DNA from: Camelus dromedarius
Taxonomy: Eukaryota
DNA length: 64,000 nt
Direction of reading: 5' to 3'
Assembly: GCF_036321535.1 (NCBI RefSeq)
Contig: NC_087436.1
Location: forward strand, 1,426,001 to 1,490,000
The first letter of the stretch is position 1, and each line of letters starts with the position of its first letter. The notes under the pieces are model-generated. The model searched no databases. It was not told the DNA's origin and worked only from the letters and a program-made list of their open reading frames with translations. Shown here piece by piece: positions 1 to 64,000 of this stretch. A program made the translations under genes and the position numbers.

Positions 1-17
1 ACGGCTTTCACACACAA

Positions 18-3000
18 TTATCTCTCAGAACTGAGCAAGTGGAGAGACGTTCGTTCATCTAGCACCAAGGGAACGGGTTGCAGGAGACACTTTTTCTCTG
101 CTTTCTCAGTCTGTTTCCTAGGGCCGGTTTGATGTTCCTGCAGTTTTCACTGTCAAACCGAGTTGGAGCTAGTTCCTCCCCATATATATGTATGGAATGG
201 AGTTTGCAACTGAAAAGAAACTTTGTGTTCCCAACAAGCTAGGTGAAGGACGGCTTTCACACACACTTATCTCTCAGAACTGAGCAAGTGGAGAGACGTT
301 CGTTCATCTAGCACCAAGGGAACGGGTTGCAGGAGACACTTTTTCTCTGCTTTCTCAGTCTGTTTCCTAGTGCCGGTTAGAAGTTCCTGCAGTTTTCACT
401 GTAAAACCGAGTTGGAGCTAGTACCTCCCCATATATATGTATGGAATGGAGTTTGCAACTGAAAAGAAACTTTGTGTTCCCCAAAAGCTAGGTGAAGGAC
501 GGCTTTCACACACACTTATCTCTCAGAACTGAGCAAGTGGAGAGACGTTCGTTCATCTAGCACCAAGGGAACGGGTTGCAGGAGACACTTTTTCTCTGCT
601 TTCTCAGTCTGTTTCCTAGTGCCGGTTTGAAGTTCCTGCAGTTTTCACTGTCAAACAGAGTTGGAGATAGTACCTCCCCATATATATGTATGGAATGGAG
701 TTTGCAACTGAAAAGAAACTTTGTGTTCCCAACAAGCTAGGTGAAGGACGGCTTTCACACACACTTATCTCTCAGAACTGAGCAAGTGGAGAGACGTTCG
801 TTCATCTAGCACCAAGGGAACGGGTTGCAGGAGACACTTTTTCTCTGCTTTCTCAGTCTGTTTCCTAGGGCCGGTTTGAAGTTCCTGCAGTTTTCACTGT
901 CAAACCGAGTTGGAGCTAGTACCTCCCCATATATATGTATGGAATGGAGTTTGCAACTGAAAAGAAACTTTGTGTTCCCAACAAGCTAGGTGAAGGACGG
1001 CTTTCACACACACTTATCTCTCAGAACTGAGCAAGTGGAGAGACGTTCGTTCATCTAGCACCAAGGGAACGGGTTGCAGGAGACACTTTTTCTCTGCTTT
1101 CTCAGTCTGTTTCCTAGTGCCGGTTTGAAGTTCCTGCAGTTTTCACTGTAAAACCGAGTTGGAGCTTCTACCTCCCCATATATATGTATGGAATGGAGTT
1201 TGCAACTGAAAAGAAACTTTGTGTTCCCAACAAGCTAGGTGAAGGACGGCTTTCACACACACTTATCTCTCAGAACAGAGCAAGTGGAGAGACGTTCGTT
1301 CATCTAGCACCAAGGGAACGGGTTGCAGGAGACACTTTTTCTCTGCTTTCTCAGTCTGTTTCCTAGTGCCGGTTTGAAGTTCCTGCAGTTTTCACTGTGA
1401 AACCGAGTTGGAGCTAGTACCTCCCCATATATATGTATGGAATGGAGTTTGCAACTGAAAAGAAACTTTGTGTTCCCAACAAGCTAGTTGAAGGACGGCT
1501 TTCACACACACTTATCTCTCAGAACCGAGCAAGTGGAGAGACGTTCGTTCATGTAGCACCAAGGGAACGGGTTGCAGGAGACACTTTTTCTCTGCTTTCT
1601 CAGTCTGTTTCCTAGTGCCGGTTTGAAGTTCCTGCAGTTTTCACTGTCAAACCGAGTTGGAGCTAGTACCTCCCCATATATATGTATGGAATGGAGTTTG
1701 CAACTGAAAAGAAACTTTGTGTTCCCAACAAGCTAGGTGAAGGACGGCTTTCACACCCACTTATCTCTAAGAACTGAGCAAGTGGAGAGACGTTCGTTCA
1801 TCTAGCACCAAGGGAACGGGTTGCAGGAGACACTTTTTCTCTGTTTTCTCAGTCTGTTTCCTAGTGCCGGTTTGAAGTTCCTGCAGTTTTCACTGTGAAA
1901 CCGAGTTGGAGCTTCTACCTCCCCATATATATGTATGGAATGGAGTTTGCAACTGAAAAGAAACTTTCAGTTCCCCACAAGCTTTTTGAAGGACGGCTTT
2001 CACACACAATTATCTCTCAGAACTGAGCAAGTGGAGAGACGTTCGTTCATCTAGCACCAAGGGAACGGGTTGCAGGAGACACTTTTTCTCTGCTTTCTCA
2101 GTCTGTTTCCTAGTGCCGGTTTGAAGTTCCTGCAGTTTTCACTGTAAAACCGAGTTGGAGCTAGTACCTCCCCATATATATTTATGGAATGGAGTTTGCA
2201 ACTGAAAAGAAACTTTGTGTTCCCAACAAGCTAGGTGAAGGACGGCTTTCACACACACTTATCTCTCAGAACTGAGCAAGTTGAGAGACGTTCGTTCATC
2301 TAGCACCAAGGGAACGGGTTGCAGGAGACACTTTTTCTCTGCTTTCTCAGTCTGTTTCCTAGTGCCGGTTTGAAGTTCCTGCAGTTTTCACTGTCAAACC
2401 GAGTTGGAGATAGTACCTCCCCATATATATGTATGGAATGGAGTTTGCAACTGAAAAGAAACTTTGTGTTCCCAACAAGCTAGGTGAAGGACGGCTTTCA
2501 CACACACTTATCTCTCAGAACTGAGCAAGTGGAGAGACGTTCGTTCATCTAGCACCAAGGGAACGGGTTGCAGGAGACACTTTTTCTCTGCTTTCTCAGT
2601 CTGTTTCCTAGGGCCGGTTTGATGTTCCTGCAGTTTTCACTGTCAAACCGAGTTGGAGCTAGTTCCTCCCCATATATATGTATGGAATGGAGTTTGCAAC
2701 TGAAAAGAAACTTTGTGTTCCCAACAAGCTAGGTGAAGGACGGCTTTCACACACACTTATCTCTCAGAACTGAGCAAGTGGAGAGACGTTCGTTCATCTA
2801 GCACCAAGGGAACGGGTTGCAGGAGACACTTTTTCTCTGCTTTCTCAGTCTGTTTCCTAGTGCCGGTTAGAAGTTCCTGCAGTTTTCACTGTAAAACCGA
2901 GTTGGAGCTAGTACCTCCCCATATATATGTATGGAATGGAGTTTGCAACTGAAAAGAAACTTTGTGTTCCCCAAAAGCTAGGTGAAGGACGGCTTTCACA

Positions 3001-4164
3001 CACACTTATCTCTCAGAACTGAGCAAGTGGAGAGACGTTCGTTCATCTAGCACCAAGGGAACGGGTTGCAGGAGACACTTTTTCTCTGCTTTCTCAGTCT
3101 GTTTCCTAGTGCCGGTTTGAAGTTCCTGCAGTTTTCACTGTCAAACAGAGTTGGAGATAGTACCTCCCCATATATATGTATGGAATGGAGTTTGCAACTG
3201 AAAAGAAACTTTGTGTTCCCAACAAGCTAGGTGAAGGACGGCTTTCACACACACTTATCTCTCAGAACTGAGCAAGTGGAGAGACGTTCGTTCATCTAGC
3301 ACCAAGGGAACGGGTTGCAGGAGACACTTTTTCTCTGCTTTCTCAGTCTGTTTCCTAGGGCCGGTTTGAAGTTCCTGCAGTTTTCACTGTCAAACCGAGT
3401 TGGAGCTAGTACCTCCCCATATATATGTATGGAATGGAGTTTGCAACTGAAAAGAAACTTTGTGTTCCCAACAAGCTAGGTGAAGGACGGCTTTCACACA
3501 CACTTATCTCTCAGAACTGAGCAAGTGGAGAGACGTTCGTTCATCTAGCACCAAGGGAACGGGTTGCAGGAGACACTTTTTCTCTGCTTTCTCAGTCTGT
3601 TTCCTAGTGCCGGTTTGAAGTTCCTGCAGTTTTCACTGTAAAACCGAGTTGGAGCTTCTACCTCCCCATATATATGTATGGAATGGAGTTTGCAACTGAA
3701 AAGAAACTTTGTGTTCCCAACAAGCTAGGTGAAGGACGGCTTTCACACACACTTATCTCTCAGAACAGAGCAAGTGGAGAGACGTTCGTTCATCTAGCAC
3801 CAAGGGAACGGGTTGCAGGAGACACTTTTTCTCTGCTTTCTCAGTCTGTTTCCTAGTGCCGGTTTGAAGTTCCTGCAGTTTTCACTGTGAAACCGAGTTG
3901 GAGCTAGTACCTCCCCATATATATGTATGGAATGGAGTTTGCAACTGAAAAGAAACTTTGTGTTCCCAACAAGCTAGTTGAAGGACGGCTTTCACACACA
4001 CTTATCTCTCAGAACCGAGCAAGTGGAGAGACGTTCGTTCATGTAGCACCAAGGGAACGGGTTGCAGGAGACACTTTTTCTCTGCTTTCTCAGTCTGTTT
4101 CCTAGTGCCGGTTTGAAGTTCCTGCAGTTTTCACTGTCAAACCGAGTTGGAGCTAGTACCTCCC
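18..4164 (+). repeat. 10-monomer (2490 bp) offset duplication: 18-1674 repeated at 2508-4164
   Basis: Rare variants recur at +2490 (GGGCCGGTTTGATG 121/2611; ORFs 1184/3674 and 1433/3923). Identity breaks at 17/2507 and 1675/4165. Confidence 0.9.
181..429 (+). repeat. Representative subfamily A monomer (249 bp, arbitrary phase)
   Basis: Consensus read from many copies: CATATATATGTATGGAATGGAGTTTGCAACTGAAAAGAAACTTTGTGTTCCCAACAAGCTAGGTGAAGGACGGCTTTCACACACACTTATCTCTCAGAACTGAGCAAGTGGAGAGACGTTCGTTCATCTAGCACCAAGGGAACGGGTTGCAGGAGACACTTTTTCTCTGCTTTCTCAGTCTGTTTCCTAGTGCCGGTTTGAAGTTCCTGCAGTTTTCACTGTAAAACCGAGTTGGAGCTAGTACCTCCC. This particular copy has GGTTAG in place of GGTTTG. Confidence 0.95.
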
Positions 4165-4984
4165 AATATATATGTATGGAATGGAGTTTGCAACTGAAAA
4201 GAAACTTTGTGTTCCCAACAAGCTAGGTGAAGGACGGCTTTCACACACGCTTATCTCTCAGAACTGAGCAAGTGGAGAGACGTTCGTTCATCTAGCACCA
4301 AGGGAATGGGTTGCAGGAGACACTTTTTCTCTGCTTTCTCAGTCTGTTTCCTAGTGCCGGTTTGAAGTTCCTGCAGTTTTCACTTTAAAACCGAGTTGGA
4401 GCTAGTACCTCCCCATATATATGTATGGAATGGAGTTTGCAACTGAAAAGAAACTTTGTGTTCCCAACAAGCTAGGTGAAGGACGGCTTTCACACACACT
4501 TATCTCTCAGAACTGAGCAAGTGGAGAGACGTTCGTTTATCTAGCACCAAGGGAACGGGTTGCAGGAGACACTTTTTCTCTCCTTTCTCAGTCTGTTTCC
4601 TAGTGCCGTTTTGAAGTTCCTGCAGTTTTCACTGTAAAACCAAGTTGGAGCTAGTACCTCACCATATATATGTATGGAATGGAGTTTGCAACTGAAAAGA
4701 AACTTTGTGTTCCCAACAAGCTAGGTGAAGGACGGCTTTCATACACACTTATCTCTCAGAACTGAGCAAGTGGAGAGACGTTCGTTCATCTAGCACCAAG
4801 GGAACGGGTTGCAGGAGACACTTTTTCTCTGATTTCTCAGTCTGTTTCCTAGTGCTGGTTTGAAGTTCCTGCAGTTTTCACTGTAAAACCGAGTTGGAGC
4901 TAGTATCTCCCCATATATATGTATGGAATGGAGTTTACAACTGAAAAGAAACTTTGTGTTCCCAACAAGCTAGGTGAAGTACGG

Positions 4985-5980
4985 CTTTCACACACACTTA
5001 TCTCTCAGAACTGAGCAAGTGAAGAGACGTTCGTTCATCTAGCACCAAGGGAACGGGTTGCCGGAGACACTTTTTCTCTGCTTTCTCAGTCTGTTTCCTA
5101 GTGCCGGTTTGAAGTTCCTGCAGTTTTCACTGTAAAACCGAGTTGGAGCTAGTACCTCCCCATATATATGTATGGAATGGAGTTTGCAACTGAAAAGAAA
5201 CTTTGTGTTCCCAACAAGCTAGGTGAAGGACGGCTTTCACACACACTTATCTCTCAGAACTGAGCAAGTGGAGAGACGTTCGTTCATCTAGCACCAAAGG
5301 AACGGTTTTCAGGAGACACTTTTTCTCTGCTTTCTCAGTCTTTTTCCTAGTGCCGGTATGAAGTTCCTGCAGTTTTCACTGTCAAACCGAGTTGGAGCTA
5401 GTACCTCACCATATATATGTATGGAATGGAGTTTGCAACTGAAAAGAAACTTTGTGTTCCCAACAAGCTAGGTGAAGGACGGCTTTCACACACACTTATC
5501 TCTCAGAACTGAGCAAGTGAAGAGACGTTCGTTCATCTAGCACCAAGGGAACGGGTTGCCGGAGACACTTTTTCTCTGCTTTCTCAGTCTGTTTCCTAGT
5601 GCCGGTTTGAAGTTCCTGCAGTTTTCACTGTAAAACCGAGTTGGAGCTAGTACCTCCCCATATATATGTATGGAATGGAGTTTGCAACTGAAAAGAAACT
5701 TTGTGTTCCCAACAAGCTAGGTGAAGGACGGCTTTCACACACACTTATCTCTCAGAACTGAGCAAGTGGAGAGACGTTCGTTCATCTAGCACCAAAGGAA
5801 CGGTTTTCAGGAGACACTTTTTCTCTGCTTTCTCAGTCTGTTTCCTAGTGCCGGTTTGAAGTTCCTGCAGTTTTCACTGTCAAACCGAGTTGGAGCTAGT
5901 ACCTCCCCATATATATGTATGGAATGGAGTTTGCAACTGAAAAGAAACTTTGTGTTCCCAACAAGCTAGGTGAAGGACGG
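4985..5980 (+). repeat. Dimer (498 bp) tandem duplication
   Basis: AAGTGAAGAGAC, GTTGCCGGAG and CCAAAGGAACGGTTTTCAGG each occur twice, 498 bp apart (~5020/5518, ~5060/5558, ~5295/5793). Boundaries are approximate. Confidence 0.85.
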
Positions 5981-6099
5981 CTTTCACACACACTTATCTC
6001 TCAGAACTGAGCAAGTGGAGAGACGTTCGTTCATCTAGCACCAAGGGAACGGTTTGCAGGAGACACTTTTTCTCTGCTTTCTCAGTCTGTTTCCTAGTG

Positions 6100-9000
6100 C
6101 CGGTTTGAAGTTCCTGCAGTTTTCACTGTCAAACCGAGTTGGAGCTAGTACCTCACCATATATATGTATGGAATGGAGTTTGCAACTGAAAAGAAACTTT
6201 GTGTTCCCAACAAGCTAGGTGAAGGACGGCTTTCACACACACTTATCTCTCAGAACTGAGCAAGTGGAGAGACGTTCGTTCATCTAGCACCAAGGGAACG
6301 GGTTGAAGTAGACACTTTTTCTCTGCTTTCTCAGTCTGTTTCCTAGTGCCGGTTGGAAGTTCCTGCAGTTTTCACTGTAAAACCGAGTTGGAGCTAGTAC
6401 CTCCCCATATATATGTATGGAATGGAGTTTGCAACTGAAAAGAAACTTTGTGTTCCCAACAAGCTAGGTGAAAGACGGCTTTCACACACACTTATCTCTC
6501 AGAACTGAGCAAGAGGAGAGACGTTCGTTCATCTAGCACCAAGGGAACGGGTTGCAGGAGACACTTTTTCTCTGCTTTCTCAGTCTGTTTCCTAGTGCCG
6601 GTTTGAAGTTCCTGCAGTTTTCACTGTAAAACCGATTTGGAGCTTGTATCTCCCCATATATATGTATGGAATGTAGTTTACAACTGAAAAGAAACTTTGT
6701 GTTCAAAACAAGCTAGGTGAAGGACGGCTTTAACACACACTTATCTCTCAGAACTGAGCAAGTGGAGAGACGTTCGTTCATCTAGCACCAAGGGAACGGG
6801 TTGCAGGAGACAATTTTTCTCTGCTTTCTCAGTCTGTTTCCTAGTGCCGGTTTGAAGTTCCTGCAGTTTTCACTGTAAAACCGAGTTGGAGCTAGTACCT
6901 CCCTGTATATATGTATGGAATGGAGTTTGCAACTGAAAAGAACCTTTTTGTTCCCAACAAGCTATGTGAAGGACGTCTTTCACACACTCCTATCTCTCAG
7001 AACTGAGCAAGTGGAGAGACGTTCGTTCATCTAGCACCAAGGGAACGGGTTGCAGGAGACACTTTTTGTCAGCTTTCTCAGTCTGTTTCCTAGTGCCGGT
7101 TAGAAGTTCCTGCAGTTTTCACTGTAAAATCGAGTTGGAGCTTCTACCTCCCCATATATATGTATGCAATGGAATTTGCAACTGAAAAGAAACTTTGAGT
7201 TCCCAACAAGCTAGGTGAAGGACGGCTTTCACACACATTTATCTCTCAGAACTGAGCAAGTGGAGAGACGTTCGTTCATCTAGCACCAAGGGAACGGGTT
7301 GCAGGAGACACTTTTTGTCTGCTTTCTCAATCTGTTTCCTAGTGCCGGTTTGAAGTTCCTGCAGTTTTCACTTTAAAACCGAGTTGGAGCTAGTACCTCA
7401 CCATATATATGTATGGAATGGAGTTTCCAACTGAAAAGAAACTTTGTGTTCCCAACAAGCTAGGTGAAGGACGGCTTTCACACAAACTTATCTCTCAGAA
7501 CTGAGCAAGTGGAGAGACGTTCGTTCATCTAGCACCAAGGGAACGGTTTGCAGGAGACACTTTTTCTCTGCTTTCTCAGTCTGTTTCCTAGTGCCGGTTT
7601 GAAGTTCGTGCAGTTTTCACTGTCAAAACGATTTGGAGCTAGTACCTCACCATATATATGTATGGAATGGAGTTTGCAACTGAAAAGAAACTTTGTGTTC
7701 CCAACAAGCTAGGTGAAGGACGGCTTTCACACACACTTATCTCTCAGAACTGAGCAAGTGGAGAGACGTTCGTTCATCTAGCACCAAGGGAACGGGTTGC
7801 AGTAGTCACTTTTTCTCTGCTTTCTCAGTCTGTTTCCTAGTGCCTGTTGGAAGTTCCTGCAGTTTTCACTGTAAAACCGAGTTGGAGCTAGTACCTCCCC
7901 ATATATATGTATGGAATGGAGTTTGCAACTGAAAAGAATCTTTGTGTTCCCAACAAGCTAGGTGAAGGACGGCTTTCACACACACTTATCTCTCAGAACT
8001 GAGCAAGTGGAGAGACGTTCGTTCATCTAGCACCAAGGGAACGGGTTGCAGGAGACACTTTTTCTCTGCTTTCTCAGTCTGTTTCCTAGTGCCGGTTTCA
8101 AGTTCCTGCAGTTTTCACTGTAAAACCGAGTTGGAGCTAGTATCTCCCCATATATATTTATGGAATGGAGTTTACAACTGAAAAGAAACTTTGTGTTCCC
8201 AACAAGCTAGGTGAAGGACGGCTTTCACACACACTTATCTCTCAGAACTGAGCAAGTGGAGAGACGTTCGTTCATCTAGCACCAATGGAACGGGTTGCAG
8301 GAGACAATATTTCTCTGCTTTCTCAGTCTGTTTCCTAGTGCCTGTTTGATGTTCCTGCAGTTTTCACTGTAAAACCGAGTTGGAGCTAGTACCTACCCAT
8401 ATATATGTATGGAATGGAGTTTGCAACTGAAAAGAAACTTTGTGTTCCCAACAAGCTAGGTGAAGGACGGCTTTCACACACTCCTATCTGTCAGAACTGA
8501 GAAATGGACAGACGTTCGTTCATCTAGCACCAAGGGAACGGGTTGCAGGAGACACTTTTTCTCAGCTTTCTCAGTCTGTTTCCTAGTGCCGGTTTGAAGT
8601 TCCTGCAGTTTTCACTGTAAAACCGATTTGGAGCTTGTATCTCCCCATATATATGTATGGAATGTGGTTTAGAACTGAAAAGAAACTTTGTGTTCAAAAC
8701 AAGCTAGGTGAAGGACGGCTTTCACACACACTTATCTCTCAGAACTGAGCAAGTGGAGAGACGTTCGTTCATCTAGCACCAAGGGAACGGGTTGCAGGAG
8801 ACACTTTTTCTCTGCTTTCTCAGTCTGTTTCCTAGTGCCGGTTTGAAGTTCCTGCAGTTTTCACTGTAAAACCGAGTTGGAGCTAGTACCTCCCCATATA
8901 TATGTATGGAATGGAGTTTGCAACTGAAAAGAAACTTTGTGTTCCCAACAAGCTAGGTGAAGGACGGCTTTCACACACACTTATCTCTCAGAACTGAGCA

Positions 9001-12000
9001 AGTGGAGAGACGTTCGTTCATCTAGCACCAAGGGAACGGGTTGCAGGAGACACTTTTTCTCTGCTTTCTCAGGCTGTTTCCTAGTGCCGGTTGGAAGTTC
9101 CTGCAGTTTTCACTGTCAAACCGAGTTGGAGCTAGTACCTCCCCATATATATGTATGGAATGGAGTTTGCAACTGAATAGAAACTTTGTGTTCCCAACAA
9201 GCTAGGTGAAGGACGGCTTTCACACACACTTATCTCTCAGAACTGAGCAAGTGGAGAGACGTTTGTTCATCTAGCACCAAGGGAACGGGTTGCAGGAGTC
9301 ACTTTTTCTCTGCTTTCTCAGTCTGTTTCCTAGTGCCGGTTTGAAGTTCCTGCAGTTTTCACTGTAAAACCGAGTTGGAGCTAGTATCTCCCCATATATA
9401 TGTATGGAATGGAGTTTACAACTGAAAAGAAACTTTGTGTTCCCAACAAGCTAGGTGAAGGACGGCTTTCACACACACTTATCTCTCAGAACTGAGCAAG
9501 TGGAGAGACGTTCGTTCATCTAGCACCAAGGGAACGGGTTGCAGGAGACAATTTTTCTCTGCTTTCTCAGTCTGTTTCCTAGTGCCGGTTTGATGTTCCT
9601 GCAGTTTTCACTGTGAAACCGAGTTGGAGCTAGTACCTCCCAATATATATGTATGGAATGGAGTTTGCAACTGAAAAGAAACTTTGTGTTCCCAACAAGC
9701 TAGGTGAAGGACGGCTTTCACACACACTTATCTCTCAGAACTGAGCAAGTGGAGAGACGTTCGTTCATCTAGCACCAAAGGAACGGGTTGCAGGAGACAC
9801 TTTTTCTCTGCTTTCTCAGTCTGTTTCCTAGTGCCGGTTTGAAGTTCCTGCAGTTTTCACTGTAAAACCGAGTTGGAGCTAGTACCTCCCAATATATATG
9901 TATGGAATGGAGTTTGCAACTGAAAAGAATCTTTGTGTTCCCAACAAGCTAGGTGAAGGACGGCTTTCACACACACTTATCTCTCAGAACTGAGCAAGTG
10001 GAGAGACGTTCGTTCATCTAGCACCAAGGGAACGGGTTGCAGGAGACACTTTTTCTCTGCTTTCTCAGTCTGTTTCCTAGTGCCGGTTTGAAGTTCCTGC
10101 AGTTTTCACTGTAAAACCGAGTTGGAGCTAGTACCTCCCCATATATATGTATGGAAAGGAGTTTGCAACTGAAAAGAAACTTTGTGTTCCCAACAAGCTA
10201 GGTGAAGGACGGCTTTCACACACACTTATCTCTCAGAACTGAGCAAGTGGAGAGACGTTCGTTCATCTAGCACCAAGGGAACGGGTTGCAGGAGACACTT
10301 TTTCTCTGCTTTCTCAGTCTGTTTCCTAGTGCCGGGTTGAAGTTCCTGCAGTTTTCACTGTAAAACCGAGTTGGAGCTAGTACCTCCCAATATATATGTA
10401 TGGAATGGAGTTTGCAACTGAAAAGAAACTTTGTGTTCCCAACAAGCTAGGTGAAGGACGGCTTTCACACACACTTATCTCTCAGAACTGAGCAAGTGGA
10501 GAGACGTTCGTTCATCTAGCACCAAGGGAACGGGTTGCAGGAGACACTTTTTCTCTGCTTTCTCAGTCTGTTTCCTAGTGCCGGTTTGATGTTCCTGCAG
10601 TTTTCACTGTAAAACCGAGTTGGAGCTAGTACCTCCCAATATATATGTATGGAATGGAGTTTGCAACTGAAAAGAATCTTTGTGTTCCCAACAAGCTAGG
10701 TGAAGGACGGCTTTCACACACACTTATCTCTCAGAACTGAGCAAGTGGAGAGACGTTCGTTCATCTAGCACCAAGGGAACGGGTTGCAGGAGACACTTTT
10801 TCTCTGCTTTCTCAGACTGTTTCCTAGTGCCGGTTTGAAGTTCCTGCAGTTTTCACTGTAAAACCGAGTTGGAGCTAGTACCTCCCCATATATATGTATG
10901 GAATGGAGTTTGCAACTGAAAAGAAACTTTGTGTTCCCAACAAGCTAGGTGAAGGACGGCTTTCACACACACTTATCTCTCAGAACTGAGCAAGTGGAGA
11001 GACGTTCGTTCATCTAGCACCAAGGGAACGGGTTGCAGGAGACACTTTTTCTCTGCTTTCTCAGTCTGTTTCCTAGTGCCGGTTTGAAGTTCCTGCAGTT
11101 TTCACTGTCAAACCGAGTTGGAGCTAGTACCTCACCATATATATGTATGGAATGGAGTTTGCAACTGAAAAGAAACTTTGTGTTCCCAACAAGCTAGGTG
11201 AAGGACGGCTTTCACACACACTTATCTCTCAGAACTGAGCAAGTGGAGAGACGTTCGTTCATTTAGCACCAAGGGAACGGGTTGAAGTAGACACTTTTTC
11301 TCTGCTTTCTCAGTCTGTTTCCTAGTGCCGGTTGGAAGTTCCTGCAGTTTTCACTGTAAAACCGAGTTGGAGCTAGTACCTCCCCATATATATGTATGGA
11401 ATGGAGTTTGCAACTGAAAAGAAACTTTGTGTTCCCAACAAGCTAGGTGAAGGACGGCTTTCACACACACTTATCTCTCAGAACTGAGCAAGAGGAGAGA
11501 CGTTCGTTCATCTAGCACCAAGGGAACGGGTTGCAGGAGACACTTTTTCTCTGCTTTCTCAGTCTGTTTCCTAGTGCCGGTTTGAAGTTCCTGCAGTTTT
11601 CACTGTAAAACCGATTTGGAGCTTGTATCTCCCCATATATATGTATGGAATGTAGTTTACAACTGAAAAGAAACTTTGTGTTCAAAACAAGCTAGGTGAA
11701 GGACGGCTTTAACACACACTTATCTCTCAGAACTGAGCAAGTGGAGAGACGTTCGTTCATCTAGCACCAAGGGAACGGGTTGCAGGAGACAATTTTTCTC
11801 TGCTTTCTCAGTCTGTTTCCTAGTGCCGGTTTGAAGTTCCTGCAGTTTTCACTGTAAAACCGAGTTGGAGCTAGTACCTATCTGTATATATGTATGGAAT
11901 GGAGTTTGCAACTGAAAAGAACCTTTTTGTTCCCAACAAGCTATGTGAAGGACGTCTTTCACACACTCCTATCTCTCAGAACTGAGCAAGTGGAGAGACG

Positions 12001-15000
12001 TTCGTTCATCTAGCACCAAGGGAACGGGTTGCAGGAGACACTTTTTCTCAGCTTTCTCAGTCTGTTTCCTAGTGCCGGTTAGAAGTTCCTGCAGTTTTCA
12101 CTGTAAAATCGAGTTGGAGCTTCTACCTCCCCATATATATGTATGCAATGGAATTTGCAACTGAAAAGAAACTTTGAGTTCCCAACAAGCTAGGTGAAGG
12201 ACGGCTTTCACACACATTTATCTCTGAGAACTGAGCAAGTGGAGAGACGTTCGTTCATCTAGCACCAAGGGAACGGGTTGCAGGAGACACTTTTTGTCTG
12301 CTTTCTCAATCTGTTTCCTAGTGCCGGTTTGAAGTTCCTGCAGTTTTCACTTTAAAACCGAGTTGGAGCTAGTACCTCACCATATATATGTATGGAATGG
12401 AGTTTCCAACTGAAAAGAAACTTTGTGTTCCCAACAAGCTAGGTGAAGGACGGCTTTCACACAAACTTATCTCTCAGAACTGAGCAAGTGGAGAGACGTT
12501 CGTTCATCTAGCACCAAGGGAACGGTTTGCAGGAGACACTTTTTCTCTGCTTTCTCAGTCTGTTTCCTAGTGCCGGTTTGAAGTTCGTGCAGTTTTCACT
12601 GTCAAAACGATTTGGAGCTAGTACCTCACCATATATATGTATGGAATGGAGTTTGCAACTGAAAAGAAACTTTGTGTTCCCAACAAGCTAGGTGAAGGAC
12701 GGCTTTCACACACACTTATCTCTCAGAACTGAGCAAGAGGAGAGACGTTCGTTCATCTAGCACCAAGGGAACGGGTTGCAGGAGACACTTTTTCTCTGCT
12801 TTCTCAGTCTGTTTCCTAGTGCCGGGTTGAAGTTCCTGCAGTTTTCACTGTAAAACCGAGTTGGAGCTAGTACCTCCCAATATATATGTATGGAATGGAG
12901 TTTGCAACTGAAAAGAAACTTTGTGTTCCCAACAAGCTAGGTGAAGGACGGCTTTCACACACACTTATCTCTCAGAACTGAGCAAGTGGAGAGACGTTCG
13001 TTCATCTAGCACCAAGGGAACGGGTTGCAGGAGACACTTTTTCTCTGCTTTCTCAGTCTGTTTCCTAGTGCCGGTTTGATGTTCCTGCAGTTTTCACTGT
13101 AAAACCGAGTTGGAGCTAGTACCTCCCAATATATATGTATGGAATGGAGTTTGCAACTGAAAAGAATCTTTGTGTTCCCAACAAGCTAGGTGAAGGACGG
13201 CTTTCACACACACTTATCTCTCAGAACTGAGCAAGTGGAGAGACGTTCGTTCATCTAGCACCAAGGGAACGGGTTGCAGGAGACACTTTTTCTCAGCTTT
13301 CTCAGTCTGTTTCCTAGTGCCGGTTAGAAGTTCCTGCAGTTTTCACTGTAAAATCGAGTTGGAGCTTCTACCTCCCCATATATATGTATGCAATGGAATT
13401 TGCAACTGAAAAGAAACTTTGAGTTCCCAACAAGCTAGGTGAAGGACGGCTTTCACACACATTTATCTCTGAGAACTGAGCAAGTGGAGAGACGTTCGTT
13501 CATCTAGCACCAAGGGAACGGGTTGCAGGAGACACTTTTTGTCTGCTTTCTCAATCTGTTTCCTAGTGCCGGTTTGAAGTTCCTGCAGTTTTCACTTTAA
13601 AACCGAGTTGGAGCTAGTACCTCACCATATATATGTATGGAATGGAGTTTCCAACTGAAAAGAAACTTTGTGTTCCCAACAAGCTAGGTGAAGGACGGCT
13701 TTCACAAAAACTTATCTCTCAGAACTGAGCAAGTGGAGAGACGTTCGTTCATCTAGCACCAAGGGAACGGTTTGCAGGAGACACTTTTTCTCTGCTTTCT
13801 CAGTCTGTTTCCTAGTGCCGGTTTGAAGTTCGTGCAGTTTTCACTGTCAAAACGATTTGGAGCTAGTACCTCACCATATATATGTATGGAATGGAGTTTG
13901 CAACTGAAAAGAAACTTTGTGTTCCCAACAAGCTAGGTGAAGGACGGCTTTCACACACACTTATCTCTCAGAACTGAGCAAGTGGAGAGACGTTCGTTCA
14001 TCTAGCACCAAGGGAACGGGTTGCAGTAGTCACTTTTTCTCTGCTTTCTCAGTCTGTTTCCTAGTGCCTGTTGGAAGTTCCTGCAGTTTTCACTGTAAAA
14101 CCGAGTTGGAGCTAGTACCTCCCCATATATATGTATGGAATGGAGTTTGCAACTGAAAAGAATCTTTGTGTTCCCAACAAGCTAGGTGAAGGACGGCTTT
14201 CACACACACTTATCTCTCAGAACTGAGCAAGTGGAGAGACGTTCGTTCATCTAGCACCAAGGGAACGGGTTGCAGGAGACACTTTTTCTCTGCTTTCTCA
14301 GTCTGTTTCCTAGTGCCGGTTTCAAGTTCCTGCAGTTTTCACTGTAAAACCGAGTTGGAGCTAGTATCTCCCCATATATATTTATGGAATGGAGTTTACA
14401 ACTGAAAAGAAACTTTGTGTTCCCAACAAGCTAGGTGAAGGACGGCTTTCACACACACTTATCTCTCAGAACTGAGCAAGTGGAGAGACGTTCGTTCATC
14501 TAGCACCAATGGAACGGGTTGCAGGAGACAATTTTTCTCTGCTTTCTCAGTCTGTTTCCTAGTGCCTGTTTGATCTTCCTGCAGTTTTCACTGTAAAACC
14601 GAGTTGGAGCTAGTACCTACCCATATATATGTATGGAATGGAGTTTGCAACTGAAAAGAAACTTTGTGTTCCCAACAAGCTAGGTGAAGGACGGCTTTCA
14701 CACACTCCTATCTGTCAGAACTGAGAAATGGACAGACGTTCGTTCATCTAGCACCAAGGGAACGGGTTGCAAGAGACACTTTTTCTCAGCTTTCTCAGTC
14801 TGTTTCCTAGTACCGGTTTGAAGTTCCTGCAGTTTTCACTGTAAAACCGATTTGGAGCTTGTATCTCCCCATATATATGTATGGAATGTGGTTTACAACT
14901 GAAAAGAAACTTTGTGTTCAAAACAAGCTAGGTGAAGGACGGCTTTCACACACACTTATCTCTCAGAACTGAGCAAGTGGAGAGACGTTCGTTCATCTAG

Positions 15001-15760
15001 CAACAAGGGAACGGGTTGCAGGAGACACTTTTTCTCTGCTTTCTCAGTCTGTTTCCTAGTGCCGGTTTGAAGTTCCTGCAGTTTTCACTGTAAAACCGAT
15101 TTGGAGCTAGTACCTCCCCATATATATGTATGGAATGGAGTTTGCAACTGAAAAGAAACTTTGTGTTCCCAACAAGCTAGGTGAAGGACGGCTTTCACAC
15201 ACACTTATCTCTCAGAACTGAGCAAGTGGAGAGACGTTCGTTCATCTAGCACCAAGGGAACGGGTTGCAGGAGACACTTTTTCTCTGCTTTCTCAGTCTG
15301 TTTCCTAGTGCCGGTTGGAAGTTCCTGCAGTTTTCACTGTCAAACCGAGTTGGAGCTAGTACCTCCCCATATATATGTATGGAATGGAGTTTGCAACTGA
15401 ATAGAAACTTTGTGTTCCCAACAAGCTAGTTGAAGGACGGCTTTCACACACACTTATCTCTCAGAACTGAGCAAGTGGAGAGACGTTTGTTCATCTAGCA
15501 CCAAGGGAACGGGTTGCAGGAGTCACTTTTTCTCTGCTTTCTCAGTCTGTTTCCTAGTGCCGGTTTGAAGTTCCTGCAGTTTTCACTGTAAAACCGAGTT
15601 GGAGCTAGTATCTCCCCATATATATGTATGGAATGGAGTTTACAACTGAAAAGAAACTTTGTGTTCCCAACAAGCTAGGTGAAGGACGGCTTTCACACAC
15701 ACTTATCTCTCAGAACTGAGCAAGTGGAGAGACGTTCGTTCATCTAGCACCAAGGGAACG
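6100..15760 (+). repeat. Nested block duplications with 20-mer (4979 bp), 25-mer (6224 bp) and 5-mer (1245 bp) offsets
   Basis: GTATGCAATGGAATT occurs at 7162, 12141 and 13386. GTTGAAGTAGAC occurs at 6302 and 11281. AGTAGTCACT occurs at 7801 and 14025. Each offset equals n x 249 minus the known 1-bp deletions. Boundaries are approximate. Confidence 0.85.
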
Positions 15761-17899
15761 GGTTGCAGGAGACACTTTTTCTCTGCTTTCTCAGTCTGTT
15801 TCCTAGTGCCGGTTTGATGTTCCTGCAGTTTTAACTGTGAAACCGAGTTGGAGCTAGTACCTCCCCATATATATGTATGGAATGGAGCTTGCAACTGAAA
15901 AGAAACTTTTTGTTCCCAACAAGCTAGGTGAAGGACGGCTTTCACACACTCCTATCTCTCAGAACTGAGAAATGGAGAGACGTTCGTTCATCTAGCACCA
16001 ATGGAACGGGTTGCAGGAGACACTTTTTCTCAGCTTTCTCAGTCTGTTTCCTAGTGCCGGTTTGAAGTTCGTGCAGTTTTCACTGTAAAACCGAGTTGGA
16101 GCTAGTACCTCCCCTTATATATGTATGGAATGGAGTTTGCAACTGAAAAGAAACTTTGTGTTCCCAACAAGATAGGTGAAGGATGGCTTTCACACACACT
16201 TATCTCTCAGAACAGAGCAAGTGGAGAGACGTTCGTTCATCTAGCACCAAGGGAATGGGTTGCAGGAGACACTTTTTCTCTGCTTTCTCAATCTGTTTCC
16301 TAGTGCCGATTTGAAGTTCCTGCAGTTTTCACTGTCAAACGGAGTTGGAGCTAGTACCTCCCCATATATACGTATGGAATGGAGTTTGCAACTGAAAAGA
16401 AACTTTGTGTTCCCAACAAGCTAGGTGAAGGACGGCTTTCACACACGCTTATCTCTCTGAACTGAGCAAGTGGAGAGACGTTCGTTCATCTAGCACCAAG
16501 GGAACGGGTTGCAGGAGACACTTTTTCTCTGCTTTCTCAGTCTGTTTCCTAGTGCCGGTTTGAAGTTCCTGCAGTTTTCACTGTAAAACCGAGTTGGAGC
16601 TAGTACCTCCCAATATATATGTATGGAATGGAGTTTGCAACTGAAAAGAAACTTTGTGTTCCCAACAAGCTAGGTGAAGGACGGCTTTCACACACACTTA
16701 TCTCTCAGAACTGAGCAAGTGGAGAGACGTTCGTTCATCTAGCACCAAAGGAACGGGTTGCAGGAGACACTTTTTCTCTGCTTTCTCAGTCTGTTTCCTA
16801 GTGCCGGTTTGAAGTTCCTGCAGTTTTCACTGTAAAACCGAGTTGGAGCTAGTACCTCCCAATATATATGTATGGAATGGAGTTTGCAACTGAAAAGAAT
16901 CTTTGTGTTCCCAACAAGCTAGGTGAAGGACGGCTTTCACACACACTTATCTCTCAGAACTGAGCAAGTGGAGAGACGTTCGTTCATCTAGCACCAAGGG
17001 AACGGGTTGCAGGAGACACTTTTTCTCTGCTTTCTCAGTCTGTTTCCTAGTGCCGGTTTGAAGTTCCTGCAGTTTTCACTGTAAAACCGAGTTGGAGCTA
17101 GAACCTCCCCATATATATGTATGGAAAGGAGTTTGCAACTGAAAAGAAACTTTGTGTTCCCAACAAGCTAGGTGAAGGACGGCTTTCACACACACTTATC
17201 TCTCAGAACTGAGCAAGTGGAGAGACGTTCGTTCATCTAGCACCAAGGGAACGGGTTGCAGGAGACACTTTTTCTCTGCTTTCTCAGTCTGTTTCCTAGT
17301 GCCGGGTTGAAGTTCCTGCAGTTTTCACTGTAAAACCGAGTTGGAGCTAGTACCTCCCAATATATATGTATGGAATGGAGTTTGCAACTGAAAAGAAACT
17401 TTGTGTTCCCAACAAGCTAGGTGAAGGACGGCTTTCACACACACTTATCTCTCAGAACTGAGCAAGTGGAGAGACGTTCGTTCATCTAGCACCAAGGGAA
17501 CGGGTTGCAGGAGACACTTTTTCTCTGCTTTCTCAGTCTGTTTCCTAGTGCCGGTTTGATGTTCCTGCAGTTTTCACTGTAAAACCGAGTTGGAGCTAGT
17601 ACCTCCCAATATATATGTATGGAATGGAGTTTGCAACTGAAAAGAATCTTTGTGTTCCCAACAAGCTAGGTGAAGGACGGCTTTCACACACACTTATCTC
17701 TCAGAACTGAGCAAGTGGAGAGACGTTCGTTCATCTAGCACCAAGGGAACGGGTTGCAGGAGACACTTTTTCTCTGCTTTCTCAGTCTGTTTCCTAGTGC
17801 CGGTTTGAAGTTCCTGCAGTTTTCACTGTAAAACCGAGTTGGAGCTAGTACCTCCCCATATATATGTATGGAATGGAGTTTGCAACTGAAAAGAAACTT

Positions 17900-20800
17900 T
17901 GTGTTCCCAACAAGCTAGGTGAAGGACGGCTTTCACACACACTTATCTCTCAGAACTGAGGAAGTGGAGAGACGTTCTTTCATCTAGCACCAAGGGAACG
18001 GGTTGCAGGAGACACTTTTTCTCTGCTTTCTCTGTCTGTTTCCTAGTGCCGGTTTGAAGTTCCTGCAGTTTTCACTGTAAAACCGAGTTGGAGCTTGTAC
18101 CTCCCAATATATATGTATGGAATGGAGTTTGCAACTGAAAAGAATCTTTGTGTTCCCAACAAGCTAGGTGAAGGACGGCTTTCACACACACTTATCTCTC
18201 AGAACTGAGCAAGTGGAGAGACGTTCGTTCATCTAGCACCAAGGGAACGGGTTGCAGGAGACACTTTTTCTCTGCTTTCTCAGTCTGTTTCCTAGTGCCG
18301 GTTTGAAGTTCCTGCAGTTTTCACTGTAAAACCGAGTTGGAGCTAGTACCTCCCCATATATATGTATGGAATGGAGTTTGCAACTGAAAAGAAACTTTGT
18401 GTTCCCAACAAGCTAGGTGAAGGACGGCTTTCACACACACTTATCTCTCAGAACTGAGCAAGTGGAGAGACGTTCGTTCATCTAGCACCAAGGGAACGGG
18501 TTGCAGGAGACACTTTTTCTCTGCTTTCTCAGTCTGTTTCCTAGTGCCGGTTTGAAGTTCCTGCAGTTTTCACGGTAAAACCGAGTTGGAGCTAGTACCT
18601 CCCCATATATATGTATGGAATGGAGTTTGCAACTGAAAAGAAACTTTGTGTTCCCAAGAAGCTAGGTGAAGGACGGCTTTCACACACACTTATCTCTCAG
18701 AACTGAGCAAGTGGAGAGAAGTTCGTTCATCTAGCACCAAGGGAACGGGTTGCAGGAGACACTTTTTCTCTGCTTTCTCAGTCTGTTTCCTAGTGCCGGT
18801 TTGAAGTTCCTGCAGTTTTCACTGTAAAACCGAGTTGGAGCTAGTACCTCCCCATATATATGTATGGAATGGAGAATGCAACTGAAAAGAAACTTTGTGT
18901 TCCCAACAAGCTAGGTGAAGGACGGCTTTCACACACACTTATCTCTCAGAACTGAGCAAGTGGAGAGACGTTCGTTCATCTAGCACCAAGGGAACGGGTT
19001 GCAGGAGACACTTTTTCTCTGCTTTCTCAGTCTGTTTCCTAGTGCCGGGTTGATGTTCCTGCAGTTTTCACTGTAAAACCGAGTTGGAGCTAGTACCTCC
19101 CCATATATATGTATGGAATGGAGTTTGCAACTGAAAAGAAACTTTGTGTTCCCAACAAGCTAGGTGAAGGACGGCTTTCACACACACTTATCTCTCAGAA
19201 CTGAGCAAGTGGAGATTCGTTCGTTCATCTAGCACCAAGGGAACGGGTTGCAGGAGACACTTTTTCTCTGCTTTCTCAGTCTGTTTCCTAGTGCCGGTTT
19301 GAAGTTCCTGCAGTTTTCACTGTAAAACCGAGTTGGAGCTAGTACCTCCCCATATATATGTATGGAATGGAGTTTGCAACTGAAAAGAAACTTTGTGTTC
19401 CCAACAAGCTAGGTGAAGGACGGCTTTCACACACACTTATCTCTCAGAACTGAGCAAGTGGAGAGACGTTCGTTCATCTAGCACCAAGGGAACGGGTTGC
19501 AGGAGACACTTTTTCTCTGCTTTCTCAGTCTGTTTCCTAGTGCCGGTTTGAAGTTCCTGCAGTTTTCACTGTAAAACCGAGTTGGAGCTAGTACCTCCCA
19601 ATATATATGTATGGAATGGAGTTTGCAACTGAAAAGAAACTTTGTGTTCCCAACAAGCTAGGTGAAGGACGGCTTTCACACACACTTATTTCTCAGAACT
19701 GAGCAAGTGGAGAGACTTTCGTTCATCTAGCACCAAGGGAACGGGTTGCAGGAGACACTTTCTCTCTGCTTTCTCAGTCTGTTTCCTAGTGCCGGGTTGA
19801 AGTTCCTGCAGTTTTCACTGTCAAACCGAGTTGGAGCTAGTACCTCCCCATATATATGTATGGAATGGAGTTTGCAACTGAAAAGAAACTTTGTGTTCCC
19901 AACAAGCTAGGTGAAGGACGGCTTTCACACACACTTATCTCTCAGAACTGAGCAAGTGGAGAGACGTTCGTTCATCTAGCACCAAGGGAACGGGTTGCAG
20001 GAGACACTTTTTCTCTGCTTTCTCAGTCTGTTTCCTAGTGCCGGTTTGAAGTTCCTGCAGTTTTCACTGTAAAACCGAGTTGGAGCTAGTACCTCCCCAT
20101 ATATATGTATGGAATGGGGTTTGCAACTGAAAAGAAACTTTGTGTTCCCAACAAGCTAGGTGAAGGACGGCTTTCACACACACTTATCTCTCAGAACTGA
20201 GCAAGTGGAGAGACGTTCGTTCATCTAGCACCAAGGGAACGGGTTGCAGGAGACACTTTTTCTCTGCTTTCTCAGTCTGTTTCCTAGTGCCGGTTTGAAG
20301 TTCCTGCAGTTTTCACTGTAAAACCGAGTTGGAGCTAGTACCTCCCCATATATATGTATGGAATGGTGTTTGCAACTGAAAAGAAACTTTGTGTTCCCAA
20401 GAAGCTAGGTGAAGGACGGCTTTCACACACACTTATCTCTCAGAACTGAGGAAGTGGAGAGACGTTCTTTCATCTAGCACCAAGGGAACGGGTTGCAGGA
20501 GACACTTTTTCTCTGCTTTCTCAGTCTGTTTCCTAGTGCCGGTTTGAAGTTCCTGCAGTTTTCACTGTAAAACCGAGTTGGAGCTTGTACCTCCCAATAT
20601 ATATGTATGGAATGGAGTTTGCAACTGAAAAGAATCTTTGTGTTCCCAACAAGCTAGGTGAAGGACGGCTTTCACACACACTTATCTCTCAGAACTGAGC
20701 AAGTGGAGAGACGTTCGTTCATCTAGCACCAAGGGAACGGGTTGCAGGAGACACTTTTTCTCTGCTTTCTCAGTCTGTTTCCTAGTGCCGGTTTGAAGTT

Positions 20801-22590
20801 CCTGCAGTTTTCACTGTAAAACCGAGTTGGAGCTAGTACCTCCCCATATATATGTATGGAATGGATTTTGCAACTGAAAAGAAACTTTGTGTTCCCAACA
20901 AGCTAGGTGAAGGACGGCTTTCACACACACTTATCTCTCAGAACTGAGCAAGTGGAGAGACGTTCGTTCATCTAGCACCAAGGGAACGGGTTGCAGGAGA
21001 CACTTTTTCTCTGCTTTCTCAGTCTGTTTCCTAGTGCCGGTTTGAAGTTCCTGCAGTTTTCACGGTAAAACCGAGTTGGAGCTAGTACCTCCCCATATAT
21101 ATGTATGGAATGGAGTTTGCAACTGAAAAGAAACTTTGTGTTCCCAAGAAGCTAGGTGAAGGACGGCTTTCACACACACTTATCTCTCAGAACTGAGCAA
21201 GTGGAGAGAAGTTCGTTCATCTAGCAACAAGGGAACGGGTTGCAGGAGACACTTTTTCTCTGCTTTCTCAGTCTGTTTCCTAGTGCCGGTTTGAAGTTCC
21301 TGCAGTTTTCACTGTAAAACCGAGTTGGAGCTAGTACCTCCCCATATATATGTATGGAATGGAGAATGCAACTGAAAAGAAACTTTGTGTTCCCAACAAG
21401 CTAGGTGAAGGACGGCTTTCACACACACTTATCTCTCAGAACTGAGCAAGTGGAGAGACGTTCGTTCATCTAGCACCAAGGGAACGGGTTGCAGGAGACA
21501 CTTTTTCTCTGCTTTCTCAGTCTGTTTCCTAGTGCCGGGTTGATGTTCCTGCAGTTTTCACTGTAAAACCGAGTTGGAGCTAGTACCTCCCCATATATAT
21601 GTATGGAATGGAGTTTGCAACTGAAAAGAAACTTTGTGTTCCCAACAAGCTAGGTGAAGGACGGCTTTCACACACACTTATCTCTCAGAACTGAGCAAGT
21701 GGAGATTCGTTCGTTCATCTAGCACCAAGGGAACGGGTTGCAGGAGACACTTTTTCTCTGCTTTCTCAGTCTGTTTCCTAGTGCCGGTTTGAAGTTCCTG
21801 CAGTTTTCACTGTAAAACCGAGTTGGAGCTAGTACCTCCCCATATATATGTATGGAATGGAGTTTGCAACTGAAAAGAAACTTTGTGTTCCCAACAAGCT
21901 AGGTGAAGGACGGCTTTCACACACACTTATCTCTCAGAACTGAGCAAGTGGAGAGACGTTCGTTCATCTAGCACCAAGGGAACGGGTTGCAGGAGACACT
22001 TTTTCTCTGCTTTCTCAGTCTGTTTCCTAGTGCCGGTTTGAAGTTCCTGCAGTTTTCACTGTAAAACCGAGTTGGAGCTAGTACCTCCCAATATATATGT
22101 ATGGAATGGAGTTTGCAACTGAAAAGAAACTTTGTGTTCCCAACAAGCTAGGTGAAGGACGGCTTTCACACACACTTATTTCTCAGAACTGAGCAAGTGG
22201 AGAGACTTTCGTTCATCTAGCACCAAGGGAACGGGTTGCAGGAGACACTTTCTCTCTGCTTTCTCAGTCTGTTTCCTAGTGCCGGGTTGAAGTTCCTGCA
22301 GTTTTCACTGTCAAACCGAGTTGGAGCTAGTACCTCCCCATATATATGTATGGAATGGAGTTTGCAACTGAAAAGAAACTTTGTGTTCCCAACAAGCTAG
22401 GTGAAGGACGGCTTTCACACACACTTATCTCTCAGAACTGAGCAAGTGGAGAGACGTTCGTTCATCTAGCACCAAGGGAACGGGTTGCAGGAGACACTTT
22501 TTCTCTGCTTTCTCAGTCTGTTTCCTAGTGCCGGTTTGAAGTTCCTGCAGTTTTCACTGTAAAACCGAGTTGGAGCTAGTACCTCCCCAT
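17900..22590 (+). repeat. 10-monomer (2490 bp) tandem duplication
   Basis: Markers at +2490: GAGGAAGTGG..TTCTTT 17961/20451, CACGGTAAAA 18571/21061, GGAGAATGCA 18871/21361, GGAGATTCGT 19211/21701, AGAGACTTTC 19711/22201. Confidence 0.9.
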
Positions 22591-25500
22591 ATATATGTAT
22601 GGAATGGAGAATGCAACTGAAAAGAAACTTTGTGTTCCCAACAAGCTAGGTGAAGGACGGCTTTCACACACACTTATCTCTCAGAACTGAGCAAGTGGAG
22701 AGACGTTCGTTCATCTAGCACCAAGGGAACGGGTTGCAGGAGACACTTTTTCTCTGCTTTCTCAGTCTGTTTCCTAGTGCCGGTTTGAAGTTCCTGCAGT
22801 TTTCACTGTAAAACCGAGTTGGAGCTAGTACCTCCCCATATATATGTATGGAATGGAGTTTGCAACTGAAAAGAAACTTTGTGTTCCTAACAAGCTAGGT
22901 GAAGGACGGCTTTCACACACACTTATCTCTCAGAACTGAGCAAGTGGAGATTCGTTCGTTCATCTAGCACCAAGGGAACGGGTTGCAGGAGACACTTTTT
23001 CTCTGCTTTCTCAGTCTGTTTCCTAGTGCCGGTTTGAAGTTCCTGCAGTTTTCACTGTAAAACCGAGTTGGAGCTAGTACCTCCCCATATATATGTATGG
23101 AATGGGGTTTGCAACTGAAAAGAAACTTTGTGTTCCCAACAAGCTAGGTGAAGGACGGCTTTCACACACACTTAACTCTCAGAACTGAGCAAGTGGAGAG
23201 ACGTTCGTTCATCTAGAACCAAGGGAACGGGTTGCAGGAGACACTTTTTCTCTGCTTTCTCAGTCTGTTTCCTAGTGCCGGTTTGAAGTTCCTGCAGTTT
23301 TCACTGTAAAACCGAGTTGGAGCTAGTACCTCCCCTTATATAATTATGGAAAGGAGTTTGCAACTGAAAAGAGACTTTGTGTTCCCAACAAGCTAGGTGA
23401 AGGACGGCTTTCACACACACTTATCTCTCAGAACTGAGCAAGTGGAGAGACGTTCGTTCATCTAGCACCAAGGGAACGGGTTGCAGGAGACACTTTTTCT
23501 CTGCTTTCTCAGTCTGTTTCCTAGTGCCGGGTTGAAGTTCCTGCAGTTTTCACTGTAAAACCGAGTTGGAGCTAGAACCTCCCCATATATATGTATGGAA
23601 TGGAGTTTGCAACTGAAAAGAAACTTTGTGTTCCCAACAATCTAGGTGAAGGACGGCTTTCACACACACTTATCTCTCAGAAGTGAGCAAGTTGAGAGAC
23701 GTTCTTTCATCTAGGACCAAGGGAACGGGTTGAAGTAGACACTCTTTCTCTGATTTCTCAGTCTGTTTCCTAGTGCCGGTTTGAAGTTCCTGCAGTTTTC
23801 ACTGTCAAACCGAGTTGGAGCTAGTACCTCCCCATATATATGTATGGAATGGAGTTTGCAACTGAAAAGAAACTTTGTGTTCCCAACAAGCTAGGTGAAG
23901 GACGGCTTTCACACACACTTATCTCTCAGAACTGAGCAAGTGGAGAGACGTTCGTTCATCTAGCACCAAGGGAACGGGTTGCAGGAGACACTTTTTCTCT
24001 GCTTTCTCAGTCTGTTTCCTAGTGCCGGTTTGAAGTTCCTGCAGTTTTCACTGTCAAACCGAGTTGGAGCTAGTACCTCCCCATATATATGTATGGAATG
24101 GAGTTTGCAACTGAAAAGAAACTTTGTGTTCCCAACAAGCTAGGTGAAGGACGGCTTTCACACACACTTATCTCTCAGAACTGAGGAAGTGGAGAGACGT
24201 TCGTTCATCTAGCACCAAGGGAACGGGTTGCAGGAGACACTTTTTCTCTGCTTTCTCAGTCTGTTTCCTAGTGCCGGTTTGAAGTTCCTGCAGTTTTCAC
24301 TGTAAAACCGAGTTGGAGCTAGTACCTCCCAATATATATGTATGGAATGGAGTTTGCAACTGAAAAGAATCTTTGTGTTCCCAACAAGCTAGGTGAAGGA
24401 CGGCTTTCACACACACTTATCTCTCAGAACTGAGCAAGTGGAGAGACGTTCGTTCATCTAGCACCAAGGGAACGGGTTGCAGGAGACACTTTTTCTCTGC
24501 TTTCTCAGTCTGTTTCCAAGTGCCGGTTTGAAGTTCCTGCAGTTTTCACTGTAAAACCGAGTTGGAGCTAGTACCTCCCCATATATATGTATGGAATGGA
24601 GTTTGCAACTGAAAAGAAACTTTGTGTTCCCAACAAGCTAGGTGAAGGACGGCTTTCACACACACTTATCTCTCAGAACTGAGCAAGTGGAGAGACGTTC
24701 GTTCATCTAGCACCAAGGGAACGGGTTGCAGGAGACACTTTTTCTCTGCTTTCTCAGTCTGTTTCCTAGTGCCGGTTTGAAGTTCCTGCAGTTTTCACTG
24801 TAAAACCGAGTTGGAGCTAGTACCTCCCAATATATATGTATGGAATGGAGTTTGCAACTGAAAAGAAACTTTGTGTTCCCAACAAGCTAGGTGAAGGACG
24901 GCTTTCACACACACTTATTTCTCAGAACTGAGCAAGTGGAGAGACGTTCGTTCATCTAGCACCAAGGGAACGGGTTGCAGGAGACACTTTTTCTCTGCTT
25001 TCTCAGTCTGTTTCCTAGTGCCGGGTTGAAGTTCCTGCAGTTTTCACTGTAAAACCGAGTTGGAGCTAGTACCTCCCCATATATATGTATGGAATGGAGT
25101 TTGCAACTGAAAAGAAACTTTGTGTTCCCAACAAGCTAGGTGAAGGACGGCTTTCACACACACTTATCTCTCAGAACTGAGCAAGTGGAGAGCGTTCGTT
25201 CATCTAGCACCAAGGGAACGGGTTGCAGGAGGCACTTTTTCTCTGCTTTCTCAGTCTGTTTCCTAGTGCCGGTTTGAAGTTCCTGCAGTTTTCACTGTAA
25301 AACCGAGTTGGAGCTAGTACCTCCCCATATATATGTATGGAATGGAGAATGCAACTGAAAAGAAACTTTGTGTTCCCAACAAGCTAGGTGAAGGACGGCT
25401 TTCACACACACTTATCTCTCAGAACTGAGCAAGTGGAGAGACGTTCGTTCATCTAGCACCAAGGGAACGGGTTGCAGGAGACACTTTTTCTCTGCTTTCT

Positions 25501-28500
25501 CAGTCTGTTTCCTAGTGCCGGGTTGAAATTCCTGCAGTTTTCACTGTAAAACCGAGTTGGAGCTAGTACCTCCCTTTATATATGTATGGAATGGAGTTTG
25601 CAACTGAAAAGAAACTTTGTGTTCCCAACAAGCTAGGTGAAGGACGGCTTTCACACACACTTATCTCTCAGAACTGAGCAAGTGGAGAGACGTTCGTTCA
25701 TCTAGCACCAAGGGAACGGGTTGCAGGAGTCACTTTTTCTCTGCTTTCTCAGTCTGTTTCCTAGTGCCGGTTTGAAGTTCCTGCAGTTTTCACTGTAAAA
25801 CCGAGTTGGATCTAGTATCTCCCCATATATATGTATGGAATGGAGTTTACAACTGAAAAGAAACTTTGTGTTCCCAACAAGCTAGGTGAAGGACGGCTTT
25901 CACACACACTTATCTCTCAGAACTGAGCAAGTGGAGAGACGTTCGTTCATCTAGCACCAAGGGAACGGGTTGCAGGAGACAATTTTTCTCTGCTTTCTCA
26001 GTCTGTTTCCTAGTGCCGGTTTGATGTTCCTGCAGTTTTCACTGTAAAACCGAGTTGGAGCTAGTACCTCCCCATATATATGTATGGAATGGAGTTTGCA
26101 ACTGAAAAGAAACTTTTTGTTCCCAACAAGCTAGGTGAAGGACGGCTTTCACACCTCCTATTTCTCAGAACTGAGAAATGGAGAGACGTTCGTTCATCTA
26201 GCACCAAGGGAACGGGTTGCAGGAGACACTTTTTCTCAGCTTTCTCAGTCTGTTTCCTAGTGCCGGTTTGAAGTTCGTGCAGTTTTCACTGTCAAAAGGA
26301 GTTGGAGCTAGTACCTCCCCTTATATATGTATGGAATGGAGTTTGCAACTGAAAAGAAACTTTGTGTTCCCAACAAGCTAGGTAAAGGATGGCTTTCACA
26401 CACACTTATCTCTCAGAACAGAGCAAGTGGAGAGACGTTCGTTCATCTAGCACCAAGGGAACGGGTTGCAGGAGACACTTTTTCTCTGCTTTCTCCATCT
26501 GTTTCCTAGTGCCGGTTTGAAGTTCCTGCAGTTTTCACTGTAAAACCGAGTTGGAGCTAGTACCTCCCCATATATATGTATGGAATGGAGTTTGCAACTG
26601 AAAAGAAACTTTGTGTTCCCAACAAGCTAGGTGAAGGACGGCTTTCACACACACTTATCTCTCAGAACTGAGCAAGTGGAGAGACGTTCGTTCATCTAGC
26701 ACCAAGGGAACGGGTTGCAGGAGACACTTTTTCTCTGCTTTCTCAGTCTGTTTCCTAGTGCCGGTTTGAAGTTCCTGCAGTTTTCACTGTAAATCCGAGT
26801 TGGAGCTAGTACCTCCCCATATATATGTATGGAATGGATTTTGCAACTGAAAAGAAACTTTGTGTTCCCAACAAGCTAGGTGAAGGACGCCTTTCACACA
26901 CACTTATCTCTCAGAACTGAGCAAGTGGAGAGACGTTCGTTCATCTAGCACCAAGGGAACGGGTTGCAGGAGACACTTTTTCTCTGCTTTCTCAGTCTGT
27001 TTCCTAGTGCCGGGTTGATGTTCCTGCAGTTTTCACTGTAAAACCGAGTTGGAGCTAGTACCTCCCAATATATATGTATGGAATTGAGTTTGCAACTGAA
27101 AAGAAACTTTGTGTTCCCAACAAGCTAGGTGAAGGACGGCTTTCACACACACTTATTTCTCAGAACTGAGCAAGTGGAGAGACGTTCGTTCATCTAGCAC
27201 CAAGGGAACGGGTTGCAGGAGACACTTTTTCTCTGCTTTCTCAGTCTGTTTCCTAGTGCCGGGTTGAAGTTCCTGCAGTTTTCACTGTAAAACCGAGTTG
27301 GAGCTAGTACCTCCCCATATATATGTATGGAATGGAGTTTGCAACTGAAAAGAAACTTTGTGTTCCCAACAAGCTAGGTGAAGGACGGCTTTCACACACA
27401 CTTATCTCTCAGAACTGAGCAAGTGGAGAGACGTTCGTTCATCTAGCACCAAGGGAACGGGTTGCAGGAGACACTTTTTCTCTGCTTTCTCAGTCTGTTT
27501 CCTAGTGCCGGTTTGAAGTTCCTGCAGTTTTCACTGTAAAACCGAGTTGGAGCTAGTACCTCCCCATATATATGTATGGAATGGAGAATGCAACTGAAAA
27601 GAAACTTTGTGTTCCCAACAAGCTAGGTGAAGGACGGCTTTCACACACACTTATCTCTCAGAACTGAGCAAGTGGAGAGACGTTCGTTCATCTAGCACCA
27701 AGGGAACGGGTTGCAGGAGAAACTTTTTCTCTGCTTTCTCAGTCTGTTTCCTAGTGCCGGGTTGATGTTCCTGCAGTTTTCACTGTAAAACCGAGTTGGA
27801 GCTAGTACCTCCCCATATATATGTATGGAATGGAGTTTGCAACTGAAAAGAAACTTTGTGTTCCCAACAAGCAAGGTGAAGGACGGCTTTCACACACACT
27901 TATTTCTCAGAACTGAGCAAGTGGAGAGACGTTCGTTCATCTAGCACCAAGGGAACGGGTTGCAGGAGACACTTTTTCTCTGCTTTCTCAGTCTGTTTCC
28001 TAGTGCCGGGTTGAAGTTCCTGCAGTTTTCACTGTAAAACCGAGTTGGAGCTAGTACCTCCCCATATATATGTATGGAATGGAGTTTGCAACTGAAAAGA
28101 AACTTTGTGTTCCCAACAAGCTAGGTGAAGGACGGCTTTCACACACACTTATCTCTCAGAACTGAGCAAGTGGAGAGACGTTCGTTCATCTAGCACCAAG
28201 GGAACGGGTTGCAGGAGACACTTTTTCTCTGCTTTCTCAGTCTGTTTCCTAGTGCCGGTTTGAAGTTCCTGCAGTTTTCACTGTAAAACCGAGTTGGAGC
28301 TAGTACCTCCCTTTATATATGTATGGAAAGGAGTTTGCAACTGAAAAGAAACTTTGTGTTCCCAACAAGCTAGGTGAAGGACGGCTTTCACACACACTTA
28401 TCTCTCAGAACTGAGCAAGTGGAGAGACGTTCGTTCATCTAGCACCAAGGGAACGGGTTGCAGGAGACACTTTTTCTCTGCTTTCTCAGTCTGTTTCCTA

Positions 28501-31500
28501 GTGCCGGTTTGAAGTTCCTGCAGTTTTCACTGTAAAACCGAGTTGGAGCTAGTACCTCCCTTTATATATGTATGGAAAGGAGTTTGCAACTGAAAAGAAA
28601 CTTTGTGTTCCCAACAAGCTAGGTGAAGGACGGCTTTCACACACACTTATCTCTCAGAACTGAGCAAGTGGAGAGACGTTCGTTCATCTAGCACCAAAGG
28701 AACGGGTTGCAGGAGACACTTTTTCTCTGCTTTCTCAGTCTGTTTCGTAGTGCCGGTTTGAAGTTCCTGCAGTTTTCACTGTAAAACCGAGTTGGAGCTA
28801 GTACCTCCCAATATATATGTATGGAATGGAGTTTGCAACTGAAAAGAATCTTTGTGTTCCCAACAAGCTAGATGAAGGACGGCTTTCACACACACTTATC
28901 TCTCAGAACTGAGCAAGTGGAGAGACGTTCGTTCATCTAGCACCAAGGGAACGGGTTGCAGGAGACACTTTTTCTCTGCTTTCTCAGTCTGTTTCCTAGT
29001 GCCGGTTTGATGTTCCTGCAGTTTTCAATGTAAACCCGAGTTGGAGCTAGTACCTCAAAATATATATGTATGGAATGGAGTTTGCAACTGAAAAGAATCT
29101 TTGTGTTCCCAACAAGCTAGGTGAAGGACGGCTTTCACACACACTTATCTCTCAGAACTGAGCAAGTGGAGAGACGTTCGTTCATCTAGCACCAAGGGAA
29201 CGGGTTGCAGGAGACACTTTTTCTCTGCTTTCTCAGTCTGTTTCCTAGTGCCGGTTTGAAGTTCCTGCAGTTTTCACTGTAAAACCGAGTTGGAGCTAGT
29301 ACCTCCCCATATATATGTATGGAATGGAGTTTGCAACTGAAAAGAAACTTTGTGTTCCCAACAAGCTAGGTGAAGGACGGCTTTCACACACACTTATCTC
29401 TCAGAACTGAGCAAGTGGAGAGACGTTCGTTCATCTAGCACCAAGGGAACGGGTTGCAGGAGACACTTTTTCTCTGCTTTCTCAGTCTGTTTCCTAGTGC
29501 CGGTTTGAAGTTCCTGCAGTTTTCACTGTAAAACCGAGTTGGAGCTAGTACCTCCCCATATATATGTATGGAATGGGGTTTGCAACTGAAAAGAAACTTT
29601 GTGTTCCCAACAAGCTAGGTGAAGGACGGCTTTCACACACACTTATCTCTCAGAACTGAGCAAGTGGAGAGACGTTCGTTCATCTAGCACCAAGGGAACG
29701 GGTTGCAGGAGACACTTTTTCTCTGCTTTCTCAGTCTGTTTCCTAGTGCCGGTTTGAAGTTCCTGCAGTTTTCACTGTAAAACCGAGTTGGAGCTAGTAC
29801 CTCCCCATATAAATGTATGGAATGGTGTTTGCAACTGAAAAGAAACTTTGTGTTCCCAACAAGCTAGGTGAAGGACGGCTTTCACACACACTTATCTCTC
29901 AGAACTGAGCAAGTGGAGAGACGTTCGTTCATCTAGCACCAAGGGAACGGGTTGCAGGAGACACTTTTTCTCTGCTTTCTCAGTCTGTTTCCTAGTGCCG
30001 GTTTGAAGTTCCTGCAGTTTTCACTGTAAAACCGAGTTGGAGCTAGTACCTCCCCATATATATGTATGGAATGGTGTTTGCAACTGAAAAGAAACTTTGT
30101 GTTCCCAACAAGCTAGGTGAAGGACGGCTTTCACACACACTTATCTCTCAGAACTGAGGAAGTGGAGAGACGTTCTTTCATCTAGCACCAAGGGAACGGG
30201 TTGCAGGAGACACTTTTTCTCTGCTTTCTCAGTCTGTTTCCTAGTGCCGGTTTGAAGTTCCTGCAGTTTTCACTGTAAAACCGAGTTGGAGCTTGTACCT
30301 CCCAATATATATGTATGGAATGGAGTTTGCAACTGAAAAGAATCTTTGTGTTCCCAACAAGCTAGGTGAAGGACGGCTTTCACACACACTTATCTCTCAG
30401 AACTGAGCAAGTGGAGAGACGTTCGTTCATCTAGCACCAAGGGAACGGGTTGCAGGAGACACTTTTTCTCTGCTTTCTCAGTCTGTTTCCTAGTGCCGGT
30501 TTGAAGTTCCTGCAGTTTTCACTGTAAAACCGAGTTGGAGCTAGTACCTCCCCTTATATATGTATGGAATGGATTTTGCAACTGAAAAGAAACTTTGTGT
30601 TCCCAACAAGCTAGGTGAAGGACGGCTTTCACACACACTTATCTCTCAGAACTGAGCAAGTGGAGAGACGTTCGTTCATCTAGCACCAAGGGAACGGGTT
30701 GCAGGAGACACTTTTTCTCTGCTTTCTCAGTCTGTTTCCTAGTGCCGGTTTGAAGTTCCTGCAGTTTTCACTGTAAAACCGAGTTGGAGCTAGTACCTCC
30801 CCATATATATGTATGGAATGGAGTTTGCAACTGAAAAGAAACTTTGTGTTCCCAAGAAGCTAGGTGAAGGACGGCTTTCACACACATTTATCTCTCAGAA
30901 CTGAGCAAGTGGAGAGAAGTTCGTTCATCTAGCACCAAGGGAACGGGTTGCAGGAGACACTTTTTCTCTGCTTTCTCAGTCTGTTTCCTAGTGCCGGTTT
31001 GAAGTTCCTGCAGTTTTCACTGTAAAACCGAGTTGGAGCTAGTACCTCCCCATATATATGTATGGATTGGAGAATGCAACTGAAAAGAAACTTTGTGTTC
31101 CCAACAAGCTAGGTGAAGGACGGCTTTCACACACACTTATCTCTCAGAACTGAGCAAGTGCAGAGACGTTCGTTCATCTAGCACCAAGGGAACGGGTTGC
31201 AGGAGACACTTTTTCTCTGCTTTCTCAGTCTGTTTCCTAGTGCCGGTTTGAAGTTCCTGCAGTTTTCACTGTAAAACCGAGTTGGAGCTAGTACCTCCCC
31301 ATATATATGTATGGAATGGAGTTTGCAACTGAAAAGAAACTTTGTGTTCCCAACAAGCTAGGTGAAGGACGGCTTTCACACACACTTATTTCTCAGAACT
31401 GAGCAAGTGGAGAGACTTTCGTTCATCTAGCACCAAGGGAACGGGTTGCAGGAGACACTTTCTCTCTGCTTTCTCAGTCTGTTTCCTAGTGCCGGGTTGA

Positions 31501-34500
31501 AGTTCCTGCAGTTTTCACTGTAAAACCGAGTTGGAGCTAGTACCTCCCCATATATATGTATGGAATGGAGTTTGCAACTGAAAAGAAACTTTGTGTTCCC
31601 AACAAGCTAGGTGAAGGACGGCTTTCACACACACTTATCTCTCAGAACTGAGCAAGTGGAGAGACGTTCGTTCATCTAGCACCAAGGGAACGGGTTGCAG
31701 GAGACACTTTTTCTCTGCTTTCTCAGTCTGTTTCCTAGTGCCGGTTTGAAGTTCCTGCAGTTTTCACTGTAAAACCGAGTTGGAGCTAGTACCTCCCCAT
31801 ATATATGTATGGAATGGAGAATGCAACTGAAAAGAAACTTTGTGTTCCCAACAAGCTAGGTGAAGGACGGCTTTCACACACACTTATCTCTCAGAACTGA
31901 GCAAGTGGAGAGACGTTCGTTCATCTAGCACCAAGGGAACGGGTTGCAGGAGACACTTTTTCTCTGCTTTCTCAGTCTGTTTCCTAGTGCCGGTTTGAAG
32001 TTCCTGCAGTTTTCACTGTAAAACCGAGTTGGAGCTAGTACCTCCCCATATATATGTATGGAATGGAGTTTGCAACTGAAAAGAAACTTTGTGTTCCTAA
32101 CAAGCTAGGTGAAGGAAGGCTTTCACACACACTTATCTCTCAGAACTGAGCAAGTGGAGATTCGTTCGTTCATCTAGCACCAAGGGAACGGGTTGCAGGA
32201 GACACTTTTTCTCTGCTTTCTCAGTCTGTTTCCTAGTGCCGGTTTGAAGTTCCTGCAGTTTTCACTGTAAAACCGAGTTGGAGCTAGTACCTCCCCATAT
32301 ATATGTATGGAATGGGGTTTGCAACTGAAAAGAAACTTTGTGTTCCCAACAAGCTAGGTGAAGGACGGCTTTCACACACACTTAACTCTCAGAACTGAGC
32401 AAGTGGAGAGACGTTCGTTCATCTAGAACCAAGGGAACGGGTTGCAGGAGACACTTTTTCTCTGCTTTCTCAGTATGTTTCCTAGTGCCGGTTTGAAGTT
32501 CCTGCAGTTTTCACTGTAAAACCGAGTTGGAGCTAGTACCTCCCCTTATATAATTATGGAAAGGAGTTTGCAACTGAAAAGAAACTTTGTGTTCCCAACA
32601 AGCTAGGTGAAGGACGGCTTTCACACACACTTATCTCTCAGAACTGAGCAAGTGGAGAGACGTTCGTTCATCTAGCACCAAGGGAACGGGTTGCAGGAGA
32701 CACTTTTTCTCTGCTTTCTCAGTCTGTTTCCTAGTGCCGGGTTGAAGTTCCTGCAGTTTTCACTGTAAAACCGAGTTGGAGCTAGAACCTCCCCATATAT
32801 ATGTATGGAATGGAGTTTGCAACTGAAAAGAAACTTTGTGTTCCCAACAATCTAGGTGAAGGACGGCTTTCACACACACTTATCTCTCAGAACTGAGCAA
32901 GTTGAGAGACGTTCTTTCATCTAGGACCAAGGGAACGGGTTGAAGGAGACACTCTTTCTCTGCTTTCTCAGTCTGTTTCCTAGTGCCGGTTTGAAGTTCC
33001 TGCAGTTTTCACTGTCAAACCGAGTTGGAGCTAGTACCTCCCCATATATATGTATGGAATGGAGTTTGCAACTGAAAAGAAACTTTGTGTTCCCAACAAG
33101 CTAGGTGAAGGGCGGCTTTCACACACACTTATCTCTCAGAACTGAGCAAGTGGAGAGACGTTCGTTCATCTAGCACCAAGGGAACGGGTTGCAGGAGACA
33201 CTTTTTCTCTGCTTTCTCAGTCTGTTTCCTAGTGCCGGTTTGAAGTTCCTGCAGTTTTCACTGTCAAACCGAGTTGGAGCTAGTACCTCCCCATATATAT
33301 GTATGGAATGGAGTTTGCAACTGAAAAGAAACTTTGTGTTCCCAACAAGCTAGGTGAAGGACGGCTTTCACACACACTTATCTCTCAGAACTGAGCAAGT
33401 GGAGAGACGTTCGTTCATCTAGCACCAAGGGAACGGGTTGCAGGAGACACTTTTTCTCTGCTTTCTCAGTCTGTTTCCTAGTGCCGGTTTGAAGTTCCTG
33501 CAGTTTTCACTGTAAAACCGAGTTGGAGCTAGTACCTCCCAATATATATGTATGGAATGGAGTTTGCAACTGAAAAGAATCTTTGTGTTCCCAACAAGCT
33601 AGGTGAAGGACGGCTTTCACACACACTTATCTCTCAGAACTGAGCAAGTGGAGAGACGTTCGTTCATCTAGCACCAAGGGAACGGGTTGCAGGAGACACT
33701 TTTTCTCTGCTTTCTCAGTCTGTTTCCAAGTGCCGGTTTGAAGTTCCTGCAGTTTTCACTGTAAAACCGAGTTGGAGCTAGTACCTCCCCATATATATGT
33801 ATGGAATGGAGTTTGCAACTGAAAAGAAACTTTGTGTTCCCAACAAGCTAGGTGAAGGACGGCTTTCACACACACTTATCTCTCAGAACTGAGCAAGTGG
33901 AGAGACGTTCGTTCATCTAGCACCAAGGGAACGGGTTGCAGGAGACACTTTTTCTCTGCTTTCTCAGTCTGTTTCCTAGTGCCGGTTTGAAGTTCCTGCA
34001 GTTTTCAGTGTAAAACCGAGTTGGAGCTAGTACCTCCCAATATATATGTATGGAATGGAGTTTGCAACTGAAAAGAAACTTTGTGTTCCCAACAAGCTAG
34101 GTGAAGGACGGCTTTCACACACACTTATTTCTCAGAACTGAGCAAGTGGAGAGACGTTCGTTCATCTATCACCAAGGGAACGGGTTGCAGGAGACACTTT
34201 TTCTCTGCTTTCTCAGTCTGTTTCCTAGTGCCGGGTTGAAGTTCCTGCAGTTTTCACTGTAAAACCGAGTTGGAGCTAGTACCTCCCCATATATATGTAT
34301 GGAATGGAGTTTGCAACTGAAAAGAAACTTTGTGTTCCCAACAAGCTAGGTGAAGGACGGCTTTCACACACACTTATCTCTCAGAACTGAGCAAGTGGAG
34401 AGCGTTCGTTCATCTAGCACCAAGGGAACGGGTTGCAGGAGGCACTTTTTCTCTGCTTTCTCAGTCTGTTTCCTAGTGCCGGTTTGAAGTTCCTGCAGTT

Positions 34501-37500
34501 TTCACTGTAAAACCGAGTTGGAGCTAGTACCTCCCCATATATATGTATGGAATGGAGAATGCAACTGAAAAGAAACTTTGTGTTCCCAACAAGCTAGGTG
34601 AAGGACGGCTTTCACACACACTTATCTCTCAGAACTGAGCAAGTGGAGAGACGTTCGTTCATCTAGCACCAAGGGAACGGGTTGCAGGAGACACTTTTTC
34701 TCTGCTTTCTCAGTCTGTTTCCTAGTGCCGGTTTGAAGTTCCTGCAGTTTTCACTGTAAAACCGAGTTGGAGCTAGTACCTCCCCATATATATGTATGGA
34801 ATGGAGTTTGCAACTGAAAAGAAACTTTGTGTTCCCAACAAGCTAGGTGAAGGACGGCTTTCACACACACTTATCTCTCAGAACTGAGCAAGTGGAGAGA
34901 CGTTCGTTCATCTAGCACCAAGGGAACGGGTTGCAGGAGACACTTTTTCTCTGCTTTCTCAGTCTGTTTCCTAGTGCCGGTTTGAAGTTCCTGCAGTTTT
35001 CACTGTAAAACCGAGTTGGAGCTAGTACCTCCCAATATATATGTATGGAATGGAGTTTGCAACTGAAAAGAAACTTTGTGTTCCCAACAAGCTAGGTGAA
35101 GGACGGCTTTCACACACACTTATTTCTCAGAACTGAGCAAGTGGAGAGACTTTCGTTCATCTAGCACCAAGGGAACGGGTTGCAGGAGACACTTTCTCTC
35201 TGCTTTCTCAGTCTGTTTCCTAGTGCCGGGTTGAAGTTCCTGCAGTTTTCACTGTAAAACCGAGTTGGAGCTAGTACCTCCCCATATATATGTATGGAAT
35301 GGAGTTTGCAACTGAAAAGAAACTTTGTGTTCCCAACAAGCTAGGTGAAGGACGGCTTTCACACACACTTATCTCTCAGAACTGAGCAAGTGGAGAGACG
35401 TTCGTTCATCTAGCACCAAGGGAACGGGTTGCAGGAGACACTTTTTCTCTGCTTTCTCAGTCTGTTTCCTAGTGCCGGTTTGAAGTTCCTGCAGTTTTCA
35501 CTGTAAAACCGAGTTGGAGCTAGTACCTCCCCATATATATGTATGGAATGGAGAATGCAACTGAAAAGAAACTTTGTGTTCCCAACAAGCTAGGTGAAGG
35601 ACGGCTTTCACACACACTTATCTCTCAGAACTGAGCAAGTGGAGAGACGTTCGTTCATCTAGCACCAAGGGAACGGGTTGCAGGAGACACTTTTTCTCTG
35701 CTTTCTCAGTCTGTTTCCTAGTGCCGGTTTGAAGTTCCTGCAGTTTTCACTGTAAAACCGAGTTGGAGCTAGTACCTCCCCATATATATGTATGGAATGG
35801 AGTTTGCAACTGAAAAGAAACTTTGTGTTCCCAACAAGCTAGGTGAAGGACGGCTTTCACACACACTTAACTCTCAGAACTGAGCAAGTGGAGAGACGTT
35901 CGTTCATCTAGAACCAAGGGAACGGGTTGCAGGAGACACTTTTTCTCTGCTTTCTCAGTATGTTTCCTAGTGCCGGTTTGAAGTTCCTGCAGTTTTCACT
36001 GTAAAACCGAGTTGGAGCTAGTACCTCCCCTTATATAATTATGGAAAGGAGTTTGCAACTGAAAAGAAACTTTGTGTTCCCAACAAGCTAGGTGAAGGAC
36101 GGCTTTCACACACACTTATCTCTCAGAACTGAGCAAGTGGAGAGACGTTCGTTCATCTAGCACCAAGGGAACGGGTTGCAGGAGACACTTTTTCTCTGCT
36201 TTCTCAGTCTGTTTCCTAGTGCCGGGTTGAAGTTCCTGCAGTTTTCACTGTAAAACCGAGTTGGAGCTAGAACCTCCCCATATATATGTATGGAATGGAG
36301 TTTGCAACTGAAAAGAAACTTTGTGTTCCCAACAATCTAGGTGAAGGACGGCTTTCACACACACTTATCTCTCAGAACTGAGCAAGTTGAGAGACGTTCT
36401 TTCATCTAGGACCAAGGGAACGGGTTGAAGGAGACACTCTTTCTCTGCTTTCTCAGTCTGTTTCCTAGTGCCGGTTTGAAGTTCCTGCAGTTTTCACTGT
36501 CAAACCGAGTTGGAGCTAGTACCTCCCCATATATATGTATGGAATGGAGTTTGCAACTGAAAAGAAACTTTGTGTTCCCAACAAGCTAGGTGAAAGGCGG
36601 CTTTCACACACACTTATCTCTCAGAACTGAGCAAGTGGAGAGACGTTCGTTCATCTAGCACCAAGGGAACGGGTTGCAGGAGACACTTTTTCTCTGCTTT
36701 CTCAGTCTGTTTCCTAGTGCCGGTTTGAAGTTCCTGCAGTTTTCACTGTCAAACCGAGTTGGAGCTAGTACCTCCCCATATATATGTATGGAATGGAGTT
36801 TGCAACTGAAAAGAAACTTTGTGTTCCCAACAAGCTAGGTGAAGGACGGCTTTCACACACACTTATCTCTCAGAACTGAGGAAGTGGAGAGACGTTCGTT
36901 CATCTAGCACCAAGGGAACGGGTTGCAGGAGACACTTTTTCTCTGCTTTCTCAGTCTGTTTCCTAGTGCCGGTTTGAAGTTCCTGCAGTTTTCACTGTAA
37001 AACCGAGTTGGAGCTAGTACCTCCCAATATATATGTATGGAATGGAGTTTGCAACTGAAAAGAATCTTTGTGTTCCCAACAAGCTAGGTGAAGGACGGCT
37101 TTCACACACACTTATCTCTCAGAACTGAGCAAGTGGAGAGACGTTCGTTCATCTAGCACCAAGGGAACGGGTTGCAGGAGACACTTTTTCTCTGCTTTCT
37201 CAGTCTGTTTCCAAGTGCCGGTTTGAAGTTCCTGCAGTTTTCACTGTAAAACCGAGTTGGAGCTAGTACCTCCCCATATATATGTATGGAATGGAGTTTG
37301 CAACTGAAAAGAAACTTTGTGTTCCCAACAAGCTAGGTGAAGGACGGCTTTCACACACACTTATCTCTCAGAACTGAGCAAGTGGAGAGACGTTCGTTCA
37401 TCTAGCACCAAGGGAACGGGTTGCAGGAGACACTTTTTCTCTGCTTTCTCAGTCTGTTTCCTAGTGCCGGTTTGAAGTTCCTGCAGTTTTCACTGTAAAA

Positions 37501-38290
37501 CCGAGTTGGAGCTAGTACCTCCCAATATATATGTATGGAATGGAGTTTGCAACTGAAAAGAAACTTTGTGTTCCCAACAAGCTAGGTGAAGGACGGCTTT
37601 CACACACACTTATTTCTCAGAACTGAGCAAGTGGAGAGACGTTCGTTCATCTAGCACCAAGGGAACGGGTTGCAGGAGACACTTTTTCTCTGCTTTCTCA
37701 GTCTGTTTCCTAGTGCCGGGTTGAAGTTCCTGCAGTTTTCACTGTAAAACCGAGTTGGAGCTAGTACCTCCCCATATATATGTATGGAATGGAGTTTGCA
37801 ACTGAAAAGAAACTTTGTGTTCCCAACAAGCTAGGTGAAGGACGGCTTTCACACACACTTATCTCTCAGAACTGAGCAAGTGGAGAGCGTTCGTTCATCT
37901 AGCACCAAGGGAACGGGTTGCAGGAGGCACTTTTTCTCTGCTTTCTCAGTCTGTTTCCTAGTGCCGGTTTGAAGTTCCTGCAGTTTTCTCTGTAAAACCG
38001 AGTTGGAGCTAGTACCTCCCCATATATATGTATGGAATGGAGAATGCAACTGAAAAGAAACTTTGTGTTCCCAACAAGCTAGGTGAAGGACGGCTTTCAC
38101 ACACACTTATCTCTCAGAACTGAGCAAGTGGAGAGACGTTCGTTCATCTAGCACCAAGGGAACGGGTTGCAGGAGACACTTTTTCTCTGCTTTCTCAGTC
38201 TGTTTCCTAGTGCCGGGTTGAAGTTCCTGCAGTTTTCACTGTAAAACCGAGTTGGAGCTAGTACCTCCCTTTATATATGTATGGAAAGGA
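22170..38290 (+). repeat. Three copies of a ~13-15 monomer block (starting near 22.2, 31.4 and 35.1 kb)
   Basis: TAATTATGGAAAGG occurs at 23341, 32551 and 36036. The 1-bp deletion GGAGAGCGTTCG occurs at 25191, 34401 and 37886. Offsets are 9210 (37 monomers) and 3485 (14 monomers). Confidence 0.85.
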
Positions 38291-41195
38291 GTTTGCAACT
38301 GAAAAGAAACTTTGTGTTCCCAACAAGCTAGGTGAAGGACGGCTTTCACACACACTTATCTCTCAGAACTGAGCAAGTGGAGAGACGTTCGTTCATCCAG
38401 CACCAAGGGAACGGGTTGCAGTAGACACTTTTTCTCTGCTTTCTAAGTCTGTTTCCTAGTGCCGGTTGGAAGTTCCTGCAGTTTTCACTGTCAAACCGAG
38501 TTGGAGCTAGTACCTCCCCATATATATGTATGGAATGGAGTTTGCAACTGATAAGAAACTTTGTGTTCCCAACAAGCTAGGTGAAGGACGGCTTTCACAC
38601 ACACATATCTCTCAGAACTGAGCAAGTGGAGAGACGTTCGTTCATCTAGCACCAATGGAACGGGTTGCAGGAGTCACTTTTCTCTGCTTTCTCAGTCTGT
38701 TTCCTAGTGCCGGTTTGAAGTTCCTGCAGTTTTCACTGTAAAACCGAGTTGGAGCTAGTATCTCCCCATATATATGTATGGAATGGAGTTTACAACTGAA
38801 AAGAAACTTTGTGTTCCCAACAAGCTAGGTGAAGGACGGCTTTCACACACACTTATCTCTCAGAACTGAGCAAGTGGAGAGACGTTCGTTCATCTAGCAC
38901 CAAGGGAACGGGTTGCAGGAGACAATTTTTCTCTGCTTTCTCAGTCTGTTTCCTAGTGCCGGTTTGATGTTCCTGCAGTTTTCACTGTAAAACCGAGTTG
39001 GAGCTAGTACCTCCCCATATATATGTATGGAATGGAGTTTGCAACTGAAAAGAAACTTTTTGTTCCCAACAAGCTAGGTGAAGGACGGCTTTCACACCTC
39101 CTATTTCTCAGAACTGAGAAATGGAGAGACGTTCGTTCATCTAGCACCAAGGGAACGGGTTGCAGGAGACACTTTTTCTCAGCTTTCTCAGTCTGTTTCC
39201 TAGTGCCGGTTTGAAGTTCGTGCAGTTTTCACTGTCAAACGGAGTTGGAGCTAGTACCTCCCCTTATATATGTATGGAATGGAGTTTGCAACTGAAAAGA
39301 AACTTTGTGTTCCCAACAAGCTAGGTGAAGGACGGCTTTCACACACACTTATTTCTCAGAACTGAGCAAGTGGAGAGACGTTCGTTCATCTAGCACCAAG
39401 GGAACGGGTTGCAGGAGACACTTTTTCTCTGCTTTCTCAGTCTGTTTCCTAGTGCCGGGTTGAAGTTCCTGCAGTTTTCACTGTAAAACCGAGTTGGAGC
39501 TAGTACCTCCCCATATATATGTATGGAATGGAGTTTGCAACTGAAAAGAAACTTTGTGTTCCCAACAAGCTAGGTGAAGGACGGCTTTCACACACACTTA
39601 TCTCTCAGAACTGAGCAAGTGGATAGACGTTCGTTCATCTAGCACCAAGGGAACGGGTTGCAGGAGACACTTTTTCTCTGCTTTCTCAGTCTGTTTCCTA
39701 GTGCCGGTTTGAAGTTCCTGCAGTTTTCACTGTAAAACCGAGTTGGAGCTAGTACCTCCCCATATATATGTATGGAATGGAGAATGCAACTGAAAAGAAA
39801 CTTTGTGTTCCCAACAAGCTAGGTGAAGGACGGCTTTCACACACACTTATCTCTCAGAACTGAGCAAGTGGAGAGACGTTCGTTCATCTAGCACCAAGGG
39901 AACGGGTTGCAGGAGAAACTTTTTCTCTGCTTTCTCAGTCTGTTTCCTAGTGCCGGGTTGATGTTCCTGCAGTTTTCACTGTAAAACCGAGTTGGAGCTA
40001 GTACCTCCCCATATATATGTATGGAATGGAGTTTGCAACTGAAAAGAAACTTTGTGTTCCCAACAAGCAAGGTGAAGGACGGCTTTCACACACACTTATC
40101 TCTCAGAACTGAGCAAGTGGAGATTCGTTCGTTCATCTAGCACCAAGGGAACGGGTTGCAGGAGACACTTTTTCTCTGCTTTCTCAGTCTGTTTCCTAGT
40201 GCCGGTTTGAAGTTCCTGCAGTTTTCACTGTAAAACCGAGTTGGAGCTAGTACCTCCCCATATATATGTATGGAATGGAGTTTGCAACTGAAAAGAAACT
40301 TTGTGTTCCCAACAAGCTAGGTGAAGGACGGCTTTCACACACACTTATCTCTCAGAACTGAGCAAGTGGAGAGACGTTCGTTCATCTAGCACCAAGGGAA
40401 CGGGTTGCAGGAGACACTTTTTCTCTGCTTTCTCAGTCTGTTTCCTAGTGCCGGTTTGAAGTTCCTGCAGTTTTCACTGTAAAACCGAGTTGGAGCTAGT
40501 ACCTCCCAATATATATGTATGGAATGGAGTTTGCAACTGAAAAGAAACTTTGTGTTCCCAACAAGCTAGGTGAAGGACGGCTTTCACACACACTTATTTC
40601 TCAGAACTGAGCAAGTGGAGAGACGTTCGTTCATCTAGCACCAAGGGAACGGGTTGCAGGAGACACTTTTTCTCTGCTTTCTCAGTCTGTTTCCTAGTGC
40701 CGGGTTGAAGTTCCTGCAGTTTTCACTGTAAAACCGAGTTGGAGCTAGTACCTCCCCATATATATGTATGGAATGGAGTTTGCAACTGAAAAGAAACTTT
40801 GTGTTCCCAACAAGCTAGGTGAAGGACGGCTTTCACACACACTTATCTCTCAGAACTGAGCAAGTGGAGAGACGTTCGTTCATCTAGCACCAAGGGAACG
40901 GGTTGCAGGAGACACTTTTTCTCTGCTTTCTCAGTCTGTTTCCTAGTGCCGGTTTGAAGTTCCTGCAGTTTTCACTGTAAAACCGAGTTGGAGCTAGTAC
41001 CTCCCTTTATATATGTATGGAAAGGAGTTTGCAACTGAAAAGAAACTTTGTGTTCCCAACAAGCTAGGTGAAGGACGGCTTTCACACACACTTATCTCTC
41101 AGAACTGAGCAAGTGGAGAGACGTTCGTTCATCTAGCACCAAGGGAACGGGTTGCAGGAGACACTTTTTCCCTGCTTTCTCAGTCTGTTTCCTAG

Positions 41196-44100
41196 TGCCG
41201 GTTTGAGTTCCTGCAGTGTTCAATGTAAAACCGAGTTGGAGCTCGTACCTCCCCATATATATGTATGGAATGGAGTTTGCAAGTGAAAAGATACTTTGTT
41301 TTCCCAACAAGCTTGGTGAAGGATGGCTTTCACACTCACCTACCTCTCAGAACTGAGCATGTGGAGAGACGTTCGTTCATCTAGCACAAAGGGAACGGGT
41401 TGCAGGAGAAACTTTTACTCTGGTTTCTAAGTCTGTTTCCTAGTGCCGGTTTGAAGTTCCTGCAGTTTTCACTGTAAAACAGAGTTATAGCTAATACCTC
41501 CCCATATATATGTATGGATTGGAGTTTGCAACTGAAAAGAAACTTTGTGATCCCAACAAGCTAGGTGTAGGACGGCTTTCACACACACTTATCTCTCAGA
41601 ACTGAGCATGTGGACAGACGTTCTTTCATCTAGCACAAAGGGAATGGATTGCAGGTGAAAATCATACTCTTGTTTCTCAGACTGTTTCCTACTGCCGGTT
41701 TGAAGTTCCTGCAGTTTTCACTGTAAAACCGAGTTGGAGCTATTACCTCCCCATATATATGTATGGTGTGGAGTTTGCAACTGAAAAGAAACTTTGTGTT
41801 CCCATCAAGCTAGGTGAAGGACGGCTTTCACACACACTTATCTCTCAGAAATGAGCATGTGGAGAGACATTCGTTCATCTAGCACAAAGGGTACGTGTTG
41901 CAGGTGAAAACTTTCTCTGGTTTCTCAGACTGTTTCCTACTGCCGGTTTGAAGATCCTGCAGTTTTCACTGTAAAACCGAGTTGGAGCTAGTACCTCCCC
42001 ATATATATGTATGGAGTGGAGTTTGCTACTGAAAAGAAACATTGTCTTCCCAAAAAGCTAGGTGAAGGACGGCTTTCAAAAACACTTATCTCTCAGAACT
42101 GAACATGTGGAGAGACGTTCGTTCATCTAGCACAAATGGAAAGGGTTGCAGGAGAAACTTTTACTCTGGTTTCTCAGTGTGTTTCCTAGTGCCGGTTTGA
42201 ATTTCCTGCAGGTTTCACTGTAAAACCGAGTTGGAGCTAGTACCTCCCCATATATATGTATGGATTGGGGTTTGCAACTGAAAAGAAACATTGTGTACCC
42301 AACAAGCTAGTTGTAGGCGGCTTTCACACACACTTATCTGTCAGAACTGAGCATGTGGAGAGACGTTCGTTCATCTAGCACAAAGGGAAATGGTTGCAGG
42401 AGAAACTTTTACTCTGGTTTCTCAGTCTGTTCACTAGTGCCGGTTTGAACTTCCTTCAGGTTTACCTGTAAAACATATTTGGTACTGTACCTACGCATAT
42501 ATATGTATGGAGTGGAATTTGCAACTGAAAAGAAACTTTGTGTTCAGTACAAGCTAGTTTAAGGGTGGCAATCACACACACAAATCTCTCAGAACTGAGC
42601 ATGTGGAGAGACTTTCGTTCATCTAGCACAAAGGGAAAGGGTTGCAGGAGAAACTATTACTCTGGTATCTCAGTGTGTTTCCTACTGCCGGTTTGAAGTT
42701 CCTGCAGTTTTCACTGTAAAACCGAGTTGGAGCTCGTACCTCCCCATATATATGTATGGAGTGGAGTTTGATACTGAAAAGAAACATTGTCTTCCCTACA
42801 AGCTAGGTGAAGAACGGCTTTCACACACACTTATCTCTCAGAACTGAGCATGTGGAGAGACGTTCGTTCATCTAGCACAAAGGAACGGGTTGCAGGAGAA
42901 ACTTTTACTCTGGTTTCTCAGTCTGTTTCCTAATGCCGGTTTGAAGTTCCTGCAGTTTACTCTGTAAAACCGAGTTGGAGCTAGTAATTCCCCATATATA
43001 TGTATGGAGTGGAGTTTGCAACTGAAAAGAAACTTTGTGTTCCCAACAAGCTAGGTAAAGGACGGCTTTCACCCACACTTATCTCTCAGAACTGAGCATG
43101 TGGAGAGACGTTCGTTCATCTAGCACAAAGGGAACGGGTTGCAGGAGAAACTTTTACTCTGGTTTCTCAGTCTGTTTCCTACTGCCGATTTGAAGTTCCT
43201 GCAGTTTTCACTGTAAAACAGATTTGGAGCTAGGACCTCCCCATATATATGTATGGAGTGGAATATGCAACTGAAAAGAAACTTTGTGTTCAGTACAAGC
43301 TAGGTGAAAGACGGCTTTCACACACACTTATCTCTCAGAACTGAGCATGTGGAGAGACGTTCGTTCATCTAGCACAAAGGGAACGGGTTGCATGGAAACT
43401 TTTACTCTGGTTTCTCAGTCTGTTTCCTACTGCCAGTTCGAAGTTCCTGCAGTTTTCACTTTAAAACCGAGTTGGGGCTAGTACCTACCCATATATATGT
43501 ATGGAGTGGAGTTTGCAACTGAAAAGAAGCTTTGTGTTCCCAACAAGCTAGGTGAAGTCGGCTTTCACACACACTTATCTCTCAGAACTGAGCATGTGGA
43601 GAGACGTTCGTTCATCTAGCACAAAGGGAACGTGTTGCAGGAGAAACTTTTACTTTGGTTTCTCAGTCTGTTTCCTAGTACCGGTTTGAATTTCCTGCAG
43701 TTTTCACTGTAAAACCGATTTGTAGCTTGTACCACCCCATATATATTTATGGAGTGGGGATTGCAATTGAAAAGAAACTATGTGTTCCCAACAAGCTAGG
43801 TGAAGGACGGCTTTCACACACACATATCTCTCAGAACTGAGCATGTGGAGAGATGTTCGTTCATCTAGCACAAAGGGAATGGGTTGCAGGAGAAACTTTT
43901 ACTCTGGTTTCTCAGTCTGTTTCCTAGTGCCGGTTTGAAGTTCCTGCATTTTTCCCTGTAAAACAGATTTGGAGCTAGTACCTCCCCATATATATGTATG
44001 GATTGGAATTTGCAACTGAAAAGAAACTTTGTGTTCAGTACAAGCTAGGTGAAGGACGGCTTTCACACACACTTATCTCTCATAACTTAGCATGTGGAGA

Positions 44101-47100
44101 GTCATTCGTTCATCTAGCACAAAGGGAATGGGTTGCAGGAGAAATTTTACTCTGGTTTCTCAGTCTGTTTCTACTGCCGGTTTGAAGTTCCTGCAGTTTT
44201 CCTTGTAAAACCGATTTGGAGCTCGTACCTCCCCATATATATGTATGGACTGGAATTTGCAAGTGAAAAGAAACTTTGTGTTCCCAACAAGCTAGGTGAA
44301 AGATGGCTTTCACACACAATTATCTCTGAGAACTGAGCATGTGGAGAGACGTTCATTCATCTAGCAGAAAGGGAAAGGTTTGCAGGAGAAACTTTTACTC
44401 TGGTTTCTCAGTCTGTTTCCTACAGCCTGTTTGAAGTTCCTGCAGTTTTCACTGTAAAAGAGAGTTGAAGCTAGAACCTCCCCATATATATGTATGGAGT
44501 GGAGTTTGCAACTGAAAAGGAACTTTGTGTTCCCAACTAGCTATGTGAAGGACGGCTTTCACACACACTTATCTCTCAGAACTGAACATGTGGAGAGACG
44601 TTCGTTCATCTAGCACAAAGGGAACGGGTTGCAGGAGAAATTTTTACTCTGGGTTCTCAGTCTATTTCCTACTGCCGGTTTGAAGTTATTGCTCTTTTCA
44701 CTGTAAAAACGTGTTGTAGCTCGTATCTCCCCATATATATGTAGGGAGTGGAGTTTGCAACTGAAAAGAAACTTTGTGTTCCCAACAAGCTAGGTGAAGG
44801 ACGGCTTTCACACACAATTATCTCTCAGAACTGAGCATGTGGATAGACGTTCATTCATCTAGCACAAGGGAACGGTTTGGAGGAGAAACTTATACTCTGG
44901 TTTCTCAGTCTGTTTCCTTGTGACGGTTTGAAGTTCCTGCATGTTTCACTGTAAAAACCAGTTGGAGTTAGTACCTCTCCATATATATGTATGGAGTGGA
45001 GTTTGCACGTGAAAAGAAACATTGTGTTCCCAACAAGCTAGGTTAAGGACGGCTTTCACACACATAAATCTCTCAGGACTGAGCATGTGGAGAGACGTTC
45101 GTTTATCTAGCACAATAGGAACGGGTTGCAGGAGAAACTTTTACTCTGGATTCTACGTCTGTTTCCTAGTGCCGGTTTGAAGTTCCTGCAACTTTCACTG
45201 TAAAACCGAGTTGGAGCTAGTACCACTCCATATATATGTATGGATTGGAGTTTGCAACTGAAAAGAAACTTTGTGTTCCCAACAAGCTAAGTGAAGTACG
45301 ACATTCACACACATTAATCTCTCAGAACTGAGCATGTGGAGAGACGTTCGTTCATCTAGCACAAAGGAACGGGTAGCAGGAGAAATTTTACTCTGGTTTC
45401 TCAGTCTGTTTCCTAATACCGGTTTGAAGTTCCTGCAGTTTTCTCTGTAAAACCGAGTTGGAGCTAGTAATTCCCCATATATATGTATGGAGTGGAGTTT
45501 GCAACTGAAAAGAAACTTTGTATTCAGTATAATCTTGCTGAAGAACGGCTTTCACACACATTTATCTCTCAGAACTGAGCATGTGGAGAGACGTTCATTC
45601 ATCTAGCACAAAGGGAACGGGTTGCAGGAGAAACTTTTACTATCGTTTCTCAGTCTGTTTCCTACTGCCGGTTTGAAGTTCCTGCAGTTTTCACTGTAAA
45701 ACCGTCTTGGAGCCTGTACCTCCCCATATATATGTATGGAGTGGAGTTAGCAACTGAAAAGAAACTTTGTGTTCAGAACAAGCTAAGTGAAGGACGGCTT
45801 TCACACACACTTATATCTCAGAACTGAGCATGTGGAGAGACGTTCGTTCATCTAGCACAAAGGGAACGGGTTGCAGGAGAAACTTTTACTCTGGTATCTC
45901 AGTCTGTTTCCTACTGCCGGTTTGAAGTTCCTGCAGATTTCACTGTAAAACAGAGTTGGAGCTAGTACCTCCCATATATATGTATGGAGTGGGGTTTACA
46001 ACTGAAAAGTAACTTTGTGTTCCCAACAAGCTATGTGAAGGAGGGATTTCACACACACTTATCCCTCAGAACTGAGCATTTGGAGAGACGTTCGTTCATC
46101 TAGCACAAAGGGAACGGGTTGCATGTGAAAATTTTACTCTGGTTTCTCAGAGTGTTTTCCTACTGCCGGTTTGAAGTTCCCGCAGTTTTCACTGTAAAAC
46201 CGAATTGGAGCTAGTACCTCCCCATATATATGTATGGAGTGTAGTTTGCAAGTGAAAAGAAACATTGTGTTCCCAACAAGCTAGGTGAAGGACGGCTTTC
46301 ACACACACTTATCTCTCAGAATTGAGCATGTAGAGAGACGTTCGTTCATCTAGCACAAAGGGAAAGGGTTACAGGAGAAACTTTTACTCTGGTTTCTCAG
46401 TCTGTTTCCTAATGCCGGTTTGAATTTCCTGCAGTTTTTAGGGTAAAACCGAGTTGGAGCATGTACCTCCCCATATATATGTATGGAGTGGAGTTTCCAA
46501 CTGAAAAGTAACTTTGTGTTACCAAAAAGCTAGGTGAAGGACGGCTTTCACTCACACTTATCTCTCAGAACTGAGCATGTGGAGAGACTTTCGTTCATCT
46601 AGAACAAAGGGAACGGGTTGTAGGAGAAACTTTTACTCTGGTATCTCAGTGTGTTTCCTACTGCCGGTTTGAGTTCCTGCAGTGTTCAATGTAAAACCGA
46701 GTTGGAGCTCGTACCTCCCCATATATATGTATGGAATGGAGTTTGCAAGTGAAAAGATACTTTGTTTTCCCAACAAGCTTGGTGAAGGATGGCTTTCACA
46801 CTCACCTACCTCTCAGAACTGAGCATGTGGAGAGACGTTCGTTCATCTAGCACAAAGGGAACGGCTTGCAGGAGAAACTTTTACTCTGGTTTCTCAGTCT
46901 GTTTCCTAGTGCCGGTTTGAAGTTCCTGCAGTTTTCACTGTAAAACAGATTTATAGCTAGTACCTCCCCATATATATGTATGGATTGGAGTTTGCAACTG
47001 AAAAGAAACTTTGTGATCCCAACAAGCTAGGTGTAGGACGGCTTTCACACACACTTATCTCTCAGAACTGAGCATGTGGAGAGACTTTCGTTCATCTAGC

Positions 47101-48170
47101 ACAAAGGGAATGGATTGCAGGTGAAAATCATACTCTTGTTTCTCAGACTGTTTCCTACTGCCGGTTTGAAGTTCCTGCAGTTTTCACTGTAAAACCGAGT
47201 TGGAGCTATTACCTCCCCATATATATGTATGGAGTGGAGTTTGCAACTGAAAAGAAACTTTGTGTTCCCATCAAGCTAGGTGAAGGACTGCTTTCACACA
47301 CACTTATCTCTCAGAAATGAGCATGTGGAGAGACATTCGTTCATCTAGCACAAAGGGTACGTGTTGCAGGTGAAAACTTTCTCTGGTTTCTCAGACTGTT
47401 TCCTACTGCCGGTTTGAAGATCCTGCAGTTTTCACTGTAAAACCGAGTTGGAGCTAGTACCTCCCCATATATATGTATGGAGTGGAGTTTGCTACTGAAA
47501 AGAAACATTGTCTTCCCAAAAAGCTAGGTGAAGGACGGCTTTCAAAAACACTTATCTCTCAGAACTGAACATGTGGAGAGACGTTCGTTCATCTAGCACA
47601 AAGGGAAAGGGTTGCAGGAGAAACTTTTACTCTGGTTTCTCACTGTGTTTCCTAGTGCCGGTTTGAAGTTCCTGCAGGTTACACTGTAAAACAGAGTTGG
47701 AGCTAGTACCTCCCAATATATATGTATGGATTGGGGTTTGCAACTGAAAAGAAACATTGTGTACCCAACAAGCTATTTGAAGGCGGCTTTCACACACACT
47801 TATCTGTCAGAACTGAGCATGTGGAGAGACGTTCGTTCATCTAGCACAAAGGGAACGGGTTGCAGGAGAAACTTTTACTCTGGTTTCTCAGTCTGTTCAC
47901 TAGTGCCGGTTTGAACTTCCTTCAGGTTTACCTGTAAAACATATTTGGAACTGTACCTACGCATATATATGTATGGAGTGGAATTTGCAACTGAAAAGAA
48001 ACTTTGTGTTCAGTACAAGCTAGTTTAAGGGCGGCAATCACACACACAAATCTCTCAGAACTGAGCATGTGGAGAGACTTTCGTTCATCTAGCACAAAGG
48101 GAAAGGGTTGCAGGAGAAACTATTACTCTGCTATCTCAGTGTGTTTCCTACTGCCGGTTTGAAGTTCCTG
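41196..48170 (+). repeat. 22-monomer higher-order unit (5466 bp) followed by a partial second copy
   Basis: Markers at +5466: TTTGAGTTCCTGCAGTGTTCAATG ~41202/46668, GGAATGGATTGCAGGTGAAAATCATA 41641/47107, CTGTACCTACGCAT ~42485/47951. Confidence 0.88.
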
Positions 48171-50819
48171 CAGTTTTCTCTGTAAAACCGAGTTGGAGCT
48201 AGTAATTCCCCATATATATGTATGGAGTGGAGTTTGCAACTGAAAAGAAACTTTGTATTCAGTATAATCTTGCTGAAGGACGGCTTTCACACACATTTAT
48301 CTCTCAGAACTGAGCATGTGGAGAGACGTTCATTCATCTAGCACAAAGGGAACGGGTTGCAGGAGAAACTTTTACTCTGGTATCTCAGTCTGTTTCCTAC
48401 TGCCGGTTTGAAGTTCCTGCAGATTTCACTGTAAAACAGAGTTGGAGCTTGTACCTCCCATATATATGTATGGAGTGGAGTTTACAACTGAAAAGTAACT
48501 TTGTGTTCCCAACAAGCTATGTGAAGGAGGGATTTCACACACACTTATCCCTCAGAACTGAGCATTTGGAGAGACGTTCGTTCATCTAGCACAAAGGGAA
48601 CGGGTTGCATGTGAAAATTTTACTCTGGTTTCTCAGACTGTTTTCCTACTGCCGGTTTGAAGTTCCTGCAGTTTTCACTGTAAAACCGAATTGGAGCTAG
48701 TACCTCCACATATATATGTATGGAGTGGAGTTTGCAACTGAAAAGAAACTTTGTGTTCCCATCAAGCTAGGTGAAGGACGGCTTTCACACACACTTATCT
48801 CTCAGAAATGAGCATGTGGAGAGACATTCGTTCATCTAGCACAAAGGGTACGTGTTGCAGGTGAAAACTTTCTCTGGTTTCTCAGACTGTTTCCTACTGC
48901 CGGTTTGAAGATCCTGCAGTTTTCACTGTAAAACCGAGTTGGAGCTAGTACCTCCCCATATATATGTATGGAGTGGAGTTTGCTACTGAAAAGAAACATT
49001 GTCTTCCCAAAAAGCTAGGTGAAGGACGGCTTTCAAAAACACTTATCTCTCAGAACTGAACATGTGGAGAGACGTTCGTTCATCTAGCACAAAGGGAAAG
49101 GGTTGCAGGAGAAACTTTTACTCTGGTTTCTCAGTCTGTTTCCTAGTGCCGGTTTGAAGTTCCTGCAGGTTTCACTGTAAAACCGAGTTGGAGCTAGTAC
49201 CTCCCCATATATATGTATGGATTGGGGTTTGCAACTGAAAAGAAACATTGTGTACCCAACAAGCTATTTGAAGGCGGCTTTCACACACACTTATCTGTCA
49301 GAACTGAGCATGTGGAGAGACGTTCGTTCATCTAGCACAAAGGGAACGGTTTGCAGGAGAAACTTCTACTCTGGTTTCTCAGTCTGTTCACTAGTGCCGG
49401 TTTGAACTTCCTTCAGGTTTACCTGTAAATCATATTTGGAACTGTACCTACGCATATATATGTATGGAGTGGAATTTGCAACTGAATAGAAACTTTGTGT
49501 TCAGTACAAGCTAGTTTAAGGGCGGCAATCACACACACAAATCTCTCAGAACTGAGCATGTGGAGAGACTTTCGTTCATCTAGCACAAAGGGAAAGGGTT
49601 GCAGGAGAAACTATTACTCTGGTATCTCAGTGTGTTTCCTACTGCCGGTTTGAAGTTCCTGCAGTTTTCACTGTAAAACCGAGTTGGAGCTCGTACCTCC
49701 CCATATATATGTATGGAGTGGAGTTTGAAACTGAAAAGAAACATTGTCTTCCCTACAAGCTAGGTGAAGGACGGCTTTCACACACACTTATCTCTCAGAA
49801 CTGAGCATGTGGAGAGACGTTCGTTCATCTAGCACAAAGGAACGGGTTGCAGGAGAAACATTTACTCTGGTTTCTCAGTCTGTTTCCTAATGCCGGTTTG
49901 AAGTTCCTGCAGTTATCTCTGTAAAACCGAGTTGGAGCTAGTAATTCCCCATATATATGTATGGGGTGGAATATGCCACTGAAAAGAAACTTTGTGTTCA
50001 GTACAAGCTAGGTGAAAGACGGCTTTCACACACACTTATCTCTCAGAACTGAGCATGTGGAGAGACGTTCGTTCATCTAGCACAAAAGGAACGGGTTGCA
50101 GGGAAACTTTTACTCTGGTTTCTCAGTCTGTTTCCTACTGCCAGTTCGAAGTTCCTGCAGTTTTCACTTTAAAACCGAGTTGGAGCTAGTACCTACCCAT
50201 ATATATGTATGGAGTGGAGTTTGCAACTGAAAAGAAACTTTGTGTTCCCAACAAGCTAGGTGAAGGCGGCTTTCACACACACTTATCTCTCAGAACTGAG
50301 CATGTGGAGAGACGTTCGTTCATCTAGCACAAAGGGAACGTGTTGCAGGAGAAACTTTTACTTTGGTGTCTCAGTCTGTTTCCTAGTACCGGTTTGAATT
50401 TCCTGCAGTTTTCACTGTAAAACCGATTTCTAGCTTGTACCACCCCATATATATTTATGGATTGGAGATTGCAATTGAAAAGAAACTATGTGTTCCCAAC
50501 AAGCTAGGTGAAGAACGGCTTTCACACACACATATCTCTCAGAACTGAGCATGTGGAGAGACGTTCGTTCATCTAGCACAAAGGGAATGGTTTGCAGGAG
50601 AAACTTTTACTCTGGTTTCTCAGTCTGTTTCCTAGTGCCGGTTTGAAGTTCCTGCAGTTTTCCTTGTAAAACCGATTTGGAGCTCGTACCTCCCCATATA
50701 TATGTATGGACTGGAATTTGCAAGTGAAAAGAAACTTTGTGTTCCCAACAAGATAGGTGAAAGATGGCTTTCACACACAATTATCTCTGAGAACTGAGCA
50801 TGTGGAGAGACGTTCATTC

Positions 50820-53800
50820 ATCTAGCACAAGGGAACGGTTTGAAGGAGAAACTTATACTCTGGTTTCTCAGTCTGTTTCCTTGTGACGGTTTGAAGTTCC
50901 TGCAGGTTTCACTGTAAAACCAGTTGGAGTTAGTACCTCTCCATATATATGTATGGAGTGGAGTTTGCAAGTGAAAAGAAACATTGTGTTCCCAACAAGC
51001 TAGGTTAAGGACGGCTTTCACACACATAAATCTGTCAGGACTGAGCATGTGGAGAGACGTTCGTTTATCTAGCACAATAGGAATGGGTTGCAGGAGAAAT
51101 TTTTACTCTGGATTCTACGTCTGTTTCCTAGTGCCGGTTTGAAGTTCCTGCAACTTTCACTGTAAAACCGAGTTGGAGCTAGTACCACCCCATATATATG
51201 TATGGATTGGAGTTTGGAACTGAAAAGAAACTTTGTGTTCCCAACAAGCTAAGTGAAGTACGGCTTTCACACACATTAATCTCTAAGAACTGAGCATGTG
51301 GAGAGACGTTCGTTCATCTAGCACAAAGGAACGGGTAGCAGGAGTAATTTTACTCTGGTTTTTCAGTCTGTTTCCTAATGCCGGTTTGAAGTTCCTGCAG
51401 TTTTCTCTGTAAAACCGAGTTGGAGCTAGTAATTCCCCATATATATGTATGGAGTGGAGTTTGCAACTGAAAAGAAACTTTGTGTTCCCAACAAGCTAGG
51501 TAAAGGACGGCTTTCACCCACACTTATCTCTCAGAACTGAGCATGTGGAGAGACGTTCGTTCATCTAGCACAAAGGGAACGGGTTGCAGGAGAAACTTTT
51601 ACTCTGGTTTCTCAGTCTGTTTCCTACTGCCGGTTTGAAGTTCCTGCAGTTTTCACTGTAAAACAAATTTCTAGCTAGTACCTCCCCATATATTTGTATG
51701 GAAATGAATATGCAACTGAAAAGAAACTTTGTGTTCAGTACAAGCTAGGTGAAAGACGGCTTTCACACACACTTATCTCTCAGAACTGAGCATGTGGAGA
51801 GACGTTCGTTCATCTAGCACCAAGGGAACGGGTTGCAGGGAAACTTTTACTCTGGTTTCTCAGTCTGTTTCCTACTGCCGGTTTGAAGTTCCTGCAGTTT
51901 TCACTTTAAAACCGAGTTGGAGCTAGTACCTACCCATATATATGTATGGAGTGGAGTTTGCAAATGAAAAGAAATTTTGTTCCCAACAAGCTAGGTGAAG
52001 GCGGCTTTCACACACACTTATCTCTCAGAACTGAGCATGTGGAGAGACGTTCGTTCATCTAGCACAAAGGGAACGTGTTGCAGGAGAAACTTTTACTTTG
52101 GTTTCTCAGTCTGTTTCCTAGTACCGGTTTGAATTTCCTGCAGTTTTCACTGTAAAACCGATTTCTAGCTTGTACCACACCATATATATTTATGGAGTGG
52201 ATATTGCAATTGAAAAGAAACTATGTGTTCCCAACATGCTAGGTGAAGGACGGCTTTCACACACACATATCTCTCAGAACTGAGCATGTGGAGAGACGTT
52301 CGTTCATCTAGCACAAAGGGAACGGGTTGCAGGAGAAACTTTTACTCTGGTTTCTCAGTCTGTTTCCTAGTGCCGGTTTGAAGTTCCTGCAGTTTTCACT
52401 TTAAAACAGATTTGGAACTTGTACCACCCCATATATATTTATGGAGTGGAATTTGCAACTGAAAAGAAACTTTGTGTTCAGTACAAGCCAGGTGAAGGAC
52501 GGCTCACACACACTTATCTTTCAGAACTTAGCATGTGGAGAGACGTTCATTCATCTAGCAGATAGGGAAAGGGTTGCAGGGGAAACTTTTACTCTGGTTT
52601 CTCAGACTGTTTCCTACTGCCGGTTTGAAGTTCCTGCAGTTTTCACTGCAAAACCGATTTGAAGCTCGTACCTCCCCATATATATGTATGGAGTGGAGTT
52701 TGCAACTGAAAAGAAACTTTGTGTTCCCAACTAGCTATGTGAAGGACGGCTTTCACACACACTTATCTCTCAGAACTGAGCATGTGGAGAGACGTTCGTT
52801 CATCTAGCACAAAGGGAACGGGTTGCAGGGGAAACTTTTACTCTGGTTTTTCAGTCTGTTTCCTACAGCCGGTTTGAAGTTCCTGCAGTTTTCACTGTAA
52901 AAGAGAGTTGAAGCTAGAACCACCCCATATATATGTATGGAGTGGAGTTAGCAACTGAAAAGAAACTTTGTGTTCCGAACAAGCTAGGTGAAGGCGGCTT
53001 TCACACACAGTTATCTCTCAGAACTGAGCATGTGGAGAGACGTTCATTCATCTAGCACAAAGGGAACGGGTTGCAGGGAAACTTTTACTCTGGTTTTTCA
53101 GTCTGTTTCCTAGTACCGGTTTGAAGTTCCTGCAGTTTTCACTGTAAAATCGAGTTGCAGATACTACTTCCCCATTTATATGTATGGAGTAGAATTTGCA
53201 ACTGAAAAGAAACTTTGTGTTCAGTACAAGCTATGTGAAAGACAGCTTTCACACACAAATATCTCTCAGAACTGAGCATGTGGAGAGACGTTCGTTCATC
53301 TAGCAAAAAGGGAATGGTTTGCAGGAGAAACTTTTACTCTGGTTTCACAGTCTGTTTCCTAGTGCCAGTTTGAAGTTCCTGCATTTTTCCCTGTAAAACA
53401 GATTTGGAGCTATTACCTCCCCATATATATGTATGGAGTGGAATTTGCAACTGAAAAGAAACTTTGTGTTCAGTACAAGCTTGGTGAAGGACGGCTTTCA
53501 CACACACTTATCTCTCAGAACTTAGCATGTGGAGAGTCGTTCGTTCATCTAGCACAAAGGGAACGGGTTGCAGGAGAAACTTTTACTCTGGTTTCTCAGT
53601 CTTTTTCCTAGTGCCGGTTTGAATTTCCTGCAGTATTCACTTTAAAACAGATTTGGTACTTGTACCACCCCATATATATTTATGGAGTGGAATTTGCAAC
53701 TGAAAAGAAACTTTGTGTTCAGTACAAGCCAGGTGAAGGACGGCTTTCACACACACTTATCTTTCAGAACTTAGCATGTGGAGAGACGTTCATTCATCTA

Positions 53801-56400
53801 GCAGAAAGTGAAAGGGTTGCAGGAGAAACTTTTACTCTGGTTTCTCAGTCTGTTTCTACTGCCGGTTTGAAGTTCCTGCAGTTTTCCTTGTAAAACAGAT
53901 TTGGAGCTCGTACCTCCCCATATATATGTATGGACTGGAATTTGCAAGTGAAAAGAAACTTTGTGTTCCCAACAAGCTAGGTGAAAGATGGCTTTCACAC
54001 ACAATTACCTCTGAGAACTGAGCATGTGGAGAGACGTTCATTCATCTAGCAGAAAGGGAAAGGTTTGCAGGAGAAACTTTTACTCTGGTTTCTCAGTCTG
54101 TTTCCTACAGCCTGTTTGAAGTTCCTGCAGTTTTCACTGTAAAAGGGAGTTGAAGCTAGAACCTCCCCATATATATGTATGGAGTGGAGTTTGCAACTGA
54201 AAAGGAACTTTGTGTTCCCAACTAGCTATGTGAAGGACGGCTTTCACACACACTTATCTCTCAGAACTGAGCATGTGGAGAGACGTTCGTTCATCTAGCA
54301 CAAAGGGAACGGGTTGCAGGAGAAACTTTTACTCTGGGTTCTCAGTCTATTTCCTACTGCCGGTTTGAAGTTATTGCTGTTTTCACTGTAAAAACGGGTT
54401 GGAGCTCGTATCTCCCCATATATATGTAGGGAGTGGAGTTTGCAACTGAAAAGAATCTTTGTGTTCCCAACAAGCTAGGTGAAGGACGGCTTTCACACAC
54501 AATTATCTCTCAGAACTGAGCATGTGGAGAGACGTTCATTCATCTAGCACAAGGGAACGGTTTGCAGGAGAAACTTATACTCTGGTTTCTCAGTCTGTTT
54601 CCTTGTGACGGTTTGAAGTTCCTGCAGGTTTCACTGTAAAAACCAGTTGGAATTACTACCTCTCCATATATATGTATGGAGTGGAGTTTGCAAGTGAAAA
54701 GAAATATTGTGTTCCCAACAAGTTAGGTTAAGGGCGGCTTTCACACACATAAATCTCTCAGGACTGAGCATGTGGAGAGACGTTCGTTTATCTAGCACAA
54801 TAGGAACGGGTTGCAGGAGAAACTTTTACTCTGGATTCTACGTCTGTTTCCTAGTGCCGGTTTGATGTTCCTGCAGTTTTCACTGTAAAACAGAGTTGGA
54901 GCTATTACCACTCCATATATATGTATGGATTGGAGTTTGCAACTGAAAAGAAACTTTGTGTTCCCTACAAGCTAAGTGAAGTACGGCTTTCACACACATT
55001 AATCTCTCAGAACTGAGCATGTGGAGAGACGTTCGTTCATCTAGCACAAAGGAACGGGTAGCAGGAGAAATTTTACTCTGGTTTCTCAGTCTGTTTCCTA
55101 ATGCCGGTTTGAAGTTCCTGCAGTTTTCTCTGTAAAACCGAGTTGGAGCTAGTAATTCCCCATATATATGTATGGAGTGGAGTTTGCAACTGAAAAGAAA
55201 CTTTGTGTTCCCAACAAGCTAGGTAAAGGACGGCTTTCACCCACACTTATCTCTCAGAACTGAGCATGTGGAGAGACGTTCGTTCATCTAGCACAAAGGG
55301 AACGGGTTGCAGGAGAAACTTTTACTCTGGTTTCTCAGTCTGTTTCCTACTGCCGGTTTGAAGTTCCTGCAGTTTTCACTGTAAAATAAATTTGGAGCTA
55401 GTACCTCCCCATATATATGTATGGAGTGGAATATGCAACTGAAAAGAAACTTTGTGTTCGGTACATGCTAGGTGAAAGAAGGCTTTCACACACACTTATC
55501 TCTCAGAACTGAGCATGTGGAGAGACGTTTGTTCATCTAGCACCAAGGGAACGGGTTGCAGGGAAAATTTTACTCTGGTTTCTCAGTCTGTTTCCTACTT
55601 CCAGTTTGAAGTTCCTGCAGTTTTCACTTTAAAACCGAGTTGGAGCTAGTACCTACCCATATATATGTATGGAGTGGAGTTTGCAAATGAAAAGATATTT
55701 GTGTTCCCAACAAGCTAGGTGAAGGCGGCTTTCACACACACTTATCTCTCAGAACTGAGCATGTGGAGAGACGTTCGTTCATCTAGCACAAAGGGAACGT
55801 GTTGCAGGAGAAACTTTTACTTTGGTTTCTCAGTCTGTTTCCTAGTACCGCTTTGAATTTCCTGAAGTTTTCACTGTAAAACCGATTTCTAGCTTGTACC
55901 ACCCCATATATATTTATGGAGTGGATATTGCAAATGAAAAGAAACTATGTGTTCCCAACAAGCAAGTTGAAGGGCGGCTTTCACACACACATATCTCTCA
56001 GAACTGAGCATGTGGAGAGACGTTCGTTCATCTAGCACAAAGGGAACGGGTTGCAGGAGAAACTTTTACTCTGGTTTCTCAGTCTGTTTCCTAGTGCCGG
56101 TTTGAAGTTCCTTCAGTTTTCACTTTAAAACAGATTTGGAACTTGTACCACCCCATAAATATTTATGGAGTGGAATTTGCAACTGAAAAGAAACTTTGTG
56201 TTCAGTACAAGCCAGGTGAAGGACGGCTCACACACACTTATCTTTCAGAACTTAGCATGTGGAGAGACGTTCATTCATCTAGCAGAAAGGGAAAGGGTTG
56301 CAGGAGAAACTTTTACTCTGGTTTCTCAGTCTGTTTCCTACTGCCGGTTTGAAGTTCCTGCAGTTTTCACTGCAAAACCGATTTGAAGCTCGTACCTCCT
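50820..56400 (+). repeat. 15-monomer (~3723 bp) offset duplication
   Basis: TTGTGACGG 50881/54603; AGGTAAAGGACGGCTTTCACCCAC 51498/55221; ORFs 52441/56165. Confidence 0.82.
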
Positions 56401-59400
56401 CATATATATGTATGGACTGGAATTTGCAAGTGAAAAGAAACTTTGTGTTCCCAACAAGCTAGGTGAAAGATGGCTTTCACACAATTATCTCTGAGAACTG
56501 AGCATGTGGAGAGACGTTCATTCATCTAGCAGAAAGGGAAAGGGTTGCAGGAGAATCTTTTACTCTGGTTTCTCAGTCTGTTTCCTACAGCCGGTTTGAA
56601 GTTCCTGCAGTTTTCACTGTAAAAGAGAGTTGAAGCTAGAACCTCCCCATATATATGTATGGAGTGGAGTTTGCAACTGAAAAGAAACTTTGTGTTCCCA
56701 ACTAGCTATGTGAAGGACGGCTTTCACACACACTTATCTCTCAGAACTGAGCATGTGGAGAGACGTTCGTTCATCTAGCACAAAGGAACGGGTTGCAGGG
56801 GAAACTTTTACTCTGGTTTTTCAGTCTGTTTCCTACAGCCGGTTTGAAGTTCCTGAAGTTTTCACTGTAAAAGAGAGTTGAAGCTAGAACCTCCCCATAT
56901 ATATGTATGGAGTGGAGTTTGCAACTGAAAAGAAACTTTGTGTTCCGAACATGCTAGGTGAAGGCGGCTTTCACACACACTTATCTCTCAGAACTGAGCA
57001 TGTGGAGAGACGTTCATTCATCTAGCACAAAGGGAACGGGTTGCAGGGAAACTTTTACTCTGGTTTTTCAGTGTGTTTCCTAGTTCCGGTTTGAAGTTCC
57101 TGCAGTTTTCACTGTAAAACCGATTTGGAGATAGTACTTCCCCATATATATGTATGGAGTAGAATTTGCAACTGAAAAGAAACTTTGTGTTCAGTACAAG
57201 CTATGTGAAAGACGGCTTTCACACACAAATATCTCTCAGAACTGAGCATGTGGAGAGACGTTCGTTCATCTAGCACAAAGGGAACGGGTTGCAGGAAAAA
57301 CTTTTACTCTGGGTTCTCAGTGTATTTCCTACTGCCGGTTTGAAGTTATTGCTGTTTTCATTGTAAAACCGTGTTGGAGCTCGTATCTCCCCATATATAT
57401 GTAGGGAGTGGAGTTTGCAACTGAAAAGAAACTTTGTGTTCCCAACAAGCTAGGTGAAGGACGGCTTTCACACACAATTATCACTCAGAACTGAGCATGT
57501 GGAGAGACGTTCATTCATCTAGCACAAAGGGAACGGTTGCAGGAGAAACTTATACTATGGTTTCTCAGTCTGTTTCCTTGTGACGGTTTGAAGTTCCTGC
57601 AGGTTTCACTGTAAAAAGGAGTTGGAGCTAGTACCTCTCCATATATATGTATGGAGTGGAGTTTGCAACTGAAAAGAAACTTTGTGTTCCCATCAAGCAA
57701 TTTGAAGTACGGCTTTCACACACACATATCTCTCAGAACTTAGTATGTGGAGAGACGTTCGTTCATCTAGCACGAAGGGAACGGGTTGCAGGAGAAACAT
57801 TTACACTGGTTTCTCAGTCTGTTTCCTACTGCCGGTTTGAAGTTCCTGCAGTTTTCACTGTAAAACAGATTTGGAGCTCGTACCTCCCCATATATATGTA
57901 TGGACTGGAATTTGCAAGTGAAAAGAAACTTTGTTTTCCGAACAAGCTAGGTGAAAGATGGTTTTCACACACACTTATCTCTTAGAACTGAGCATGTGGA
58001 GAGACGTTCGTTCATCTAGCACAAAGGGAACGTGTTGCAGGGGAAACTTTTACTCTGGTTTCTCAGTCTGTTTCCTAGTACCGGTTTGAATTTCCTACAG
58101 TTTTCACTGTAAATCCGAGTTCTAGCTTGTAGATCCCCATATATATGTATGGAGTGGAATTTGCAACTGAAAGAAACTTTGTGTTTAGTACAAGATAGGT
58201 GAAGGACGGCTTTCACACATACTTATCTCTCAGAACTTAGCATGTGGAGAGACGTTCGTTTATCCAGCACAAAGGGAACGGGTTGCAGGAGAAAGTTTTA
58301 CTCTGGTCTCCCAGTCTGTTTGCTAGTGAAGGTTTGAAGTTCCTGCAGTTTTCACTTTAAAACAGATTTGGAACTAGTACCACCCCATATATATGTATGG
58401 AGTGGAATTTGCAACTGAAAAGAAACTTTGTGTTCAGTACAAGTTAGGTGAAGGACTGTTTTCACACACACTTATCTCTCAGAACTTAACATGTGGAGAG
58501 ACGTTCGTTCATCTAGCACAAAGGGAAAGGATTGCAGGAGAAACTTTTACTCTGGTTTCTCAGTCTGTTTCCTACTGCCGGTTTGAAGTTCCTGCAGTTT
58601 TCACTGTAAAACCGAGTTATAGATAGTACTTCCCCATATATATGTATGGAGTAGAATTTGCAACTGAAAAGAAACTTTGTGTTTAGTACAAGCTATGTGA
58701 AAGACGGCTTTCACACACAAATATCTCTCAGAACTGAGCATGTGGAGAGACGTTCGTTCATCTAGCACAAAGGGAACGGGTTGCAGGAAAAACTTTTACT
58801 CTGGGTTCTCAGTGTATTTCCTACTGCCGGTTTGAATTTATTGCTGTTTTCACTGTATAACCGTGTTGGAGCTCGTATCTCCCCATATATATGTAGGGAT
58901 TGGAGTTTGCAACTGAAAAGAAACTTTGTGTTCCCAACAAGCTAGGTGAAGGACGGCTTTCACACACAATTATCTCTCAGAACTGAGCATGTGGAGAGAC
59001 GTTCATTCATCTAGCACAAAGGGAACGGTTTGCAGGAGAAACTTATACTATGGTTTCTCAGTCTGTTTCCTTGTGACGGTTTGAAGATCCTGCAGGTTTC
59101 ACTGTAAAAACGAGTTGGAGATAGTACCTCTCCATATATATGTATGGAGTGGAGTTTGCAACTGAAAAGAAACTTTGTGTTCCCATCAAGCAATTTGAAG
59201 TACGGCTTTCACACACACATATCTCTCAGAACTTAGCATGTGGAGAGACGTTCGTTCATCTAGCACGAAGGGAACGGGTTGCAGGAGTAACATTTACACT
59301 GGTTTCTCAGTCTGTTTCCTACTGCCGGTTTGAAGTTCCTGCAGTTTTCACTGTAAAACAGATTTGGAGCTCGTACCTCCCCATATATATGTATGGACTG

Positions 59401-62400
59401 GAATTTGCAAGTGAAAAGAAACTTTGTGTTCCCAACAACCTAGGTGAAAAATGGTTTTCACACACACTTATCTCTTAGAACTGAGCGTGTGGAGAGACGT
59501 TCGTTCATCTAGCACAAAGGGAACGTGTTGCAGGGGAAAATTTTACTCTGGTTTCTCAGTCTGTTTCCTAGTACCGGTTTGAATTTCCTACAGTTTTCAC
59601 TGTAAAACCGAGTTCTTGCTTGTAGATCCCCATATATATGTATGGAGTGGAATTTGCAACTGAAAGAAACTTTGTGTTCAGTACAAGCTAGGTGAAGGAC
59701 GGCTTTCACACATACTTATCTCTCAGAACTTAGCATGTGGAGAGACGTTCGTTCATCCAGCACAAAGGGAACGGGTTGCAGGAGAAAGTTTTACTCTGGT
59801 ATCCCAGTCTGTTTGCTAGTGCCGGTTTGAAGTTCCTGCAGTTTTCACTTTAAAACAGATTTGGAACTAGTACCACCCCATATATATGTATGGAGTGGAA
59901 TTTGCAACTGAAATGAAACTCTGTGTTCAGTACAAGCTAGGTGAAGGACGGCTTTCACACACACTTATCTCTCAGAACTTAGCATGTGGAGAGACGTTCG
60001 TTCATCTAGCACAAAGGGAACGGATTGCAGGAGAAACTTTTACTCTGGTTTCTCAGTCTGTTTCCTACTGCCGGTTTGAAGTTCCTGCAGTTTTCACTGT
60101 AAAACCGATTTGGAGATCGTACCTCCCCATATATATGTATGGACTGGAATTTGCAAGTGAAAATAAACTTTGTGTTCTCAACAAGCTAGGTGAAAAATGG
60201 CTTTCACACACACTTATCTCTGAGAACTGAGCATGTGGAGAGACGTTCGTTCATCTAGCACAAAGGATAAGGGTTGCAGGAGAAACTTTTACTCTGGTTT
60301 CTCAGTCTGTTTCCTACAGCCGGTTTGAAGTTCCTGCAGTTTTCACTGTAAAACAGAGTTGAAGATAGAACCTCCCCATATATATGTATGGAGGGGAGTT
60401 TGCAACTGAAAAGAAACTTTGTGTTCCCAACAAGCTAGGAAAAGGACGGCTTTCACCCACACTTATCTCTCAGAACTGAGCATGTGGAGAGACGTTCGTT
60501 CATCTAGCACAAAGGGAACGGGTTGCAGGAGAAACTTTTACTCTGGTTTCTCAGTCTGTTTCCTACTGCCAGTTTGAAGTTCCTGCAGTTTTCACTGTAA
60601 AATAAATTTGGAGCTAGTACCTCCCCATATATATGTATGGAGTGGAATATGCAACTGAAAAGAAACTTTGTGTTCGGTACATGCTAGGTGAAAGAAGGCT
60701 TTCACACACACTTATCTCTCAGAACTGAGCATGTGGAGAGACGTTTGTTCATCTAGCACCAAGGGAACGGGTTGCAGGGAAAATTTTACTCTGGTTTCTC
60801 AGTCTGTTTCCTACTTCCAGTTTGAAGTTCCTGCAGTTTTCACTTTAAAACCGAGTTGGAGCTAGTACCTACCCATATATATGTATGGAGTGGAGTTTGC
60901 AAATGAAAAGATATTTGTGTTCCCAACAAGCTAGATGAAGGCGGCTTTCACACACACTTATCTCTCAGAACTGAGCATGTGGAGAGACGTTCGTTCATCT
61001 AGCACAAAGGGAACGTGTTGCAGGAGAAACTTTTACTTTGGTTTCTCAGTCTGTTTCCTAGTACCGCTTTGAATTTCCTGCAGTTTTCACTGTAAAACCG
61101 ATTTCTAGCTTGTAACACCCCATATATATTTATGGAGTGGATATTGCAAATGAAAAGAAACTATGTGTTCCCAACAAGCTAGTTGAAGGGCGGCTTTCAC
61201 ACACACATATCTCTCAGAACTGAGCATGTGGAGAGACGTTCGTTCATCTAGCACAAAGGGAACGGTTTGCAGGAGAAACTTTTACTCTGGTTTCTCAGTC
61301 TGTTTCCTAGTGCCGGTTTGAAGTTCCTTCAGTTTTCACTTTAAAACAGATTTGGAACTTGTACCACCCCATAAATATTTATGGAGTGGAATTTGCAACT
61401 GAAAAGAAACTTTGTGTTCAGTACAAGCCAGGTGAAGGACGGCTCACACACACTTATCTTTCAGAACTTAGCATGTGGAGAGACGTTCATTCATCTAGCA
61501 GAAAGGGAAAGGGTTGCAGGAGAAACTTTTACTCTGGTTTCTCAGTCTGTTTCCTACTGCCGGTTTGAAGTTCCTGCAGTTTTCACTGCAAAACCGATTT
61601 GAAGCTCGTACCTCCCCATATATATGTATGGACTGGAATTTGCAAGTGAAAAGAAACTTTGTGTTCCCAACAAGCTAGGTGAAAGATGGCTTTCACACAA
61701 TTATCTCTGAGAACTGAGCATGTGGAGAGACGTTCATTCATCTAGCAGAAAGGGAAAGGGTTGCAGGAGAATCTTTTACTCTGGTTTCTCAGTCTGTTTC
61801 CTACAGCCGGTTTGAAGTTCCTGCAGTTTTCACTGTAAAAGAGAGTTGAAGCTAGAACCTCCCCATATATATGTATGGAGTGGAGTTTGCAACTGAAAAG
61901 AAACTTTGTGTTCCCAACTAGCTATGTGAAGGACGGCTTTCACACACACTTATCTCTCAGAACTGAGCATGTGGAGAGACGTTCGTTCATCTAGCACAAA
62001 GGGAACGGGTTGCAGGGGAAACTTTTACTCTGGTTTTTCAGTCTGTTTCCTACAGCCGGTTTGAAGTTCCTGAAGTTTTCACTGTAAAAGAGAGTTGGAG
62101 CTAGAACCTCCCCATATATATGTATGGAGTGGAGTTTGCAACTGAAAAGAAACTTTGTGTTCCGAACATGCTAGGTGAAGGCGGCTTTCACACACACTTA
62201 TCTCTCAGAACTGAGCATGTGGAGAGACGTTCATTCATCTAGCACAAAGGGAACGGGTTGCAGGGAAACTTTTACTCTGGTTTTTCAGTGTGTTTCCTAG
62301 TTCCGGTTTGAAGTTCCTGCAGTTTTCACTGTAAAACCGATTTGGAGATATTACTTCCCCATATATATGTATGGAGTAGAATTTGCAACTGAAAAGAAAC

Positions 62401-64000
62401 TTTGTGTTCAGTACAAGCTATGTGAAAGACGGCTTTCACACACAAATATCTCTCAGAACTGAGCATGTGGAGAGACGTTCGTTCATCTAGCACAAAGGGA
62501 ACGGGTTGCAGGAAAAACTTTTACTCTGGGTTCTCAGTGTATTTCCTACTGCCGGTTTGAAGTTATTGCTGTTTTCATTGTAAAACCGTGTTGGAGCTCG
62601 TATCTCCCCATATATATGTAGGGAGTGGAGTTTGCAACTGAAAAGAAACTTTGTGTTCCCAACAAGCTAGGTGAAGGACGGCTTTCACACACAATTATCA
62701 CTCAGAACTGAGCATGTGGAGAGACGTTCATTCATCTAGCACAAAGGGAACGGTTGCAGGAGAAACTTATACTATGGTTTCTCAGTCTGTTTCCTTGTGA
62801 CGGTTTGAAGTTCCTGCAGGTTTCACTGTAAAAAGGAGTTGGAGCTAGTACCTCTCCATATATATGTATGGAGTGGAGTTTGCAACTGAAAAGAAACTTT
62901 GTGTTCCCATCAAGCAATTTGAAGTACGGCTTTCACACACACATATCTCTCAGAACTTAGTATGTGGAGAGACGTTCGTTCATCTAGCACGAAGGGAACG
63001 GGTTGCAGGAGAAACATTTACACTGGTTTCTCAGTCTGTTTCCTACTGCCGGTTTGAAGTTCCTGCAGTTTTCACTGTAAAACAGATTTGGAGCTCGTAC
63101 CTCCCCATATATATGTATGGACTGGAATTTGCAAGTGAAAAGAAACTTTGTTTTCCGAACAAGCTAGGTGAAAGATGGTTTTCACACACACTTATCTCTT
63201 AGAACTGAGCATGTGGAGAGACGTTCGTTCATCTAGCACAAAGGGAACGTGTTGCAGGGGAAACTTTTACTCTGGTTTCTCAGTCTGTTTCCTAGTACCG
63301 GTTTGAATTTCCTACAGTTTTCACTGTAAATCCGAGTTCTAGCTTGTAGATCCCCATATATATGTATGGAGTGGAATTTGCAACTGAAAGAAACTTTGTG
63401 TTTAGTACAAGATAGGTGAAGGACGGCTTTCACACATACTTATCTCTCAGAACTTAGCATGTGGAGAGACGTTCGTTTATCCAGCACAAAGGGAACGGGT
63501 TGCAGGAGAAAGTTTTACTCTGGTCTCCCAGTCTGTTTGCTAGTGAAGGTTTGAAGTTCCTGCAGTTTTCACTTTAAAACAGATTTGGAACTAGTACCAC
63601 CCCATATATATGTATGGAGTGGAATTTGCAACTGAAAAGAAACTTTGTGTTCAGTACAAGTTAGGTGAAGTACTGTTTTCACACACACTTATCTCTCAGA
63701 ACTTAGCATGTGGAGAGACGTTCGTTCATCTAGCACAAAGGGAACGGATTGCAGGAGAAACTTTTACTCTGGTTTCTCAGTCTGTTTCCTACTGCCGGTT
63801 TGAAGTTCCTGCAGTTTTCACTGTAAAACCGAGTTATAGATAGTACTTCCCCATATATATGTATGGAGTAGAATTTGCAACTGAAAAGAAACTTTGTGTT
63901 TAGTACAAGCTATGTGAAAGACGGCTTTCACACACAAATATCTCTCAGAACTGAGCATGTGGAGAGACGTTCGTTCATCTAGCACAAAGGGAACGGGTTG
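55200..64000 (+). repeat. 21-monomer higher-order repeat (5216-5217 bp); the second copy is cut by the window end
   Basis: Identical or near-identical ORFs at +5216/5217 (56143/61359, 57515/62732, 57647/62864, 58016/63233, 58393/63610); GTAAAATAAATTTGG 55381/60597. Confidence 0.92.
57130..60110 (+). repeat. 6-monomer (1492-1493 bp) tandem duplication nested inside the 21-mer
   Basis: ORFs 57647/59140, 58016/59509 and 58393/59886; TTGTGACGG 57578/59071. These two copies differ more from each other than the 21-mer copies do. Confidence 0.88.

Follow-up and report, generated by a model that had tools for sequence, protein, structure and literature searches.

An in-register junction between a young and an older layer of a camel satellite array

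One satellite array in two layers

The window, that is, the whole 64,000-nucleotide stretch of DNA that was analysed, consists of head-to-tail copies of a 249-bp satellite with 0 N. TRF reported a single tandem array of 257 copies, which spans the entire window (1–64000). After splitting and alignment, we obtained 256 full monomers, comprising 165 of type A (monomers 0–164; 66–41139), one hybrid (monomer 165) and 90 of type B (monomers 166–255; 41388–63736). The GC content of the window lies between 0.42 and 0.46, with a drop from about 0.45 to 0.42 in the B layer, and only one telomeric hexamer occurs in the whole window. The features discussed below are collected in Table 1.

Table 1. Coordinates of the satellite layers, the hybrid monomer and the duplicated blocks in the 64-kb window
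Feature	Position	Strand	Description
Type A layer	1..41195	+	Young, uniform; 165 full monomers (66–41139) and the hybrid's 5' portion; continues past the left end of the window
A block adjoining the junction	34652..41195	+	Mostly a near-exact copy of A 49–52 monomers upstream (about 21.7–28.5 kb)
Hybrid A/B monomer, 248 bp	41140..41387	+	A-like in columns 1–57, identical to the twin in columns 58–250
Conservative switch interval, 31 bp	41176..41206	+	Bounded by near-fixed sites only
Switch interval, 11 bp	41196..41206	+	Overlap of exact A and exact twin matches, with the twin taken as donor; painting agrees
Type B layer	41207..64000	+	Older, diverged; 90 full monomers downstream of the hybrid; mosaic of duplicated blocks; continues past the right end
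Twin of the six B monomers next to the junction	46662..48153	+	Lag 22 monomers (5,466 bp); 22 mismatches in 1,502 columns
Young duplication in B with a 21-monomer lag	55179..63736	+	55179–58487 versus 60373–63736; 13 mismatches in 3,334 columns (0.4%)

The two types differ strongly in their uniformity. The mean number of differences from the own consensus was 3.8 in A and 15.7 in B, and the mean pairwise differences were 7.2 (2.9%) among A monomers, 27.0 among B monomers and 24.7 between the two types, with the two consensus sequences differing at 7 columns and no more. At five near-fixed columns, all of the A monomers carried four or five A states (159 and 6 monomers with five and four, respectively), whereas all of the B monomers carried zero or one (86 and 4 monomers, respectively). 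A gradual cline towards the junction was considered and discarded, as the last 20 A monomers showed 3.55 differences from the consensus versus 3.86 for the rest; the trends along the array were weak (rho −0.20 in A and +0.24 in B, among monomers that are not independent). An earlier, sequence-only reading had proposed an in-register join without a phase shift or gradual mixing, and had asked for a monomer split, a tree and a cline check. When these were run, the A-to-B switch occurred once among the 256 monomers, with neither a mixing zone nor an intermediate layer, and all 165 A monomers formed one clade in the FastTree tree (support 0.81). Two layers of one family, a young, uniform one and an older, diverged one, therefore lie side by side, as at a layered-expansion boundary.

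Compared by eye, the repeat appears to belong to the family of the 248-nt candidate centromere repeat of the llama (Lama glama; Melters et al. 2013, PMC4053949), which is described there as having 45% GC, making up 2.9% of the genome and with the entry 'HOR not found'. The two agree in monomer length (~248 nt, with a period of 249 in the window), in GC content and in their head-to-tail arrangement. The part of that survey drawn on here assumes the most abundant repeat to be centromeric, with exceptions noted. By-eye counts gave about 15 differences in 249 columns between the llama monomer and the B consensus (~94%), and about 20 in 249 columns between the llama monomer and the A consensus (~92%). 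Of the 7 columns separating the two consensus sequences, 6 are in the B state in the llama monomer, again by eye, and the polymorphic column 57 is the single one in the A state, which argues that A is the derived layer. The available comparisons thus support A as a monophyletic and derived layer, with B close to an ancestral-like state shared with the llama. The published monomer is B-like, and the part of PMC4053949 used here contains neither the A variant nor the layering.

We also searched the Logan contigs with 241 bp around the junction (41100–41340). The stretch was present in 20 of 23 listed runs (11 studies, two organism labels). Four runs yielded 12,115–18,455 contigs each, and the summed depth over the A part was 1.4–15 million in all four, a measure that is not a copy number. 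Among the pieces listed (4 of 23 runs), the lengths were 51–59 bp and none covered the whole 241 bp or crossed the junction, which speaks neither for nor against the join.

The hybrid monomer and the position of the switch

The hybrid monomer carries A states at 41140, 41162, 41169 and 41175, and in columns 1–57 it has 1 difference from most A monomers and at least 5 from any B monomer. In columns 58–250 it has 0 differences from monomer 187 (46606–46853), its twin, including 13 non-A states, and every A monomer differs there at 13 or more positions. The exact match between the hybrid and the twin covers 41196–41398 (203 bp) at an offset of 5,466 bp downstream, whereas identity with the best A donor stops at 41206. 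The overlap of the two (41196–41206) is the same 11 bp to which the switch had previously been assigned, and it bounds the switch provided that the twin represents the donor. The monomer near 46668 had been described as B-type in its upstream part, and the twin is indeed B-type at 46606–46661. Among three motifs regarded as private to these two monomers, two occur exactly twice (41201/46667 and 41214/46680), but the third occurs 13 times, always in B, and is hence B-specific only.

The left bound of the 11-bp interval deserves some caution. The hybrid has G at 41195, a state that is also found in 38 of the 90 B monomers, and this bound would be valid only where the twin stands for the donor. 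The B monomers with the hybrid's column-107 allele have C at the 41195 column in 17 of 18 cases, which favours the twin as a proxy for the donor, and hence the 41195 bound. The conservative interval is delimited by 41175, which is C in 162 of 165 A monomers and in 1 of 90 B monomers, and by the shared 1-bp deletion right after 41206.

A different account would place the main join elsewhere in 41176–41206 or nearby, with short gene conversions on the hybrid or on the 5' end of the twin having set the apparent 11-bp interval. Its points of support are that the left bound depends on three sites (41177, 41185 and 41195) at which the hybrid states are also common in B, that the differences of successive neighbouring twin pairs are patchy (7, 2, 0, 8 and 4), and that the mean length of conversion tracts in Arabidopsis centromeres is 58.5 bp, according to the data available from 10.1101/2025.06.02.657473. 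However, the switch is followed by 193 difference-free columns and preceded by three differences within 20 bp, and no tract of one type was painted inside the other at penalties of 4, 6 and 8, with one weak tract at 3. We consider such a history of several steps very unlikely; the single event proposed by the sequence-only reading is the simplest reading, although it stops short of demonstration.

Satellite arrays are prone to assembly errors, and the join is seen only in the assembled sequence, so a mis-join or a chimeric read fusing an A array to a B array has to be weighed. Against this, the longest exact word that A and B have in common across the window measures 68 bp, far less than the overlaps between long reads; the B flank differs from the twin in 22 of 1,502 columns, as a separate copy and not a repeated read; and the phase is kept, with no N. 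The short shared word, the distinct flank and the kept phase make an overlap mis-join unlikely, and we regard an artefact of either kind as highly improbable. The A/B join was confirmed as a real, clean, mid-repeat junction with the phase kept. The junction word is unique within the window and can be used as an assembly check and a population marker.

We then placed the join among the other switches by donor painting, in which each stretch was assigned to its best in-register donor within the 64-kb window. At penalties 3, 4, 6 and 8, the painting gave 68, 58, 52 and 49 in-register switches, respectively, counts in which reciprocal events appear twice and some switches may stem from a true donor beyond the window. 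Of the 24 switches located at or to the right of the junction, 10 are resolved to 11 bp or less (median 19.5). A and the twin are distinguished by 21 informative sites, so that a breakpoint placed at random would be resolved to 11 bp or less in 46% of cases. The 11-bp width therefore reflects marker density rather than homology length, and is uninformative on the homology used. No breakpoint hotspot within the monomer was detected among 22 events (P 0.29), and in a search for a special fold at the join the hybrid folded no better than shuffles (z −0.15). The sole distinction of the join among the window's switches is that it connects the two layers; our verdict is that it is an ordinary product of satellite repeat-to-repeat recombination, real and well mapped. 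In terms of mechanism little is gained, since hybrid monomers are the expected outcome of phase-keeping breakpoints in satellite arrays.

Short inverted repeats are present in the hybrid region. Rfam returned two matches on 40600–41900, both far under the gathering score, and these were rejected.

Duplicated blocks and the order of events

Both layers are patchworks of duplications. The close B pairs are scattered over many lags (13 pairs at lag 21, 8 at 15, 7 at 6, 5 at 22 and 5 at 39, and lag 28 too), the mean distance between B monomers at the best lag is 22.4 versus about 27, and no dominant multi-monomer period was found. The older side had been read as a higher-order layer, a description that did not hold: B is a patchwork of block duplications with no regular higher-order repeat.

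Both flanks of the join are members of duplicated blocks and look like cut-off copies. On the B side, the likeness between the flank and its twin begins at the junction, and the upstream neighbours of the twin (46361–46661) have no close copy in the window, the best donor being 7.6% off, so the left copy was seemingly cut by the junction. A duplication starting at an already existing junction appears less likely than a junction cutting an existing duplicate. On the A side, the adjoining block differs from its upstream copy by 13 mismatches in 5,174 columns, counted over the five of eight painted segments with lags of −49 to −52 (three with other lags were left out), and the upstream copy continues as A past the corresponding junction point. 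The A-side argument is the weaker one, as about three monomers of the upstream copy are absent, possibly owing to a later insertion there.

From the missing twins within this one 64-kb window, an order of events can be suggested. The join would be younger than the duplications of its flanks (0.25% on the A side and 1.5% on the B side), and so would not be the original seeding point of A. Moreover, since the B twin blocks are 1.5% apart, less than the pairwise 2.9% of the A monomers, the join is apparently more recent than the diversity within A, and a later deletion or template switch fits better than a first seeding. In the contrary scenario, A was copied into B once, its source being another chromosome or array, and grew in place, with the join as one of its two primary ends. 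Inter-array seeding is documented in human centromeres in the text available from 10.1101/2021.07.12.452052, A and B meet without an intermediate layer, and the missing upstream part of the twin could sit at the other end of A, beyond the window. In addition, A was very abundant in 4 of 4 runs by a rough measure, so it could have arrived already diverse. Given the relative ages of the twin blocks and the A monomers, we nevertheless hold an original seeding boundary to be quite unlikely.

We consider it probable that the locus is a layer boundary in the major camelid satellite, at which the join was cut by a homology-directed, phase-keeping event. The sequence-only reading had likewise joined a young, uniform array to an older, diverged one by a homology-directed in-register event, which agrees with A being monophyletic and derived. 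A derived variant A, with 6 near-fixed changes, would have expanded and been homogenised next to or within the older layer B, and the present join would have been made afterwards by the homology-directed event. Candidate pathways are a deletion, through either single-strand annealing or unequal exchange, and a break-induced-replication template switch; a model based on break-induced replication exists (10.1101/731471). In each of them, the pairing of an A monomer with a B monomer ~90% alike could leave one hybrid monomer. We infer the repair pathway and the occurrence of only one event; the pathways are indistinguishable from one haplotype.

A stronger version, in which a very recent and still polymorphic large deletion made the join and put a CENP-A-bearing A against the old layer, seems to us unlikely. 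If true, the join would mark, as a single-copy sequence, the edge of a camelid centromere without CENP-B boxes. Since both layers have a Ti/Tv near 0.4, the locus could also test whether the transversion-rich spectrum of human active arrays follows CENP-A occupancy or repeat recombination alone.

Relation to centromere cores and other satellites

In human alpha satellite, layered expansion, hybrid monomers and inter-array seeding have been described, and CENP-A lies commonly, though not always, on the youngest layer (Altemose et al., 10.1101/2021.07.12.452052, as far as the available text goes). The camel array resembles this system in its young, uniform layer beside an older one and in the indels that make hybrid monomers. 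In contrast, the camel repeat is a different one, has no regular higher-order unit and lacks a CENP-B box core: the pattern gave 0 matches on either strand of the window, with a best of 6/9. Being young, uniform and abundant, A is a reasonable candidate for the layer that bears CENP-A, to which we would give slightly better than an even chance. A putative CENP-A domain ending exactly at the join, the possible edge of a functional core in the sequence-only reading, is much less likely.

The mutation spectra bear on the latter point. Recent changes had a Ti/Tv of 37/95 in A, from 117 nearest pairs, and of 45/105 in B, from 46 pairs, and singletons, which are biased against recurrent transitions, gave 17/41 and 24/58, respectively. 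In human arrays, the Ti/Tv is reported as 0.55 in active arrays, higher in older layers and about 2 in euchromatin (PMC13684623, in the part available), and the camel values resemble the active ones in being near 0.5. The signs of an inactive outer layer, namely no recent duplications and a restored transition bias, were not found in B, by a standard that is indirect and taken from human arrays. Instead, the 0.4% divergence of the 3.3-kb B duplication and the A-like low Ti/Tv indicate that B is not dead, two hints against a sharp edge between active and inactive repeats. Both layers look centromere-like in spectrum, with no apparent step at the join.

Arabidopsis CEN178 offers another comparison. 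In the available text of 10.1101/2025.06.02.657473, mutation-accumulation lines showed phase-keeping indels that are linked to homology-directed repair, often produce new units where they break the array, and in rtel1 reach 105 kb. Whole-unit gains and losses, new units at breakpoints and homogenised blocks with distinct neighbours are common to both arrays, but the Arabidopsis events were caught arising and linked to RTEL1, whereas the camel event is deduced from one sequence.

Other descriptions of the repeat were sought. In the open-access literature, we found no account of two subfamilies or of an inner structure of the camelid satellite, and satellite motif searches of papers gave 0 matches. 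A 2026 alpaca survey (PMC13751797) deals, in the parts examined, with non-centromeric repeats of 1.8–8.5 kb; these parts do not describe the 249-bp repeat, a motif search of its spreadsheet gave 0 matches, and 'CENP' had no match in its main text. The 249-bp satellite PaB6 of Prospero has the same length but was rejected, as it carries seven telomeric hexamers per monomer according to the accessible part of PMC4273535, versus one in the whole window here. For the camel array itself, the six near-fixed A/B sites allow short reads from a CENP-A experiment to be sorted by layer.

Substitution spectrum of the two layers

Both the young uniform layer A and the older diverged layer B of the satellite array are transversion-rich (Ti/Tv = 0.39 and 0.43, respectively; positions 1-64000), resembling human active alpha satellite, for which PMC13684623 gives a Ti/Tv of 0.55. 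Across the same positions, the changes were AT-biased: the ratio of C>A and C>T changes to T>C and T>G changes was 74:20 in A and 87:12 in B. The CENP-B box core had no match in positions 1-64000, and the camel satellite shows such a spectrum without a match to this core.

Block structure and diverged monomers

Layer A is a patchwork of block duplications, with copies separated by lags of 10, 14, 20, 25, 28, 37 and 51-52 monomers, and a single higher-order period was not found in it. Some of the most diverged A monomers carry B-common alleles at monomer-alignment columns 98, 107, 138 and 167, but at columns 1, 30 and 223, where the B state is near-fixed, they lack it. The two copies of the young duplication within layer B differ by 13 mismatches in 3,334 columns.

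Features of the array
Feature	Coordinates	Observation
Layer A patchwork	66-41195	
Most diverged A monomers	6540-16496	Up to 12 differences; distant from the A-to-B junction
Imperfect palindrome	41250-41269	Spans the monomer's AT-rich centre
Beyond the junction	41207-64000	GC drops from ~0.45 to 0.42; GC skew increases from ~0.03 to 0.07
Young duplication inside old layer B	55179-58487 and 60373-63736	Lag of 21 monomers

Folding at the junction

Whole-monomer folding at the junction was not better than that of shuffled sequences. The imperfect palindrome is present in the A and B consensuses too.
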